Part shown: piece by piece, positions 1-64,000 of the stretch
Position numbering within the stretch: the stretch's first letter is position 1
How the letters are laid out: each line of letters begins with the position of its first letter
Assembly: GCA_963842955.1 (NCBI GenBank)
Contig: CAWJIJ010000001.1
Coordinates: forward strand, 84,041-148,040
Source of the DNA: an uncultured Gammaproteobacteria bacterium
Lineage (GTDB): Bacteria; Pseudomonadota; Gammaproteobacteria; Steroidobacterales; XN24
Direction: 5' to 3'
Length of the DNA: 64,000 nt
Program-made: the position numbers and the translations under genes
Notes under the pieces: generated by a model
Databases searched by the model: none
What the model saw: the letters and a program-made list of their open reading frames with translations, nothing else
What the model was told of the DNA's origin: nothing

Positions 1-290
1 TGGACCGGCCGGCCGGCCTCATCGGTGCGTCCTGCCACAGTCCCCGAGAGCTGGCCCGGGCTGCTGCCGCTGGCGCCGACTATGCGTTTTTGAGCCCCGT
101 CCGGCCGACCCGGTCTCACCCCGGCGCCGAGCCGCTCGGGTGGGAACAGTTTGCCGCCTGGGTCGCCCCCGTGCGGATGCCGGTTTACGCGCTTGGCGGG
201 CTCGGGCCCGGGGATCTGAAGGCCGCCTGGGACGCCGGCGCGCAGGGCGTCGCGGGTATCCGTGGATTCGGGAGCTCCCCGAGCCGGTAG
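1..290 (+). CDS. C-terminal end of a thiamine-phosphate synthase (ThiE/TenI)-like domain protein; the 5' end lies outside the window
   Basis: The frame is open from the window edge to TAG at 288-290. The tail PVYALGGLGPGDLKAAWDAGAQGVAGIRGF resembles the C-terminal part of ThiE-type barrels, which are often fused to MutT in gammaproteobacteria. Only a fragment is present. Confidence 0.45.
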   Translation, partial: DRPAGLIGASCHSPRELARAAAAGADYAFLSPVRPTRSHPGAEPLGWEQFAAWVAPVRMPVYALGGLGPGDLKAAWDAGAQGVAGIRGFGSSPSR

Positions 291-407
291 TCCCGTTCCG
301 AGGGCTTTCGGGTCGACGCCGGCCGGGCGAGGAGGAAGCAGCTTATGGCGCCACGCCGAACTCGGCAGCGCGGCAGGCCAGGACCGGCAGGCCAGGACTC
401 AGGGGGG

Positions 408-596
408 TCAGGCCGGATCGTCGTCGCGTTCGGCTTCGGGGGCGTCCTCGCCGGGAATCCCCCGTTCTTCCGTGAACCAGGCGCCGAGATCGATCAGTTT
501 GCAGCGCTCGCTGCAAAAGGGCCGCCAGCGGGCGCTCTCCGTCCATTCGACGGGACCGCCACAGGTCGGGCATTCGACGGTCAATGGTCTCCCCAC
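408..596 (-). CDS. yacG: DNA gyrase inhibitor YacG (zinc finger)
   Basis: 62 aa. The CPTCG...[16 protein letters not shown] pattern followed by an acidic tail closely matches E. coli YacG. It sits next to zapD and coaE, as in other gammaproteobacteria. Confidence 0.9.
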
Positions 597-615
597 CGCG
601 ACAACCTGAGCGAAC

Positions 616-1419
616 TCAGCAGCAGGCCAGCAGGAATTCCACGTCCCGATCCACCTGGACCGGGCGGACTTCGATGCCGGCCCAGCTCAGGAACCGGATG
701 GTGAAGCGGTGCTGACCCCCGCTCACTTCGGGGAACAGCTCGCTGCCATCGGGCAAACCGATCCGTACCAGCTGGGCAGCGTCGCTGCGGTCCATGGAGT
801 GCTGGAACATGCCGCGGGGCGCGGTGACCGCTCCGCCGGGGCCGGATTCCCGGGTCATCCACAAGAGCGCCTCGACCGCTTCGCAAAGGGGCCGGAGGAT
901 CCTGAACCAGCCCTCGAAGTCGGCGTGGCGGATGCCATGGGGGAGATTCAGCCAGTGCTTGAAGTCCGGCAGGTCGAATTCGCAGGTTCCGCCCGGGATG
1001 GCGCTGCGGTGGCGGATGGCGGAGAGAAATTCCGAGTCCTTCAGCGGCAGGGTGTAGTTGGCGCCCATTTCGTTCAGATGGGTGCGCAGTTCCGCAACCT
1101 GCTCGAGAATGCTCTCCAGTCGCTCCCGGTCCACCCCGGGCGTGGATGCGTAGCGGGACAACCGAGAGCCCTGTCGCTCGAGTTCTTTCAGGACTTCGCC
1201 GCGCACGTCGCTGCGGGTCACGATGGTCAGAATCTCGATCAGGCTGCCGATGGCCGCGCGGCTGGACCAGGGCGATTCCCCGTCCGCGTGGTGGCGGGCT
1301 TGTTCCGCCAGGAATTCCAGGCGCAGAAACGTGCGCATGCGCTCTGAAAGGGGCTGCTCGTACTGGATGATCGGTCCGGCGTTGAGCGCGGCGGTGACGT
1401 TGTGGGCGGGGGCATTCAC
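616..1419 (-). CDS. zapD: Cell division protein ZapD
   Basis: 267 aa. The N-terminal [18 protein letters not shown] and the C-terminal HRFTIRF...VEFLLACC match the E. coli ZapD (YacF) termini. Confidence 0.85.
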
Positions 1420-1442
1420 AGGGGTATTGTCCTACGGTCCCG

Positions 1443-2132
1443 TCAGTCCGGCAAACGCAGGCCAGGAGCGCGCCGGGCGGGCCCCGGTCCCGCCGCCGAA
1501 TTTTCGGCCATTGATGCGGCGATTTCCCGGTAATAACGGTCGAGGCGAACGACGCTGGCTTCCAGGTCCGAAAGGGAACCTTCGTTGACGATCACATCGT
1601 CGGCCCGGGCCAGGCGCGCAGCCCGGCTCGATTGCGCGGCGATAATGGCGCGGGCGCCAGCGGGCGTTTCCCCGTCGCGTCTGAGCAGCCGGGCCAGCTG
1701 GGTCTCCTCGGAGACATCCACGACCAGCACCCGGTCACAGCTGGCGTCCAGTCCGCCCTCGATCAGCAAGGGCACCACGAGAATCTGGTAGGGGCCGTCG
1801 CGGCGGTCCGACTCCGCCACCAGTGCGCTGCGGATCAGCGGATGGGTAATGGCCTCCAGCGTCCGTCGCGCGTCGGGATCCGCGAATACCCTGCGGCGCA
1901 TCGCGGCCCGGTCCAGGCCGCCCTCGGCGTCGAACACGGCCGCGCCAAACGTTTCGGCTATGCGGGCAAGGCCCGGGGTTCCCGGTGCAACGACGTCGCG
2001 AGCGAGCTGGTCGGTATCGATGACCACGGCCCCAGCGCCGGCGAAGCTGTCGGCGACGCGGGTTTTTCCCGAGGCGATGCCGCCGGTCAGGCCGACGCGG
2101 AGTCCCGGCTGCTGGAAGGGCAGCCGCTCCAT
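1443..2132 (-). CDS. coaE: Dephospho-CoA kinase
   Basis: Contains the P-loop GLTGGIASGKT near the N-terminus. The position between pilD and zapD is conserved. The C-terminal tail is about 25 aa longer than usual. Confidence 0.9.
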   Translation of the reverse strand: MERLPFQQPGLRVGLTGGIASGKTRVADSFAGAGAVVIDTDQLARDVVAPGTPGLARIAETFGAAVFDAEGGLDRAAMRRRVFADPDARRTLEAITHPLIRSALVAESDRRDGPYQILVVPLLIEGGLDASCDRVLVVDVSEETQLARLLRRDGETPAGARAIIAAQSSRAARLARADDVIVNEGSLSDLEASVVRLDRYYREIAASMAENSAAGPGPARRAPGLRLPD

Positions 2133-2133
2133 C

Positions 2134-3054
2134 TCAGCGCAGTCCGGCCGCGCCGAGATAAGCGCCGGTGATGTGCTCGCCCCAGATCAGTGCTATCCAG
2201 CCAGCGGCCGCCAGATAGGGGCCGAAGGGAATCGGAATCTGCCGGTCCCGGCCGGCGACGACCATGAGCGTGATGCCCACGACGGCGCCTACGACCGCGG
2301 ACAGCAGGATGACCAGCGGCAGCATCTGCCACCCCAGCCAGGCGCCGAGTGCAGCCAGCAGCTTGAAATCGCCGTAGCCCATGCCTTCCTTGCCGGTGAT
2401 CAGGCGAAACAGATGATAGACGCTCCACAGGGACAGGTAGCCGGCGATTGCGCCGATCACCGCGCTGTCCAGGGTGGCGAACAGGTGCTCGCCGTCTGGC
2501 AGGTTCAGCGCCAGTCCCAGCCAGAGCAGGGGCAGGGTGATGCTGTCGGGCAATAGCTGGGTGTCGAAATCAATCACCGTGAGTACGACCAGCGCCCAGG
2601 TCAGGGCGAAGCCTGCAAAGGCCTGGGCGCCGAAGCCAAAGTGCCAGGCCACGGCGGCGGTCAGCAGGCCGGTGGCCAGTTCAACCGCCGGATAACGCAC
2701 GGAGATCCGGGTTCCGCAGGACGAACACTTGCCCCGGAGGAACAGCCAGCTCAGGACCGGGATGTTCTCATAAGCGCGGATGGCGTGCCCGCAGGACGGA
2801 CACCTCGAGCGGGGCCGGGACAGGGTCATCGGCGGTTCGCCGTCAGCCTCGGTTGCCCCTCGTGCCGTGCTGTCCTGGTCACTGTCGCCGGCCATCAGCG
2901 CGGCGCACTGTTCCCGCCAGCTGTGTTTCAGCATCACCGGCAGTCGCAGGGCGACGACGTTCAGAAAGCTGCCCACCACCAGGCCCAGCACCAGACCGAA
3001 ACCGATAAACAGGGTGGGCGAGGCCCGGAAGGCCTCGGCTAGGGTGTCCAGCAT
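2134..3054 (-). CDS. pilD: Type IV prepilin leader peptidase / N-methyltransferase
   Basis: 306 aa polytopic membrane protein. It has two CxxC pairs (CPSCGH, CSSCG) and a GMGYGDFKL active-site block. It lies downstream of pilBC. Confidence 0.9.
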   Translation of the reverse strand: MLDTLAEAFRASPTLFIGFGLVLGLVVGSFLNVVALRLPVMLKHSWREQCAALMAGDSDQDSTARGATEADGEPPMTLSRPRSRCPSCGHAIRAYENIPVLSWLFLRGKCSSCGTRISVRYPAVELATGLLTAAVAWHFGFGAQAFAGFALTWALVVLTVIDFDTQLLPDSITLPLLWLGLALNLPDGEHLFATLDSAVIGAIAGYLSLWSVYHLFRLITGKEGMGYGDFKLLAALGAWLGWQMLPLVILLSAVVGAVVGITLMVVAGRDRQIPIPFGPYLAAAGWIALIWGEHITGAYLGAAGLR

Positions 3055-3076
3055 GGCGCGGGTCCGGCGGGCGCGT

Positions 3077-4303
3077 CTAGATGACGCTGCCCATCTTGAA
3101 AATCGGCAGGTACATGGCGACGACCAGGCTGCCGACCAGCACGCCGAGCACGGCCATGATCAGCGGCTCCATCAGGCTGGACAGGTTGTCCACCGCGTCG
3201 TCCACGTCCCGCTCGTAGAAGTCCGCCACTTTGGCGGTCATCTCGTCGAGGGAGCCGGCTTCCTCGCCCACGGCCACCATCTGGATGACCATGTTGGGGA
3301 ACAGGTCGGTCGCCTCCATGGCGCGCTGCAGGCGCTGGCCCGTGGACACCTCGTCGCGCATGGCCAGCACCGCATCTTCGTACACGATGTTGCCCGTGGC
3401 GCCGGCCACCGACTCCAGGGCCTCGACCAGCGGCACACCGGCGGCGAACATCGTGGACAGGGTGCGGGCAAAGCGGGCGATGGCCGCCTTGCGCAGAATG
3501 GCGCCGAGGACCGGGATTTTCAGGGTCATCCGGTCCATGAAGGTGCGGAGCTTCCGGGACCGCTTGTAGGTGTAGCCGAACGCCCCCACGATCGCGCCGA
3601 TACCCAGCAGCAGCAGCCAGCCCTTCGTTCGTATGAATACGGACAGGTCAATGACCATGCGGGTGAAGGCCGGCAGGTCTGCGCCGAAATCCTTGAAGAT
3701 ATTTTCGAACGTCGGAATCACGTAAATCAGCAGGATGATCGAGACGATGACCGCGACCACGACCACGGCGATCGGGTAGGTCAGGGCCTTCTTGATCTTT
3801 TTCTTGATCGCCTCGGTTTTTTCCTTGTACGTGGCGATCTTGTCCAGCAGCGTTTCCAGCGCGCCGGCCTGTTCGCCGGCCTGCACCAGGTTCACGTACA
3901 AGTCGTCGAAGTGTACCGGGTGCTTGGACAGGGCGTCGGCGAGGGTCACGCCGCCTTCCAGGTCCTGCTTCACGGCCAGCAACAGCCGCTGCATGGCCTG
4001 GTTGTCATGGCCGGAACCCACGATTTCGAAGGCCTGCACCAGCGGAATGCCCGAGCTCATCATCGTCGCCAGCTGGCGGCTGAAGATGGCGATGTCTTCC
4101 GTCGTGATCTTGTCCCGGGCCGCGAACAGGCTGCTCTGCTTGCGGATTCGTGTGGGGACCAGTCCCTGGCGGCGCAGGCTGGCGCGCACGGCCGCTTCGC
4201 TGGTGGCCACGAGCTTGCCCTTGACCGCGGTGCCTCGCGCGTCCTTGCCTTCCCACGTGAACGGATACTGCTTGCCGGCGATGGTTGCCGTGCTCTCGGC
4301 CAT
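3077..4303 (-). CDS. pilC: Type IV pilus platform protein PilC (GspF family)
   Basis: 408 aa with duplicated GspF-type domains (TMMSSGIPLVQAF and TMFAAGVPLVEAL). It lies between pilB and pilD. Confidence 0.92.
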   Translation of the reverse strand: MAESTATIAGKQYPFTWEGKDARGTAVKGKLVATSEAAVRASLRRQGLVPTRIRKQSSLFAARDKITTEDIAIFSRQLATMMSSGIPLVQAFEIVGSGHDNQAMQRLLLAVKQDLEGGVTLADALSKHPVHFDDLYVNLVQAGEQAGALETLLDKIATYKEKTEAIKKKIKKALTYPIAVVVVAVIVSIILLIYVIPTFENIFKDFGADLPAFTRMVIDLSVFIRTKGWLLLLGIGAIVGAFGYTYKRSRKLRTFMDRMTLKIPVLGAILRKAAIARFARTLSTMFAAGVPLVEALESVAGATGNIVYEDAVLAMRDEVSTGQRLQRAMEATDLFPNMVIQMVAVGEEAGSLDEMTAKVADFYERDVDDAVDNLSSLMEPLIMAVLGVLVGSLVVAMYLPIFKMGSVI

Positions 4304-4408
4304 GGTTCGTTCCTCTCGTGACGCCTGGGGGTGCGTCGCTCCTTGTCGTTCTCCGCACCGGTGCCCTCAATTCCCTGGGCTCCGGTAAGGGTCCTGTTGG
4401 GGGTTCCG

Positions 4409-6127
4409 TCAGTCGATGGTGACCCGGTTGATTTCTTCGAGGCCCGTCATGCCGGAGCGGACTTTTTCCAGGCCCGCGCGGCGCAGGTCCCAGACCCCCT
4501 CGCGCGCGGCCTGTTCCGCGATCTGCATGGCGTTGCCGCCTTCCATGATGATCCGGCCGATGGCCTCGGTCACCGGCAGAACCTGGTAGATGCCCACCCG
4601 GCCCTTGTAGCCATCGTTGCAGGAGCCGCAGCCCACCGGCGCATAGACGGTAATGCCCGCTTCGATGTCTTCTTTTTCGAAGCCTTCCTTGATCAGCGCT
4701 TCCTCCGGGATGTCCTTGGGCTGCTTGCAGTTGTTGCACAAGCGCCGCGCCAGCCGCTGGGCGATGATCAGGCTCACCGTGGAGGCGATGGCGTAGGGCT
4801 TCACCCCCATGTCCACCAGCCGGGTCAGGGTCTTGGGAGCGTCATTGGTATGCAGGGTGGAGAGCACCAGGTGGCCCGTCTGGGCGGCCTTGATGGCGAT
4901 CTCCGCCGTTTCCAGGTCACGGATCTCACCCACCATGATGATGTCCGGATCCTGGCGCAGAAACGCTTTCAGGGCAGACGCGAAAGTCAGCCCCACTTTG
5001 GGGTTCACGTTGACCTGGTTGATGCCTTGCAGGTTGATTTCCGACGGATCCTCCGCCGTGGAAATGTTCCGGTCCTCGGTATTGAGGATATTGAGACCGG
5101 TGTACAGCGATACCGTCTTACCCGAGCCCGTCGGGCCGGTGACCAGGATCATCCCGTAGGGCTTGGCCAGGGCATCCATGTAGAGTTTTTTCTGGAATTC
5201 CTCGTAGCCCAGGGCGTCGATGCCCAGCTTCGCCGACGACGGATCCAGGATTCGCATCACCACCTTTTCCCCGAACAGCGTGGGACAGGAGTTGACGCGA
5301 AAATCGATGGAGCGGTTCTGGGAGAGCTTCAGCTTGATCCGGCCGTCCTGGGGCACCCGGCGCTCGGCGATGTCCAGCCGGGCCATGACCTTGATGCGGG
5401 CGGTGACCTTGGTGGACAGGGCCAACGGCGGCCGGGCCACTTCCTTGAGCACACCGTCCAGCCGGGTCCGCACCCGGTAGGCCTTCTCATACGGCTCGAA
5501 GTGGATATCCGAGGCGCCCTTGCGGATGGCGTCCAGCAGGACCTTGTTGACGAAGCGAACGACGGGAGCGTCTTCCACGTCGTCGCGGGTAATGTCGTCG
5601 GAGGTCTCCAGCTCGTCGCTGGTCTCCAGGCTGTCGAGATCGAAGTCCTCGTCGTCCAGCGACGACATGGAGGTATCCACGGCCTCCAGGCTCTTGGACA
5701 GGCGCTCCTTGAGCTTGTCCTCCTCCACGATGACCGCTTCCACCGACAGGCTGGTCTGGAAACGGATGTCGTCCACCGCCTGGAGATTGGTGGGATCAGA
5801 GACGCCGATGAACAATTTGCGGCCGCGCCGGAACAGGGGCAGGACCGAGTGCTTCTCCAGCACTTTGGCCTTTACCGAGCGGACCGCTTCCAGGTCGATC
5901 TCTACCGCTTCCAGGTCCAGCACCGGCACGCCGAACTCCTGGGCGGCAGCCTGGGCCAGGTCCCGGGCGTCGGCCAGGTTCTTGGCGACCAGCCAGGCGA
6001 CCAGCGGTGTCTTGTCCTCGCGGGCGTCGTCGATGGCCTGAGTCATGGCCGACTCGTCGATGATACCGTCCTTGACCAGGCGGCGAGGCAGCCCCGTAAG
6101 GGAGGTTTTCAGAGCGGTTACGGCCAT
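4409..6127 (-). CDS. pilB: Type IV pilus assembly ATPase PilB
   Basis: 572 aa. Walker A GPTGSGKT, the Asp box and Walker B (IIMVGEIRD), and the tetracysteine CNNC...CGSC typical of GspE/PilB ATPases. Confidence 0.95.
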   Translation of the reverse strand: MAVTALKTSLTGLPRRLVKDGIIDESAMTQAIDDAREDKTPLVAWLVAKNLADARDLAQAAAQEFGVPVLDLEAVEIDLEAVRSVKAKVLEKHSVLPLFRRGRKLFIGVSDPTNLQAVDDIRFQTSLSVEAVIVEEDKLKERLSKSLEAVDTSMSSLDDEDFDLDSLETSDELETSDDITRDDVEDAPVVRFVNKVLLDAIRKGASDIHFEPYEKAYRVRTRLDGVLKEVARPPLALSTKVTARIKVMARLDIAERRVPQDGRIKLKLSQNRSIDFRVNSCPTLFGEKVVMRILDPSSAKLGIDALGYEEFQKKLYMDALAKPYGMILVTGPTGSGKTVSLYTGLNILNTEDRNISTAEDPSEINLQGINQVNVNPKVGLTFASALKAFLRQDPDIIMVGEIRDLETAEIAIKAAQTGHLVLSTLHTNDAPKTLTRLVDMGVKPYAIASTVSLIIAQRLARRLCNNCKQPKDIPEEALIKEGFEKEDIEAGITVYAPVGCGSCNDGYKGRVGIYQVLPVTEAIGRIIMEGGNAMQIAEQAAREGVWDLRRAGLEKVRSGMTGLEEINRVTID

Positions 6128-6393
6128 GGCGGGTTCAGTCCCTTGCGTATCCCCGGGCGGTCAAGCCCTGTCTTTACGGTCGCCGGACCGTCGGCCCCGC
6201 GGTCCGGGGTTCCCGGGGCGACCGATCCCTTTGCCGGGCCCTCTGCCGGGGCCTCGGACTTGACCATAATATAGGGAAAGCCCCTGAAACAATACGTGAA
6301 CCGGATCTCGCTTCCACGTGTTCTTTCGGAGGTTCTCCGCCTGATTATTCGTCCTGTCCGTGATCTCGAAGGCGGCAGGGAAAGCGTTGGCCG

Positions 6394-6430
6394 GAACGAA
6401 AAAGAGCGCGCCCTCGTAAAGAGGGCGCGC
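6394..6430 (-). terminator. Rho-independent terminator downstream of pilA
   Basis: Perfect 10-bp GC stem (GCGCGCCCTC at 6406-6415, GAGGGCGCGC at 6421-6430) with a 5-nt loop. On the minus-strand transcript it is followed by UCUUUUU. Confidence 0.7.
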
Positions 6431-6478
6431 CCGCGGCGATCCTTGCCAGTTTCTTCCTTGAACTCGATGGTTCCTGCC

Positions 6479-6928
6479 TTAGATGCGGCAGTTGGCCGGG
6501 ACGTACTTGTTGTCCGTAGCGGCGCTAACGGCGCAGGCCCACTCGATCGGGCCGTCCGGCACGGTGCCAGCGGCAAGCGCGGCGCCGCTGGCGGTCGGCG
6601 TCAGGGTCAGCGCCACGTCCTTGGCGTTGGCGTTCATGGTGATGGCGATCTCGCCGTTACCAGCCGTGATGGCCATGGCGTTAACGTTCTCGGTACCGGC
6701 GGCGGGGAAGTCCCAGCCCTGGCCCAGGTCGGCAACCGCCGAAGAGGCGTTCTCGGACACCGTGGACTTGGCCGAAGCGGCCAGGGCCAGGCCCTCGGAA
6801 ACACGCGAGCGAACCAGGTAGTCCTGGTAGGCGGGCAGCGCGATGGCGGCCAGGATGCCGATGATCGCGACCACGATCATCAGTTCGATGAGGGTGAAAC
6901 CCTGCTGCTTGCTGCGAATGTCGTTCAC
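6479..6928 (-). CDS. pilA: Type IVa major pilin
   Basis: Prepilin leader ending in G, then [29 protein letters not shown]-terminal Cys pair forms the disulfide loop. Confidence 0.9.
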
Positions 6929-6999
6929 TTGTCGTCTCCCTAAGAGAAAAGTCTTGTTCGTTGGGTCACACGGCGATGACTCGCCTGTGCCGGGGATGT

Positions 7000-7015
7000 A
7001 TCAAGGGCCGTGCCA
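7000..7015 (-). promoter_or_regulatory. Candidate sigma54 (-24/-12) promoter of pilA
   Basis: The minus strand reads TGGCACGGCCCTTGAT, against the consensus TGGCAC-N5-TTGC. It lies about 72 nt upstream of the pilA ATG. The -12 element is TTGA rather than TTGC. The sigma54 activator gene pilR is adjacent. Confidence 0.5.
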
Positions 7016-7292
7016 ACTCTTGGCTCGGCTATTCCAAGCTGATGAAATTTATAAGTTTTTAGTTGTTTTTCGGGTTCCCGGGCCTGTCGGGAAAATGCGT
7101 CAGCCTGCCGCTGGTCGGGTCAGGAACTGACAATTTGCGTCAGTCTTTTTCCCGAAAGAGGCAATCCGGGTGGCCGGAACCGCTATCGGCCGGGGTTGCC
7201 GAGAAGATTGCCGGCCCCAAAAGGGATCCCAAGGACCCCATCACGTTGCCACTGGGGCCAGATGATCCGCAGGTTCCGGTCATTCGGGGCCG

Positions 7293-8660
7293 CTATTCGA
7301 GTCCCAGCTTCTTGATCCGGTAGCGCAGCGCCCGGAAGCTGATGCCCAGCAGTTTTGCCGCCTGGGTCTTGTTGTAGCGGGTCTGCTCCAGCGCCTTGAC
7401 GATGGCGTCGCGCTCCATGTCTTCGAGCTGGCTGCCCAGGGGGCCGCCGGGGCTTGCGGGCGACGGTCCGGCCCCGCCCCCCGGCGCGGGGCCGGTGCGC
7501 AGCTGGATATCGTCCGCGTCGATGACGCCGTCGTCGCAAAGAGTCAGCGCCCGCTCGAGGACGTTTTCGAGTTCCCTGACATTGCCGGGGAAGTGGTAGC
7601 TCCTCAGGGCTTCGCGGGCGGCGGGAGTCAGTTCCGTGCGGGACAGGCCCATCCGGGGCCCCAGCCTGTTGAGCATGAAACTGGCCAGCTCCAGCACGTC
7701 TTCGCTGCGCTCCCTCAAGGGCGGTACCCGCAGCTCGATAACATTGATCCGGTAATAGAGATCCTCCCGGAAGTCTCCCTCGGCCACGAGTTCGCCCAGG
7801 TCCTTGTGGGTAGCGGACAAAAACCGCACATCCACGGCAATCTCCTTCACCGCCCCCACGGGCCGTACGCTGCGTTCCTGGATGACCCGCAGCAGCTTTA
7901 CCTGCATGTGCAGCGGCAGGTCGGCAATTTCGTCCAGGAACAGCGTGCCGCCCTCGGCGGTGAGGATCAGCCCTTCCTTGTCCCCCGTCGCCCCGGTAAA
8001 GCTGCCCTTCGTGTGACCGAACAGCTCGCTTTCCATGAGTTCCGAGGGGATGGCGCCGCAGTTGACCGGCACGAAGGGCCGGTCGGCCCGCGGCCCGGAA
8101 TCGTGGATCATTCTTGCCACGAGTTCCTTGCCGGTCCCGGACTCGCCGCAGATGTGCACAGGGGCCTGGCTGCGGGCCACCTTTCCCACCATGCGGCGTA
8201 CGCTTTCCATGGTGGCCGAAGATCCGATCAGGCCGCCGGCTTCGTCCGGCGACGCCCCGCGAACGCGGACCGCGGTGGCCACGAGCTTGCGCAGGTCGCC
8301 GATGTCCAGGGGCTTGGACACGAAGTCGAATGCGCCGAGCTTCAGTGCCCGCACGGCGGATTCCACGTTGCCGTGGGCGGTGATGACCGCCACGGGCGTT
8401 CCGGTGCTGTTGGCCTGCATCCACTCCACGAGCTCGAGACCGTCGCCGTCCGGCAGGCGCATGTCCGTCAGGCAAAGGTCAAAGGTGGTTTCGCTGAGCC
8501 GTTCCCGGGCCTCGCCCAGGTCAGCGGCCGTCGTGGGAGCCAGGTCCATCTGTTCGAGGGTCATGGCCAGCAGGTCCCGGATATCGGGCTCGTCGTCGAC
8601 GACGAGCACCCTGGCCCTGTCGGTAGCCGCCGTATCGCTCTTGGATTTCCTGGTTGACAC
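7293..8660 (-). CDS. pilR: Sigma54-dependent response regulator PilR
   Basis: Receiver domain (VLVVDDEPDIRDL), AAA+ sigma54-interaction domain (GESGTGKE, GAFTGA-like GSFTGA) and a C-terminal HTH. I place the start at GTG 8660, which overlaps the pilS stop by 1 nt. The longer ORF to 9017 overlaps pilS and looks like non-coding read-through. Confidence 0.9.
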   Translation of the reverse strand: MSTRKSKSDTAATDRARVLVVDDEPDIRDLLAMTLEQMDLAPTTAADLGEARERLSETTFDLCLTDMRLPDGDGLELVEWMQANSTGTPVAVITAHGNVESAVRALKLGAFDFVSKPLDIGDLRKLVATAVRVRGASPDEAGGLIGSSATMESVRRMVGKVARSQAPVHICGESGTGKELVARMIHDSGPRADRPFVPVNCGAIPSELMESELFGHTKGSFTGATGDKEGLILTAEGGTLFLDEIADLPLHMQVKLLRVIQERSVRPVGAVKEIAVDVRFLSATHKDLGELVAEGDFREDLYYRINVIELRVPPLRERSEDVLELASFMLNRLGPRMGLSRTELTPAAREALRSYHFPGNVRELENVLERALTLCDDGVIDADDIQLRTGPAPGGGAGPSPASPGGPLGSQLEDMERDAIVKALEQTRYNKTQAAKLLGISFRALRYRIKKLGLE

Positions 8661-10327
8661 TACGCCTCCCAGCGCTGGGGATCGGCAAAGATAATACGAA
8701 ATACGCTGCCACCGCCTTCCCTGGGCTCGTAGAGCAGCGCGGCGCCGCTGGAGCCGCACAGCTCCCGGCAGATAAACAGGCCCAGGCCGCTGCCGCCATC
8801 GCCGCTGCGGCCCCGGTAGAACGGCTCGAAGATCCGGTCGGCGGATTCGGTCGGGACTCCCGGCCCCCGATCCCGTACCTCCAGAAACGGCCGGCTGGTC
8901 CCGGCCCGGCGGCCGCTGACCAGCTCGATCAGGATCGCGATGGTCGTGCCGCCCGGTTCGCCGTCTTCGCCAGCCTTCGGCATCCCGTAGCGCACGGCAT
9001 TTTCGCAGAGGTTCCATAGCACCTGGTGCAGATGATCCCGATCCATGCGAACTTCCAGCTCCGGATCGGCGTTTTCAATCACGAGCGCGGACTCGGGAAA
9101 CTGCATCGTGGCCGCGAATTCGGCACGAAACTGGATCAGCCATTCGGGCAGATCAAGGCGCTCCGGCCGCGTGGTTTCCCGTCTGGACAGCTGCAGCACA
9201 TTGTCCACGATCTTGCCGACGCGCTTGGCGTTGGCCACCACGATGCCGGCCAGCTTCTGCTCGCTCTCACCCAGCCGCTCGGACTCCGCGAGCAGCTGGC
9301 CGGCGTGGCTCACCGCGCCGACGGGGTTACGAATCTCGTGGGCGATGCTCGCCGACAGCCGGCCCAGGGCCGCCAGCTTGGTTTGCTGGACCTTCTCCGC
9401 CACGACCGAAACGTCTTCGAGAAAGATCAGGATGGCGCCGCTGCGGGGCCGGCCAATCGGCGCGAAGTAGGGATTGATCATCGTGCTGCCGTCGGCGGCG
9501 GCGAACGCCGGCGGCGTCTCGCTCGTGCCTTCCCGGCGCCAGAGCGCGGCGTAATCGGAGAGGTACTGGGACACGTCCTTCAGATGGAGGCCGCGCCGGG
9601 TGGCGTCGGTACCGAGGTACTTCGCGGCTGCCTGGTTCATCAGGCGGATGCGATCGTCGCCGTCCACGACGATGATGCTTTCGCGCAGGTTCTGGATGAT
9701 GTACTGGTTCAGCTGGGCCAGGTTTTCCAGGTCCACGCTGCGCTGCCGGGCCAGGGCCTCGTTCTCCTGGATCCGCCGCGCCAGCGGGTTTACCGCCAGC
9801 CCGATGAACATGAGGATGGCGCCCAGCACACCGGCCGGCATCATCGAGTCCAGCGTGGCTTCACCGCTGGCCACCAGCAGGTATTGCTGGGCCAGCATCG
9901 CGAGCGCTGCGGCCGACGCGAGAGTCAGCGAGCGCTGCCTGGAGCTGATGAGCCCCAGCGCGCCGATGGTGATCACGAGCAGGTTGCCGAGCCCGGTCCC
10001 CCATCCGGTGGCGTGCACCAGCAGGCTGACCACCGCGATGTCCACCGCGGCCTGGATCAGGATCTGCGCGCTGACGGACGGCCAGCGCTGGGTGACCGCG
10101 AAGTCGTTGATGGCGGCAAACACGAAGGCCGCCAGCGTCGTGGCGAAGAACAGTTCCGGCCGGGCCTGGCCGATGAGATGGGGTTTCTCCGGGTAGAGAA
10201 AGAGCGCCAGCAGAAAGATCGCCGCCAGCATCCGGAAGACATTGAGCAGCCGCAGCACCCGCCAGGAAAACTCCGGGGCGGTGATGTCCGGTGGGCCCGG
10301 TTCGATCAGGGGGGTGACGGTCGACAT
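8660..10327 (-). CDS. pilS: Sensor histidine kinase PilS
   Basis: N-terminal multi-TM domain, H-box SASIAHEIRNP and a C-terminal HATPase (DRGPGV, GGSGLGL). It lies upstream of pilR. Confidence 0.85.
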   Translation of the reverse strand: MSTVTPLIEPGPPDITAPEFSWRVLRLLNVFRMLAAIFLLALFLYPEKPHLIGQARPELFFATTLAAFVFAAINDFAVTQRWPSVSAQILIQAAVDIAVVSLLVHATGWGTGLGNLLVITIGALGLISSRQRSLTLASAAALAMLAQQYLLVASGEATLDSMMPAGVLGAILMFIGLAVNPLARRIQENEALARQRSVDLENLAQLNQYIIQNLRESIIVVDGDDRIRLMNQAAAKYLGTDATRRGLHLKDVSQYLSDYAALWRREGTSETPPAFAAADGSTMINPYFAPIGRPRSGAILIFLEDVSVVAEKVQQTKLAALGRLSASIAHEIRNPVGAVSHAGQLLAESERLGESEQKLAGIVVANAKRVGKIVDNVLQLSRRETTRPERLDLPEWLIQFRAEFAATMQFPESALVIENADPELEVRMDRDHLHQVLWNLCENAVRYGMPKAGEDGEPGGTTIAILIELVSGRRAGTSRPFLEVRDRGPGVPTESADRIFEPFYRGRSGDGGSGLGLFICRELCGSSGAALLYEPREGGGSVFRIIFADPQRWEA

Positions 10328-10541
10328 ATGTAGGGGAAGTTGCGATGGACCATGAGCTGGGTGAAATCCGGATCAGAAAACCGGTTCGGCGGCCGGCGGC
10401 CCGGTTCATTCTGAAGAGCCGCCGGGTCCGGAGCAAGACGCTTTTGCCTAATGCGGCCGATTGGCCCAAAATACGCGCCCCGACTTCGGCGGGTTCTTGT
10501 CCGCCGGGTTTCCTGCCCACCAGCCGCACGTTGGAGCCGGC

Positions 10542-11696
10542 ATGAATCTTCACGAATACCAGTCAAAACAGCTTTTCTCGGAATACGGCATCCCGGTGCC
10601 CCACGGCATTGCCGCCCGGACCGCGGACGATGCGGCCAAGGCCGCCAAGGACATCGGCGGAGACATCTGGGTCGTCAAGGCCCAGGTACATGCCGGCGGC
10701 CGCGGCAAGGCCGGGGGCGTCAAGCTCTGCGAAACCCCCGCAGCAGCGGGTGAAGCCGCCGAGGCCATGCTGGGCTCCACCCTCGTGACCCCGCAGACCG
10801 GTGCCGAGGGCCTGCCGGTCAATGCGGTGATCGTCGAGGCGGGTTCCGGCATCGCTCGAGAACTCTATCTGAGCCTGGTTGTGGACCGAGGCCAGGAGCG
10901 GGTGGTGTTCATGGCCTCGGCCGCCGGGGGCATGGACATCGAGGAAGTGGCCGCCGAAACGCCGGAAAAGATCTTTACCGTGGCGGTGCATCCGGCCGCC
11001 GGTCTGCAGCCCTACCAGGCCCGCCGGCTGGCGTTCGGTCTCGGCCTGGAAGGCGACCAGATCAAGCAGTTCGTCAAGATCGTCCAGGCGCTTTACCAGC
11101 TGTTCATCGAGCGCGACGCGAGCCTCGTGGAGATCAATCCGCTGATCGTGACGAACGACGGCGATGTGGTCGCCCTGGACGCCAAAATCAACATCGAGGA
11201 CAACGCCCTGTTCCGGCAGCCCAAGCTGCGGGAATGGCGTGATCCGTCCCAGGAAGACGAGATGGAGAACCGGGCCAGCGCCCACGATCTCAACTACGTG
11301 TCCCTGGACGGGGACATCGCCTGCATGGTCAACGGCGCGGGCCTGGCCATGGCGACGATGGACCTGATCAAGCTACACGGTGGCGAGCCGGCCAACTTCC
11401 TGGACGTGGGCGGCGGCGCGACCGCCGAGCGGGTGGCCGAGGCCTTCAAGCTGATCCTGTCCAACAAGAACGTGAAGGCGATCCTCGTCAATATCTTCGG
11501 CGGCATTGTGCGCTGCGACCTGATCGCCGAGGGCGTTATCGCCGCCGTCAAGGAAGTGGGTGTGGAGGTGCCGGTGGTCGTGCGCCTCGAGGGCACCAAC
11601 GTGGACAAGGGCCGCGAACTGCTTGCCTCGAGCGGGCTGGACATCATCGCCGCCACGGACCTTACCGACGCCGCCAAGAAAGCGGTGGCCATCTGA
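10542..11696 (+). CDS. sucC: Succinyl-CoA synthetase beta subunit
   Basis: Starts [23 protein letters not shown]-grasp plus ligase-CoA domains. The ORF-track start at 10461 is an upstream extension. Confidence 0.95.
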
Positions 11697-11715
11697 ATCG
11701 CATCGGGACCCAGAC

Positions 11716-12588
11716 ATGAGCATCCTCGTCAACAAGGACACCAAGGTCATCTGCCAGGGCTTTACCGGCCGCCAGGGCACCTTTCATTCCGAACAGTGCC
11801 TTGAGTACGGCACGCGGCTGGTGGGCGGTGTGACCCCTGGCCGGGGCGGCGAAACCCACCTGGGCCTGCCGGTGTTCGACACTGTTCACGCCGCGGTCGA
11901 AGGCACGGGTGCAGAGGTCAGCATGATCTACGTGCCGGCGCCGTTTGCCGCCGACGCGATCCTGGAAGCCGCCGACGCAGGCGTGGGCCTGATCGTCTGC
12001 ATCACCGAGGGCATCCCGGTCATGGACATGGTCCGGGTGAAGTCCGCCCTCGCCGAGAGGGACTGCCGGCTGATCGGCCCCAACTGTCCCGGGATCATCA
12101 CGCCGGGCGAGGCCAAGATCGGGATCATGCCCGGCTTTATCCACCAGCCGGGCAAAGTGGGCATCGTGTCCCGGTCCGGCACCCTGACCTACGAAGCCGT
12201 CTATCAGACCACCCAGACGGGTCTCGGCCAGTCCACCTGCGTGGGTATCGGGGGCGATCCGGTCCGCGGCATGGATTTCATTGACTGCCTCGAGCTGTTC
12301 GAGGCGGATCCGGCCACCGAGGGCATGATCATGGTGGGTGAGATCGGCGGCAGCGACGAGGAGGCCGCCGCCGAATACATTCAGGCCCATGTGACCAAAC
12401 CCGTGGTTGCCTATATCGCCGGCGTCACCGCGCCTCCCGGCAAGCGCATGGGACACGCCGGGGCTATCATCTCCGGAGGCAAGGGAACGGCCGACGAGAA
12501 GTTCGCGGCGCTGGAAGCAGCAGGCGTGACCACCGTCCGCTCACCGGCGGAACTGGGCAGCGCCATCACCGAGCGTCTGGGCGGCTGA
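11716..12588 (+). CDS. sucD: Succinyl-CoA synthetase alpha subunit
   Basis: Starts [18 protein letters not shown] and contains the active-site His block [15 protein letters not shown]. It begins 19 nt after sucC. Confidence 0.95.
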
Positions 12589-12638
12589 GCCCGGTCCGGG
12601 CTCACGCCTGACGTCCGGTACCCGGCCCGATTTCCGAC

Positions 12639-14348
12639 ATGCCCGACCCGAACATGGCCCGCCAGGCATCCAAGGCAATCCCGGTGGGAGCGGTGCACGC
12701 AAAGCCCGAGGGCGCTCTTCGGGTCGCGCTCGCGCAGATGAACCCTGTGGTGGGCGACGTGGGGCGCAACACCGACCGGGTGCTGGCGCTTGCGGCAACG
12801 GCGCGGGACGAACTCGGCGCGGACCTGATCCTGTTTCCGGAACTCGTGGTCTGCGGGTACCCGCCGGAAGACCTGCTCCTTCACCGCGGCATGCGCAAAC
12901 AGGTAGCCGATGCCCTGGAGCGGATCCGCCTGGATCTGAACGGTATCGCCGCCCTGGTGGGCTATCCGGAATACGACGGCGAGCTGCGCTACAACAGCGC
13001 CGTGCTGGTGTCGGAGGGAGAACTGGCCGCCAACTACCGGAAGCACTGCCTGCCCAACTACGGTGTCTTCGACGAGAAACGGTATTTCACCGCGGGCACC
13101 GACCCCACGGTCGTGGATCTGAAGGGGCATCGGCTGGGCCTGACCATCTGCGAAGACGTTTGGGAGAAGCCGCCGGCGCTGGACGCCCGGGACGCCGGGG
13201 CCGAGGTCCTCCTGGCGATCAACGGCTCGCCGTATGACACCACCAGTTCCGAACGCCGCGCGCTGGTGCTGGCGGACCGGGTGGCCGAGACCGGCCTGCC
13301 GCTGGTGTATCTGAACATGGTGGGCGGCCAGGACGAGCTGATATTCGACGGCGGCTCCCAGGCCCTGACCCGCGACGGTACGATCGTGTTCCAGGCGCCC
13401 ATGTTCGAAGAGGGCCTGTATGCCATGGACATCGTTCGGGACGCCAATGGCTCCACTGTGAAGCCGGCCGGCCCCCACACGCCGGCGCCACTGCCGGGCC
13501 ATGTGGAGGGGGTTTACCGGGCGCTGGTCCTGGGCACCCGTGACTATGTGACCAAGCATGGTTTTCCGGGCGTGGTGATCGGCCTGTCCGGCGGAATCGA
13601 CTCGGCGCTGACCCTCGCCATTGCGGTTGATGCGCTGGGCGCGGACCGGGTCCAGACCGTCATGATGCCGACCCGCTATACCCGGGACATCAGTCTCGAG
13701 GACGCCCGCGCCATGGCAGACGGCCTGGGCGTGCGCTATGAGGAGATTTCCGTCGAGCCGATTTTCGATTCCGTGCTGGCAGCCTTGTCCGAGCCGTTCG
13801 CCGGCACACGCCCGGATGCGACCGAGGAAAACATCCAGTCCCGGGCCCGCGGCATCATCCTCATGGCCATCTCCAACAAGTTTGGCTCCATGGTGCTCAC
13901 CACGGGCAACAAGAGCGAAATGGCGGTGGGCTACGCCACGCTGTATGGCGACATGGCCGGCGGCTTCGCCCCCATCAAGGATTGCAGCAAGACCCTGGTC
14001 TACAAGCTGTCCCGCTACCGCAACGGCGTGTCGGCCGTCATTCCTGAACGGATTATCGAGCGGCCCCCGTCGGCGGAACTGGCCCCCGACCAACTGGACA
14101 CGGATTCACTGCCGGCCTATGACGTGCTGGATCCGATTCTCGAGGCCTTTATCGAAGAAGACTGCAGCGTGGACCAGATTGTCGAGCGGGGCTATGACCG
14201 GGCCACCGTGGGCCGCGTGTTGGGCCTGGTCAAGCGCAACGAATACAAGCGCCGGCAGGCGCCGCCGGGGGTGCGGATCAGCCGCCGGGCGTTCGGCCGG
14301 GACTGGCGCTATCCGATAACCTCGGGCTACGGGTTCGAGCCGCGCTGA
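12639..14348 (+). CDS. nadE: Glutamine-dependent NAD+ synthetase
   Basis: N-terminal nitrilase-type CN hydrolase domain (RVALAQMNPVVGD...FPELVVCGYPPEDL) and a C-terminal NAD synthetase PP-loop (GLSGGIDSAL). The exact start is uncertain because there are alternative in-frame ATG/GTG codons within the first 20 codons. Confidence 0.9.
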   Translation: MPDPNMARQASKAIPVGAVHAKPEGALRVALAQMNPVVGDVGRNTDRVLALAATARDELGADLILFPELVVCGYPPEDLLLHRGMRKQVADALERIRLDLNGIAALVGYPEYDGELRYNSAVLVSEGELAANYRKHCLPNYGVFDEKRYFTAGTDPTVVDLKGHRLGLTICEDVWEKPPALDARDAGAEVLLAINGSPYDTTSSERRALVLADRVAETGLPLVYLNMVGGQDELIFDGGSQALTRDGTIVFQAPMFEEGLYAMDIVRDANGSTVKPAGPHTPAPLPGHVEGVYRALVLGTRDYVTKHGFPGVVIGLSGGIDSALTLAIAVDALGADRVQTVMMPTRYTRDISLEDARAMADGLGVRYEEISVEPIFDSVLAALSEPFAGTRPDATEENIQSRARGIILMAISNKFGSMVLTTGNKSEMAVGYATLYGDMAGGFAPIKDCSKTLVYKLSRYRNGVSAVIPERIIERPPSAELAPDQLDTDSLPAYDVLDPILEAFIEEDCSVDQIVERGYDRATVGRVLGLVKRNEYKRRQAPPGVRISRRAFGRDWRYPITSGYGFEPR

Positions 14349-14410
14349 TTTCCCCTGCCGGCCGCCCTTTCGGGTCAGCGCTCCCTGCTACCCCGGGCTG
14401 AGCCAGCCCC

Positions 14411-15253
14411 TCAGCGCTTCCAGGGAAGCCACGCCCAGCCCTGGCCGCCGGGCTGCGTACCGTAGGCAAACGCCTCGTCCGGATAGTTTTCCTCGAGCAC
14501 CTTCATGGCGTCCGCCGAAAGCTCCTGCAGCTCGAGTTCGTCATAGCAGCGCACCAGCAGCTGGAGAGCCTGAACCACCGACGGGGTTTCCTGGTAGGTT
14601 TCCAGCACGTACTTGGCCCGGTTCGCCGCCGCCACATAGGCGGTCCGGCGCACGTAGTAGTCCGCTACCCAGATTTCGTACTCCGCCAGCCGGTTGCGCA
14701 GGTACACCATCCGCTGGCGGGCGTCGGGGCCGTAGGGACTGTCGGGATAGGTCTGCACGAGCTGGGAGAACGCGGTGAAGGACTCCATGAGGCCGCCAGA
14801 CGGACGCTTTGCCAGGTCGATGCGAAAAAACTTTTCCATCGGCCCGCGTTCGCGCTCGAAGTTGACCAGCCCCTCGATGTAATAGGTGTAGTCCACGCGG
14901 GGATGAGTCGGGTTCTCCCGGCGGAACACCTGGGCCTCCTCGATGGCCTGTTCACCCTGGTCGGCCCGGTAGTAGGCATACATGAGGTCCAGCTGCGCCT
15001 GGCGGGCGTAGTCGGAGAACGGGAAAAACGCCTGCAGGTTTTCGTAGTAGCGAATGGCAATTGGCCAGTTGCCGGCGCTGATGCTTTTGTTCGCCCGCTC
15101 GTACATGCGCCGCGCGTCCTCGTCCGGGTCGATGACCACGTCATCGTCCCCGCCGAACCAGGAGCAGCCCGCCGCGAACAGGATCGATGTCAACACCACC
15201 AGCAGCGAGGCGGTCCGGAAAGGCAAACGTTGGAGTAAACGGCGTTGGAACAT
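14411..15253 (-). CDS. bamD: Outer membrane protein assembly factor BamD
   Basis: Lipoprotein signal with an AAGCS lipobox, followed by TPR-like repeats. It is divergent from rluD, as in E. coli. Confidence 0.9.
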   Translation of the reverse strand: MFQRRLLQRLPFRTASLLVVLTSILFAAGCSWFGGDDDVVIDPDEDARRMYERANKSISAGNWPIAIRYYENLQAFFPFSDYARQAQLDLMYAYYRADQGEQAIEEAQVFRRENPTHPRVDYTYYIEGLVNFERERGPMEKFFRIDLAKRPSGGLMESFTAFSQLVQTYPDSPYGPDARQRMVYLRNRLAEYEIWVADYYVRRTAYVAAANRAKYVLETYQETPSVVQALQLLVRCYDELELQELSADAMKVLEENYPDEAFAYGTQPGGQGWAWLPWKR

Positions 15254-15329
15254 GCGGCGTTAACAGCGGATGGGCCGGTTGGCGGCGCCCCGGCGAAGCG
15301 CGGCATTATAGCGTAAACTCGCGGCCATC

Positions 15330-16319
15330 ATGGCAGGCCAGCCCCCCTCGGAAGAGACCCTCGAATACCGGGCCGAGGTCCCCGGCGCCCTGTCCGGCAA
15401 GCGCCTGGACCAGGCACTTGCCACCCTGTTTCCGGATTTTTCCCGCAGCCGGCTCAAGGCCTGGATCCTGGCCGGGCGCGTCACCGTAGACGGCCTGGAG
15501 CGACGGCCCCGTGACCCGGTCATCGGCGGCGAACAGGTCCTGCTTCGGGCCGAGCCGGAAACCCGGACGGAGGCGGCGCCGGAACCGATACCGCTGAATG
15601 TGCTGTTCGAAGACGACACCTTGCTGGTTATCGACAAGCCCGCGGGGCTGGTGGTTCACCCCGGGGCGGGAAATCCGAACGGGACGATGCAGAACGCGCT
15701 GCTCCACCACCGCCCGGAGCTTCGGAACGTGCCCCGGGCCGGCATCGTGCATCGGCTGGACAAGGACACGACGGGGGTCATGGTGGTGGCCGGCACCGAG
15801 ACGGCCCATGCAGCGCTCGTCAAGGCCATCGAAGCCCGCGAGGTGCGCCGCGAATACGAGGCGGTCTGTCTCGGGGTGCTGACTGCCGGCGGTACCGTGG
15901 ATGCCAGCATGGGGCGCCATCCCGTGGATCGTCTGCGGATGGCGGTCAGGGACACCGGCAAACCCGCCCGGACCCACTACCGGGTAATGGATCGCTACCG
16001 GGGCCATACTCGCGTGTTGTGCCGGCTGGACACCGGCCGCACCCACCAGATCCGCGTTCATATGGCCCATATTCGCCACCCGCTGGTGGGCGACCCGCTT
16101 TACGGTGGCCGGCTGGCCATACCTCGGGGTGCCACGCCCGAACTGGGCGAGAGCCTGCGGCGATTCCGCCGCCAGGCCCTCCACGCCAGGCGCCTCGCCC
16201 TGATCCATCCCGGTAGCGGCGAGGAGACGAGCTGGGAATCGCCCCTGGCCGCCGACCTGGCCGGCCTGATCCGGGTTATGGAAGCCGACCGGGCCGCCGC
16301 TGAAGCGGACCGGGATTGA
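15330..16319 (+). CDS. rluD: 23S rRNA pseudouridine synthase RluD
   Basis: S4 domain followed by the RluA-family catalytic block HRLDKDTTGVMVV. Part of the conserved bamD/rluD/pgeF neighbourhood. Confidence 0.9.
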   Translation: MAGQPPSEETLEYRAEVPGALSGKRLDQALATLFPDFSRSRLKAWILAGRVTVDGLERRPRDPVIGGEQVLLRAEPETRTEAAPEPIPLNVLFEDDTLLVIDKPAGLVVHPGAGNPNGTMQNALLHHRPELRNVPRAGIVHRLDKDTTGVMVVAGTETAHAALVKAIEAREVRREYEAVCLGVLTAGGTVDASMGRHPVDRLRMAVRDTGKPARTHYRVMDRYRGHTRVLCRLDTGRTHQIRVHMAHIRHPLVGDPLYGGRLAIPRGATPELGESLRRFRRQALHARRLALIHPGSGEETSWESPLAADLAGLIRVMEADRAAAEADRD

Positions 16320-17068
16320 GCGTGTCCGATTCGGAGGTCCTGTGGATCGAGGCGGACTGGCCGGCCCCGGGCCGCGTGCGGGCGCTGACGACGCTACGCA
16401 CCGGCGGCTTGAGCGGCGGGCCGTTTGCGTCGCTGAATCTCGGTGCCCGGGTCGGCGACGATCCGGTGGCGGTGGCGGCGAACCGGCAGCGGCTGGTTTC
16501 CGCCGCGGGCCTGCCCGCGGAACCCGTGTGGCTCAAACAGGTCCACGGGACATCGGTGGTGCGGGCGGACGCCCCGAACGCCCGGGAGGCCGAGGCCGAC
16601 GCGGCGGTCACCGACCAGTCGGGGGTAGTCTGCGCCGTGCTGACGGCGGATTGTCTCCCGGTATTCCTAGCCCGGATGGACGGCAGCGCGGTGGCCGTGG
16701 CCCACGCGGGCTGGCGCGGCCTGGCGGCGGGCGTGATCGAATCCACCATCGCCGCCCTCGGTCCTGCGCAGGGTCCGCTGACGGCATGGCTCGGGCCCGC
16801 CATCGGTCCGGATGCCTTCGAGGTGGGTCCCGAAGTTCACGAGGCGTTTGTTACTGGCCACCCGGAAGACACGTCAGCCTTTCGCGCCGGCCATGGCGAC
16901 CGCTACCTGGCAGACCTCTATGCGCTGGCCCGGGCCCGGCTTACCCGCGCTGGCGTCACCACCGTGAGCGGCGGCGACCGTTGCACCTATACCGAGGAGA
17001 CAGCGTTCTTTTCCCACCGCCGCGACGGCCTGAGCGGCCGCATGGCCAGCCTGATCTGGATGGGATGA
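16316..17068 (+). CDS. pgeF: Peptidoglycan editing factor PgeF (YfiH family)
   Basis: 250 aa with conserved YfiH/laccase-domain blocks (LKQVHG, TADCLPV, AHAGWRG, CTY...FFSHRRDG). The start overlaps the rluD stop (TTG 16316, or in-frame GTG 16322). Confidence 0.85.
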   Translation: MSVSDSEVLWIEADWPAPGRVRALTTLRTGGLSGGPFASLNLGARVGDDPVAVAANRQRLVSAAGLPAEPVWLKQVHGTSVVRADAPNAREAEADAAVTDQSGVVCAVLTADCLPVFLARMDGSAVAVAHAGWRGLAAGVIESTIAALGPAQGPLTAWLGPAIGPDAFEVGPEVHEAFVTGHPEDTSAFRAGHGDRYLADLYALARARLTRAGVTTVSGGDRCTYTEETAFFSHRRDGLSGRMASLIWMG

Positions 17069-17095
17069 CGCCCTGCGTGCCGAGCGCGCAGATCT

Positions 17096-17129
17096 GGTGG
17101 TGGCAACCGGAGGGTGGTGGCAACCGGAC
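17096..17129. repeat. 17-bp tandem repeat x2 (GGTGGTGGCAACCGGAG / GGTGGTGGCAACCGGAC)
   Basis: Read directly from the sequence. It lies in the convergent gap between pgeF and the AsnB-like gene. Confidence 0.85.
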
Positions 17130-17183
17130 AGACTCCTTGGTGCCATTCCGGGCGGAGCGGGCCGCCTGATCAGGCAACACCTG

Positions 17184-19124
17184 TCAGACAACACCTCCGG
17201 TGGGTTGTCTTCGAGCGACCGAATAGCCTGATGCGGGAGTCGGTCGCCAGGTGGCCCTCGGTTCCATGGCCTGCAGCCTCGAGCTGGCCCGGCGCGGCTC
17301 CGGGGCCTCGCGCCAGCCGTTCTCGACTAGCCGGAGAGTGTGTTCTGCGGTCATGAGTTTGCCGATCCAGTGCACATCAGTGCTGGCGATGATCCGGTCT
17401 ACGAAGCGGCCGCCCACGTAATCGCGAATGCGACTTTCGTTGCCCAGCAGCCCGCGGATCTCGGCGTCCATCCCAGGCGTTCTGTACCAGTCGGACCACG
17501 CCTCTCCGGGCGACACCGTGCGGCGGGTCACCACTCGCCGGATCTTTCGTCCGGCCCGTGCCAGCTGGTAGCTGACAGGGCCGTTCTTGGTGAACGCATC
17601 GATGGATAGCTGGCGGTAAGGGATCCTGCTCAGGGTGTTGCTTGCGGCGACCACGGAGGCTTGAAGAAGGCACTCCTTCCGAGGCTGCCGAATGGATTTC
17701 GATGCGGAAAACCCGACCGTTGCGTACTCCAGCTCGTACCCCAGGCGCACGATGTCCGGATCCCAATAGGGTGTTCGAAAACTCGTGAAGCAGTTTGCGA
17801 TCGCGGCCTGTCCGCCGAAGTAGTGGGGACCGGCTTCTTGCATCAAGTACGTAAGGTAGGCGTGAGGGTCGCCAAACTCGCCGTACTCGTCGTTGATCGT
17901 GTCCAGCGCATTCTCGATTATCGCTTCGAAGCAGGGCCAGCGTTCCCCGACGATGGCCGCGTAACAGTCCTTGTCGAGGCGCTGGCGTCCGTCGCGCCAC
18001 ATGGCTGCCGCGTGTGCGGAAAGAATGTGAGGCACATTGCCGGTGCTTGCCAGATGGTCCCTGAAAATATGGTCTCCGGAAACGCCCGTCAGGAGTGCCG
18101 CATATGGCTGGCCGTTTCTGGCAAGCTGCCGATAGACGAACAGCAAATGGGAGCGGTTGATGTTCTGCAGCCCGTCGGAGAGGCGCACCGTCTCCCGGGC
18201 CAGGCGCGGAAGGTCCGACGCGAAGGCGCCGTCCAGGGCCACTGACTTCTGCGCGAGCCCGAGCGTGCGGGCAATGCCGTCAGCCTCCTCGATTTCGCTG
18301 GTTCCGGGAATGCCGTAGGTGAACGAATCCAGGCAGGGCACTGCGTCGTCTGGCAGAGCGGCGAGAACGGCCCGGCAGTCCAGCCCGGCACTGAGTCCGA
18401 GAACTGTAGGACCTGTTTCCGGCACATAGCGTGGCACCACGCGCTGAAAAACTTCTATGGCCTCAGCCACCGCCTCGGGGCCTGTCCGTCGTGGCCGGGA
18501 TGCGCACGGTGGCCGATGGTATCGATGCGAGACCGTGCGGCCCGTGTGCCCCTCGTGTCGCAGAATCGTTCCTCCCGGGATCCGGGTAACGCCTGTCAGG
18601 GGCGTGCGTGTCCCAATGCCGTGATTGAAGAACAGGGATTCGTAAAGCCACTCCTCGGACAACCGCGGGGGCGGGTCTGATCTGCCGAAGAAGGCTCCCA
18701 GCGAGGTGGAAACGAAGGCCGTGTCTTCAGGAAAGGCCGCATAGACCGGCTGCCAGCCGAACGGATCCGTCACGACGCAGAGCTCGCGATGCTGCTTGTG
18801 CAGGAGCAGGAGGGCAAAGGCGCCCCTGAGGTCCGTCACGATCCGATGGTCGGGATCTTCGGTCAGCAGACCACGGCAGATCGCGGTCCAGTCCAGCGCC
18901 CCGGGATTAATGACATCCCCTGCAAGGAGACCCAGGAAGGTTTCGTCTTCATAGCCACTGATCCCGGCGCAGGGTGAACCCGTGCGCGTTGCCAGCCAGG
19001 CACGAGCGTCCGGTGACCTGAACTCATGGCGCCGGCAGTTGGCCAGGGGATCGATCGCCTGAGCGATCTGCGCGCCGTCTGCCCTGGCCGGTCCCCTCGA
19101 AAGCCATATGGCAGCCCCGGCCAT
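17184..19124 (-). CDS. Asparagine synthetase B-like adenylating enzyme lacking the N-terminal Cys nucleophile
   Basis: 646 aa. An Ntn-amidotransferase-like N-domain is followed by LGLSAGLDCRAVLAAL in the position of the SGGxDS PP-loop, then an AsnB-like C-domain. The N-terminus is MAGAAIW, with Ala where MCG is expected. The last ~45 aa are low-complexity and may be read-through. Confidence 0.7.
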   Translation of the reverse strand: MAGAAIWLSRGPARADGAQIAQAIDPLANCRRHEFRSPDARAWLATRTGSPCAGISGYEDETFLGLLAGDVINPGALDWTAICRGLLTEDPDHRIVTDLRGAFALLLLHKQHRELCVVTDPFGWQPVYAAFPEDTAFVSTSLGAFFGRSDPPPRLSEEWLYESLFFNHGIGTRTPLTGVTRIPGGTILRHEGHTGRTVSHRYHRPPCASRPRRTGPEAVAEAIEVFQRVVPRYVPETGPTVLGLSAGLDCRAVLAALPDDAVPCLDSFTYGIPGTSEIEEADGIARTLGLAQKSVALDGAFASDLPRLARETVRLSDGLQNINRSHLLFVYRQLARNGQPYAALLTGVSGDHIFRDHLASTGNVPHILSAHAAAMWRDGRQRLDKDCYAAIVGERWPCFEAIIENALDTINDEYGEFGDPHAYLTYLMQEAGPHYFGGQAAIANCFTSFRTPYWDPDIVRLGYELEYATVGFSASKSIRQPRKECLLQASVVAASNTLSRIPYRQLSIDAFTKNGPVSYQLARAGRKIRRVVTRRTVSPGEAWSDWYRTPGMDAEIRGLLGNESRIRDYVGGRFVDRIIASTDVHWIGKLMTAEHTLRLVENGWREAPEPRRASSRLQAMEPRATWRPTPASGYSVARRQPTGGVV

Positions 19125-19163
19125 CAGCAGCTCCCGGCCGCCGGCACGGTCGTCGCCAGACGC

Positions 19164-20411
19164 CTAGCGGAAGTAGCGGGCATCGAAGTACCACCGGGAA
19201 AGCAGGGGGGCTTGGGCTGCCCAGGCGGGCCCGAGCAGCCGGGAGCCAAGGACATAGCCGAGTCGACGCGGCGACATTTTCAGCAGCAGGTCGCGAGCCC
19301 GGGCCCCGGGGGCCCCGCGCTCCCGGTCCTTCGCTGCCTCCAGTTTCTGTCTTGCCTGGGATCGCGCCATGGCGCCGATGGAGCAGCCGGCTTGGTCCGC
19401 TGCCGTGATGAGCCTGCGCACCTTGTTCGCGAATCCGCCGAGGATGATCTGTTCCCTGGCTGCCTGAGACAGTCCGCCGAGATACCAGCAGAACACCCCT
19501 CCGCTGTTGGACACGAAGCCGGGGATGTAGTCGATCCCCCTGGTGTGCAGTGCGTCTTCGATGTCCGGAGTCGCCGAAATATTCGCCACCGGCACAATGG
19601 CAGAAACCGCCAGCTGGTCCAGGTTGCTCTGGTTCAGACTGTCGGGCGCGCCTCCCGGGACCAGCAGGTCAGCCTTCTGAAGAAAGAGAGCCGCCGGGTC
19701 CTCGAATCGCTGACCCGGAACATGCTGCACGCAGGCATCACCGTAGCGGAGCCGCAGGTTCAGCAGTTCCGATACCGCCAACCCCGACGGGTCATAGACA
19801 GCCCCGGCCCGAGTGGAGACTCCGGCGATTCGCGCGCCGGCTCGATCCAGCAGCTGGATCAGGTGTCCGCCCACCTTGCCGAGACCCTCCAGCAAGATGC
19901 CGGACCCCTGGAGCGTCCGGCCTCGGGACTCGAGCAGGGCGTGGATCGATGACAGGACGCTCAGGGCCGTGAAGAGGTTTGAGTCAATGGCCGGCGGCTC
20001 GTCCGATCCGCCCGGCTTATGGTCTACACCGGCGCCATCCAGGATGGCCACCAGGTCCTGGTCGCCTGAGCCCATGTCCAGGCCACCCACGTACCGGCCA
20101 CTTCGGAGCAGATCCCCGATGGCGGCGCCGAACGCCCGGCAGCGTTGCTGCCGATCGCCCTCGGACAGTTGAGGATCTATCACGAGTCCCGCCTTTGCAC
20201 CGCCGCTTGGAAGGCGCAGCCAGGCGAACTTGAGAGTCATTTCGTGAGCGAGCCGCGCCACCTCATCCGGGGATACGTCGGCGGTAATGCGGATACCGCC
20301 CGTGGCCCGGCCGGCGATGAATTCGTCAACGATGACAAACCCATAGAGATCGGATGCCGGGTCCCCCACGATCCGCCAAAGGGCCGGCTCTTTGCGTTCG
20401 ATAGGGTGCAT
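19164..20411 (-). CDS. Glu/Leu/Phe/Val (ELFV) dehydrogenase family protein
   Basis: GGIRITADV...MTLKFAWLRLPSGGAKAG (ELFV N-domain including the catalytic Lys region) and a GLGKVGG Rossmann motif. I place the start at ATG 20411 (MHPIERKEP), which has GAGGA 4 nt upstream. The ORF-track start at 20582 runs through a DNA repeat array. Confidence 0.75.
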   Translation of the reverse strand: MHPIERKEPALWRIVGDPASDLYGFVIVDEFIAGRATGGIRITADVSPDEVARLAHEMTLKFAWLRLPSGGAKAGLVIDPQLSEGDRQQRCRAFGAAIGDLLRSGRYVGGLDMGSGDQDLVAILDGAGVDHKPGGSDEPPAIDSNLFTALSVLSSIHALLESRGRTLQGSGILLEGLGKVGGHLIQLLDRAGARIAGVSTRAGAVYDPSGLAVSELLNLRLRYGDACVQHVPGQRFEDPAALFLQKADLLVPGGAPDSLNQSNLDQLAVSAIVPVANISATPDIEDALHTRGIDYIPGFVSNSGGVFCWYLGGLSQAAREQIILGGFANKVRRLITAADQAGCSIGAMARSQARQKLEAAKDRERGAPGARARDLLLKMSPRRLGYVLGSRLLGPAWAAQAPLLSRWYFDARYFR

Positions 20412-20453
20412 TTGGTCCTCGATGCTGCTCTGGGCCGAGACGGCGCCCCGCTT

Positions 20454-20582
20454 GTGCCTGTCCATCAGCCAGCCAAGTCCATCAGCCAGCCAGTCCGTGC
20501 CTGTCCACCAGCCAGCCGCCAGTCCTGGCCAGTCCGTGCCTGTCCACCAGCCAGTCCTGGCCTCAGTCCACCAGCCAGCCAC
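20454..20582. repeat. REP-like repeat array with core GTGCCTGTCCA(Y)CAGCCAGCC
   Basis: There are three copies of GTGCCTGTCCA plus partial units. AGTCCGTGCCTGTCCACCAGCCAG occurs at 20492 and 20531 (39-bp period). The 11-mer core is shared with the repeats at 26541-26588 and 28461-28537. Confidence 0.7.
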
Positions 20583-21007
20583 AAAGAACGCGCTCAGGAC
20601 CCGGCTGCCGAGTCAGGTCGTCAGTCTAGGCGGGGAAGGGGGTGTCGGACTGTGAAAAAGCCCGCACTTCTCAACGGTCGTGCCTCGCCCACCCCACCGC
20701 CTGAATTTTCCCCAAATCAATGGGTTGGGATTGTCGTTCGACTGTCTGGGGGTGCCGGCGGGGGCGAACCAGGTCTCCGAGAAGACAGATTTGCCAAATC
20801 AGTTCCAAGGGATCATCGGTGTTGGAAAATCCGCCCTAAATACGGCCTCTTGGGACCTGAAAAGGCGTCGCGCATCGACGAAAGCCAGCACGCCGGAGCC
20901 GTCACGGCCGGAACGGCCTGCAGCGTGGGTACGGGCCGGGCCACGATGGCCGGTTGCGCGTGATTATTTCCGCGGGCGATCTACAGTTCATACAGGCGAC
21001 CCGCTGC

Positions 21008-21035
21008 CTTGAAATTCGGCGGATTCGCCCAATAT
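21008..21035 (+). promoter_or_regulatory. Candidate sigma32 heat-shock promoter of clpB
   Basis: CTTGAAA (21008-21014), a 13-nt spacer, then CCCAATAT (21028-21035), against the consensus CTTGAAA-N13/14-CCCCATNT. It lies 35 nt upstream of the clpB ATG. Confidence 0.6.
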
Positions 21036-21069
21036 ACCCATGAGTTCAATCATTTAGGGGAAGCCCTCC

Positions 21070-23661
<2,592 letters not shown>

Positions 23662-23690
23662 GTCCGACCGCCTGGCGAACCAGCAAACAG

Positions 23691-23720
23691 GGCCCGCTCT
23701 TCGGAGCGGGCCTTTTCCTT
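23691..23720 (+). terminator. Rho-independent terminator of clpB
   Basis: GGCCCGCTC-TTCG-GAGCGGGCC hairpin followed by TTTTCCTT, 30 nt after the clpB stop. Confidence 0.75.
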
Positions 23721-23831
23721 AACCGGGGCTGACAAAAGCTCATTTCCCGGGAGAAATCCTCTCCCGGGGCCTGCTCCCGCGCGGCGGACTATCCAGCGGC
23801 GAGCGCCATCACCGAGCTGATCCGGTTTCCG

Positions 23832-25154
23832 TCAGGTCAAAGACCGGATCATCTGTTCGAGCTTGTCCTTGTCCGGCGTACGTAGATGCAGGTCACGTTG
23901 CGGGTAGGGGATCTCGATGCCGTGCTCGTGGAACTTGTCCCAGATCTTGAGCAAGATCTCGCCGTTGACGTTGGCCCGACCGTTCATCGGGTCGTTGATC
24001 CAGTAGCGTAGCTCCAGGTCCACCGAGTTGTCCCCGAAGCCGCGAATCTGACACACGGGCGGATTTTCCTTCAGTACCCGCTCAGTCTCGTTTGCGGCTT
24101 CGAGGCACAGTGCGATCGCTTCGCGCACGTTCGATTGATAATGCACCCCGATCGGCACCCGCATGCGGTAGTAGTCCTGGCTGTGAGACCAGTTCTCCAC
24201 CCGGTTGACGATCAGGTCCTCGTTCGGGATCAGAAACTCGATGCCGTCCCGGGTGGCTACCGATACGTAGCGCGCCCCGAGCGAGTCCACGCGGCCATAC
24301 TCCTCGTCGATGGCAATCACGTCGCCCGGCTTGATCGACTTGTCCAGCAACAGGATTACGCCGCTTATCAGGTTGGACACGATTCTCTGCAGGCCGAAGC
24401 CGATGCCTACACCAATAGCGCCACCGAAGACAGCGAAAGCGGAGATATCGATACCGACCGAGCTGACCGCGGCCAGAACAACCAGGATGATCAGGCTGAT
24501 CTTGAACAGCTTGCTGAGAAGTACCCGCACCGATGGCGTCAGGTTCGGGGCGGCTTTGATCCGGTTTTCGAATATGTTGGAAACGACGGTTGCCGCCCAA
24601 AGAAGTACAGCAAGCGCCAGGATGCCCTTGAGTACGGCAAGCGCGGAGATTCGGACCGACCCGAAGTTGGCTCCGGCGCTGTCCAGCATTGCCATCGTGG
24701 GATCGAGCAGGCCGACGATATTGAGCGCCGCGACTATCCATGCCGTTGTGGCGATGATATTCCGCCAAAACGTGTCCCTTACGAGATTGGACGCAACACG
24801 GATCACGATCCAGGCAGCCAGCAGGCTGGAGGTGACCGTCAACAGACCCGCTGTCACGCCGGAAGCCGTTACGATGGCGATCGCGACCCACTGCAGCATC
24901 AGCCACAAGACCGGAAACAACACGTCGCCGATGGCATGCCACGCGTTTCTTACCAGCGCATAGCCTTGATGGCGCTGTTCGAGTTTCGCGATCCGCCTAC
25001 CGAGGGGTCGTGCAATGAGCCACGCGAGGCTCGCCGCGAACACGATCGCGCCAAGTTCTACCAGGCGGCTCTTGATCAGAACGTTTGTCAGGACCCAGTC
25101 CTTGGCCAGGACAAGCCACTGCTGAAGTCTCGAGGGATCGAACAGTTCTTCCAT
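23832..25154 (-). CDS. Mechanosensitive ion channel (MscS family)
   Basis: Multi-TM N-terminal region followed by the MscS pore/beta-domain block (LISGVILLLDKSIKPGDVI...GRV). The start is ATG 25154 (MEELFDPS) or the upstream ATG 25199. Confidence 0.85.
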   Translation of the reverse strand: MEELFDPSRLQQWLVLAKDWVLTNVLIKSRLVELGAIVFAASLAWLIARPLGRRIAKLEQRHQGYALVRNAWHAIGDVLFPVLWLMLQWVAIAIVTASGVTAGLLTVTSSLLAAWIVIRVASNLVRDTFWRNIIATTAWIVAALNIVGLLDPTMAMLDSAGANFGSVRISALAVLKGILALAVLLWAATVVSNIFENRIKAAPNLTPSVRVLLSKLFKISLIILVVLAAVSSVGIDISAFAVFGGAIGVGIGFGLQRIVSNLISGVILLLDKSIKPGDVIAIDEEYGRVDSLGARYVSVATRDGIEFLIPNEDLIVNRVENWSHSQDYYRMRVPIGVHYQSNVREAIALCLEAANETERVLKENPPVCQIRGFGDNSVDLELRYWINDPMNGRANVNGEILLKIWDKFHEHGIEIPYPQRDLHLRTPDKDKLEQMIRSLT

Positions 25155-25223
25155 ATCAGGCCCTAACATTGATGGCGGGCAGCGGCTCGCCGCTCCCATG
25201 CCCGATGATAATACGCGCCGGAA

Positions 25224-25367
25224 GGCTTCCCGATCTGGAGGCTTCCCGATCTGGACAGGCGCAAGGCTTCCGGCTGCCCGATCTAGACAGTCACAGGGCT
25301 TCGAGGTCCCGATCTAGACTATCGCCCCATATCTGGACAGTCACATATCAACGGTCACATATCAACG
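25224..25367. repeat. Short-repeat array upstream of the Y1 transposase gene
   Basis: Five units with the core CCCGATCT(G/A)GAC, at 25224, 25240, 25265, 25297 and 25331. Two continue as GACAGTCACA. A perfect 14-bp tandem GTCACATATCAACG x2 follows at 25340-25367. Confidence 0.75.
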
Positions 25368-25424
25368 AGGACCGGCCACTAATGGGCCTTCGCTTGCCCG
25401 GCCCAGTCACGTAGCGTTCAGCCC

Positions 25425-26408
25425 ATGCCCCGAGCCCGAAAACATCTCGTATGTTTGGCCGACACGCCCTACTACCACGTCCACTCCCGATGTGTCCGGC
25501 GCGCCTTCCTGTGCGGCATAGACCAACACACCGGCAAGAGCTACGAGCACCGCCGGGCCTGGATCGAGGACCGGGTTAGGGTGCTGTCGTCGCTGTTCAG
25601 CATCGATCTCTGCGCCTATGCCGTGATGAGCAATCACTACCACCTGGTCGTGAGACTCAACCCCGGCGAGTCCGACGGCTGGTCGGATGATGAGGTGCTG
25701 CAACGCTGGACCGCGCTCTTCCGTGGACCCTTGCTGGTGCAGCGTTACCGGGCTGGTGAACCATTAAGTGAAGCAGAGCGGGACACCATCCGCGCCACTG
25801 CTGCCCTATACCGGACCCGCCTGGGCAGCCTCAGCTGGTTCATGAAGTGTCTGAATGAACCGGTCGCACGACAGGCCAACGCCGAGGACCGCTGCACCGG
25901 ACACTTCTGGGAAGCCCGCTTTTCCTCCCAGCCATTGTGCTCGGCCCAGGCCCTGCTCACGGCTATGGCCTATGTCGACCTCAACCCGATTCGGGCCACC
26001 GTGGCCAGCACGCCCGAGGACTCGGCCTACACCAGCATCAAGGCACGCATCGGGGGTGACTACCAGCGCAAGACGCGGTCCGGAGCCGTTGCGCGGCTGC
26101 TTGAGCATGGCGAGCTCAATCACTTCGATCTACCGATCCGGCCGCTGATGGGCTTCTCAGGGGAAGTCGGGCGCACGGATGGTATCCGTCAGTCTGCACA
26201 AGCCCTGCCCATGACGGAGCCGGATTATCTTCAGCTCGTAGACCTGACCGGTCGACTTGTGGCTCAAGGAAAACGAGGAAGAATCGATCCCGCGCTGGCA
26301 CCGATCCTCGACCGCCTCGGACTCTCGCCTGCGCAGTGGACCCTGGCCAGCACCGCCTTTAGACAGCATTACCGCAGCGGCGACCTGCGTCTGAAACGCT
26401 CGGCCTGA
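25425..26408 (+). CDS. Y1 (HUH) transposase family protein, IS200/RAYT-like (COG1943 type)
   Basis: 327 aa. The HUH motif sits in AYAVMSNHYHLVVRL. The block GHFWEARFSSQ...AMAYVDLNPIRA is typical of REP-associated tyrosine transposase-like proteins. The gene is flanked by short-repeat arrays. Confidence 0.8.
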   Translation: MPRARKHLVCLADTPYYHVHSRCVRRAFLCGIDQHTGKSYEHRRAWIEDRVRVLSSLFSIDLCAYAVMSNHYHLVVRLNPGESDGWSDDEVLQRWTALFRGPLLVQRYRAGEPLSEAERDTIRATAALYRTRLGSLSWFMKCLNEPVARQANAEDRCTGHFWEARFSSQPLCSAQALLTAMAYVDLNPIRATVASTPEDSAYTSIKARIGGDYQRKTRSGAVARLLEHGELNHFDLPIRPLMGFSGEVGRTDGIRQSAQALPMTEPDYLQLVDLTGRLVAQGKRGRIDPALAPILDRLGLSPAQWTLASTAFRQHYRSGDLRLKRSA

Positions 26409-26435
26409 ACGGCCTCAACCATTGCCAGCAGGCCT
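26161..26435 (+). repeat. 275-bp direct repeat, copy A (3' end of the transposase gene plus 27 bp)
   Basis: Base-for-base identical to 28540-28814 (offset 2379 bp) by manual alignment. Confidence 0.9.
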
Positions 26436-26537
26436 CGGACCTGAGCCGGACGGCTGCGCGGCTCCACGCCGGCAATCCCATCGACTGTTGAATCACCAGC
26501 CGACAGCATGGCTCACACCCCGTTGGCGGTGTCCGCC

Positions 26538-28313
26538 TCAGGCGTGCCTGTCCAGAAACTGTGGCCTGGCGTGCCTGTCCAGAAACTGCAGAAACTGTGC
26601 AGAAGCTGTGTTTGATCTCCACAGCGCCCACCACAGCCCGGCGACTCCCAGTTGCAGAAGACCGATAGCGCCGCCGCCTCCCCCCGAGCCCCCGCCAGTG
26701 GGCAGCGGTACCGGATCCGGTGGTATGTCCCGCTCGCTGGTTATAGATTCGCACTGCCCATCGTCGAAGGCCGGCCCGAGCGTCGGATCAGCGTCGTTGC
26801 AGTCCTGGAGGCCCGCAATCGTTACGCAACCAACCGGCCGCGCTACCTTGAACCCCCAGGTCGCATAGCCGTCCCTATCGGCATCGCGGCACAAACTGGC
26901 TAGTCGCTGGCCATCCTGCAGAAGGTCCACGGACAACAGCGCATAGACCGCATAGATGTCAGTGACAGAAAGTTTGATGACACCATAGCCATTTTCACCC
27001 CAGTCAGCGCCCCAGCTGTTCTTGATGATCCAGACGCGTTGTCCGTCAGCGGGGTCCCGGTCGTAGCCGACGAGGACCACAAGATGCCACAGACTGCGGA
27101 TGCCAAACACCAGCGGACCGTGCTGAACGAGGGCATCGCGGATGGCCGCGTCACCCAGTTCATACGGCACATCCATATACATGCCCGCGTAGGCCTTCAT
27201 ACGGGGATTGCTGCAGCTCAAGCTGCACGGTGCATCGGCGCCCTCGTACGGGAAACAGGTCTCGTCGACGACGCCATCGCTAGCCATGTAGGCGAAGGAC
27301 AGGGACACGCGCCCACCCTCACAGCTGCCGGCCCCGCTGCAAGACAGCATCGCCTGCTCGGAGAGATCGGCGTCCACGTGACGGTTCAGGCGAAGATTCG
27401 CAAGCGCCTCGGCTACTCCCAGCGTGGCATGTGCCCAGCAGTCTTCGCAGGCCTGCATTCGTATCGGCGTCATCCAGCCGCTCCCGGCCGGATCCCCGTC
27501 AAAGTACGGCGAACCGGGGAGATCGGCATCGTGTTTCTCTCGCCAGTCGAAGCGATCCGAGGGCGAACCGCCCCCACCTTCATCCACCGCGACGTACCCG
27601 GGCAGCTCATAGACGCCGGCCACGTAATGATCGTAGCCATGCAGCACGGGTACAGCCCCGCCCTGGGTGCGGTTGCGCCGTTGGTCATAGGTCTGACGCG
27701 ACCATGTGGTCTCGCCCGCGGTCCAATCCAGCCCGTGCAGCCGCAGCGATTCATTCAGGCGGGCGACGATTTCATCTGATTGCGCGCCCCGTATACGCTC
27801 CCGGCGAGCCGCCAGGTCGTCCGGTAATGGCGCCTCGGCCAAGAGCAGGTGGAGCCTGTCCAGCTCGATCCGCCCATCAACGACCGCAACCCGGAGCCGA
27901 TGGGCCGAAACCGCAGGCAGCAGACAGGTCTCACGGCAGATATCGGCCAGCGCCAGGTCCTGGGTGCCGGCAAGCAGCGGATAGACTTCGGCGACGAGAT
28001 GCTCGTGGAGTTCGGTATCCACGAGAACCACGCGCACGGAAGATCGGGCGTTGTCGAGGTGCACCCGTCCGGTCACCGCGAGCGCGACGAGCGGGCCTGT
28101 CTCGGTCAGCACGAACTGGCGGTCCTCGAAGATCGTCGCATCAAGCGACTCAAACACCGACGTGGCGGGCGGGACAGTGCCTTGGTCAATCCAGTGTGCC
28201 AGCTGGCGTTCGGGCCCGACTACTCCCTCCTGCTCCACGGCGCCCGCCAGAAATACTATGGCCAACAGCGCGCCGATCGGTCCCGAGATGGCTTGTAGCC
28301 GCCGTGCGCCCAT
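26538..28313 (-). CDS. Secreted papain-family (C1A) cysteine peptidase with a Cys-rich module and a GlyGly-CTERM-like anchor
   Basis: N-terminal signal-like segment. Catalytic blocks QACEDCWAH (Cys), HLVVLVGY (His) and IIKNSWGADWGENGYG (Asn). Then a CRDADRDGY...DCNDADPTLGP metal-binding-type repeat and GGGSGGGGGAIGLLQLGVAGLWWALWRS. The final ~20 codons are encoded by the REP units. Confidence 0.8.
   Translation of the reverse strand: MGARRLQAISGPIGALLAIVFLAGAVEQEGVVGPERQLAHWIDQGTVPPATSVFESLDATIFEDRQFVLTETGPLVALAVTGRVHLDNARSSVRVVLVDTELHEHLVAEVYPLLAGTQDLALADICRETCLLPAVSAHRLRVAVVDGRIELDRLHLLLAEAPLPDDLAARRERIRGAQSDEIVARLNESLRLHGLDWTAGETTWSRQTYDQRRNRTQGGAVPVLHGYDHYVAGVYELPGYVAVDEGGGGSPSDRFDWREKHDADLPGSPYFDGDPAGSGWMTPIRMQACEDCWAHATLGVAEALANLRLNRHVDADLSEQAMLSCSGAGSCEGGRVSLSFAYMASDGVVDETCFPYEGADAPCSLSCSNPRMKAYAGMYMDVPYELGDAAIRDALVQHGPLVFGIRSLWHLVVLVGYDRDPADGQRVWIIKNSWGADWGENGYGVIKLSVTDIYAVYALLSVDLLQDGQRLASLCRDADRDGYATWGFKVARPVGCVTIAGLQDCNDADPTLGPAFDDGQCESITSERDIPPDPVPLPTGGGSGGGGGAIGLLQLGVAGLWWALWRSNTASAQFLQFLDRHARPQFLDRHA
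26541..26610 (+). repeat. REP-like units GGCGTGCCTGTCCAGAAACTG x2 plus CAGAAACTG-type partial copies
   Basis: Identical 21-mers at 26541-26561 and 26568-26588. They are preceded by TCCGCCTCAGG, the same linker seen at 28481-28491. Confidence 0.8.
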
Positions 28314-28460
28314 GGGGTCCTCCCTGCATGACGCTTGATCGCTCGAGTCCGGCAGTTGTTTTTGATCTTGGCCGCCTACCTAAAGTTTAGTTCAACCGGC
28401 GGCATGCGCCCGGCGAGGCTGGCGCATGCCGCCGAGCCCGCCCGATCTTATGCGCCGGGA

Positions 28461-28537
28461 TGTGCCTGTCCAGAAGCTGCTCCGCCTCAGGTGTGCCTGT
28501 CCAGCAGCTGTTTTGGGTGTGCCTGTCCAGAAGCTGT
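28461..28537 (+). repeat. Three REP-like units (T/G)GTGCCTGTCCAG(A/C)AGCTG
   Basis: Units at 28461, 28491 and 28517, in the same orientation and with the same core as those at 26541-26588. Confidence 0.8.
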
Positions 28538-28539
28538 TT

Positions 28540-28814
28540 GGGAAGTCGGGCGCACGGATGGTATCCGTCAGTCTGCACAAGCCCTGCCCATGACGGAGCC
28601 GGATTATCTTCAGCTCGTAGACCTGACCGGTCGACTTGTGGCTCAAGGAAAACGAGGAAGAATCGATCCCGCGCTGGCACCGATCCTCGACCGCCTCGGA
28701 CTCTCGCCTGCGCAGTGGACCCTGGCCAGCACCGCCTTTAGACAGCATTACCGCAGCGGCGACCTGCGTCTGAAACGCTCGGCCTGAACGGCCTCAACCA
28801 TTGCCAGCAGGCCT
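28540..28814 (+). pseudogene. 275-bp direct repeat, copy B: orphan duplicate of the Y1 transposase 3' end (last 82 codons)
   Basis: Identical to 26161-26435. It encodes GRTDGIRQSAQALPMTEPDYLQL...DLRLKRSA with no upstream transposase body. ORF 28335-28787 is an artefact of repeat units plus this fragment. Confidence 0.85.
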
Positions 28815-29717
28815 GGGGCCTAAGGTAGTCGGCTGCGCGGAGCGCCGTCGTAAAACAATAAGCGCTGCGGCGGACAACAGCTGCAACCCGCCGTAGGCCA
28901 AGACGCTCAACAGCACCAGATCGCCAACCCGGTTGTCGCCGCCGGGGACCACTGGAAATATCGACGCTTTCAGAAGTACCCCCAGGTTGATGTTGCGCAC
29001 CACCAGTTCCATTTCGATCGCCGTCGAATCGGCGCGTGAAAGGCCGAGCAGTCTCGGCGCCAGCCAGCCCGCCAGCACCAGGATCAGCAGGAACAACAGC
29101 ACCCACAGCATGTTTTGCACACCGAACGCCTCGATATCGAGGCGGCCGGCGCTCGACGAACCGATCACAATCAGCAGGATGACAAACAGCGATGCGCCAA
29201 TGCTCCACTTGGACACGGCCGGCGCATGGCGTGGCAGGAAACGCAGGAACGCCATTCCCAGGAGCAGCGGCAAGAGCAACGTGAAGGCGATGTCCCGGAT
29301 GATTTGCGCCGCGGGCATTCGAAAGTCGCCCGGCAGGTATTCGGTGGCCAGCAGCGTCAGGATCAAGGGCGTGGTCAACAGGCACGCCAGGGTCGTGATG
29401 GCAGTAATTGAAATCGAAAGGGGCACGTTCCCGCGCGCCATGTAGGTGAAGATATTGGACGTCGTACCGCCGGGGATAGCCGCGATCAGTGCGATTCCGG
29501 CCGCTACCCCTCCGGCAATGCCGCTGAGCGAGATAAAGGCCAGGGCGAACAGGGGCACCATCAGCAACTGCATGGCCGTACCGAAGCTGAAGGCCCTGGG
29601 TTCGCGCACGATATCCCGGAAGTCGTCTGTCGTCAGCGTCGCGCCCATGCCAAACATGGCCAGGACCAGCTGCGTCGCGGCGAACCCGTATTCGTGCTGG
29701 ATATAGAAATCACCCAT
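28794..29717 (-). CDS. Bile acid:Na+ symporter (BASS) family transporter
   Basis: 307 aa polytopic protein with BASS-like blocks (FGMGATLTTDDF, AAIPGGTTSNIFTYMARGNVPLSI). Its last 7 codons and stop lie inside repeat copy B. Confidence 0.85.
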   Translation of the reverse strand: MGDFYIQHEYGFAATQLVLAMFGMGATLTTDDFRDIVREPRAFSFGTAMQLLMVPLFALAFISLSGIAGGVAAGIALIAAIPGGTTSNIFTYMARGNVPLSISITAITTLACLLTTPLILTLLATEYLPGDFRMPAAQIIRDIAFTLLLPLLLGMAFLRFLPRHAPAVSKWSIGASLFVILLIVIGSSSAGRLDIEAFGVQNMLWVLLFLLILVLAGWLAPRLLGLSRADSTAIEMELVVRNINLGVLLKASIFPVVPGGDNRVGDLVLLSVLAYGGLQLLSAAALIVLRRRSAQPTTLGPRPAGNG

Positions 29718-29944
29718 AGTTCCTTCCCTGGGGCCGGATCGCGGTGCCGACGATCACTTTACCGAGTTGTCGACAGTCGCGACATACCGCCATACGTGCC
29801 GGAGAAGAAAAGCGGATCCCTTTTTGCCTGGTGGCGGCGGGCGCTTGTGCATGCTTTCTGTCTTGCCAGGCTAGCCGGAAAAAGAACCTCGCAGCGTCGG
29901 GTCCTGTGCTTCAATACCGGCTGTTCTCGTCGCCAAAAACAATA

Positions 29945-31270
29945 ATGCATCCATCCAACCTGCTGCACAGCCGCCGGGGCCGGTTCATCGCGTTTGGAAC
30001 GCTGTATATCTCCGAGGGGATTCCGTACGGCTTCTCATCCACGGCGATGGTCATGTTCATGCGCATGGAAGGTCTGTCCCTGGAGCAGATCGGTGCTTTT
30101 GCAGCCGCGCAGCTGCTGCCCTGGGGTTTCAAGTGGGCCTGGGCGCCGCTGATCGACATCGTCAAGCTCAACCGCTTCGGCGGACGCAAGGCGTGGATCG
30201 TGTTGTGCACCACGATGATGATCGTCACCCTCATAGGCCTCGCGCTCGTAGACTTCGAGACCCACTACGAGGTGCTCATCTGGGCAGTCCTGCTGAATAA
30301 CCTGTTCTGCGCCACCCAGGATGTCGCCATCGATTCCCTGGCGGTCAGCACCCTGAAGGAAGACGAGCGCGGCACGGGCAACGGGTTCATGTTCGGCGGC
30401 CAGTACCTGGGCATCGCCCTGGGCGGCGGCGGCGCCATTTTCGTCTCCTCGATGTTCGGCTTCAACGCGTCGCTTTTCTTCATCAGTTCGCTGCTGGCCC
30501 TGACCCTGCTTTTCGCCATCGTCTTTATCAAGGACCCGGACGCGGAAGCTCCCGCCGCGGCAAAGCAGGCCCGGCCCGTCGCCCACTTTGTTGCTACCGT
30601 GAAGGATTTTGTTGTTGACGTGTACAAGAGCTTCTGGCGGTCCGGCCGCGGTCCCATGGTGGGCGTGCTGTTCGCGCTGCTGCCGACCGGCGCCATGGCG
30701 CTGGGCTACGCTATCCTCGGAACGCTCCAGGTGGACTACGGGCTGCCCCAGGCATCCATCGCCCAGATTTCTGTGATGAACACCATCGCCGGCGGGATTG
30801 GCTGCCTGATTGGCGGGACCCTCGGCGACCGGTTCGGCATCAAGCGGATGACCGCCACGTTCTACCTCATGACCACCCTGCCCACCGTGTACCTGGCCAC
30901 GAAGATTGCCACCGTCGGCCTTGCGGGAATCAGTGTCGGGGAACTCTATAGCGCCATCGTCGTGCATGGTCTTCTTTTCGGCGCGGCGTTCGCGCTGAAG
31001 TCCGCCATCTTCATGGGCTTGACCAACCCGGTCGTGGCAGCTACCCAGTTCACCGGCTACATGGCGATGGGCAACCTGGCGATCAGCATGGGGAATTTCT
31101 GGCAGGGGATGGTGGCAGAACGCCTCGGCTATGCCGTGGTTCTGTACCTTGACGCACTGGTCGTGGTGATTGCCCTTTGCGCCCTGCCTTGGCTCAAGAA
31201 CCGCGACCCGATACCTGAACTGGCCGTGGGCGAGCCGGTGGTGGAATTTACGGCGTCAGAGTCGAAATAG
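29945..31270 (+). CDS. MFS transporter, AmpG-like
   Basis: 441 aa from ATG 29945 (MHPSNLL). The YISEGIPYGFSS...LPWGFKWAWAPLID block resembles AmpG-family permeases. About 12 TM segments. Confidence 0.75.
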   Translation: MHPSNLLHSRRGRFIAFGTLYISEGIPYGFSSTAMVMFMRMEGLSLEQIGAFAAAQLLPWGFKWAWAPLIDIVKLNRFGGRKAWIVLCTTMMIVTLIGLALVDFETHYEVLIWAVLLNNLFCATQDVAIDSLAVSTLKEDERGTGNGFMFGGQYLGIALGGGGAIFVSSMFGFNASLFFISSLLALTLLFAIVFIKDPDAEAPAAAKQARPVAHFVATVKDFVVDVYKSFWRSGRGPMVGVLFALLPTGAMALGYAILGTLQVDYGLPQASIAQISVMNTIAGGIGCLIGGTLGDRFGIKRMTATFYLMTTLPTVYLATKIATVGLAGISVGELYSAIVVHGLLFGAAFALKSAIFMGLTNPVVAATQFTGYMAMGNLAISMGNFWQGMVAERLGYAVVLYLDALVVVIALCALPWLKNRDPIPELAVGEPVVEFTASESK

Positions 31271-31331
31271 CGCCAGGAGCGGTCTCTCCCCGTGGCTTGA
31301 CTGGGCTTCGGCCTTCGCCCATCGTCCGACG

Positions 31332-32492
31332 ATGATATTCGACCCAAAATCTGCGACGGCAGAGTACATCGATTCGCTCGGCGCCGAGGCGCTGACAAAG
31401 GCCGCCGAATACACGGCCGGCAATCACTGGCTCCTGTTATGGAACCTGGTGGTCAGTGGCCTGATTACCTGGGCGATCGTGCGCTGGGGCATCCTCGCGC
31501 GACTCGAGGCCAGGCTCGGCCGTCGCGGCCCGAATCTCCGTGTTTTCGTCGTGGGGTTCGTCTATTTTCTGGTGTCCGCCGCCCTGGGATTGCCCTGGTC
31601 GCTCTACGAGGAATGGTGGCGCGAACTGAGTTACGGGCGCAGCAGCCAGCCGCTGATGGATTTCCTCGGCCAGGGGGCGATCGGGATCCTGGTGTTTGCA
31701 GTTCTGGGTGCCGCGTTCTTCGTCGGTCTCTACGCCCTGATCCGACGCGCCGGATCCCGCTGGTGGATCTGGTCGGGGGGGCTTACAGCATTCGCCTTAT
31801 CCGCATTCCTGCTTGCCGCGCCGGTGTTTATCGAGCCGCTGTTCAACGACTTCAAACCGGTGCCCGATGGCGAGGTTCGTGATGCCGTTCTCGACATGGC
31901 GCAGCAGGCCGGCGTGCCCTCCGACCGGATTTTCGTCTACGACGGGTCCCGGCAGTCGAACAACTTCACCGCAAACGTGTCAGGTGTCGGGGGATCAGCC
32001 CGCATCGCGATCTCGGATGTAGCACTCAAGGGCGCATCACTGAACGAAGTCAAGGCGGTGACGGCCCACGAGATCGGCCACTACGTGCTCGGTCATGTCT
32101 GGCGCATGGTCGCCATGCTTTCAGCACTCGCGGTACTCGCGTTCTTTCTGATTGATCGGCTGTTTCCCCGCTTCGCCCATGCCTTCGGCAGCACCGCAAC
32201 GCTGGCCGATCCGTCCGGGCTGCCGGTGCTGCTGTTCATGCTTGCGGTGTTTTCGACGCTGAGCGAGCCGGTGACCAACGCGTTCATCCGCATTGGCGAG
32301 ATAGAGTCCGACCAGTACTCGCTGGAAACCGTGAATCTGCCCGATGCGCTGGCCTCGGCGCTGGTGAAGACGGCGGAGTACCGGAATCCCAGGCCCGCGC
32401 GACTACAGGAGTGGCTCTTCTATACGCACCCGTCGGTGGAGCGTCGCGTACTGAGGGCGATGCAGTGGAAGGCGCAGCACCCGTCGGATTGA
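31332..32492 (+). CDS. M48 family metallopeptidase (Ste24-like)
   Basis: 386 aa from ATG 31332. Multi-TM N-terminal part with the zinc motif HEIGHYVLGH. Confidence 0.85.
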   Translation: MIFDPKSATAEYIDSLGAEALTKAAEYTAGNHWLLLWNLVVSGLITWAIVRWGILARLEARLGRRGPNLRVFVVGFVYFLVSAALGLPWSLYEEWWRELSYGRSSQPLMDFLGQGAIGILVFAVLGAAFFVGLYALIRRAGSRWWIWSGGLTAFALSAFLLAAPVFIEPLFNDFKPVPDGEVRDAVLDMAQQAGVPSDRIFVYDGSRQSNNFTANVSGVGGSARIAISDVALKGASLNEVKAVTAHEIGHYVLGHVWRMVAMLSALAVLAFFLIDRLFPRFAHAFGSTATLADPSGLPVLLFMLAVFSTLSEPVTNAFIRIGEIESDQYSLETVNLPDALASALVKTAEYRNPRPARLQEWLFYTHPSVERRVLRAMQWKAQHPSD

Positions 32493-32980
32493 GCCTTCTC
32501 AAGGGAGCCCACTCTGCGCTCAACCGATTCGGCAACGCGTAGGTTGTCGCGCCGAGCGCCAGCAGGAGCACCGCGGGCAACGCCGGAACCGGTTTTTGGA
32601 TGGAGCCGCCTCCCCGAATTGACCGGGCCCGCGATGCCCTGTCACCCGGGTCATTACATTGCGGGCCTATGGAGAAGGATCAGCCGGATCGTCGCGGCTC
32701 AGGGGATGCCGCAGCGGATCCCGGCGCTAACGTGCGGGGATGCACTGGTTCCACACGGCAGAATGGAACTGCGCGGAGACCGGCTGGGAAACGAATGTCC
32801 CGCAATCACAGGAGTGATGGCGGGCATGAAACCGTCGCCGAATCGCGGCGAACGTTCTGAAATATGGGTAGCCATTGCGTTTACTGCTTCGTTGCCGGGT
32901 GTCTATCGCTCCCGATGGACAGCCGCCGGGTCTCGCGGATGCGCCCGGAGTCACAACTCGCAGCTGCAAGGAGGCGTCAC

Positions 32981-34975
32981 ATGTCCGACTGTGCAGCGAA
33001 TCGCGATCGTATGGTCGCCGAACAAATCGCCGCGCGAGGCGTGCGCGATCCCCGGGTACTTGCCGCGATGCGCAGCGTCCACCGGGAAGCATTCGTGCCG
33101 GCCGACATGCGCCACCTTGCGTACGAGGATACGCCGCTGCCGATCGCGGCCGGTCAAACAATTTCCCAGCCTTACATCGTGGCTTTCATGGTGGAGGCGC
33201 TGGCGCTGGGCGGCGACGAAAAGGTGCTGGAGATCGGCGCGGGCTCCGGCTATGCGGCGGCCGTTCTGGCCAATCTGGCCGATGAGATTTACACCGTAGA
33301 GCGTGTGGCTGAGCTCGCACGACATGCCGCAAGGTGCCTGCGCGAGGAAGGGTATAACAACGTCCATGTCCGGGAAGCCGATGGCACCCGCGGCTGGATC
33401 GAGCAGGCTCCCTTCGATGCAATCGTCGTATCCGCCGGCGCGCCGGTCATTCCCGAAAGCCTCAAGAGCCAGCTCGCTGTCGGTGGGCGCATGGTCATCC
33501 CCGTGGGGACAGACAAGCGCGCTCAGGAACTGATTCGCATTACTCGCCAGCCCGACGGTAATTTCACCCGCGAGGACCTGGCGGATGTGCGTTTCGTCCC
33601 GCTCATCGGTGAGCAGGGCTGGGAAGTAGACGACATGTCAGCCCCTGCTCGCGTGACCAGGTCCAGCCCGTCTGTCAGTCTCACGATGCCGGGTCTGATC
33701 TTGCGAAACAGCGAATCATTCGATACGCCGGAAGAATCCAATTTTGATGCCTTGCTGCAACGGATCGGCGATGCCCGGGTGGTCTTGCTGGGCGAGGCAA
33801 GCCATGGCACGTCGGAGTTTTACCGACTCAGAGCGTCAATTACGCAACGTCTGATCGAGGAGAAGGGATTCAATATCGTCGCGGTCGAAGCGGACTGGCC
33901 CGACGCGGCGCGGATCGATCACTACATACGCCATCGGGACACGACACCGTCGGCATGGATCGCCTTTGCACGATTCCCGACCTGGATGTGGCGCAATGCC
34001 GAGGTACGGGATTTCGTTGACTGGCTGCACGAATACAACAAGCCGCTGGATGCGCACCGGCGTGTCGCGTTCTATGGGCTCGACCTATACAGCCTGTACA
34101 CCTCCGCGCGCGCGGTCATCGAGTATCTAGAGGACGTCGACCCGGATCTTGCGGACGTGGCGCGGTGGCGTTACGGGTGTCTGAGCCCTTGGGAGGCAGA
34201 TCCCGCGGCTTACGGGCGCGCGGCACTGACCGGGCGCTACCGGAACTGCGAAAGCGAAGTCGCCCAGATCCTGGTCAGCCTGTACAAAAATCGGCAGGAG
34301 TACGCCCAAAAGGACGGCGCACGCTTTCTCGATGCCTCACAAAATGCCGCGCTTGTCACAAATGCGGAACGTTACTACAGGATCATGTATTACGGGTCCC
34401 GAGCATCGTGGAACCTGCGTGACACTCACATGTTCGACACCCTCAAGCGGGTCTTAACGTCACGGGGGCATGGCGCGAAAGCCGTCGTGTGGGCGCATAA
34501 CTCCCATGTCGGCGATGCTTCTGCCACTGAAATGTCGACTCGCGGGGAACAGAATATCGGCCAGCTTTGCCGCGAGGCCTTCGGCGGGGATTCCCGTCAT
34601 GTCGGATTCGGAACCGACCACGGCACCGTGGCCGCGGCATCCGACTGGGATGGGCCCCTGGAGATCAAAAACGTGGTTCCGGCACACAGACAAAGCTACG
34701 AGTATCTGTTCCACAGGACTGAACAGCCGGGCCTGGTCCTGTCGCTCAGGGACAACCCGAATCTTGAGCTCGTCGGCGAGCTCGCCGCCCCGCGCCTGGA
34801 ACGCGCAATCGGCGTGATCTATAGGCCGGAGACTGAAATGGCGAGCCATTATTTCGAAGCCATTCTCCCCCTGCAGTTCGATGAATATATCTGGGTGGAT
34901 CACAGCACGGCGGTATCGCCGCTGACCACGGCCGAGCTTCGAGGGGTGCCCGATACGTATCCGTTCGGCCTCTGA
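32981..34975 (+). CDS. Fusion protein: protein-L-isoaspartate O-methyltransferase domain plus erythromycin-esterase-like domain
   Basis: The N-terminal ~210 aa carry TISQPYIVAFM and the SAM motif VLEIGAGSGYAAAVLA (Pcm). The C-terminal ~430 aa carry VVLLGEASHGTSEFY and WAHNSHVGD (EreA/ChaN-like family). AAGGAGG lies 7 nt upstream of ATG 32981. Confidence 0.8.
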   Translation: MSDCAANRDRMVAEQIAARGVRDPRVLAAMRSVHREAFVPADMRHLAYEDTPLPIAAGQTISQPYIVAFMVEALALGGDEKVLEIGAGSGYAAAVLANLADEIYTVERVAELARHAARCLREEGYNNVHVREADGTRGWIEQAPFDAIVVSAGAPVIPESLKSQLAVGGRMVIPVGTDKRAQELIRITRQPDGNFTREDLADVRFVPLIGEQGWEVDDMSAPARVTRSSPSVSLTMPGLILRNSESFDTPEESNFDALLQRIGDARVVLLGEASHGTSEFYRLRASITQRLIEEKGFNIVAVEADWPDAARIDHYIRHRDTTPSAWIAFARFPTWMWRNAEVRDFVDWLHEYNKPLDAHRRVAFYGLDLYSLYTSARAVIEYLEDVDPDLADVARWRYGCLSPWEADPAAYGRAALTGRYRNCESEVAQILVSLYKNRQEYAQKDGARFLDASQNAALVTNAERYYRIMYYGSRASWNLRDTHMFDTLKRVLTSRGHGAKAVVWAHNSHVGDASATEMSTRGEQNIGQLCREAFGGDSRHVGFGTDHGTVAAASDWDGPLEIKNVVPAHRQSYEYLFHRTEQPGLVLSLRDNPNLELVGELAAPRLERAIGVIYRPETEMASHYFEAILPLQFDEYIWVDHSTAVSPLTTAELRGVPDTYPFGL

Positions 34976-34992
34976 AGCGAGTCCGGGACAAG

Positions 34993-36165
34993 ATGGAGCG
35001 GCAGTCGAAACTTGCGCGGGCCGGCAAGATCATGCTCGATTTTGCCGAGCGAACAGGCCTGTCGGGAACGGTGAGAACACCGCAACGGTACCTGTGGACC
35101 GACGCCCACGCCGTCTGCAACTTCCTTACCCTGTTTCGCCGCACGGGCGATGAGGACTTCAAGCGTCTGGCGACGACACTGATTGACCAGGTACACGAAG
35201 TGCTTGGCCAGCATCGCGAGGACGATTCTCGACAGGGATGGATAAGTGGCCTGGACGATAAGCAAGCACCGGATCACCCGACTGCGGGCGGCCTGAGAAT
35301 CGGCAAGAAGCTGAATGAGCGGGGTCCGGACGACCCGTTCGATGAGCGCCTGGAGTGGGATAGAGACGGCCAGTATTTTCATTACCTGACCAAGTGGATG
35401 CATGCACTGTGCCGCACCGCCATCGTCACCGGCGAACGGCGCTATTGCCGCTGGGCCGTCGAATTGGCAAAAGCGGCACATTCGGGGTTCGTGTTCGCAT
35501 GTTTTCCGGATGGCCAGAGACGTTTGCTGTGGAAAATGAGCATCGACCTGTCTTATCCGCTGGTTCCATCCGCCGGGCTCCACGACCCGCTGGACGGCTA
35601 CGTCACATATAACGAACTGGATTTCTGTTCCAGCCGCTGGGCCGGCAACCCGGGGTGGGCGGCGCTGGATTCCGAAATCTCCGATACAAAGGCGATGATC
35701 CGGGGGCAGCAGTGGGGCACTGATGACCCGCTCGGAGTAGGCGGCATCCTGTTTGACCTGTGCCGCTTGTTGCAGATGGCCGCCGTCGGATACCTGGACG
35801 AGCCGCGACTTTGTGCCGCGCTGCTGAGAGCGACAAACGACAGCCTTCGCAGGTTCCATGACGGGGCGTCCCTGAATCATCCGGCCAGTCACCGGCTGGC
35901 GTTTCGGGAGTTCGGCCTGGCCATAGGATTGCGGGGGATCCCGCTAATGGGCCAGATCGCCCGGAGCCACCCCGGCCTGATCACTGACGATATGCTGCGC
36001 GACCTGGGACGGGTGGGGCCATCGGTTCCGATGGCGGACGCCATTGAGGATTTCTGGCAAAGGACCCAGAGTCAGCAAGTCCCGTCCTGGCTTGATCATT
36101 GGGAGATCAACAGCACCATGCTGGCCACGAGCCTGCAACCAGCCGAATTCCTGTCCGTGACCTGA
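34993..36165 (+). CDS. Conserved-looking hypothetical protein (helical, family not recognised)
   Basis: 390 aa. Coding-like composition with no stops. It starts 17 nt after the Pcm-esterase fusion gene, so it is probably co-transcribed. I recognise no motif with confidence. Confidence 0.5.
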   Translation: MERQSKLARAGKIMLDFAERTGLSGTVRTPQRYLWTDAHAVCNFLTLFRRTGDEDFKRLATTLIDQVHEVLGQHREDDSRQGWISGLDDKQAPDHPTAGGLRIGKKLNERGPDDPFDERLEWDRDGQYFHYLTKWMHALCRTAIVTGERRYCRWAVELAKAAHSGFVFACFPDGQRRLLWKMSIDLSYPLVPSAGLHDPLDGYVTYNELDFCSSRWAGNPGWAALDSEISDTKAMIRGQQWGTDDPLGVGGILFDLCRLLQMAAVGYLDEPRLCAALLRATNDSLRRFHDGASLNHPASHRLAFREFGLAIGLRGIPLMGQIARSHPGLITDDMLRDLGRVGPSVPMADAIEDFWQRTQSQQVPSWLDHWEINSTMLATSLQPAEFLSVT

Positions 36166-36214
36166 TGCAAGGCCCCCCGGCGGATGACGTTGTTCCAGAT
36201 CCGGTCCCGGCCGG

Positions 36215-37123
36215 TCACTGACGCCGCCGGCTTGGGATCTCCTGCTCCCGCGCGGCCTTCAGGACTTCGGTCAGTACCTTGGGCTGGAACTGCCGCTTCA
36301 CCGTGATGGCGTAGAAGTTTTCGTACACCCGGGGCACAGCGCAGTACTTGTAAAGCTCCTTGCGTCTCAATTCGTCCTGCACGACCACTTCGGGCACCAG
36401 GGCGGTGCCGTCGGAATCCCGGGCCAGCAGGCGGATGGTCGCCATGTCGTCCACCTCGGCCAGGATCTCCGGTTCTACGCCGACGTCTTCGCAGACCAGC
36501 TCGAACTGGGCGCGCACGTCGCTGTTGGGCCCCGGCACAAGGAGCCGCTCCCCGGCCAGGTCCTCCGGAAAGCGAAAGCGTCGCCGTGCCCTGGGGCCCA
36601 CCAGGAAAACACGTTGCCGCGTGATCCGGCGGCAGCGCCAGGGAAGTTCCGCATCGCTGCGGACCCGAATGTTGGACAGCACCAGGTCCAGGTTGTGCAC
36701 TCCGAGACGGTCCAGCAGTTCCTGCAGGTTGCCGAACTCGACGGTGAATCGCATCCGGGGCCGACGGATTACGGGCCTCAGGAAATTGTCCAGGTAGTTC
36801 CTGGACAGGGTGGCGACCGCGCCGATTCGCAGGCGCTGCAAAGTCTCCGACGTGCCGGCGTTGACCGCGGCCACGAGTTCACTCCCGAGGGAAAAAATGC
36901 CGTCGGCATAGCTGAGCACCAGGTGACCCATCTCCGTCAGCTTCAGGGTCCGGCCCTCCCGCTCGAACAGGTCGTGGCCAACGGCTTGTTCCAGTTTGCG
37001 GATCTGCGCTGACAGGGCCGACTGGGAGACATGCAGATTGTTCGCGGCGCGGGTGAGATGGCCCTCGGAGGCCACGGCCCAGAAATACCGCAGGTGACCG
37101 TAGTTGAGACGATGAAGGTCCAT
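36215..37123 (-). CDS. LysR family transcriptional regulator
   Basis: N-terminal HTH (LRYFWAVASEGHLTRAANNLHVSQSALSAQIRKLE) plus a LysR substrate-binding domain. Divergent from dabB. Confidence 0.9.
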   Translation of the reverse strand: MDLHRLNYGHLRYFWAVASEGHLTRAANNLHVSQSALSAQIRKLEQAVGHDLFEREGRTLKLTEMGHLVLSYADGIFSLGSELVAAVNAGTSETLQRLRIGAVATLSRNYLDNFLRPVIRRPRMRFTVEFGNLQELLDRLGVHNLDLVLSNIRVRSDAELPWRCRRITRQRVFLVGPRARRRFRFPEDLAGERLLVPGPNSDVRAQFELVCEDVGVEPEILAEVDDMATIRLLARDSDGTALVPEVVVQDELRRKELYKYCAVPRVYENFYAITVKRQFQPKVLTEVLKAAREQEIPSRRRQ

Positions 37124-37150
37124 GACTTGCTCCGTCGCGTCGGGCAGATC

Positions 37151-37167
37151 GTTCTATTTTATAGAAC
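37151..37167. promoter_or_regulatory. Candidate LysR box (T-N11-A palindrome) in the lysR/dabB intergenic region
   Basis: GTTCTAT-TTT-ATAGAAC is a perfect 7-3-7 palindrome containing T-N11-A (T37153...A37165). It sits inside a locally AT-rich stretch (37150-37205). Confidence 0.45.
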
Positions 37168-37248
37168 GTAAAGTTAAAAATAATCAATTTTACTAATGAA
37201 AAAATCCGCGGCAGCATACGTGCCCTCTGACGCGAAAGGTGATCGCCC

Positions 37249-38829
37249 ATGCTGCCCATCGACCCTGTCCTGCTTGCCTGGTGCGCGCCGGCGGCTTACC
37301 TGGCCGCAGCGATGTATTCAGCGCCCGGACCCGTTCCCGGCAATGCCTGGCGGGTCGCCCAGGGCGCGGCCGGCGTAGCGGTGTTCGCGATTGTCGCGGC
37401 GGGCGCTCTTGCTGCCTGGGAGTATGCGGCCAACGGCAAGCCTGTAGACGTTCCGGGGCTCGTCGTTGCGTTGCTGATCGCCGTGCTCGGCTGGGTGATC
37501 ATTCGCTTCTCCGCCAGGTACCTTGAAGGGGAGCCGCGCCAGCGTACCTATATCGCCGCCCTGACCTTTACCCTCGCGGCTGTTTCATCGGTGGTCATCA
37601 CCAAACACCTGGGCGTCATGTTCCTCGCGTGGATCGCGAGCAGCCTCGGGCTGCATCGCCTGTTGACTTTCTACGGGGATCGCCCGGCGGCCCAGGCTGC
37701 CGCCCACAAGAAATTCATTGCCAGTCGCGCTGCGGAACTCTGCCTGCTCGCGGCCCTGGTACTCATCTACAACGAGACGAACACGCTTTTCTTCACGGGG
37801 ATCACCGATTTCGTGGTCACCCACGGCGGCCTCACTCCGGCACTGTCGATCGCCATGTTCCTCGTGGCGGTGGCGGTGATTCTGAAGACGGCGCAGCTCC
37901 CGGTGCACGGCTGGATCATCCAGGTCATGGAGGCTCCGACCCCGGTGTCCGCGCTGCTGCACGCCGGCGTGGTCAACCTGGGTGGATTCGTGCTGATCCG
38001 GCTGTCCATGTTGCTGGACGGGGCGCCGGCCGCGCAGGCGCTACTGGTCTGTGTCGGCGGGCTGACCGCGCTGCTGGCCGGCCTTGTGATGATGACACGG
38101 GTGAGCATCAAGGTCCGGCTGGCCTGGTCGACCTGCGCTCAGATGGGTTTCATGCTCATGGAGTGTGGCCTGGGCCTGTACGAACTCGCCTTTCTGCATC
38201 TGGTGGCCCATTCGTTTTACAAGGCTCATGCATTCCTGACTTCGGGAGATGCGGTCCTGGAAACGCGCCGGCGCTCGCTCGCCGGACGGTCCCCCGAATC
38301 CTCTCCGCAGCGCCAGCTGGCCCGGCAGCTGCTGGCCATGCCGTTGGCCATCGGCCTGGTATGGCTCAGTGCCGGCGCCTGGCAAATGGCCGCGTCCGTC
38401 GAGCCGCTTCCCTGGGTCGTGACCTTGATCGTCGGCCTGGGCCTTGCGCCACTGCTCTGGGCCCGTCGAGGCCCGGGCCTGGCCTCGGAGCTTCGCGGCG
38501 TGCTGGCGGTCCTTGTCCTGACCCAGGTCTACCTCGTGGTCCACAAGCTGTTCGGCATCATGCTCCCCGCCGGCGGCGAGCATTCCCCACTGCTGTTTGC
38601 CTGGGCGGCCGCCTGCATGGTGACCCTGTACGGCGTGCAGTCCTGGATCGAGGCCTACCCCCGGGGCGCCTTGTCGCGAACGCTGCATCCCTGGGCCTAC
38701 GCAGGATTTCACCTAGACGAGTACTTCACGCGCCTGAGCTTCCGGCTCTGGCCCGTCCGGATACGCGAGATCCCCGCCGAGGCGGCCCCTGCCCCGGCCG
38801 ATGAGAGTTTCGCCAGGAGACCCGCATGA
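37249..38829 (+). CDS. dabB: DabB, proton-conducting membrane subunit (NuoL/Mrp-like, PF00361 type) of a DAB inorganic carbon pump
   Basis: 526 aa polytopic protein with a NuoL/MnhA-like core (PVHGWIIQVMEAPTPVSALLHAGVVNLGGF). It overlaps dabA by 4 nt (ATGA). Confidence 0.8.
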   Translation: MLPIDPVLLAWCAPAAYLAAAMYSAPGPVPGNAWRVAQGAAGVAVFAIVAAGALAAWEYAANGKPVDVPGLVVALLIAVLGWVIIRFSARYLEGEPRQRTYIAALTFTLAAVSSVVITKHLGVMFLAWIASSLGLHRLLTFYGDRPAAQAAAHKKFIASRAAELCLLAALVLIYNETNTLFFTGITDFVVTHGGLTPALSIAMFLVAVAVILKTAQLPVHGWIIQVMEAPTPVSALLHAGVVNLGGFVLIRLSMLLDGAPAAQALLVCVGGLTALLAGLVMMTRVSIKVRLAWSTCAQMGFMLMECGLGLYELAFLHLVAHSFYKAHAFLTSGDAVLETRRRSLAGRSPESSPQRQLARQLLAMPLAIGLVWLSAGAWQMAASVEPLPWVVTLIVGLGLAPLLWARRGPGLASELRGVLAVLVLTQVYLVVHKLFGIMLPAGGEHSPLLFAWAAACMVTLYGVQSWIEAYPRGALSRTLHPWAYAGFHLDEYFTRLSFRLWPVRIREIPAEAAPAPADESFARRPA

Positions 38830-41306
38830 ACACCGCAGAGCGCGCCCCAGAGATTTCCGACAGCACGCTGGACGCCGCGATCGAGGCCGCTTGTGGCCGG
38901 ATCGCCCCCACCTGGCCGCTGGACCAGTTCATCGCCGTCAATCCCTACTGGGGCTGGCTGGATGAGACGTTTGACCGGACGGCAGCCGCGCTGGGACACT
39001 TGGCCGGCAGCCCGTTCTACCTGTCGCGGGACTACTATCGCGGCGCATGGAAGCGCGGAGAGATCGGGAAGGATGACCTTGTCGGGGCGCTGGAAGAAGC
39101 CGATGCCAGCGCGGCCCCCGATGAACTGGTCGCCGCGCTGAACGCCTCGGAAAACGCGCCTGCTTCTCTCAAGCTGCCCTCGGAGATCGCCGACCGGGCA
39201 TCAGGGGAAGTGCACCGGCCGAAGTGGGACGAGAGCATTACTCACCAGGTCAGCCAGTTTTGCGCGGCCTGGTACGACCAGGACCAGGCGGACTGGAAGC
39301 CGCCCCACGGCGAGGGTCTCTACGAGGGCTGGCGCCACGCGATTCAGTCGGAACATGGCCTTGCCTTGCTGATGGGTGCGCCGCAGATTGTCGCTCGCGC
39401 TGGTGGACTGCCGACAGATCCGATGTCGGTCATCTCCGAGGTGCTGGAGAATCTTGCGGTTCCCGAGGCCCGGCGGGAAGACGTTCTGACCGCGTGCCTG
39501 CTGCGGGTGGGCGGCTGGGCCGCCTGGTGCGCCTATCGACGCTGGTCCGCGCGCCTGGAGGGCTCCGATGACAACGACATCATCGATCTGCTCGCGATCC
39601 GCCTCGCCTGGGAACAACTGCTGGACGACGACCGCCGGGATCCCGATTCCCCCTGGGCCCGGTGGAACAGGGCGCTGGGAACGCCGGCTGACACGCCGGA
39701 TTCTGGCCCGCTGCCGATCTGGCAGCGCGCCCACGAAATCGCCTTCCAGCGTCAGCTGATCACGCAGCTCGAGGCGCCTGGCCCGATAGCTCGTCCCGAT
39801 GCTGCGGCCACCGGCGCAGCCGCTGAAGGTCCCGAGCTGCAGGCCGTGTTCTGCATCGACGTGCGCTCCGAGGTGTTTCGGCGCGCCCTGGAGAAGGCCA
39901 TGCCGGGGGCCCAGACCCTGGGCTTCGCCGGTTTCTTCGGTCTTCCCATTGCTTACACCCCCATCGGGACCGGGGAGCGGCGGCCCCAGCTGCCCGGACT
40001 CCTCGCGCCGACCCTGGAGGTGAGCGAGAGCTGTGGTGACCAGGCCCACGACCACGTTGTGGCGCGCCAGCGCTCGTCGACCATGCAGGGGCGGGCACCG
40101 TGGCGCGCCTTTTCCCGGGTTCCGGCATCCGCCTTCACCCTGGTCGAGGCCCTGGGGCTCGGCTATCTGGGCAAGCTGCTTCGCCGCAGTCTGCGCCCGG
40201 ACGACACGGCGCCCCGGCCCCATGAGGACGGTCTCCGCCCCGAGGTCACCGCAAAGCTCAAACCGGTCTTGTCCGGCGGCTCTGCCGATGCACGGGCGGA
40301 CCTGGCAGAGCAGGTGCTCAAGGCCATGGGTCTGACCGGGCAGTTTGCCCGATGGGTGCTCCTGGCGGGCCACGGAAGCCGCAGCGCCAACAATCCCCAT
40401 GCCGCGGGGCTGGACTGCGGCGCCTGCTGCGGCCAGACAGGCGAAGTGAATGCCCGCGCTCTGGCCGGGCTTCTCAACGACGCGGATGTGCGCGCGCGAC
40501 TCGCGAATCGGGGTATCCGGATACCGGCGGAGACCCGTTTCGTCGCGGCCCTGCATGACACCACCATCGACGAGGTGACGCTTTTCGACCTGGACGGAGC
40601 GGACCCGGAGAAAGCACGCAGCCTCGCGCGGGTGGAGCGGGCCCTGGAGGAGGCAGGTCGCCTCACTCGCGCGGAGCGTGCTCCGGCTCTCGGGCTGGAG
40701 GCTCTCGAGCAGCGTCCCGCCGAACTCGAGCGGTCCATCCGCGCCCGCGGCGGCGACTGGTCCCAGACCCGTCCGGAATGGGGGCTGGCAGGCAATGGGG
40801 CCTTCATCGTTGCGCCCCGGGAACGGAGCCGCGGCATCGACCTGGCCGGACGAGCATTCCTGCACGACTACGACTGGCGGTCCGATGAGAACGGCAGCGT
40901 CATAGAGCTGATCATGACCGCGCCCATGGTCGTAACCCACTGGATCAACATGCAGTACTACGCCTCGACGGTGGACAACCGGCGTTTCGGCAGCGGCAAC
41001 AAGGTGATCCACAACGTGGTGGGTGGGCGCATCGGCGTCTTCGAGGGCAACGGCGGCGACCTGCGTATCGGACTGTCAAAGCAGTCCCTGCACGACGGGC
41101 AACGCTGGATTCACGAGCCGCTCAGGCTGTCGGTTTTCATCGAGGCGCCCCGCGAGATGATCGATACGGTGATAGACAAGCACGATCTCGTACGTAGCCT
41201 GGTGGACAATCGCTGGTTGCACCTGTTTCGTATCGATCCCGAGACCGGCCAGGTGGAGGCCCGTGTCGCGGCGGGTTGGGCACAACACGGTGCCGGTGTT
41301 TTATAG
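38826..41306 (+). CDS. dabA: DabA (DUF2309 family), carbonic-anhydrase-like subunit of the DAB pump
   Basis: 826 aa. DUF2309 hallmarks include IAPTWPLDQFIAVNPYWGW. The putative zinc-ligand pattern is C-I-D in VFCIDVRSE (39852-39860) and H...C in GHGSRSANNPHAAGLDCGACCG (40371-40433). Confidence 0.88.
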   Translation: MNTAERAPEISDSTLDAAIEAACGRIAPTWPLDQFIAVNPYWGWLDETFDRTAAALGHLAGSPFYLSRDYYRGAWKRGEIGKDDLVGALEEADASAAPDELVAALNASENAPASLKLPSEIADRASGEVHRPKWDESITHQVSQFCAAWYDQDQADWKPPHGEGLYEGWRHAIQSEHGLALLMGAPQIVARAGGLPTDPMSVISEVLENLAVPEARREDVLTACLLRVGGWAAWCAYRRWSARLEGSDDNDIIDLLAIRLAWEQLLDDDRRDPDSPWARWNRALGTPADTPDSGPLPIWQRAHEIAFQRQLITQLEAPGPIARPDAAATGAAAEGPELQAVFCIDVRSEVFRRALEKAMPGAQTLGFAGFFGLPIAYTPIGTGERRPQLPGLLAPTLEVSESCGDQAHDHVVARQRSSTMQGRAPWRAFSRVPASAFTLVEALGLGYLGKLLRRSLRPDDTAPRPHEDGLRPEVTAKLKPVLSGGSADARADLAEQVLKAMGLTGQFARWVLLAGHGSRSANNPHAAGLDCGACCGQTGEVNARALAGLLNDADVRARLANRGIRIPAETRFVAALHDTTIDEVTLFDLDGADPEKARSLARVERALEEAGRLTRAERAPALGLEALEQRPAELERSIRARGGDWSQTRPEWGLAGNGAFIVAPRERSRGIDLAGRAFLHDYDWRSDENGSVIELIMTAPMVVTHWINMQYYASTVDNRRFGSGNKVIHNVVGGRIGVFEGNGGDLRIGLSKQSLHDGQRWIHEPLRLSVFIEAPREMIDTVIDKHDLVRSLVDNRWLHLFRIDPETGQVEARVAAGWAQHGAGVL

Positions 41307-41496
41307 GTCGATAACACCGCTCGAAATGCCGGCCGGTCCTTTTCTGGGCTCAAACTGGTCCCCGAGCTCGTCGAGGACAACTCGTCTAGGACCGGCCGAA
41401 CAGGCCGCGTCGCCCTGTCGCGGGATCAGGAGAGCGTACCCGATGACCTGATCACGCTCGTTCAGCGGCTGGTCGTATCGCGCTGCCGGCGGCCGT

Positions 41497-42240
41497 TCAC
41501 CAGGGAATGGGTTCGCCCTTGAGGTCGTAGAACTTGCCGTTGTCATCAGGTCCCAGTCCTTCGATCACGGCCACCAGGCCGGCGACACTTTCGGCAACCG
41601 GGTAAGTGGCGTTGGCGCCGCCCATATCCGTCTTCACCCAGCCGGGGTGGACCACGGTGAAGATGAAGCCTTCGTCCCGGAACTCCTCGCTGAGAATCTT
41701 GTTGACCTGGTTCAGCGCGGTCTTGCTCGAACGATAAGCGTACCAGCGGCCGTTGGAGCGTTCGATGCTCCCCAGGCCAGAAGACATGCCGATCACCGTC
41801 TTGCGCTCACCCGCCCGGAGGTTCGGCATCAGGGCCTGGGTCACTCGCAGCGGTCCGAAGGTATTCACCGCCAGGGTGCGCTCGAAGGCGTCGAAGTCCA
41901 CCTTGTCCAGCGTCACGTCCTCGCGGGGAAAGATACCGGCGTTGTTGATCAGAATGTCCACCGGCGTGCCGTCCAGACGCTGGGCAAACGCCGCGACACT
42001 GGCCGGGTCCGCGACATCCAGGGCTTCCACCCGATCCGCCACGGCCTTCAGATCGGTCGCATCACCAGGTTTCCGGGCCGTGCCGATAACCGTATAGCCC
42101 TTCGCCTTGAGCTGGCGGACGTACTCCAGGCCGATACCCCGGTTGGCCCCCGTCACCACGACGGTTCCCTCCGCGGCGAGCGCACCGAAAGACGACAGGG
42201 CGAGGCCGAAGGCCAGTACGGCGGCAAGTGTTTTCTTCAT
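41497..42240 (-). CDS. Short-chain dehydrogenase/reductase with an N-terminal signal-peptide-like segment
   Basis: MKKTLAAVLAFGLALSSFGALAAEG is followed directly by VVVTGANRGIG (the TGxxxGxG motif). YRSSK provides the catalytic Tyr-Lys. Confidence 0.85.
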   Translation of the reverse strand: MKKTLAAVLAFGLALSSFGALAAEGTVVVTGANRGIGLEYVRQLKAKGYTVIGTARKPGDATDLKAVADRVEALDVADPASVAAFAQRLDGTPVDILINNAGIFPREDVTLDKVDFDAFERTLAVNTFGPLRVTQALMPNLRAGERKTVIGMSSGLGSIERSNGRWYAYRSSKTALNQVNKILSEEFRDEGFIFTVVHPGWVKTDMGGANATYPVAESVAGLVAVIEGLGPDDNGKFYDLKGEPIPW

Positions 42241-42405
42241 CTCGATGATCTCCAGATGCCTGTGCCCGCGGAAAACAGTCCGGCGGCGGGCGATGGATGT
42301 GTCATTAATAACAGTTCTCGTTCGTCGATCTGCGGCAAGTCGATGCGCGCGGGCGTCCGCCGCGCATCGACCAGGGCCCGGCGCAGCGCGCGTGGCCGGC
42401 GGCCA

Positions 42406-44434
42406 TCATTCGCCAGTGGCTGGCGTTGCCGCGGCGAGACGGGCGAAACGCGGATTGTCGCGCAGGAAGTCCCAGCGCGGGTGAAGACGCAGGTCCCACC
42501 GGGTCGGCCCACCGGGCTGGTCCAGGTAACGTTCCAGAATATCGAGCCCCTCATCGGTCTGTCCGGCCAGAGCGAGAACCCGCCCCGCGCTGACAGTCAC
42601 CTCCGGTCCGTCGAAGGCATCCAGGGACACCGGGTCGGAAGCCAGGATGCGCCGGGCGAGACGGACACCCTGCTCGGTCTGCCCGATCCGCACGTAGGAC
42701 TCGGCGCTGATAGCTTTCCACGTCAACCAGTTGACGTTGTCGGTCGCCTCGAAAGGCTTGAGCGCTTCCACTGCTTATCGCGGCGTAGCGTTCCGCCGTG
42801 GCCTCATCGCCCATGAAGCCGTAGATCCAGCTCTTGAGGAAATAGGCGCCGCCGGCGGGGAAGCCCGCAAACATCTCCGCATAGTCGTCGGTCAATTCCA
42901 GGGCGCCCTGTAAATCGTCTTTGGCGAACAGGACGAACAGGTTGGCCACGAAGAAATCCGGATGCAGCACGGGCTCGGCGCCGGCAAGGACTGCGGCGGC
43001 CCCATCCAGATCACCGTAGCCCGATCGGTAGATCTCCGAGCGCAGGGCTTTGAACACGGAATCGTCCGGGTGCGCGCTCAGCAGCGCGTCGGCATATTCG
43101 GCAGCGGCGGGCCAGCGGCGCGCGGCAACCAGCGTTTCCAGCCGGAGACGCTTTTTGCTCATGGCGCCAGGGTCGAGCTGGGTGGCCGCTCGCAGGCTCT
43201 CCATCGCCTCGTCCCACATTCCCAGCCGCCGCTGGGTTACGCCCAGGGTCTCCAGGATCGTGGCGTTGTTCGGGAACCGCTTGTGCGCCGCCTCGAGTTC
43301 TTCCAGCGCGCGCTCGTAGTTATTGAAACCCCGATAGTAGTACTCGGCCAGCGCCGCCCGCGCTTCCGGCAGGTCGGGCTGCAGTTCGAATGCGCGGTCG
43401 ATGGATGCCTTCGCCAGGTTCAGGCGCTGTGCCGACCGGTCCACGTCCAGCCAGTACATGTTGGTGTGGACGGAACCCAGCATCGCGTGGGCCACCGCGA
43501 AGTCCGGGTCCAGCTCGACGGCCTTCTCCAGCAGCGGCTCCATGGCCGTGATCTGCGCAGCGCTGTAGATGCTGCCCCGGCCGATTTCGCGAGCCCTGGC
43601 GTACTGGTCATAGGCGTCGATGTTGCGGGTCGGCACCTGCTGCAAGGCCTGTTCTTCGTCGGCGGAGAGCCGGGCCTCCAGGGCGGCCACGATCTCACGG
43701 GCGATTTCCGTCTGGATCTCGAAGACATCAGAGAGATCGCGATCGTAGTTTTCCGCCCAGAGATGTTCCTCGGTCTTTGCGTCGATGAGCTGGGCCGTCA
43801 CCCGGACCCGATTACCGGCCCGGCGCACGCTCCCCTCGACGATATGGTCGACGTTCAGCGCCGCCGCGATGGCCGCGATGCCTGTCGTGTTATCGGCAAA
43901 AGGCTGGACAGAGGAGCGGGCGATCACCCGCAGGTCCGCGATCTTCGCGAGATAGGTGAGGATGTCCTCGTGTACGCCGCTCGCGAAAAAGGCATTGTCG
44001 GCTCGCTCGCTCATGTTCTCAAAGGGCAGAACCGCGATGGATTTGGGACCGGTGTCCGGGCCGGGCGCGTTGTTCCCGACCCAGTCATGGGTGGTCACGA
44101 AGTAGGCGAGGGCGACGGACAACAGCGCGATGATGGCGAAGTCCGTCTTGCGTCCCGACTTCCGGGTCCCGGGGTCGCTGCGGTCCACGTCGGTTTCCCG
44201 CTTGATGCCCTCGGGGGTGATTTCGAAAATCCAGGCGAGCAGCAGAGCGACGGGCAGGCCCAGGGCCAGGGCCAGCAGCAGCGATTGCATGGCCCACGAA
44301 GGAGCCTCGAAGCTTTCCAGCACGAGGTCTGCGACCTGAGCGATCAGCCAGGCTGCGACCGCATAGCCGATTCCCACGCGGATGACGTTGCGCTGCTTCA
44401 GTTCGCCGAAGAAAGACGTGGGCTTTTGCGTCAT
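42406..44434 (-). pseudogene. Membrane-anchored TPR repeat protein, interrupted by one frameshift
   Basis: ORF 42551-44434 has an N-terminal TM region, a TolB-N-like region and TPRs. It loses sense after ...AERYAAI at about 42775. ORF 42406-42771, in another frame, continues as AVEALKPFEATDNVNW...LRLHPRWDFLRDNPRF. Removing one A from ATAAGC restores the frame. Confidence 0.7.
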
Positions 44435-44662
44435 GGCGTTGGGGCCTGAACCGCGAGATCCGAAAAAACTGGACCATTCTACTGTGAAGGACCCGAACGG
44501 ATAGTGGCGGGCGGATCTTGGGGAATCAGCGGGTCCCGCCTGCGCACCATCCGTTCAGGCATTCGACCGCGCCACCCGGGCCCCGTTCCCGCAGCCCGTC
44601 GTCAGGCGTCCGCCAGTTGCCGGCGGCGATCTCCCACCACCGGCCCGGGCTTCGGTGTATCG

Positions 44663-46463
44663 CTAGAGTGCCGGGCCGGCATCTTCCCCGAGCAACAGGC
44701 GGCGCAGCATCGGGATGGGTGGGCCGCCGCGAGAGAGGAAGGTGTCATGGAATTCGCCCCATGCCTCGCGGCCGCCCCGGTCCGCGGTCCAGTCCTCCCG
44801 GAGCTGGCGGATCATGAGTTTGCCCAGCGTGTAGTTGAGATAGCCGGGGTCGTAGGTGCCCCGGGCGGCCTGCTGGCGGGCATTGCCCGGATCCTGGAAA
44901 GCCTTTTCCCGGAACAGGGTTTCGCATTCCGCCACGCTCATGTCCTGGGTATGCAGCCCGATGGCGCAAAGGTAGCGGGCGTTGCGATACAGCGCCTTGT
45001 TGATCTGCCCGATGCGGAACTCGGCGTCTCCGCCGGGCGAGTCCGCCCGTGAGACCGGCTTCGGCCATCATCTCTTCGGTGTAGTGGGCCCATCCTTCGG
45101 CATAGGCATATCCGACGAAGTTACTGGCCGATGGGACTCGCGGAGCGGTTGGAGTGCAGGAACTGGAGAAAATGCCCCGGCCAGACCTCGTGCACCGAGG
45201 TGGACATCAGGTCGGCGGCGCCGGGAACGTAGTCGAACTGCTCCTGTTCGGGCCAGTTCGGATCCGGGGGCGCAATGTAGTACGTGGACGGCATGCCCCG
45301 CTCGTAGGGACCGGCGACGTAGATGAAGGCGAAGTTGCTGCGTGCGTACGGGGGCGCTTCCTCCACGAAGATGGGATCGTCCGCCGGAATGCTGGCGAGC
45401 CTCTGCTCCAGCATGAACGTCTTGATCCGGTCCAGCTGGTCCCGGGCCCCGCGACCGCGCCACCGGCCGGCTTGTTGGCGTTCATCGCCGCCATGCAGCC
45501 CGGACGGTCGGTTCCCGGAGCAAACGTTGCGCAGGCCTCGTCCAGCAGGGCGAGGTTACGCTCGAGGTCGGCGCGGCCGAGGACCGCGAGTTCGTCCAGC
45601 GGGATCTCGACCTGCTCGGTTTCGCGCAGCATCGCGGCGAACAGTTCGGGTCCGAGGGCGTAGTCTTCGGTGGCCGTGTCCCGCAGGCCCTCGAACCAGG
45701 ACCCCAGTTCGGCGAGCGACATGGCCGCCTGGCCAATGGCCTCGTTGAACTCGGCCACCAGCTCCGGGTCATCCACCTCGGCGAAAGCCGCGGTAACGTC
45801 ATCGATGAAATAGCGCGACATCCCGTTGAACCGGGCAACGCCCAGTTCCACCCAGGTGCGTGGCATCGGCGTGTCCAGATTGTCCCTGATCTGTTCCAGG
45901 GCGACCGGGAGGTTGCGCGCGAACTCGGTCATGTGGCGCATCCGGGTGTCAACCGGCGCATAGGGCTTGGTGACGTACACCGACGGGTTCAGGTAATCCG
46001 AACCCCAGTCGAAATAGGCCTCGAGGTTGCGAAACGGCCAGCGTGCGTCGCGCATCCAGAACAGGTTTCGATCGAGCACGGCCAGCATGTACTCGCGATC
46101 GAACCGTTGGTCGGGCGTCAGGCCCGAGGGGTCCACGGCCTCGACCCGGGACTTCCATTCAGCCAGGCGATCGATCTCGGCGAGCAGTCCCGTTCGGCTC
46201 CAGTCGGGGAACTGCCCCGCGTACTCGGTCTTGCCGGCGGCAAACGCGGCAATGGGATGCGCGTCGAGCCATTCGCTGACGAACCTCGCGCTCAATTCGT
46301 CCCAGTCGGTGGCTGCCGCTGCGGCGACCGGTTCGGCCGTCCGGGCCTGTGCGGACGCGGTGGCCTCGGGCTTGGCGGGCTCGCGATCGCCACAGCCGGC
46401 CAGGACAAGGACAGAAATTACAGACACACAGTGCAGGGCTCGGCGCATGGATAGCTCCGTCAT
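44663..46463 (-). pseudogene. DUF885 family lipoprotein, interrupted by three frameshifts
   Basis: Lipobox LAGCG. DUF885-like sequence is spread over four frames/ORFs: 45207-46463, 45121-45414 (HEVWPGHFLQ), a 44950-45120 piece (FVGYAYAEGWAHYTEEMMAEAGL) and 44663-44941. The shifts fall at about 45445, 45120 and 45040. Confidence 0.75.
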
Positions 46464-46628
46464 GGGGATGGAAAACGCGAGGCCCCGGGGCCCCGTCGCT
46501 GAACAGCCGCGGCGAGTCTAGCGCAATTCAGGAGGCGTCCGAAAACGCCATGCGGGACCGGATCCCGCTCCGATGCGCGAGCGGGCATGACGGTTCGAGG
46601 GAACGGGCCCTTCGCGGAGCGCGCGGTC

Positions 46629-47366
46629 TCACGCGGGCGACGGGGCTAGCTGTGCGCGAGGCATTTTCCAGAGCAGCCACGCCGCCCAGATCCAGATCAA
46701 GATGCCCGGAATCAGCAGCTTCAGTACCGTGGCCGGCGAGTCTTCCAGGGCGCTGCCGATGCCGCCTGCAGCCGCAAAAGCCACGAAGTCGAAACCGGCG
46801 TGGACGGCGATCGGCAGCCAGATAGACTGATCCCGCGCTCGGGCACACGCAAATACGGCACCTACCGCCGAGGCGAACACGCTCTGGGCGAGGATGACGG
46901 CAACGGCGTCGGTGACCAGCAGGCCTCCCAGGTGTGCGGCACCGAACGCCAGCGCGGAGATCAGAACGCGCCGTCGCATGGACTGGTCTTCGAACCAGTG
47001 GAAAACCAGCCCGCGGAACATGAGCTCTTCGGCGAATCCCACGCAAAAGGCGACGGCGGCAAGGGCGGCGAGAGTCCCGGTGTCCGGCAGGGCCAGCGGC
47101 CCCGACATGATCAGGATCATCAGCAGGAACAGGGGCCAGTAGATCGGCAGGGTCCGGAAGTTCGTCGCGCCCACCAGGCCGGAGGCGGCCGCCTGCCGGG
47201 TGATGAGCACGTAGGCCAGCAACAGAATGCCAAGCAATGACTTATTGACGAGGTAGTACGTAGTCTCCGACGCCAGGCCGCCGAAGCCCCACCCCATGAG
47301 GCGGCCGTATACCGTCGTGGCGGCGAGCAGAATGACGAGCCGGATGAGGCCGGGATGGAGGTTCAT
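46629..47366 (-). CDS. CPBP family intramembrane glutamic endopeptidase (CAAX protease/Abi type)
   Basis: 245 aa multi-TM protein with the motifs FAEELMFRGLVF and FGAAH...VHAGFD. Confidence 0.85.
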   Translation of the reverse strand: MNLHPGLIRLVILLAATTVYGRLMGWGFGGLASETTYYLVNKSLLGILLLAYVLITRQAAASGLVGATNFRTLPIYWPLFLLMILIMSGPLALPDTGTLAALAAVAFCVGFAEELMFRGLVFHWFEDQSMRRRVLISALAFGAAHLGGLLVTDAVAVILAQSVFASAVGAVFACARARDQSIWLPIAVHAGFDFVAFAAAGGIGSALEDSPATVLKLLIPGILIWIWAAWLLWKMPRAQLAPSPA

Positions 47367-47417
47367 GGCGAGGCCCTAATGCGAATATAGGTTCACATTA
47401 ACATGAGCGCGCAATTT

Positions 47418-47435
47418 TGTGAATGCCAGTTCACA
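47418..47435. promoter_or_regulatory. Candidate TetR operator (perfect 6-6-6 palindrome TGTGAA-TGCCAG-TTCACA)
   Basis: Lies in the 109-bp divergent region between the CPBP protease gene and the tetR-family gene. A further GTTCACAT copy is about 35 bp upstream. Confidence 0.45.
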
Positions 47436-47475
47436 TCTGGTATCGTCCCGGGCTTCACCTATCCGGTAGCAAGCC

Positions 47476-48123
47476 ATGGAGTCCGTTCTCACGCCCCGGC
47501 AGGCGCGCTCGCAGCAAACCCAGGAGCGGTTGCTCGAAGCCCTCGAGTCGCTGCTCGATGATCGCGTGTTCGAGAAAATCACGATCCAGGACATCGCCGA
47601 AGAGGCCGGTGTAGCCGTGGGGACGATCTATCGGCGCTTCCGCAACAAAGAGGCGCTTCTCCCGGTGTTGTACCGACGGCTCGACGGGAAGATGGATGCC
47701 TGGGCGGCCACAGTCTGGCGGGGCCGAATCGAATCCCCGGCGGGTGACGACGACAGCGCGCTGCGGGCCGTGCTGCGCCGGCTGGTCATGGCCCACGTGC
47801 GTTTTTATCGCGACAACGCCCCGATTTTGCGTACGCTGTATCTGCAGGTGAGGCTGGATGGCGAACTGGCAAGCCCCGCGGTGGCGACACGTCGTCGGGA
47901 CCTTTATAAATCGCTCCTTGAGCCGGTGTGGGATGCCCTGAAGGCAGCCGGCTGGCCTGTGCCCACGCCGTCCCGCGCCCGGTGCTTCGTGCTGCTGTTG
48001 CTTGCGCCGATGACCGAGCGCTGCCTGTTCCCCGACAACACGCCGGCCTCGACTCTCACTATGTCGGACCGACAGTTCGTGGCCGAACTCACCCAGGCCC
48101 TTTACCGGTATCTGTCCCCCTGA
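47476..48123 (+). CDS. TetR family transcriptional regulator
   Basis: The N-terminal HTH block FEKITIQDIAEEAGVAVGTIYRRFRNKEALL is typical of TetR_N. Confidence 0.9.
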   Translation: MESVLTPRQARSQQTQERLLEALESLLDDRVFEKITIQDIAEEAGVAVGTIYRRFRNKEALLPVLYRRLDGKMDAWAATVWRGRIESPAGDDDSALRAVLRRLVMAHVRFYRDNAPILRTLYLQVRLDGELASPAVATRRRDLYKSLLEPVWDALKAAGWPVPTPSRARCFVLLLLAPMTERCLFPDNTPASTLTMSDRQFVAELTQALYRYLSP

Positions 48124-48398
48124 CTGGCCTGCCCTTGGAACAAGAAGAGTGGGTCAGACCTGTCAGGAAGCTCACGACACGGTGAATGATGCTCGGAGCG
48201 AGGCTGAACCGGCCTGGGCAAACGGCAAGCACAACACGATGACCGGCCCCGAACGATTCCCCCGACTCGTGGGGCGCGCAGCACAAGAAGCGTGCGTGCC
48301 ATCCTGGGTCGATGACCCGATCGCCGCGCTCCGTAGGTGAAACCGCTTAGCCGGGCGCGGGGGCGCCAACTCCTGCTGCGCGACCCGTCGGGCCAGGG

Positions 48399-48839
48399 TC
48401 AGGCAGAGTTCAGGGACGGTCGGCTCAGCCAGTGGAAGCACAGGCCGCCGAGGGCACCTGCGGCGCCCTGTCCCATCAGGCCTGCCGTCGTCCGGGTGAC
48501 CGCGACGGGGGTGAGACCCAGGGCGGCCCTCATGATCAGATGCAGGGCCACGATAGCGGTGAATCCGGCCAGTGCATACAGCAATGCCCGATGCCGGGGC
48601 AGGCGCCTGGTGAGGCCTGCGGCAACCGGCAGGCCGAACGCGAAGGCGCCGGCAATCAGCGGCAGGTAACTGGATGCCATGCCGACGAGGTCGTGGACGG
48701 TCGTGGCCGCCCAGTCCCCGACACCGACCTTCATGCCGAGCATCTGCAGGCTGCCGAGATTGGACTGGGTGGCCAGCGTGCTAGCCATGACGTAGGCCAG
48801 CAGGACCGCGGCAAAAAAGGCCTTGAGCACGCGAGCCAT
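48399..48839 (-). CDS. Hypothetical membrane protein
   Basis: 146 aa with four hydrophobic segments. I recognise no family. Confidence 0.45.
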   Translation of the reverse strand: MARVLKAFFAAVLLAYVMASTLATQSNLGSLQMLGMKVGVGDWAATTVHDLVGMASSYLPLIAGAFAFGLPVAAGLTRRLPRHRALLYALAGFTAIVALHLIMRAALGLTPVAVTRTTAGLMGQGAAGALGGLCFHWLSRPSLNSA

Positions 48840-48904
48840 GGCGCCGGTTTCGTCTGAAAGGTGCGACTATAGTGACGCGATATCTGGCGCTTGGAAACCC
48901 AGCT

Positions 48905-50020
48905 ATGTCCCATTCACGTTTTCTACGGGATGCCCTGTTGCTCCTGTGTTTGTTGCTGTCGGCCAGCTTCGCCCGGGGAGCCGGCTACGAACTGGACATC
49001 GTCGCCGAGGGTCTTGACGAGCCCTGGTCCGTGGCTCTGCTGCCTGACGGCAGCTTCCTGGTCACCCTGCGCCCCGGCCGGCTCGTCCGGATCGACGGCG
49101 ACGGCCATCAGCGGGACGTGAGCGGTGTGCCGGATACCTACCATGCGGGGCAGGGTGGTTTCTTCGATGTCGTTCTGCACCCGGACTACGCGAACAACCA
49201 GCAGCGTCTACCTGTCATATGCTCATGGGACATCGAAGAGGCAACGGCACGGCCGTAATGCGCGCGCGTTTCGACGGCAGCATCGCTGGTGGACGCCGAG
49301 CAGATCCTGCTGACGGAGCCCTTGAAGGACACGCCGCAGCACTACGGCGGCCGCCTGCTGTTCCTCCCCGACGGCACGCTGCTGCTGTCCACCGGCGATG
49401 GCTTCGATTACCGGGAAGCAGCCCAGGACATCCATAGCGAACTGGGCAAGGTGCTGCGGATCAACGACGATGGATCCGTTCCCGCGGACAACCCGTTTGT
49501 CGCAGAGGGCGCGAACCGGGTCTGGACCTACGGCCACCGCAACATCCAGGGCCTGGCTCTCGACGGTGACAGTGGTCGGGTGTACCTGCACGAACACGGG
49601 CCACGGGGCGGTGACGAACTCAACCTGCTCAAGCCGGGCATCAACTACGGCTGGCCTGCGATTACCTATGGGGTGGACTACAGTGGCGCCCATGTTTCGC
49701 CGTTCACCGAGGCGGAGGGCATGGCCCAGCCCCTGAAGGTCTGGGGACCGACCAGCATCGCCCCTTCCGGCATGGCCTGGTACGGCGGCGAGCTGTTTCC
49801 CGACTGGCGTGGGGACCTCTTCGTGGGCGCGCTCGTCAGCCGGGAAGTCCGTCGCCTCGAAGTCGACAAGGGCGACGTGTCGAAAGAGGAAGCCCTGTTC
49901 ACCGAGCTGGCAGAGCGTATTCGCGACGTACGCGACCTGGGTGACGGATTCCTCTACTTGTTGACGGACGGTGCCGAGGGCCGGCTGATTCGGGTGCGTC
50001 CTGCCACCGGGAAGCCATAG
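48905..50020 (+). pseudogene. PQQ-dependent soluble sugar dehydrogenase (YliI/Asd-like), disrupted by four indels
   Basis: Signal peptide, then EGLDEPWSVALLPDG...GQGGFFDVVLHPDY (frame A). VYLSYAHG and GNGTAVMRARFDGS lie in other frames between 49203 and 49281. Frame A resumes as LVDAEQILL...YGHRNIQGLA...HGPRGGDELN. An in-frame TAA occurs at 49256. Confidence 0.75.
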
Positions 50021-50072
50021 CCGGCCATGACGAGGTGATCAGCGGGCGCCCGGGAACCGGCGGCCGCGATCC

Positions 50073-51056
50073 TCAGAGAGTCTTCTCCAGGCTGGCGGCG
50101 AGATCCATGGCGCTGGTGAAAGCCGCCTCCACGCGGCCATCCACGCACCAGTCCCCGCAGGCAGCGAGCCGCCTGTCCGGATCAACGAAGGAGGCCGGTC
50201 CGGTCCGGGCGTCCGCCATGGCATACCGCCAGCGGTGCAGCCGGCAGACCTCCGCATCCCCCAGCGTTTCGCCTGTTGCCTCGGAAGCCGCCTCGATCAT
50301 CGCGGCCTCAATTTCTGCGGGCGCTTCCTCCATGTGGGCTTCGCTCCAGTCCGAGGCGCCGTGCACGACAAGGGAACAGGCTGCCGGACGCCCCGGCTTG
50401 CTGTTGTCCACGGCGATCCAGCGGATCTGGCTGCCGCGTATCCTGGCCGCCTGCCAGTCCAGGGACAGCTTGTGCCGCAGTCCCAGCATGAGCGCGAAAC
50501 AACCCCTCATTCTGATCGCCCCAACCGTTTCTCGTCCGGCGAAATCCTCGGGCAGCAGGCGGTGGGTCTGGGGTCCCGGCGCAGTGACCACCACCCAGTC
50601 CGCCTCGGTCACGACGGCGCCGTCCTGGTCAAGGATCCGCCAGTGCCGCTCGGCCCGCACTACTCTCGCCACCGTGCGTTGCCCCTTGAACTGCAGGCCT
50701 GTAGCGAGGTGGCGGCCGAGGCCGTTCATGCCGGGCAAGGCGACGAGCCGTGGCTCCCCCGGATCCTCCGGCACCTCACCAACGACCTTTCCGTCTGCCA
50801 CGTCCAGGACGCGCGCCGGCCAGGGGGCGACCACGCCCTGCTCGATAAGGGGCGCGACGAATGCCCGAAACGCCTCGGTCCGGGCTCGGAAATACTGTGC
50901 GCCATGGTCGAACTGATATCGCCCGTGCCGGCGGGTGGCCATGCGTCCGCCCAGCGAACGGGACTTCTCGACGACGGTGAGCGCCACACGATCATGCAGG
51001 CGCCGGGCGAGCACCAGGCCGGCCAGGCCCGCGCCAATCACCGCCACACGGGTCAC
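50073..51056 (-). CDS. NAD/FAD-dependent oxidoreductase (renalase/amine-oxidase-like)
   Basis: The dinucleotide-binding motif VAVIGAGLAGL lies right after GTG 51056. The start overlaps the stop of the upstream gene (GTGA). Confidence 0.75.
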   Translation of the reverse strand: MTRVAVIGAGLAGLVLARRLHDRVALTVVEKSRSLGGRMATRRHGRYQFDHGAQYFRARTEAFRAFVAPLIEQGVVAPWPARVLDVADGKVVGEVPEDPGEPRLVALPGMNGLGRHLATGLQFKGQRTVARVVRAERHWRILDQDGAVVTEADWVVVTAPGPQTHRLLPEDFAGRETVGAIRMRGCFALMLGLRHKLSLDWQAARIRGSQIRWIAVDNSKPGRPAACSLVVHGASDWSEAHMEEAPAEIEAAMIEAASEATGETLGDAEVCRLHRWRYAMADARTGPASFVDPDRRLAACGDWCVDGRVEAAFTSAMDLAASLEKTL

Positions 51057-51490
51057 GGCGCCAGCACCAACGCTGTCAGCGAAAGGATCACGATCGCGGT
51101 GACATTGCGGCGCAACGCGAGGTAGTGACCGGTCAGCACACCGGACCGGCAAAGACCGTAGTCCACATAAAGCAGGTAGAGAAACAGTACGGCCATGACG
51201 CCCAGGGCAAGTTTCGGCGGTCCTGCCAGGAATGCGCCCCAGGCGATCAGCGCCACGGCGTTACTGGCCACGAAGAGGTGGCCGGGAGCGGCATCATCGG
51301 ACGTCAGATAAACGCCCCACATCACCCCGGCCATGAAGCTCACGATCGTGAGACCGTAGCTGGCGGCGAGGCGATCAACAGCTTCGGCCGGCCCCGGCAC
51401 GGCCGCTCCGGACAGTGCGGCGACGGCGCAGACCACGAACGGAACCGCGCCCGCGTAGGCCAGTGCTTTGTAGAGGCTCTGCTTGGACAA
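51053..51490 (-). CDS. Small 4-TM membrane protein (possibly DUF3429 family)
   Basis: 145 aa. The YGLTIVSFMAGVMWG block resembles DUF3429 proteins. Translationally coupled to the oxidoreductase gene. Confidence 0.5.
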   Translation of the reverse strand: MSKQSLYKALAYAGAVPFVVCAVAALSGAAVPGPAEAVDRLAASYGLTIVSFMAGVMWGVYLTSDDAAPGHLFVASNAVALIAWGAFLAGPPKLALGVMAVLFLYLLYVDYGLCRSGVLTGHYLALRRNVTAIVILSLTALVLAP

Positions 51491-51583
51491 TGTGGGGTCG
51501 ATCCGGCGGTTTCCGTTTGGGGGCTCTGGCGATCGGCAGCAAGTTATTTCGTGGGTCGACGCCGACCAGATGTCGCGCGAGGC

Positions 51584-52300
51584 CTAGCCCAGAGGCGGCT
51601 TGGTCAGGCGCAGCGTGATCTCCTCCGGGCAGCAGGCGGGACGGGTCCGGATGCCGAGCATGGCGGCCTCGGCCACGTCCTCGGGCGCCAGCATCCGGCT
51701 TCGATCCGCCCCCTCGACACCGGCGGTCATGTCCGTATCGACGAACCCCGGGTTGATGAGCACAACCTTGATTCCGTGCTTTCGCAGCGCCTGGTAGCAG
51801 CTCAGACTCCAGCCACGCAGCGCATGTTTGGTGGTCGCGTACGCGCCCGCTGCCTCCATGCCCTCGATGGCGGCAACGCTGCCGAGATTGATGATGGTGC
51901 CGCGCTCGCGCCTCGTCATGGCCGGCGCCAGGCGCCGGGTCAGGTGCATGGGCACGAGCACGTTCAGCCGGAGGCCTCGTTCCCATTCACCGGGATCACC
52001 GTCCAGTGCCGTGCCGTCAACGAACGCGCCGGCATTGTTGACGAGGATGTCCACGCCGCCCTCGCTCAGGAGTTCCTCGCACAGGTTGTCCACCGCGCCG
52101 CTGTCCGCGAGGTCGAGGCTGCGCACCGAGACCGCTTCGGCGCCGTCGGCGCGACAAAGGGAAGCGGTTTCCTCAAGAGGGCCGGCACCGCGGCTGACCA
52201 GGACCAGGCGAGCGCCCTCACCGGCAAGGGCGCGGGCAATGGCCCGACCGATTCCCCGGCTGGCGCCAGTGACGAGGGCGGTCTGATTTTCGAGCAACAT
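51584..52300 (-). CDS. Short-chain dehydrogenase/reductase
   Basis: ALVTGASRGIGRAIA, NNAG and YATTK motifs. Confidence 0.9.
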   Translation of the reverse strand: MLLENQTALVTGASRGIGRAIARALAGEGARLVLVSRGAGPLEETASLCRADGAEAVSVRSLDLADSGAVDNLCEELLSEGGVDILVNNAGAFVDGTALDGDPGEWERGLRLNVLVPMHLTRRLAPAMTRRERGTIINLGSVAAIEGMEAAGAYATTKHALRGWSLSCYQALRKHGIKVVLINPGFVDTDMTAGVEGADRSRMLAPEDVAEAAMLGIRTRPACCPEEITLRLTKPPLG

Positions 52301-52724
52301 GGGGGTCTACCTCGGACTGCGGGAATTCAGGTATCTCGGGCAGAGGGTAGTCGACCTCCCGGCGGAACGCCGCAGACCAGGCAGGTCTCGGGATTTATCC
52401 CGAAAACCGATCGAGGCGCTGCGCCCAGGTGATGGCGGCGCTGGCCCGGGTCCGGCCGCTGGTCGATGAATCCCCGAAAACCTTCGTTACCCGGGTGGGC
52501 CGGCACTGGACCGGTTTGTGCGAATCCGAGGAAGCGACGATGGGTGCATAGCGGCTGCCTCCTCAGCGCGCGCACGAAGCGCATAGGGCAGGACGGCGGT
52601 CTGGCCCGAGGCGTTCCGGCCAACGTCGAAGGTTCCGACAACGTGCTGGCCGACCCGCCGTTTCACGCAGCGGTGCCCGGGACGCTGAGGCCAGCGGCCT
52701 GGCGGTTCACGGCGAGGAGCGCAG

Positions 52725-53230
52725 TCATGAGGTCTCCCAGCCGGTGAACGGCCGGACAGCCAGATTCGAATTGTAGAACTCGGGCCGGTCGGAGATTTCC
52801 TCCCCCAGCCAGTCAGGCCGTTCGAACCGGGCGCCCTCGTCTTCGAGTTCGAGCTCGGCCACCACCAGGCCGGCGTTGGCGCCGAAGAACTCGTCGATGA
52901 CCCACTCCCGCTCGCCGACAGTCACCATGTGGCGGCGCTTGGTCACGCGCCGGTCACGCGCCGGTCACCCGCCAGCTCCATCATCTGCCGCGCATCTCCG
53001 ACGGGAATCTCATACTCGAATTCCAACCGGGTCACTCCTTCGGTGGGGCCCTTGACGGTAATTTGCGCCCGGTCCTCGCCACCCTGGCCTTCGCAAACCC
53101 GCACGCGGACAGACCGGGTCTCGTTCGCACACAGGTAGCCCTGGTCGATGTCCATGTTGCGACCGTGTTTCGCTGCCTCCCGCCAGGCCGTGTTGACTAC
53201 CCGGAATTTCCGCTCGATCTCCTCGCCCAT
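52725..53230 (-). pseudogene. CYTH (triphosphate tunnel metalloenzyme) domain protein, disrupted by an 11-bp tandem duplication
   Basis: Starts MGEEIERKFRV (the ExExK motif). The reading frame breaks at ...MELAGDRRVTGA*. Deleting one 11-bp unit gives MELAGDRRVTKRRHMVTVGEREWVIDEFFGANAGLVVAELELE, joining ORFs 52943-53254 and 52725-52946. Confidence 0.8.
52941..52973. repeat. 11-bp tandem repeat GGTCACGCGCC x2 plus the degenerate copy GGTCACCCGCC
   Basis: Read directly: units at 52941-52951, 52952-52962 and 52963-52973. Confidence 0.9.
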
Positions 53231-53293
53231 GCTCCTGGTCCTCCTGCTGCCCAATCTCCCCGTGGGCGCGCCTTCGCGACAGTGATGCGAGCC

Positions 53294-53962
53294 TCAGCCG
53301 AAGCCGGCGGCACGCCACGGGCTGTCCGGCGGGAGCCGCAGGGTCCCCGTCAGCCAGGCCAGGGCCCGCGGATAACTGGTGTTCGGATCGCCCGTGTTTT
53401 GCGCTGCGTCCAGGCCGAGCGCGGCGAGGACCGCGCCTACCCGGCGGGGATCCTCGCCCTCGGCGGCCACGGATTCCAGGTGCGCCCCGTTCACCACGAG
53501 GCGGCAGGTTTCGCCCAGCACGCCTTCGCCCTCATAGTGCGTCCGGCATTTCAGGACGTGCACGGCGGTCGCCGGTCCCGACGGTCTCAGCACCCGGTGC
53601 ATGAATCCGGGCAGGTCGAGTTCGGTGTCGGCCTCCAGCCCGGTCGCCGCCGCGAGTGCGGCAGGCGAGAGGGGGAAGCGCGCCGGGGCGTCGGGACGCC
53701 ACTGCTCGAGACCGTGGTCCAACGCGACGAGTCTTTTGACCTCGAGTCGAGCGTCGCGAATCTTCAAGTTGACGTCCACCCCGCCCAGACCGACCAGATA
53801 AACGTTTTTCTCCTCGCTCTCTCCCGTACGTTCGAGGACATCATCCAGCCGGCGGAAGATGGGCCCGAGATCCGGGGCAAACATGCGGTACTCGAAGCGT
53901 GGCGGGCTGTCCGCGGCTCCGACGGCAGAGTCTGGGTGGACATTCCGTTGAGCTGGTGTCAT
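53294..53962 (-). CDS. Hypothetical protein, possibly a divergent CYTH/TTM-like fold
   Basis: 222 aa from ATG 53962, which overlaps the stop of the upstream PE relic (ATGA). Alternating beta-strand-like blocks FEYRMF, VNLKIRDARLEVKRL and VHVLKCRTHYEGEG resemble triphosphate tunnel enzymes. This is weak. Confidence 0.4.
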   Translation of the reverse strand: MTPAQRNVHPDSAVGAADSPPRFEYRMFAPDLGPIFRRLDDVLERTGESEEKNVYLVGLGGVDVNLKIRDARLEVKRLVALDHGLEQWRPDAPARFPLSPAALAAATGLEADTELDLPGFMHRVLRPSGPATAVHVLKCRTHYEGEGVLGETCRLVVNGAHLESVAAEGEDPRRVGAVLAALGLDAAQNTGDPNTSYPRALAWLTGTLRLPPDSPWRAAGFG

Positions 53963-54390
53963 CAGGCCTTGTTGGTACCGGCATCCGGACGCCTTTCGTC
54001 CTTCGCGATCTGGTCCAGGGTCCGATCGCTCGTCACGGATGCCGGCTCGCCGCCAGAGCGGGACAGGTTGTCGTACTCGCCCCGATCCCGGACCAGAACC
54101 GTTCCGCCGCCGTATTCCGACGCCGGGATCACACCCTCGAAATCGGCCTATTCCAGTGGGTGATCCTCGGTGCGGATGGCAAGCCGTTTTTCCCGCGGAT
54201 CGGCGGAGAACCCCTTGGGTACCGCCCAAGGGGCGAGAGACTGTCGCCGGCCTCCGAGGCGCCGCGGTCCCGGCCCGGACCGCTCTGCGCTCATGGGTCA
54301 TCAGGTACGACGCCCAGAGACATCATGCAGTGGGCGGTCGTGCGCGGAAGCCATCTGCGCTGTCGCCAGCGCTCCCGTTGGCCGGGTTCA
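53962..54390 (-). pseudogene. Relic of a LigD-type 3'-phosphoesterase (PE) domain gene with an in-frame TAG
   Basis: The minus frame reads [58 protein letters not shown] at 54148-54150 replaces the Tyr of the conserved HPLEYxDFEG block. Upstream of 54240 the frame is lost; only a TPEP-like remnant survives. Confidence 0.55.
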
Positions 54391-54692
54391 GGGATCAGTC
54401 ATCCAGCCTGGCGATCCGCGTCCGCTACAAACGCCTGGCCCGCGAAGAGCTGCTCCTGAATGTTGGCAATGAAAGGGGCCAGAGTCATACGGGGTGGCCT
54501 GTTCGGAATCCCGCGGGCTTGACTCCGTTGTCTCTCCCATGCCCGAAAGCGGCGATTCTGTCCGTTCAATCCGCCAGTCCTGGTCGTTCAGCGAAGCAGG
54601 ACGTGGTTTTTCTCCGACCCCACAGATCTCGTTCGACACCCTGCCCGTCGGGGGCATAAGGTATGAACGGTTGATCACGCTCCGGTTTCCCG

Positions 54693-55745
54693 ATGCTTGT
54701 CATGCTGAAGCCCGCCGAATGGTCGCTGCCCACCAGCGTCCTGCTGTTTGCCGCCGCCGCAGTAGTGATCGGCGTGTGCGGTGTACTGGTCACCGCCCGT
54801 GCCGAGCGCCTCGCCCGGGAGACGGGCCTGGGGCAGGCCATTATGGGTGCGGTTTTCCTGGGCGCAATGACCTCGCTTTCGGGTCTGATCACGTCGCTTA
54901 CGGCGGCCTTCCAGGGCCATCCGGAACTCTCGGTCAGCAACGCCGTGGGTGGTATCGCCGTTCAGACCACGTTCCTTGCCCTTGCCGACATACTCTATCG
55001 CAAAGCCAACCTCGAGCACGCAGCGGCTTCCGAGGCGAACCTCGTGCAGGCGGCCGTCCTGGTCGTGCTTCTCGGGATTGCACTGCTCGCCACCTTCACG
55101 CCGGACGGCACGGTAGCCGGTGCCCACCCGATCTCCCTGGCCCTCATCGTCGCATACGTGTTCGGACTTCGCCTCATTGCCGGGGCGCACAAGACGCCAA
55201 TGTGGCGGCCTCGGCTAACCCCGGAGACCCAGTCCGAAGAGGAGGAACAGGGTATCGAGGCCGGCAGCCGCCGGCTGGTGATGCTCTGGTCAGGCTTCGT
55301 GGGCCTTGCCTTGCTGGTCGCGGCGGCCGGCTGGGTCGTGGCCGAAGCCGGGCTGAACATCGCCGCCGCCACGGGCGCAACGGAAGGCGTCGTAGGGACC
55401 CTGCTCACCGCCACCACCACGTCGATCCCCGAGGGCGTCATCGCCATAGCGGCAGTTCGCCGGGGGGCGCTGACCCTCGCCGTGGGAGACATTATCGGCG
55501 GCAACACCTTCGATGTCCTGTTCCTGTCCTTTTCCGACCTTCTCTACCGCGACGGCTCGATTTTCCACGCAATCACGGCCGTACAGTCGTTCTGGCTGGC
55601 GCTCAGCCTGCTGATGGCTGCTGTGCTGCTCCTCGGCCTGTTGCGCCGCGAAAAATATGGCATCGGGAACATCGGCTTCGAGAGCGTCGTTGTGCTCGTT
55701 CTCTATGCGGGCAGCGTCGCTTTGCTGGTAGCCGCCCCGAGCTAG
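54693..55745 (+). CDS. Ca2+/cation antiporter (CaCA, sodium/calcium exchanger membrane region)
   Basis: 350 aa with two internally repeated halves, each carrying an alpha-repeat block (GAMTSLSGLITS and GTLLTATTTSIPE). Confidence 0.8.
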   Translation: MLVMLKPAEWSLPTSVLLFAAAAVVIGVCGVLVTARAERLARETGLGQAIMGAVFLGAMTSLSGLITSLTAAFQGHPELSVSNAVGGIAVQTTFLALADILYRKANLEHAAASEANLVQAAVLVVLLGIALLATFTPDGTVAGAHPISLALIVAYVFGLRLIAGAHKTPMWRPRLTPETQSEEEEQGIEAGSRRLVMLWSGFVGLALLVAAAGWVVAEAGLNIAAATGATEGVVGTLLTATTTSIPEGVIAIAAVRRGALTLAVGDIIGGNTFDVLFLSFSDLLYRDGSIFHAITAVQSFWLALSLLMAAVLLLGLLRREKYGIGNIGFESVVVLVLYAGSVALLVAAPS

Positions 55746-55856
55746 CGGCATGCGCCCCCGGCCCGCTTTGCCTGCTGCAGGGTCTTCGAACGAATCTAAT
55801 CAGTGTGAAACCGGGTGCGGAGCTGGTCCTTACTCTGAGCCCAGGGATTCCGGACC

Positions 55857-57248
55857 TCACAGCGGGACAAAGCTCACCATGAGGGCTGAAATCGCGTAGG
55901 TGACGACGAAGGGCAGCACCAGGTGGCCGACCACATCCCGGGCGTGAAGGCGAATACCCGCGCCCATGACCGGCAGAATGACCAACAGATAGAACGGCTG
56001 CAGCAGATTTGTGGAAGTTTCCCCATAGGCCACGGCCATGGCGACGCGGGCCACGAGCCGCTCGGGATCGATTCCTTCGAGTGCCGCGAGTGACTTCGCC
56101 GCTTCCGTGATCGAAGGCCCGATGACCGCCCATTCTCCGCCTGCCGAAGGAATAGCAAAATTGACTGCGGCGCCGGCGAACTGGGCCAGCGCCGGCAGCG
56201 TATCCACCGACGCATGGCCGATGATCCAGTCCGAGGCGATCGTCGCCAGGCCGCTGAAGCTCATGATGCCCATAATCCCGGCATAGAAGGGATACTGGAA
56301 GATGATGCCCGAGATGTTGGCACAGGCCCGGCGCATGGCGACGACGAAGCGCACGGGCGTGCGGTGCGCGAGCATCCCGACCATCAGGAAGATGAAGATC
56401 ATGATATTGAGATCGATCGAGAAGCCCCGCTCCGCGAAGTGCACCACCACGTAGCCGAGGCCTGCGAAGGCAACCATGGCCTGCAGGGTCGCGCTGCGGT
56501 TCAGCCGCTCCGCCGGCGACCCCTCGGCCAGCGACATCGCCGCGGCCTCTTTCTCGACCGGGACCGCCGCGACCGTGTCCGCGTGGAGCATGTCCTCTAT
56601 GGGGGTGGCGTCCGCGCGCCGGGGTCGCAGCAGCACCATCAGACCCGGGATCAGCAGCAAGTAGACACCGAGGAAGACGAGATTGAGGCTGCTGCCGAGC
56701 GTCCGGTCCACGCCCAGCGGTGCGGCGAGCACGCCGGTCTCGATGAGGAAGTTGCCATCCGTGTTCATCAACAGCGGAATGGAGCTGGAGAGGCCGCCGA
56801 CCCAGATCTGGCTCGATACGTAGACACAGGCGGTGAGGTAAGCGTAGTCGAGGCCGCGTACCCGCTGCGCCATTTCCCGGGCGAATACGGCGGTCAGTGC
56901 AACCCAGCCCCAGCTGACGAGGACGAGCATTCCGCCGACAAGCGTGACGAGGAAATAGACATGGGCGGGCCGGTCGACGCTGCGGCCGAGCCGGTCGATC
57001 ACGCTCCGGGCGGCGGGAGACAGCGCGATCGCGTAGCCCGTGGTCAGGATCAGCACCATCTGCATGCCGAAGGCCAGCAGAGCCCAGAATCCCTCGTACC
57101 AATGGCCGAGCACCGCGACCGGTGCGCTGTCGGTCAACGCCACGGCGAGCAGGCCGACGATCAGGGTCAGTCCGAGGGCGAAGACGAAGGGGTCGGGAAT
57201 AACGTATCGCAGACGGACGGCGAGTGACTGACCCAGTCTTTGAAGCAT
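55857..57248 (-). CDS. atoE: Short-chain fatty acid transporter (AtoE family)
   Basis: Similar to E. coli AtoE along its length (PDPFVFALGLT, GFWALLAFGMQMVLILTTGYA, IFQYPFYAGI, NFAIPSAGGEW, YGE...NLLQPF). The start is ATG 57248 or ATG 57275. Confidence 0.85.
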   Translation of the reverse strand: MLQRLGQSLAVRLRYVIPDPFVFALGLTLIVGLLAVALTDSAPVAVLGHWYEGFWALLAFGMQMVLILTTGYAIALSPAARSVIDRLGRSVDRPAHVYFLVTLVGGMLVLVSWGWVALTAVFAREMAQRVRGLDYAYLTACVYVSSQIWVGGLSSSIPLLMNTDGNFLIETGVLAAPLGVDRTLGSSLNLVFLGVYLLLIPGLMVLLRPRRADATPIEDMLHADTVAAVPVEKEAAAMSLAEGSPAERLNRSATLQAMVAFAGLGYVVVHFAERGFSIDLNIMIFIFLMVGMLAHRTPVRFVVAMRRACANISGIIFQYPFYAGIMGIMSFSGLATIASDWIIGHASVDTLPALAQFAGAAVNFAIPSAGGEWAVIGPSITEAAKSLAALEGIDPERLVARVAMAVAYGETSTNLLQPFYLLVILPVMGAGIRLHARDVVGHLVLPFVVTYAISALMVSFVPL

Positions 57249-57685
57249 GCGGTGGCCCCCTTGGCCCGGCAGCATGGGTCCCCCGGGCGGCGCCCGTCAA
57301 TTGTCGCGGGCGCAACGGGAAGCTACACCAAGCCATCGTCCCGGTGGACCACCCCGCACATGAGCTCCTTGTGGCCACTCCATCGGCACCGTTGGTCCAT
57401 CCTCATGTGGCCTCGTCTCCGCCTGGCCCGTCGAACTCACCCCTGGGAACCGCGTTTGAAGGACTCAGCTGTGCCATGCCGTTTCTGGAACACTATCTGC
57501 CGTTCTACGACGGCCTCCGCGGAGCGCCGGTCTTCGTCGAACACGCGCCGAACGAGCAGGACTCGCCTATGAAACGCGAATCGGGCATTTTTTTGTTGGT
57601 TGTTCATCCGTGGCCCCTGAGATATTGGGATGGGTCGCACCTCCAATTCTCCGGGTAAGCCCCGAGTGAACAGCCTACTGAGAGA

Positions 57686-59410
57686 TCACGCCTGGTCGGA
57701 CTGCGGCCTGGCCTCGGCGGACTCCAGTGGGGGCGCGCCGCCAGCTTCCGGCCCGCTCCGATGCCCGAACAGCATCGTCATGTTCAGGCGCCGGTTCATC
57801 AGGCCCGACCGGAAGCGGAAATCGTCGGTACGGTGGACGAGGCTGGAATTGAACATCACCACCCGGTTGCGGCGGTGGGGGACGACCACCTTGTCACTGT
57901 CGGCGACGAACGCGTCGATCGCCTCGGGTTCGTTGTTGTAGGCCTGGAAGTCCCAGTCCGCGGGTGCCTCGCGGGTCCAGACCACCAGGCCGCCGGAATC
58001 GGGATCCAGGTTGGCGTCGTCCGGTGTCAGCCAGAAGTTCAGGTTCACTTTCGCCGGATCCGCGTGGCTGGTGATCCCGGAGAGGGTTGCATCGTAGATG
58101 TAACCCCACAGGTGGGTCAGCGGATACGGGCCGACGACCTCGGGCATGCGTTCGCGGAGTTCCTCCGCCAGCTGCATTAACAGCGGACAACCAAAGCCAT
58201 CGTTCAGATAGCTGCCGCAGTAGCCGCCGGCCTTCGAATAGTCGAACCAGATGGTGGAGCGCAGCGCATAGCGGCGCAGCGCCTCAATGGCCTCTTCGCG
58301 GAGAAATCCGTCCACGACCACGAGACCCGGCTTGGCGTTCTGGTAGTCCGCCTCGACCTGGCGCCAGTCCACGTCGGGATTCAGCGCGCCGCCGTCCAGG
58401 CGTTCCGCGGGTTCGTGGTGGACGAGCCGATGCATGGACCGGCCGATCTTCATGAACTGGGCCTCCGTCAGCGTGCGCTTGTGTTCACCCGTCGGGCCGA
58501 GACGCAGTTCGTCCAGGATCTCGGTGTAGCCATCGATCAGGGAGCCGAGGCCGCGCACGCGTACGTTCGCGTCGCGCAGCGCCTCGAGCTGCTCCAGTTC
58601 GAGTTTCAGGCTGTGGATTGAGGTTCGCCGCTGTGCCGGATCCCGGGCCAGCAACGGCAGTTCGTCGGCCTCCGGCATGCGCCGCTTGATCCGCATGGCG
58701 CGCTGGTAGCAGGTCATGCCTCCGGCCAGGTCGTCCTGTTCCTTGTACAGGCTGCCCAGGGCCTGCCAGATGGCGGCATCACCGGGAAAGTCCCGCGCCA
58801 GCCGCTCGTACAGCACGCGGGCCTCGTCGATCCGTCCCAGGGCGTATTCAGCGGCTGCCAGGTGCTCCCGCGCGTGGCGGTTCACCGGGTCGTCTTTTAG
58901 CGCGCGCCGGTACCAACCGGTCGCTTCCTCGACGAGTCCCGCCTCGTGGAACACCGTGCCGATGGCCAGCCTGGGGGCCGCCCCCAGGCTGTGCTGTTCG
59001 AGTGACCTGGCCTCTTCGCGGGCCAGGTCTGCCTGGCCGCCGGCGAGCAGGGCCTCGAGAAGCCGGACGTGGGCTCGCAGACCGGGGGAGCGGGCGAGAT
59101 AGCGTCGCCAGAGAGAAACGGCGCGAGCCGCCTGGTCTGTCTCCACATAGGCGCGGGCCAGGGCCTCGGCGGCGTCGATGTGGTTGCTGTGCGCCGCCAG
59201 GACGGTTTCCAGGTGAGGCAGGGCAGCCACCGGGTCTCCGGCCTGCACGGCAATGGCGCCGAAACAATACCTCAGCGACAGATCGTCGGGCCGCTGGCGC
59301 AGCAGGTCCTCGAGCGCGAGCAGGCACTGCCCTGTGAGCCCCTGGCGGTGCAGATCGAGGGCGGCATCGAAGCGGCGGCGGTAGTCGGTGGACGCGTTAT
59401 CCGTGGTCAT
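57686..59410 (-). CDS. TPR repeat protein with a C-terminal 2OG-Fe(II) oxygenase-like domain
   Basis: 574 aa from ATG 59410. The N-terminal half is TPRs. The C-terminal half has an HxD (SHADP) and a distal His (SSLVHRTD), consistent with a double-stranded beta-helix oxygenase. The longer ORF to 59773 overlaps the divergent SDR gene. Confidence 0.65.
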   Translation of the reverse strand: MTTDNASTDYRRRFDAALDLHRQGLTGQCLLALEDLLRQRPDDLSLRYCFGAIAVQAGDPVAALPHLETVLAAHSNHIDAAEALARAYVETDQAARAVSLWRRYLARSPGLRAHVRLLEALLAGGQADLAREEARSLEQHSLGAAPRLAIGTVFHEAGLVEEATGWYRRALKDDPVNRHAREHLAAAEYALGRIDEARVLYERLARDFPGDAAIWQALGSLYKEQDDLAGGMTCYQRAMRIKRRMPEADELPLLARDPAQRRTSIHSLKLELEQLEALRDANVRVRGLGSLIDGYTEILDELRLGPTGEHKRTLTEAQFMKIGRSMHRLVHHEPAERLDGGALNPDVDWRQVEADYQNAKPGLVVVDGFLREEAIEALRRYALRSTIWFDYSKAGGYCGSYLNDGFGCPLLMQLAEELRERMPEVVGPYPLTHLWGYIYDATLSGITSHADPAKVNLNFWLTPDDANLDPDSGGLVVWTREAPADWDFQAYNNEPEAIDAFVADSDKVVVPHRRNRVVMFNSSLVHRTDDFRFRSGLMNRRLNMTMLFGHRSGPEAGGAPPLESAEARPQSDQA

Positions 59411-59531
59411 AGGCACCAACGGGCCAGGATTGTGGGGCGGTTCGATTCGGATAGGCAGTTTACTTAACTTGCTCCGGAGTTCAGTAAACTGTCTGTTCAC
59501 CGTACTTCCAACCAACGAATCCGGAGCTGCT

Positions 59532-60359
59532 GTGGACAAGGGCTGGGTGGTGGTGACCGGCGCGTCGTCGGGAATCGGCAGAGCGGCGGCCGACGGGCTG
59601 GCCGCCCGCGGCTGGCGTGTCATCGCCACGGCCAGAAAGGATGGCGACCTGGAGACCCTGCGCCTCGCCGGCCACACGGCACTGCACCTGGAGCTGGCGT
59701 CCGAGCAGTCGGTAAGAGCCTTTGCCGGCGCCACCGAATCGATCTGCGGCGGCCGCCTCCTGGGCTTGTTCAATAACGCGGGCTACGGGCAGCCGGGGGC
59801 CGTCGAAGATGTGCCCCGGGAAGCGATGGAGGCGCAGTTCGCGGTCAACGTCATCGGCACCCATGATGTCACCCGGCGCCTGCTTCCGCTGATGCTCCCC
59901 CACCGCGAGGGCCGCGTGATCGTCAACAGCTCCATCCTGGGCCTCGTCGCGATGCCCTGGCGCGGCGCCTACAATGCCAGCAAGTTCGCGCTGGAGGGCC
60001 TGTTCGACACGCTCCGTCTGGAACTCCACGGCAGTGGCGTGGAGGTCAGCCTCATCGAGCCCGGCCCGGTTTCCACCCGCTTCCGCGAGCACGCCCGCGA
60101 GGCGTTCTATCGTTACATCAAGGCAGACAGCAGCCGGCATGAGGCGACCTACTCGGCCCTGCGTGCACGGCTCGACAGCCGGGACGACCCCGGCGGCTTC
60201 ACGTTGCCCGCAGAATCCATCATGAAGCCGCTCGTTCATGCCCTCGAACATCCCCGGCCCCGGCGCCGCTACCTGCTCACGACCCCGGCCCGTGTCATGG
60301 GGCCGCTGCGGCACGTACTGCCCGGCGCGTGGCTCGATGCACTGTTGCGCCGGCAATAG
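59532..60359 (+). CDS. Short-chain dehydrogenase/reductase
   Basis: GTG 59532 gives VDKGWVVVTGASSGIGRAAA. NNAG and YNASK motifs are present. Confidence 0.85.
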   Translation: MDKGWVVVTGASSGIGRAAADGLAARGWRVIATARKDGDLETLRLAGHTALHLELASEQSVRAFAGATESICGGRLLGLFNNAGYGQPGAVEDVPREAMEAQFAVNVIGTHDVTRRLLPLMLPHREGRVIVNSSILGLVAMPWRGAYNASKFALEGLFDTLRLELHGSGVEVSLIEPGPVSTRFREHAREAFYRYIKADSSRHEATYSALRARLDSRDDPGGFTLPAESIMKPLVHALEHPRPRRRYLLTTPARVMGPLRHVLPGAWLDALLRRQ

Positions 60360-60460
60360 GCCGCGGCTTGCTAGAATTGCGGGCCTTGCGAACTCAGCCG
60401 AAGGTCCCCATCTTGGCTTCCAATGTCCGCGACCGGACCCCGCGGGAGGATTGATCCATC

Positions 60461-60811
60461 ATGCCTATCTACGAGTATCAGTGCGGCGACTGCGGCCATT
60501 ACCTGGATGCTCTGCAGAAAATCAACGACGAGCCCCTGAAGCACTGCCCGGACTGCGGCGAGCCCAGCCTGAAACGCCTGTTGTCGGCGCCGCGCTTCCG
60601 CCTCAAGGGCAGCGGCTGGTACGAGACCGACTTCAAGGACAAGAACCGCCGGAACCTGGCAGGCGGTGACAGCGAGAAGTCATCTTCCGGCAAAAGCGAC
60701 GGCAAGTCTTCGGGCGACAAGAAGCCCCAGAGCAAGTCCGGCTCTGCGGACGGCGGCGGTGCGGCCAAGAGCAAGCCGTCGTCCTCCGGTGACGCGAAGA
60801 AGGCGGACTGA
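60461..60811 (+). CDS. FmdB family zinc-ribbon protein
   Basis: MPIYEYQCGDCGH...HCPDCG (CxxC-CxxC) followed by a low-complexity Ser/Gly/Lys tail. Confidence 0.85.
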   Translation: MPIYEYQCGDCGHYLDALQKINDEPLKHCPDCGEPSLKRLLSAPRFRLKGSGWYETDFKDKNRRNLAGGDSEKSSSGKSDGKSSGDKKPQSKSGSADGGGAAKSKPSSSGDAKKAD

Positions 60812-60814
60812 ATC

Positions 60815-61456
60815 GTGTTTCGGGCCCTGCGCAAGTACCTGATCACCGGGCTGGTGATCTGGCTCCCGTTGCTGGCCACGGTGCTGGTGATCCGGTTCCT
60901 GGTCCGGCTGATGGATCGGACTTTGGTCGTGATCCCGCCGGCCTGGCGCCCCGAGGAGCTGCTCGGTTTCAGCATTCCGGGGCTGGGGGTGGTGCTGGCG
61001 TTCCTGATTCTGCTGATCACCGGCATTCTCGGCGCCAACTTCGTGGGGCGCAGCGTTGTCGACGGCTGGCACCGGCTGATGGGCCGCATCCCCCTGGTCC
61101 GCAGCATTTACAACGGCGCCAAGCAGGTGGCCGAGACCGTGTTCTCCGACGGCAATGCCTCCTTCAAGAAGGTGATGCTGGTCGAGTATCCCCGACCCGG
61201 TCTCTGGGCCCTGTGCTTCCAGACCGCCACCGGCCTGGCGGAAGTCCAGGATCGGACCGAGGGCGAAGTGGTTTGCGTGTTCCTGCCCACCACGCCGAAT
61301 CCCACCTCGGGGTTCTTGTTGTTCGTGCCGAAGACCCAGCTCGTAGAGCTCGACATGAGCGTCGATGAGGCGCTGAAAATGATCATCTCCCTGGGGGTCG
61401 TTATACCCCCCTGGAAGGCTCCGGCGTCCCTTGCCAGCCCGCCGGAGGGTGCGTAA
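60815..61456 (+). CDS. DUF502 family membrane protein
   Basis: N-terminal TM pair and the conserved [15 protein letters not shown] block. Confidence 0.8.
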
Positions 61457-61533
61457 CATCGCCGCCTTTTTCACCGTGCCCCGGATCTGACTTCGGGGCG
61501 CCCCGAACCGGGACCGTTCCCAGGACCACAGAC

Positions 61534-63321
<1,788 letters not shown>

Positions 63322-63325
63322 CGGC

Positions 63326-63763
63326 ATGCCGGCCTGGAAGCGGCCGGAGAGCGTGCTGGTCGTGATCCAGTCGCCGGGTCCGTCATTCCTCTTGCTCAAG
63401 CGTATCGATCCCGCGGACTTCTGGCAGTCGGTGACGGGTAGCCTGGACGAGGGCGAAACCGCCATCGCCGCGGCCTGCCGCGAAGTCGAAGAGGAAACCG
63501 GTCTGGACGGCAGCAACGTTCGCTCCACAGGCGTCGTGAACCGATACGCCATTCATCCAGCCTGGCGGCACCGCTATGCGGCGGACGTTGAGGAAAACGT
63601 CGAGCACGTGTTCTCGCTGGAACTTCCCGAAGTTCCGGAGATCCGCCTGGATCCCGCCGAGCACCGGGCCTATCGCTGGCTTCCGGCTACCGAGGCCATT
63701 GCGCTCGCCAGCTCGGCGACGGACCGGATTGCCATACGCCATCTGAGCGGACTGCATCCGTGA
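63326..63763 (+). CDS. nudB: Dihydroneopterin triphosphate diphosphatase (Nudix)
   Basis: DPADFWQSVTGSLDEGETAIAAACREVEEETG matches the E. coli NudB Nudix box region. The aspS-nudB adjacency is as in E. coli. Confidence 0.8.
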   Translation: MPAWKRPESVLVVIQSPGPSFLLLKRIDPADFWQSVTGSLDEGETAIAAACREVEEETGLDGSNVRSTGVVNRYAIHPAWRHRYAADVEENVEHVFSLELPEVPEIRLDPAEHRAYRWLPATEAIALASSATDRIAIRHLSGLHP

Positions 63764-64000
63764 GCGCGGCTTCCGTGGCCGACCCTGCGGGGTCCGTCCT
63801 GGTCGTGCACGGTCTCTGGAACCAGGGGCCGGAGTCGTATGTGCTTCGTCAGCGCCTGGCCGCCGACGGTTTTCAGCACCGACGCGATTCGTTATGCGTC
63901 GGTGGCTGGTGACCCTGACGACATCGCCGCGCTGCTTGCCGACAAGATGCATGGCCTGGGTCCCGGCCCGGTGCACCTGGTGGGCCACAGCCTCGGTGGA
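63760..64000 (+). pseudogene. Alpha/beta hydrolase (5' part only), frameshifted in a T4 run
   Basis: GTG 63760 overlaps the nudB stop. ...VLVVHGLWNQGPESYVLRQRLAADGF then stops at 63910. The +1 frame continues as STDAIRYASVAGDPDD...PVHLVGHSLGG (GxSxG nucleophile elbow). A T3 in place of the T4 at 63870-63873 would restore the frame. Confidence 0.55.

Follow-up and report, generated by a model that had tools for sequence, protein, structure and literature searches.

The window, the whole 64-kb stretch of DNA that was analysed, contains two minus-strand genes located 39 bp apart between pgeF, which ends at 17068, and clpB, which starts at 21070. Both open reading frames were confirmed, as were all the motifs quoted in the preliminary description (GGIR, MTLKF, PSGGAKAG, GLGKVGG and LGLSAGLDCRAV). 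The locus is organized as follows:

16316..17068, plus strand: pgeF (yfiH), last gene of the bamD/rluD-pgeF block (Pfam Cu-oxidase_4, 254.7 bits)
17069..17183, no strand: convergent pgeF/AsnB-like intergenic region, with a 17-bp tandem duplication at 17096-17128 (TRF, repeat search)
17184..19124, minus strand: AsnB-superfamily protein of 646 aa with the N-terminus MAGAAIW (Pfam, profile and Foldseek matches)
19125..19163, minus strand: 39-nt spacer between the ELFV and AsnB-like genes, containing the ribosome-binding site GGGAG
19164..20411, minus strand: ELFV-family (Glu/Leu/Phe/Val) amino-acid dehydrogenase homologue of 415 aa (Pfam, PDB and Foldseek matches)
20412..20740, minus strand: region upstream of the ELFV gene, presumed promoter or regulatory region, including a direct-repeat array at 20454-20582
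21008..23661, plus strand: clpB (open reading frame, translation) with a sigma-32-like promoter (from the sequence)

Good Shine-Dalgarno sequences are found ahead of both starts, GAGGA for the ELFV gene and GGGAG for the AsnB-like gene, and the ELFV start (ATG at 20411) agrees with the N-termini of homologues. The ELFV and AsnB-like genes are real, co-transcribed enzyme genes; the ELFV gene ends in a TAG that shares its reading frame with the AsnB-like start.

The assignment of the upstream gene to the ELFV family was borne out by Pfam (ELFV_dehydrog_N, 60.8 bits; ELFV_dehydrog, 96.3 bits). The top PDB match was plant GDH1 (6yeh, 2e-34), and the AF2 model (pLDDT 91.7) reached a Foldseek TM of 0.76 against hexameric GDHs. 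The protein shares its full-length fold and GxGxxG Rossmann motif with hexameric GDHs such as Arabidopsis GDH1 and with Leu, Phe, Val and Trp dehydrogenases, and it has in common with GDHs the catalytic Lys in GGAK, the Lys and Asn that bind the alpha-carboxylate, and the catalytic Asp. Alignment of homologues revealed that K61, K73, D112 and N302 are invariant in the clade, which also keeps TGGIR, G110 and GGVFCW. In contrast, identity to GDHs is only about 25%, every NCBIfam equivalog cutoff was missed by far, and the protein carries an additional conserved, helical C-terminal extension of ~70 aa ending in RxYFDARYFR. Furthermore, three pocket positions differ from GDH (K89 to Thr, A163 to Gly, S380 to Trp). 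The catalytic residues are intact, and the side-chain pocket is not GDH-like. Since both GDH residues that grip the side-chain carboxylate of glutamate are replaced, we infer a substrate other than glutamate.

The downstream gene belongs to the AsnB superfamily, as had been proposed, with Pfam scores that only just reached the threshold (GATase_7, 26.4 bits for a cutoff of 25; Asn_synthase, 21.0 bits for a cutoff of 21) and 49.5 bits against TIGR01536 (cutoff 267). Profile searches matched CarA (1.5e-15) and BLS (1e-13), and Foldseek comparison of the AF2 model (pLDDT 85.5) returned BLS, TsnB9 and CarA as the best matches, with AsnB after them. These searches confirmed that, among solved structures, its nearest relatives are beta-lactam synthetase and carbapenam synthetase, which form amides or lactams without the Cys, together with TsnB9. 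The Cys nucleophile is truly missing, and throughout the family: Cys was found in none of 22 close members and none of 98 full-length representatives, and position 2 is Ala, Thr, Ser or Pro in 22 of 22 aligned members. An upstream in-frame start restoring the Cys is not possible, since the ELFV TAG lies in frame 13 codons upstream and none of these 13 codons encodes Cys. The N-terminal domain nevertheless keeps its Ntn-like fold at full length and the conserved D70 and D120 without the nucleophile. S245-x-G247-L-D249-C/S-R251, GVSGDHxFRDH and FRTPYWD are conserved (n = 22), the PP-loop aligns with SGGxDS of CarA, BLS and AsnB, and residues 610-646 form a disordered tail specific to the lineage. 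By analogy, the protein is probably an ATP-dependent amide-bond former unable to use glutamine.

Beta-lactam synthetase (1jgt/1mbz) and CarA (1q15), nearest in sequence and fold among solved proteins, likewise have the two-domain AsnB architecture and have lost the Cys; both form an amide bond with ATP and a PP-loop without glutamine, and a reaction of the same type may take place here. However, identity is only 15-18%, and the protein described here is ~100 residues longer. While beta-lactam synthetase and CarA possess a catalytic Tyr-Glu dyad and Lys, the synthetase-site comparison made here is that of the PP-loop. They also catalyse intramolecular beta-lactam closure and belong to antibiotic clusters, whereas the present pair has a glycan context and an ELFV partner. 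The hydroxyamidotransferase TsnB9 (7ylz) of trichostatin biosynthesis, which reached the highest TM-score among the Foldseek matches (0.63-0.70) at ~15% identity, is an AsnB-like enzyme that links a carboxylate to a nitrogen nucleophile other than ammonia. TsnB9 retains a working N-terminal hydrolytic domain.

Comparison with E. coli K-12, in which bamD/rluD-yfiH-clpB are contiguous, confirmed that the cassette breaks an otherwise conserved rluD-pgeF-clpB block. As initially reported, clpB has its own sigma32-like promoter, read from the sequence as CTTGAAA-13 nt-CCCAATAT (21008-21035), which fits the sigma-32 consensus. The same arrangement with clpB was found in L001, a 98%-identical MAG, in which the ClpB Pfam domains are present. 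In relatives with 69-74% PgeF identity, pgeF is directly followed by corA, and in the relative L020 the pair, 73% identical, adjoins this same corA. The position of pgeF directly before corA supports acquisition or relocation of the pair, which was probably brought into the pgeF-clpB site. The proposal of an acquired module is supported by presence and absence, but not by any compositional trace of recent transfer: GC3 (0.73-0.77) is inside the range of the window and codon-usage distance is ordinary. Only this lineage carries the pair in a housekeeping context. Polysaccharide genes are absent from the window, and from at least 17 kb to one side and 43 kb to the other. In this relocated lineage both genes are under purifying selection, with dN/dS against L020 (dS ~0.75) of 0.13 for the ELFV gene and 0.22 for the AsnB-like gene, and of 0.13-0.14 for both against L001.

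The array at 20454-20582 had been described as REP-like. It consists of five irregularly spaced direct copies of GTCCAYCAGCCAGCC without internal inverted repeat; the repeat has no other occurrence in the window, and the array folds no better than shuffled sequences (z = -0.4). The array is specific to the lineage, shorter in L001 and absent from L020. At the other border, the 17-bp tandem repeat is real and present as one copy in L001, whereas the hairpin reported next to it did not hold up: downstream of the AsnB-like gene, hairpin stability was that expected by chance (z = 0.03), the U-tract is absent and no significant terminator was found. The flanking repeats are variable direct repeats; they are neither REP elements nor insertion scars. 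Blocks of the region 20412..20740 are conserved with L020 despite a different neighbour (clpB here, corA in L020), and this region travels with the cassette. No sigma-70 consensus site was found within it.

The pair had been considered an orphan. Instead, the family proved to be a conserved two-gene unit, mostly embedded in exopolysaccharide loci. In every locus with AsnB-like identity of at least 38% and enough upstream DNA (~15 independent contigs, most of them from Woeseiaceae or marine-sediment metagenomes), the ELFV gene lies immediately upstream on the same strand, tightly spaced. At least 20 matches, judged by contigs of equal size, were common to the ELFV and AsnB-like homologue lists. 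One set of loci, XrtA/PEP-CTERM-like, encodes WecA-like and WecG-like glycosyltransferases, pepcterm_export-, ChnLen- and TyrKin-like proteins, sulfotransferases, sugar aminotransferases and a UDP-GlcNAc-3-dehydrogenase-like oxidoreductase. A second set (type B) encodes a D-2-hydroxyacid dehydrogenase, a PhyH dioxygenase and a 'sugar-transfer-associated' ATP-grasp protein. In L002, L003 and similar loci, the pair is at the cluster edge, beside gltX or uncharacterised genes. AsnB-like members of 31-35% identity have neither the Cys nor an ELFV partner, and their neighbours are GT2/GT4, Wzy, polysaccharide deacetylase and CapK-like genes. In another EPS locus, an ELFV homologue of 40% identity is encoded beside two adenylating enzymes of the CapK-like type, a 2-hydroxyacid dehydrogenase and a FemAB-like protein, which suggests that the dehydrogenase provides different ligases with a building block. 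In a complete genome of 4.7 Mb, one ELFV homologue of 47% identity has no AsnB-like gene beside it and stands by itself. The preliminary description did not recognise this pairing as a described pathway, and no such pathway was found in the literature; its embedding in exopolysaccharide loci of relatives points to a likely role that the first reading had missed.

A precedent for a polysaccharide role is offered by WbpS, WbqG and PGN_1234, AsnB-type enzymes of O-antigen and PEP-CTERM-type loci that turn uronic acids into uronamides (PMC7468200; PMC2615507), the sugar carboxylate becoming an amide via an acyl-adenylate (PMC7468200). The AsnB-like protein shares with these enzymes and TIGR03108 the AsnB superfamily and a locus with export, chain-length, tyrosine-kinase, deacetylase and FemAB/VimA-like genes. 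However, they have retained the N-terminal Cys and depend on glutamine, whereas the protein here is Cys-less and scored only 26.7 bits against TIGR03108, 'XrtA/PEP-CTERM system amidotransferase' (cutoff 816.9). Unlike theirs, the AsnB-like gene is always preceded by an ELFV dehydrogenase gene (loci of at least 38% identity). Amidoligases of the ATP-grasp, CapK-like and FemAB/VimA types, known from capsule and EPS loci, co-occur with the pair in relatives and have the same proposed role of adding amino-acid-derived amines or acyl groups to surface polysaccharide sugars, but their folds and activation chemistry are unrelated to those of the AsnB-like protein. One such capsule amidoligase is the glucuronamide ligase of Campylobacter jejuni HS:2. 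To our knowledge, no ligase of these types paired with an ELFV dehydrogenase has been described.

We see an even chance that the two proteins are one functional unit building an amide-linked, amino-acid-derived substituent that would most likely decorate a cell-surface polysaccharide sugar. Judging from its conserved residues, the ELFV enzyme would use NAD(P)H and ammonia in the reversible conversion of a 2-oxo acid to the corresponding L-alpha-amino acid, presumably in the direction of an unusual amino acid. Following the chemistry of its family, the intact PP-loop domain of the AsnB-like protein would then adenylate a carboxylate, converting ATP to AMP and PPi, and an amine would attack the acyl-adenylate to yield the amide. 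The partners could be a uronic-acid carboxylate and the amine of the new amino acid, or the carboxylate of the amino acid and the amine of an amino sugar.

A self-contained small-molecule pathway, in which an amino acid from the dehydrogenase is amidated or cyclised by the BLS-like enzyme with no polysaccharide involved, is essentially the reading of the preliminary description; its product could be a lactam, an amide osmolyte or a secondary metabolite. We consider it unlikely, even though sequence and fold match the lactam formers BLS and CarA better than AsnB, purifying selection acts on a pair isolated amid housekeeping genes (window, L001 and L020), and the PhyH hydroxylase and 2-hydroxyacid dehydrogenase of type-B loci resemble small-molecule tailoring enzymes. 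Indeed, most homologous pairs are inside or bordering EPS loci, and no transporter, regulator or extra tailoring gene accompanied the pair to its housekeeping location. Furthermore, the alpha-amino acid produced by an ELFV enzyme offers no beta- or gamma-amine fit for ring closure of the BLS or CarA type. Quite improbable is a two-protein amidotransferase, with oxidative deamination by the ELFV enzyme replacing the dead glutaminase domain and handing ammonia to the AsnB-like synthetase to form a primary amide, e.g. a uronamide. Strict pairing, tight gene spacing and loss of the nucleophile throughout a family that kept the Ntn-like fold and D70/D120 are consistent with such an arrangement, as are the extra C-terminal helical segment of the ELFV clade, which could be a docking element, and the primary uronamides made by known AsnB-type enzymes of such loci (PMC7468200). 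However, the 31-35%-identity clade is equally Cys-less, yet has no ELFV partner, and an ELFV enzyme is therefore no general remedy for a missing glutaminase. An ELFV homologue is also partnered with unrelated CapK-type ligases, and the remodelled, conserved pocket favours a specific carbon substrate over a mere ammonia source. We also know of no precedent for a dehydrogenase serving as an ammonia-donor subunit.

Displacement of the pair from its usual EPS context and the variable repeats at both borders could be taken as signs of decaying, non-functional passenger genes left by a rearrangement. This is very improbable and largely refuted by the dN/dS values against both L020 and L001; moreover, both frames are intact with all family-invariant residues, good ribosome-binding sites precede both genes and the upstream region is conserved with L020. 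We give the least credence to the AsnB-like protein being a lasso-peptide or albusnodin/ikarugamycin-type cyclase with a peptide or polyketide as substrate, as its weak NCBIfam matches (macrolactam cyclase, 21.9 bits; lasso cyclase, 21 bits) are far under the cutoffs of 300 and 525 and it retains a full-length Ntn-like domain. Near the pair, here and in relatives, there is no B-protein/peptidase, ABC exporter or plausible precursor ORF, and no conserved short precursor ORF with a leader peptidase was seen beside it in relatives.

The EPS link behind the polysaccharide-decorating role that we favour is drawn by guilt by association, and the copy in this genome would probably still serve a polysaccharide encoded elsewhere. 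Since no polysaccharide genes lie near it, the local copy may act on a soluble metabolite. The conserved, uncharacterised pair has its usual home in exopolysaccharide clusters of marine-sediment bacteria.

The ELFV dehydrogenase gene and the AsnB-like gene lie on the minus strand between pgeF and clpB, separated by 39 bp and each preceded by a good Shine-Dalgarno sequence, as follows:

16316-17068, plus strand: pgeF, the flank on the bamD / rluD-pgeF side
17184-19124, minus strand: AsnB-like ORF (646 aa), starting MAGAAIW
19164-20411, minus strand: ELFV dehydrogenase ORF (415 aa)
21070-23661, plus strand: clpB, the other flank, with the promoter CTTGAAA-N13-CCCAATAT

All motifs quoted in the preliminary description were found in the sequence. 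Furthermore, bamD / rluD-yfiH-clpB are contiguous in E. coli K-12; therefore, the cassette interrupts a conserved block, as had been proposed. We also observed that the gene after pgeF in the nearest relatives is corA, not clpB (loci L018, 2938-4080; L019, 2743-2907; L020, 2-202), and the rluD-pgeF-clpB block is thus itself variable in this lineage.

The placement of the first gene in the ELFV family was upheld by domain, residue and fold comparisons. Its product exceeded the Pfam cutoffs for both the N-terminal domain (60.8 bits) and the NAD domain (96.3 bits), and its AF2 model (pLDDT 91.7) superposed on hexameric glutamate dehydrogenases (GDHs; TM 0.76), which are also its closest solved relatives (6yeh, 2e-34). 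K61 (MTLK), K73 (GGAK), D112, N302 and GxGxxG (G176-x-G178) are invariant in 24 sequences, and the protein has the dimerisation and NAD(P) domains, the catalytic Lys and Asp, the alpha-carboxylate Lys and Asn and the GxGxxG motif of the family. It lacks the features of a GDH proper: the best NCBIfam match, GdhB, reached 114.5 bits (cutoff 620), and alignment with 6yeh gave ATGGIR for MKGGIR and GGVFCW for GGVTVS. The gamma-carboxylate binders K89 (PxKGGxR) and S380 (GGVxxS) are replaced by Thr and Trp, and A163 by Gly, all three substitutions being conserved in the clade; in GDH these residues hold the glutamate side chain (C. symbiosum numbering). With the catalytic set kept and these residues replaced, the enzyme should act on a true 2-oxo acid/alpha-amino acid pair other than 2-oxoglutarate/glutamate. 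All members of the pair-associated clade share a conserved helical extension of ~70 residues at the C-terminus (residues ~340-415; window 19164-19390), with RxYFDARYFR as its end; the more distant homologues P0134, P0150, P0166 and P0170 in the same alignment lack it. This extension could be a docking or membrane-association element.

The second protein likewise belongs where it had been placed, in the AsnB superfamily. Pfam matches were at threshold (GATase_7, 26.4 bits, cutoff 25; Asn_synthase, 21.0 bits, cutoff 21), and the AF2 model (pLDDT 85.5, residues 610-646 disordered) aligned over ~600 columns with beta-lactam synthetase (BLS), the AsnB-like hydroxyamidotransferase TsnB9, carbapenam synthetase (CarA) and AsnB (E 1e-21 to 1e-15). 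BLS ranked first (E 2e-21), followed by TsnB9 (TM up to 0.70), CarA and then AsnB. The protein has the two-domain fold of the superfamily, with an N-terminal Ntn-type and a C-terminal ATP-pyrophosphatase domain. LSAGLDCR (residues 244-251) aligns with LSGGLDS of CarA, BLS and AsnB, at the SGGxDS PP-loop, and S245-x-G247-L-D249-C/S-R251 is conserved in 22 aligned relatives, as are GVSGDHxFRDH and FRTPYWDPD. Scores were below cutoff for TIGR01536, the glutamine-hydrolysing asparagine synthase (49.5 bits, cutoff 267.1), and for TIGR03108, the WbpS-type PEP-CTERM amidotransferase (26.7 bits, cutoff 816.9).

Loss of the Cys nucleophile, reported initially for this protein, extends to the whole family. 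At position 2, all 22 aligned relatives carry Ala, Thr, Ser or Pro and none carries Cys, and a Met-Cys start occurs in 0 of 98 full-length representatives (MS 33, MP 21, MA 20). The frequent starts MSGxxG, MPGxxG and MAGxxG read as the AsnB N-terminus with its nucleophile replaced, and the Asn-Gly-Glu oxyanion/glutamine-binding position, mapped by eye, reads AGD. An upstream start restoring the Cys was ruled out by this family-wide loss and by the TAG stop of the ELFV gene, which lies in frame 13 codons before the AsnB-like ATG (window 19125-19166), so that a longer frame cannot supply the residue. Because of this shared frame, one stop-codon change or read-through would give a fusion protein. 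With the Cys lost and the synthetase motifs and fold kept, the protein cannot be a glutamine amidotransferase and, judging from these motifs, most likely still adenylates a carboxylate. Like BLS and CarA, it has an AsnB fold without the Cys and an adenylating domain that is intact; the HMM alignment ends before the region of the Tyr-Glu dyad and the Lys for lactam closure. The loci examined were free of clavam and carbapenem genes around the pair. The C-terminal tail of ~40 residues (610-646; window 17184-17294) is disordered and Pro/Arg-rich, and is limited to the lineage of the window, L001 and L020; other members end near 605-610.

A word-indexed search returned ~54 relatives of the AsnB-like protein, nearly all metagenomic, and the few named ones came from MAGs of Woeseiaceae or other Gammaproteobacteria, annotated only as 'asparagine synthase-related'. 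An exhaustive profile search (E ≤ 1e-30) delimited this Cys-less AsnB clade as 306 clusters at 50% identity, none of which has a curated annotation. The family was found in 3 of 185,579 GTDB species representatives (two Woeseiaceae and one Krumholzibacteriota). Both the AsnB-like and the ELFV clade occur chiefly in Woeseiaceae-like bacteria, a group that abounds in marine sediments. Precedents exist for the component chemistries and for the general notion of amidoligases in exopolysaccharide (EPS) loci. Searches of NCBIfam and the literature found no curated family or paper for the pairing or for either clade, and the literature on the pairing or a characterised cluster held nothing relevant beyond the WbpS-type amidotransferases.

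The pair was first described as an orphan cassette, a view that its relatives contradict. We searched 45 fetched loci by tblastn with the reference proteins and counted those with an AsnB-like match of ≥38% identity and ≥1.3 kb of DNA upstream. An ELFV homologue lies directly upstream on the same strand in every counted locus (~15 independent contigs: L001-L004, L006/7, L011, L012, L020-L024, L026-L028 and L033), while tblastn of the fetched loci revealed no ELFV partner in the 31-35% AsnB-like clade. The gene contexts were:

Type A: a convergent WecA-like gene and a gene for a WecG/TagA-like glycosyltransferase, followed by genes of the export, chain-length and tyrosine-kinase kinds
Type B: a D-2-hydroxyacid dehydrogenase, a PhyH-family dioxygenase and a 'sugar-transfer-associated' ATP-grasp protein, with GT4, deacetylase and CapK-like genes nearby
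Type C: housekeeping neighbours, a context observed for the window, L001 (98-99% identical, with pgeF and clpB as flanks here too) and L020 alone

In addition, type A loci encode sulfotransferases, sugar aminotransferases and a UDP-GlcNAc-3-dehydrogenase-like oxidoreductase. The best NCBIfam matches of their export, chain-length and tyrosine-kinase genes are the XrtA/PEP-CTERM versions, below cutoff (in L002, pepcterm_export 138 bits, cutoff 180; pepcterm_ChnLen 226, cutoff 279; pepcterm_TyrKin 142, cutoff 231), and the 20-kb loci showed no exosortase gene. The partner-less distant AsnB-like members are surrounded by GT2/GT4, Wzy, deacetylase and CapK-like genes, and a 40%-identical ELFV homologue in another EPS locus adjoins two CapK-like adenylating enzymes, a 2-hydroxyacid dehydrogenase and a FemAB-like protein; both neighbourhoods fit the polysaccharide link. 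A polysaccharide locus appears to be the usual home of the pair.

We also observed a 47%-identical ELFV homologue without an AsnB-like partner in L014, a complete 4.68-Mb metagenomic chromosome (5411-7966, 10001-11236). It lies 2 kb from a fusion of a fatty-acid hydroxylase to GH3 (acyl-acid amido synthetase) and from an MR_MLE enzyme, and the fusion is a possible further amide-forming partner for ELFV.

We propose that the ELFV dehydrogenase would convert a 2-oxo acid into a non-standard amino acid; in type B loci, the neighbouring 2-hydroxyacid dehydrogenase may produce this oxo acid, and the PhyH hydroxylase may tailor it. The AsnB-like enzyme would then join this amino acid to a sugar by an amide bond, linking either a uronic-acid carboxylate to the amine of the amino acid or the carboxylate of the amino acid to an amino sugar. 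We infer this scheme from the enzyme families and neighbourhoods and hold it with roughly even confidence. AsnB-type enzymes that amidate uronic acids in such loci are exemplified by WbpS/WbqG/PGN_1234 (PMC7468200; PMC2615507). These enzymes have an N-terminal Met-Cys, in contrast to the MAGAAIW start of the AsnB-like protein.

The copy in the window stands alone, as no polysaccharide genes, including pepcterm-type export, chain-length and tyrosine-kinase genes, were found across its 64 kb. A self-contained small-molecule pathway is conceivable for the pair, if unlikely. It is improbable that the dehydrogenase serves as an ammonia donor replacing the glutaminase. We regard as a long shot the idea that both proteins form a physical complex in which the dehydrogenase replaces the lost glutaminase and channels a nitrogen donor, either ammonia or a nascent amino/imino acid, into the synthetase site. 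A gene fusion was sought as a sign of this complex, and no natural ELFV-AsnB fusion was present among the matches. If true, such a complex would be a new class of enzyme, a redox-coupled two-protein amidotransferase, and would imply a hitherto unknown amide-linked substituent on marine-sediment exopolysaccharides. The sole long match, P0429, is the 757-aa product of a distant AsnB-like family member (28% identity to the N-domain). Its AsnB-like part is preceded by ~500 residues of multi-pass membrane, Wzx-type flippase-like sequence without ELFV similarity, and P0429 is either genuinely fused to a polysaccharide transporter or the result of run-on gene calling.

The readings of the pair as a RiPP or macrolactam cyclase and as decaying passenger genes fare worse. 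The cyclase reading is barely credible, since the AsnB-like protein scored far below cutoff against the lasso/macrolactam cyclases NF033535 (21 vs 525 bits) and NF033561 (21.9 vs 300 bits), and no precursor peptide, leader peptidase or plausible small ORF was found beside the pair in the loci examined. Decay is very improbable and is contradicted by dN/dS, which was 0.13 for ELFV and 0.22 for AsnB-like against L020, and 0.14 and 0.13, respectively, against L001. Both genes are therefore under purifying selection in this lineage.

The pair had also been interpreted as an acquired module, and comparison of the pgeF-downstream site supports this in part. In the closest PgeF relatives with usable contigs (L019, 74% identity; L018, 69%), bamD / rluD-pgeF is followed directly by corA with spacers of 144-158 bp, and the pair is absent. 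In L020, the pair (ELFV 82%, AsnB-like 73%) is divergent from corA; the N-terminus of its CorA is 75% identical to that of L018, and the corA leader region is common to both. The window is without corA altogether, and no corA remnant was found in it. About 330 bp upstream of ELFV are conserved between the window and L020 despite the different neighbouring gene; the cassette thus takes its presumed control region along when it moves. The search for an empty site thus gave presence/absence evidence, with pair-free loci in which corA follows pgeF; it falls short of strict empty-site proof because L020 breaks off 37 bp past the AsnB-like stop codon and the PgeF relatives recovered included none in which clpB comes directly after pgeF. 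Base composition gave no signal of recent horizontal transfer: the GC3 of the cassette is 0.73-0.77 against 0.82-0.85 in the immediate housekeeping flanks and a window range of 0.71-0.86, and the codon-usage distance of the pair is ordinary within the window. The nearest MAG to the window is GCA_942490595.1.

The repeats flanking the cassette were previously taken for a REP-like array on one side and a 17-bp tandem repeat with a hairpin on the other. In the array (20454-20582), which closely precedes the ELFV start, GTCCAYCAGCCAGCC occurs as five direct copies at spacings of 17-39 nt, with no internal palindrome. All five matches to GTCCAYCAGCCAGCC in the window (0.64 expected) are in this array, which is shorter in the 98%-identical MAG locus L001 (~8560-8690) and absent from the 73%-identical L020 (~400-470). 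The 17-bp duplication (17096-17128) does exist in the window, and L001 has one copy; the hairpin found no support: folding of both intergenic regions was no better than that of shuffled sequence (z-scores ~0), and no terminator hairpin was detected at the cassette. An Rfam search (E ≤ 0.1) detected neither structured RNAs nor riboswitches in the 490 bp that separate clpB from ELFV, and no transposase or integrase gene lies near the cassette. REP or mobile-element borders were rejected, as the repeats are direct only, confined to the site and variable in copy number; they are local variable tandem repeats rather than REP elements or insertion scars. The GTCCAYCAGCCAGCC array may be an element subject to phase or expression variation, or may bind a regulator. 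The AsnB-like stop codon lies within a 14-bp imperfect tandem repeat.

PADLOC returned zero anti-phage defence matches for both proteins of the pair. Elsewhere in the window, a 703-aa ORF (32864-34975, plus strand) is unusual in joining a protein-L-isoaspartate O-methyltransferase (PCMT) domain (208 bits) with a complete erythromycin-esterase-like domain (435 bits). Furthermore, a LysR regulator gene (36215-37123, minus strand) is divergent from genes for a DabB-like Proton_antipo_M protein (37249-38829) and DabA (38826-41306, 901 bits). Together these genes (36215-41306) make up the operon of a DAB inorganic-carbon pump, which is a hint of autotrophy.

Marine bacterial polysaccharides often bear amide-linked amino acids or uronamides, which alter their charge, metal binding and resistance to degradation. 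To our knowledge, few of the enzymes that install such groups have been identified. The pair provides a testable candidate that combines a Cys-less AsnB clade with an ELFV clade having a new substrate pocket, and the copy that stands alone in this genome offers a convenient minimal system in which to express it heterologously. Its characterisation would extend a much-engineered dehydrogenase family by a new specificity, and the beta-lactam-synthetase-like branch of AsnB enzymes by a new intermolecular reaction.

Follow-up and report, generated by a model that had tools for sequence, protein, structure and literature searches.

Two stretches of the 64-kb window (the whole stretch of DNA analysed here), at 26161-26435 and 28540-28814, match each other at 275/275 positions with an offset of 2379 bp, which reproduces the identity, the coordinates and the spacing described in a previous, sequence-only reading of this DNA. 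The question raised by this locus is whether such an identity means that the two copies are young, as expected if the segment between them, which carries a peptidase gene, had recently been integrated, or whether it is the result of a later event acting on copies that are themselves old.

The perfect repeat and the genes that it touches

At either side the very next base already breaks the exact match, which is the sole long repeat of the window as compared with itself by BLAST; chance is ruled out as its origin. Similarity had been described to decay immediately outside, and this holds for the left edge, where it is lost abruptly, but not for the right edge, where 19 of the next 27 positions match and 8 differ (26436-26462 against 28815-28841), with the 11-mer CGGCTGCGCGG in register within both tails. 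The homologous block has therefore a length of ca. 302 bp, reaching to 26462 and 28841, respectively. Copy A (26161-26435, + strand) comprises codons 246-327, the stop codon and 27 nt, and corresponds, as had been assigned, to the 3' end of the transposase gene at 25425-26408 (its last 82 codons and stop, plus the 27 nt). That copy B lacks a transposase body was also correct, only residues 247-327 being matched there by tblastn.

The identities previously given to the three genes, a Y1 transposase, a C1 peptidase and a BASS transporter, were borne out. The first of them (25425-26408, + strand) encodes an HUH/Y1 tyrosine-transposase-like protein of 327 aa, RAYT-related and with features of TnpA_Y1 subclass 2.3, which matches the NCBIfam family REP_Tyr_transpos (NF047646) with E 2.9e-9 and 36.9 bits, below the family cut-off of 80, and Pfam Y1_Tnp with E 0.0094, under the cut-off. 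Across 38 homologues, H71-Y72-H73 and Y183 do not vary. In a Foldseek search with the AlphaFold model (pLDDT 82.5), the top PDB fold match was 4er8_A (E 4.7e-4, prob 1.00), the E. coli REP-associated tyrosine transposase, followed by TnpA of ISDra2, IS200 and IS608; the model also has a helical C-terminal extension at residues ~205-315. The predicted structure thus shows a Y1 fold, and the protein presents the HUH motif, the single catalytic Tyr and the core fold that define the HUH/Y1 superfamily.

The transposase gene is part of a conserved unit of 1112 bp (25351-26462, + strand), in which a leader of 74 bp precedes the gene and a tail of 54 bp follows it. A sister strain (GCA_942490595.1) is available whose contig L036 is 98.1% identical to the window over positions 15367-36374 (21 kb). 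On a different contig of the same genome, L037, a copy of the unit that is 98.9% identical and has sharp ends is found in a different context (9408-10519), together with a 76% paralogue at 5417-6457, and the exact 327-aa protein of the window is recorded on 2 contigs. Judged from these matches, the unit is multi-copy, and the repeat is the tail of a unit with other copies rather than a homology private to a 2.4-kb segment. The last 27 bp of the conserved tail (26436-26462, + strand, of the intact-copy type) are hypervariable among otherwise ~99% identical copies: a difference matrix rendered 4-8 differences in them for copies with 0-3 differences in the preceding 275 bp.

The C1 (papain-family) peptidase gene (26538-28313, - strand; Pfam PF00112, E 4.3e-30) encodes a protein with a Gly-rich stretch and a hydrophobic C-terminal segment, and then reads on into the repeat array, the C-terminal tails varying by strain (588-649 aa) after ...WWA[L/Q]WRSNTAS. 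The BASS/SBF transporter gene (28794-29717, - strand; Pfam PF01758, E 6e-31) takes from copy B its last 6 sense codons and its stop, not 7 codons and the stop as had been counted. Including the 27-bp tail, the homologous block supplies the last ~13-15 codons and the stop, which is its small functional consequence for the transporter gene. When C-termini were compared, the protein of the nearest other species (L001) was found to end in ...RRRA, whereas that of the window continues with RRRSAQPTTLGPRPAGNG up to its stop; homology to L001 ends at 28843.

Copy B and its orthologue in the sister strain

The sister strain has the same layout as the window, ClpB-MscS-transposase-peptidase-relic-BASS, where the relic is the counterpart of copy B. 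Its two copies differ by 13-14 mismatches and 5 gap columns in the 275-bp part and at 7/27 positions in the tail, and its relic is frameshifted after ...SPAQWT. Copy B of the window differs from that relic by 14 mismatches and 5 gaps in the 275-bp part and at 1/27 positions in the tail, but from copy A of the window at 0/275 and 8/27 positions, respectively. Since the background divergence is low (copy A of the window against copy A of the sister strain, 1/275 and 0/27), the 6.8% change at the orthologous relic points to a replacement. The change cannot be ascribed to an overwriting of the sister relic by the 76% paralogue, because the two agree at only 6/26 differing sites. From the alignments it is established that the relic is orthologous in both strains, that it has diverged in the sister strain and that copy B is a hybrid.

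These results make it probable that copy B is an old 5'-truncated relic that has lately been overwritten by gene conversion from an intact copy. A sister orthologue that has diverged and a donor-identical tract with an unconverted flank, which are the marks of gene conversion, are both seen at the level of the aligned sequences. The relic is old, as it predates the split from the sister strain, where it has accumulated 14 substitutions, 5 indel columns and a frameshift. There is, ~2.4 kb downstream of the intact 1.1-kb unit (25351-26462), a ~302-bp relic of another copy (28540-28841), with its right end fused to the 3' end of the BASS gene and its left end adjoining an array of the kind normally located to the right of these transposase genes. 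Non-reciprocal homologous recombination would have copied intact-copy sequence over the relic, the donor being copy A or an identical copy elsewhere, with a tract running from the left edge of the relic to the point, 27 bp short of its right end, where homology breaks down. A tract stopping there accounts for the 275 identical bases followed by a relic-type tail; that is, 28540-28814 (+ strand) would be the converted body and 28815-28841 (+ strand) the unconverted end, fused to the BASS frame.

Against conversion, it has to be considered that the left edge is not a clean tract boundary. At the left junction of copy B the window reads ...TTTGGGAAG and the sister relic ...TTTAGAGGAAG, with ...CTCAGGGGAAG in copy A, and 2 bp (AG) have been lost at the junction of the window relic. 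A tract going up to the end of the homology would require an additional event, for instance end joining during repair, or else an indel that arose separately.

The sequence-only reading had proposed the recent Campbell-type integration of a ~2.4-kb circle that carried the peptidase gene and the 275-bp homology. This, or a recent duplication, with copies that are identical because they are young, would give the A-X-A geometry and the perfect identity observed, and a similar perfect partial duplication is found beside a + strand array in L130, a locus whose protein has 67% aa identity: a full gene is followed there by the array and then by a copy truncated at its 5' side, which matches the full gene over 80 bp at 100% identity. 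Under Campbell-type integration one would expect both copies to be of equal age and relatives to have an empty site with a single copy of the homology, but the sister strain carries the insert as A-X-B, with identical junctions and a diverged, frameshifted B, which is the very outcome that the proposal had named as speaking against it. Moreover, a relic-type 27-bp end shared with the sister strain is not expected in a fresh duplicate of A, and the contigs retrieved yielded neither an empty site nor an excision product. They also lack any transposase-BASS junction from which the peptidase is absent, which had been suggested as the feature to look for in related strains; in one of them, L038, the relic is absent and the peptidase is still there. 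Recent integration or duplication is thus most improbable. Deletion by homologous recombination between the two copies is possible in principle. If the relic has been converted, the peptidase and its flanking arrays would merely sit between two copies of the unit, and the segment would not be a lately integrated circle.

Of the three causes that had been offered for the perfect identity, gene conversion agrees with the hybrid composition of copy B as compared with the sister strain, and a recent event does not agree with the age of the relic. The third is that the true copy B is diverged as in the sister strain and that the assembler threaded intact-copy sequence through it. The assemblies are metagenome-derived, and at least one of the contigs retrieved is a chimera across the 1.1-kb repeat (L125, whose left flank is of the window type and whose right flank is of the L037 type). 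On the other hand, the k-mers unique to a diverged relic would leave the assembler an unambiguous path and hence no cause for re-routing, and the contig contains the joins of copy B to unique DNA on both sides. In addition, an independent metagenome contig assembled at k=141 (L039, 99.2% identical to the window) joins the BASS gene, the relic-type end and 131 bp of intact-type sequence, so that the same hybrid is found at its right-hand end. An artefact appears therefore very unlikely.

It can also be the case that the hybrid relic, younger or already converted, was gained by homologous recombination with DNA of another strain. Such an import of an allele would give a sequence pattern identical to that of intragenomic conversion. 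The relic in L039 is of the converted type and has SNPs of its own, implying that the allele circulates in the population, and the ClpB-BASS interval is structurally variable among close relatives. Nevertheless, allelic replacement merely shifts the conversion event to another genome, and 0/275 differences with respect to its own copy A are more simply accounted for by a local donor, because the copies of other strains differ by 1-2 bases. We consider this alternative unlikely, and gene conversion within the genome remains the preferred reading.

Flanking arrays and the origin of the relic

Arrays of short repeat units flank the transposase gene. The upstream array (25228-25350, - strand) is inverted, with cores at 25258, 25290 and 25340 that read GGACAG[G/T]C[A/G]C on the + strand. 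The downstream array (26532-26610, + strand) consists of two GGCGTGCCTGTCCAGAAACTG units and partial re-duplications; its first core lies 136 bp after the transposase stop, and it overlaps the 3' end of the peptidase ORF. A second array (28458-28539, + strand), located upstream of the peptidase start, contains three units GTGCCTGTCCAG[A/C]AGCTG and directly abuts the truncated end of the relic. The earlier observation of units of one orientation at both edges of the bracketed segment is thus accurate (~26540-26588 and 28458-28536, all + strand), and the suggestion that these units may be involved in the rearrangement gains from the contact between one array and the truncated end. The three inverted upstream units, as well as an orphan array at 20452-20560, were not part of that description; another orphan array is found in L124 (3170-3251).

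Bracketing of the transposase gene by inverted arrays with the core GTGCCTGTCC (GGACAGGCAC upstream, GTGCCTGTCC downstream) was seen in all six loci examined, namely the window, L037 (twice), L123, L124 and L130. An inverted upstream core is located 75-97 bp before the ATG also in both L037 paralogues, L123, L124 and L130, and the spacing from the stop to the downstream core is 136-138 bp in the window, L037, L123, L124 and L130. Homology between unit copies stops at 26462, whereas the conserved architecture reaches to a core ~80 bp beyond. The units inside each array are direct tandem copies. DNA folding gave no hairpins in the arrays (z-scores of +0.93, -0.44 and +1.79); only 26525-26600 folds (z -2.55), where the near-palindromic GGCGTGCC parts of two direct units pair with each other.

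As to the origin of the relic, the most likely course would be that one copy of the unit, with the peptidase between two right-hand arrays, inserted into an older copy, after which the 5' part of the older copy would have been lost by recombination. It is a tentative possibility that the Y1 enzyme itself linked a site within a resident copy to the outer right-hand array, carrying the peptidase along, in a nested or aberrant one-ended transposition; the partial duplication would then be a signature of transposition. This concerns how the relic arose and is compatible with a later conversion. The truncated end directly adjoins an array in the window, in the sister strain and, at a different internal site, in L130, and the peptidase lies between two arrays of like orientation. 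Furthermore, the peptidase and the outer array are joined to three different flanks across contigs: the relic, a 207-bp segment beside the BASS gene in L038, and a position of the L001 type, 13160, in L040. However, cleavage at the units by this subclass is putative, hairpin folding of the units was not seen, the junctions show no evident target-site pattern, and short metagenome contigs may be chimeric.

A broader, rather doubtful extension is that 327-aa proteins of this kind, resembling subclass 2.3, may have a cognate non-palindromic core of 10-11 nt, GTGCCTGTCC(A), at which the enzyme may cut and rejoin DNA, a core inverted at fixed distances from the gene and forming tandem arrays with an array-specific extension after GTCCA. 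If so, cutting and rejoining at the units would make the arrays grow and overwrite neighbouring stop codons, those of the peptidase and BASS genes and also that of an RND-pump gene at the L040 junction, which lies 30 bp inside the 3' end of that gene as it stands in L001. Other results would be the linking of the outer array to sites within other copies and the transport of a passenger gene located between two right-hand arrays, a role that would fall to the peptidase; the repeat would be a footprint of the activity, later smoothed by gene conversion. Should the motif be the substrate of the enzyme, the subclass would gain a testable DNA partner.

With gene conversion as the probable cause of the identity, the locus would contain a decayed transposase fragment that looks young through conversion, and not a fresh, excisable peptidase cassette; the perfect identity of a repeat would date the last conversion event and not the rearrangement. 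A large and little-studied branch of the HUH/Y1 proteins is here consistently accompanied by a conserved flanking motif and is tied to structural variation of the ClpB-BASS interval in near-identical strains, which should be of interest to specialists in mobile DNA.

Comparison with known systems

Gene conversion, or concerted evolution, takes place between dispersed bacterial repeats such as IS copies, rRNA operons and tuf genes. As in those cases, the patch of perfect identity ends with the usable homology, and the sister orthologue is still diverged. Unlike them, the recipient here is a 302-bp relic without function, from which the adjacent gene also takes its stop codon, and the tract reaches the very edge of the homology, with a 2-bp loss there.

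Elements of the IS200/IS605 family have defined left and right ends with subterminal hairpins at both of them and no terminal inverted repeats. The locus shares with this family (IS608, ISDra2) the Y1 HUH fold, the near-identical copies that lie in different contexts and whose homology ends sharply, and the partial copies. It differs in that no significant subterminal hairpins were detected by DNA folding at 25336-25430 or 26400-26470, and in the inverted core motifs that flank the gene, the large extra domains of the protein and the lack of tnpB.

REP repeats are imperfect palindromes of 20-40 bp that form hairpins, are often paired as REPINs and are scattered between genes throughout the genome in many copies; of orphan arrays, one was seen in the 64-kb window and one in L124. 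The relationship to RAYT or TnpA_REP proteins (E. coli YafM, 4er8) is indicated by the top structural match, by the weak NCBIfam match, and by short repeats that flank the gene in inverted orientation, with at least one orphan array elsewhere (20452-20560). Nevertheless, the protein of the window is twice as long, and its repeats are tandem arrays of direct units and not palindromic hairpins. RAYT genes typically occur as one copy per repeat family and show a domesticated behaviour (Bertels et al. 2017, PMC5581495), in contrast to the copies 98.9% identical in nucleotide sequence present on two contigs of one genome, in addition to relics.

The TnpA_Y1 proteins of subclass 2.3 have a median length of ~325 aa, a HuH-Y spacing of ~110 aa, core insertions, a two-part C-terminal tail and several copies per genome in Gammaproteobacteria, and have been reported without associated REP-like structures (Quentin et al. 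2018, PMC6006769). The protein described here fits this subclass, its placement being by features only: it has 327 aa, 110 aa from H73 to Y183, a long C-terminal extension, and at least two copies plus a paralogue in the sister genome. It departs from the subclass as reported in the conserved non-hairpin core GTGCCTGTCC, inverted and at fixed distances from the gene at six loci.

The repeat, the relic and the clpB-BASS interval

Positions 26161-26435 and 28540-28814 (copies A and B) are identical at 275 of 275 positions, at an offset of 2379 bp, which confirms the perfect direct repeat described in the sequence-only reading; adding even one base on either side breaks the exact match. Self-BLAST detected no other long repeat in the 64-kb window, and chance is not an issue as the source of the identity. 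The claim that similarity is lost at once outside the repeat is correct for the left edge, where it stops abruptly, but not for the right edge, where 19 of the 27 positions in 26436-26462 and 28815-28841 continue to match, with CGGCTGCGCGG among them and in register. In all, the homologous block measures ~302 bp, of which 275 match perfectly and 27 are diverged.

The repeat lies in a region in which clpB (21070-23661, + strand) is followed by genes for an MscS-type channel (23832-25199, - strand), a 327-aa Y1 transposase-like protein (25425-26408, + strand), a C1 peptidase (26538-28313, - strand) and a BASS/SBF transporter (28794-29717, - strand) and, from 29744 on the + strand, for an MFS transporter and then an M48 peptidase. 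Copy A had rightly been assigned to the 3' end of the Y1 gene, of which it spans codons 246-327 and the stop codon, plus 27 nt beyond. Copy B, as also noted before, has no transposase body and supplies the stop codon of the BASS gene, together with six sense codons and not seven. In L001, a contig of the nearest other species, the M48-MFS-BASS order is kept; its homology to the window ends at 28843, and its BASS protein ends in RRRA*, while that of the window goes on with RRRSAQPTTLGPRPAGNG*.

In the sister strain GCA_942490595.1 the locus is present as well (L036), with 98.1% identity over window positions 15367-36374, and another contig (L037, 9408-10519) holds a second copy of the transposase gene, which is 98.9% identical to window 25351-26462 with homology sharp-ended on both sides. 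This makes copy A the tail of a 1112-bp unit, whose right end, at 26462, is the exact end of the similarity between A and B. Copy B plus its 27-bp tail is the 3'-terminal ~302 bp of another copy of this unit, cut off on its 5' side, and the natural end of the BASS gene has been replaced by this relic. A 76% paralogue lies near the second copy in L037, and the cluster table gives two contigs for the exact transposase of the window.

The ends of the unit vary between copies. The last 27 bp of the tail (window 26436-26462; L037 and the related metagenome contigs L038, L040 and L042) show 4-8 differences, and the 275 bp preceding them just 0-3; the spacer of ~80 bp that leads from this tail to the first core of the downstream flanking repeats is unrelated between copies and constant in length. 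At the left edge, a 14-bp tandem duplication, GTCACATATCAACG GTCACATATCAACG, is found at 25343-25370 and also in L036, being single in the L037 copy.

Probable gene conversion of the relic

In L036 the layout and both junctions are those of the window, and the relic is decayed, with a frameshift after ...SPAQWT. Compared with the intact copy of its own locus, the sister relic shows 13 mismatches and 5 gap columns in the first 275 bp and 7 mismatches in the last 27 bp. The relic of the window differs from it by 14 mismatches and 5 gap columns in the first 275 bp and by one mismatch in the last 27 bp; against copy A it shows no difference in the former and 8 mismatches in the latter, and the two intact copies differ by one mismatch in the former and none in the latter. 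The window relic has therefore been overwritten by intact-copy sequence except for its last 27 bp, and such an overwritten body with a kept end is the pattern that gene conversion leaves. Of the sources proposed for the perfect identity, gene conversion is thus the one supported by these differences. The sequence-only reading had preferred a recent Campbell-type integration of a ~2.4-kb circle carrying the peptidase gene, which is not supported, since the sister strain has the same structure with diverged repeats; this is the very observation that had been named as telling against a mobile recent insertion.

Overwriting of the sister relic by the 76% paralogue was also considered and was rejected, because the two agree at only 6 of the 26 differing sites. 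At ~10820 of L036 (alignment column 84), the sister intact copy has the relic-type A, against C in every other intact copy, which may reflect a small conversion in the opposite direction.

The left junction reads TTTGGGAAG in the window, TTTAGAGGAAG in the sister relic and CTCAGGGGAAG in copy A. The conversion tract runs right up to where homology ends, with a loss of 2 bp (AG) at that point. Simple two-sided conversion does not predict this; repair that involves end joining, or an independent indel, has to be invoked.

Mis-assembly of copy B, by which the identity would be an artefact, is unlikely. A related metagenome contig (L039, k=141, 99.2% identical to the window) carries together the BASS gene, an end of the relic type and 131 bp that are of the intact type, so that the right-hand hybrid junction exists in an independent assembly; moreover, a diverged relic too would assemble unambiguously. 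Recombination between the two identical 275-bp repeats is possible in principle. The excision product, with the transposase tail joined to BASS, was absent from five short contigs with a near-identical gene, three of which break off 37 nt past the stop codon, at the point from which the copies differ, the other two having an L037-type flank. One of the five, L125 (JGI 3300032273, 1573 bp), is a left/right chimera, with a window-type left flank and an L037-type right flank. Such a switch across the 1.1-kb repeat means either chimeric short-read contigs or recombinant strains, which limits what short contigs of this kind can prove.

Flanking arrays and the origin of the relic

The repeat units termed REPs in the sequence-only reading share a core, GTGCCTGTCC. 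Ahead of the Y1 gene the core is inverted (25258, 25290, 25340); at 136 bp past the stop codon of this gene it lies on the + strand (26546, 26573), as it also does upstream of the peptidase gene, where the array abuts the relic (28464, 28495, 28521). The core-bearing stretches are 25228-25350, 26532-26610 and 28458-28539, and the extension that follows GTCCA is particular to each array and often re-duplicated. The presence of repeat units is borne out, but a hairpin folding test of these units and of the unit ends was not significant, so that they are not called REPs in the strict sense; an Rfam scan of 25000-29000 gave nothing at E <= 0.1. Cores inverted in the same way, the downstream one lying 136-138 bp past the stop codon, are found for both L037 paralogues (5228-5350, 6543-6719, 9314-9420, 10599-10963) and on three other contigs with Y1 homologues, L123 (4987-4998, 6185-6196), L124 (4915-4926, 6122-6133) and L130 (2903-2935, 4101-4135), at loci spanning 67-99% protein identity. 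Inverted cores surround every 327-aa Y1 family gene examined, these and that of the window. An orphan array of three GTGCCTGTCCA[T/C]CAGCCAGCC units between gdh (glutamate dehydrogenase) and clpB (20452-20560; also L036 5059-5145) has no adjoining Y1 gene.

The truncated end of the relic directly touches a + strand array, and the peptidase gene sits between two arrays of the same orientation. L130, from a Woeseiaceae MAG, repeats this geometry with the junction at another internal site: the full-length gene is followed by a + strand array of two units and by a copy starting at codon ~119, this 5'-truncated copy being 100% identical over 80 bp up to the contig end (3357-3436 versus 4142-4221). 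Unlike the window, L130 has no passenger gene. The peptidase gene with its outer array has three different flanks, namely the relic (window and L036), a 207-bp segment beside BASS (L038) and the L001-type position 13160 (L040). These peptidase-side junctions, which cross only 60-80 bp of array, were kept as evidence; the transposase-peptidase block beside the L001-type lipase gene in L038 and L042 was discounted, because that linkage crosses the gene in the 1.1-kb repeat, across which L125 is chimeric. In the simplest scenario, which we infer from these junctions, a copy with the peptidase gene between two right-hand arrays would have landed inside an older copy beside BASS, and recombination between the two 5' parts would then have removed that of the older copy.

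The clpB-BASS interval (window 23716-28843, L001 10883-19094) is a replacement hotspot. It amounts to 5.1 kb in the window, with the MscS, Y1 and peptidase genes, and to 8.2 kb in L001, with a GDSL/SGNH-type lipase candidate, named from its translation alone, and an RND efflux system of three genes. L038 and L040 represent further variants, with breakpoints at repeat arrays. Downstream of the M48 peptidase gene, ~9 kb (32492-41499) are missing in L001, whose flanks are nearly contiguous (7203 to 7111); L036 does have this DNA as far as 36374. At its 3' end (26538-26640), the C1 peptidase ORF meets no stop codon ahead of the array and runs through it, and therefore its C-terminal tail varies between strains: proteins P0128-P0132 have 588, 591, 592, 637 and 649 aa, the variable tail being preceded by a Gly-rich stretch and by a hydrophobic segment similar to a C-terminal sorting signal. 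A metagenome scan with the peptidase rendered relatives at <=35% identity only and no further copies of the locus.

The Y1 protein and its subclass

Sequence profiles match the Y1 protein weakly (Pfam Y1_Tnp, E 0.009; NCBIfam REP_Tyr_transpos, E 2.9e-9, under the family cut-off), and at the default Pfam threshold it is unmatched. Across 38 aligned homologues, H71-Y-H73 and Y183 do not vary. A PDB sequence search gave no meaningful match from the single protein or from a 38-sequence profile, and its PDB relatives came from fold comparison only: the best match of the AlphaFold model (pLDDT 82.5) is 4er8, the REP-associated tyrosine transposase of E. coli (E 4.7e-4), followed by IS200/IS605 transposases.

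The feature is the relic of a known kind of element, and what deserves to be followed is the motif conserved around genes of this Y1 subclass, along with the variable structure of the stretch between ClpB and BASS. A literature search with the core gave unrelated primer sequences only and no paper mentioning the motif. The protein agrees with TnpA_Y1 subclass 2.3 (Quentin et al. 2018, PMC6006769) in its length of 327 aa, the HuH-Tyr spacing of 110 aa, the long C-terminal extension and the multiple copies per genome. On the other hand, subclass 2.3 genes are described in that work as flanked by no REP-like structures, whereas the genes found here are flanked by inverted GTGCCTGTCC.
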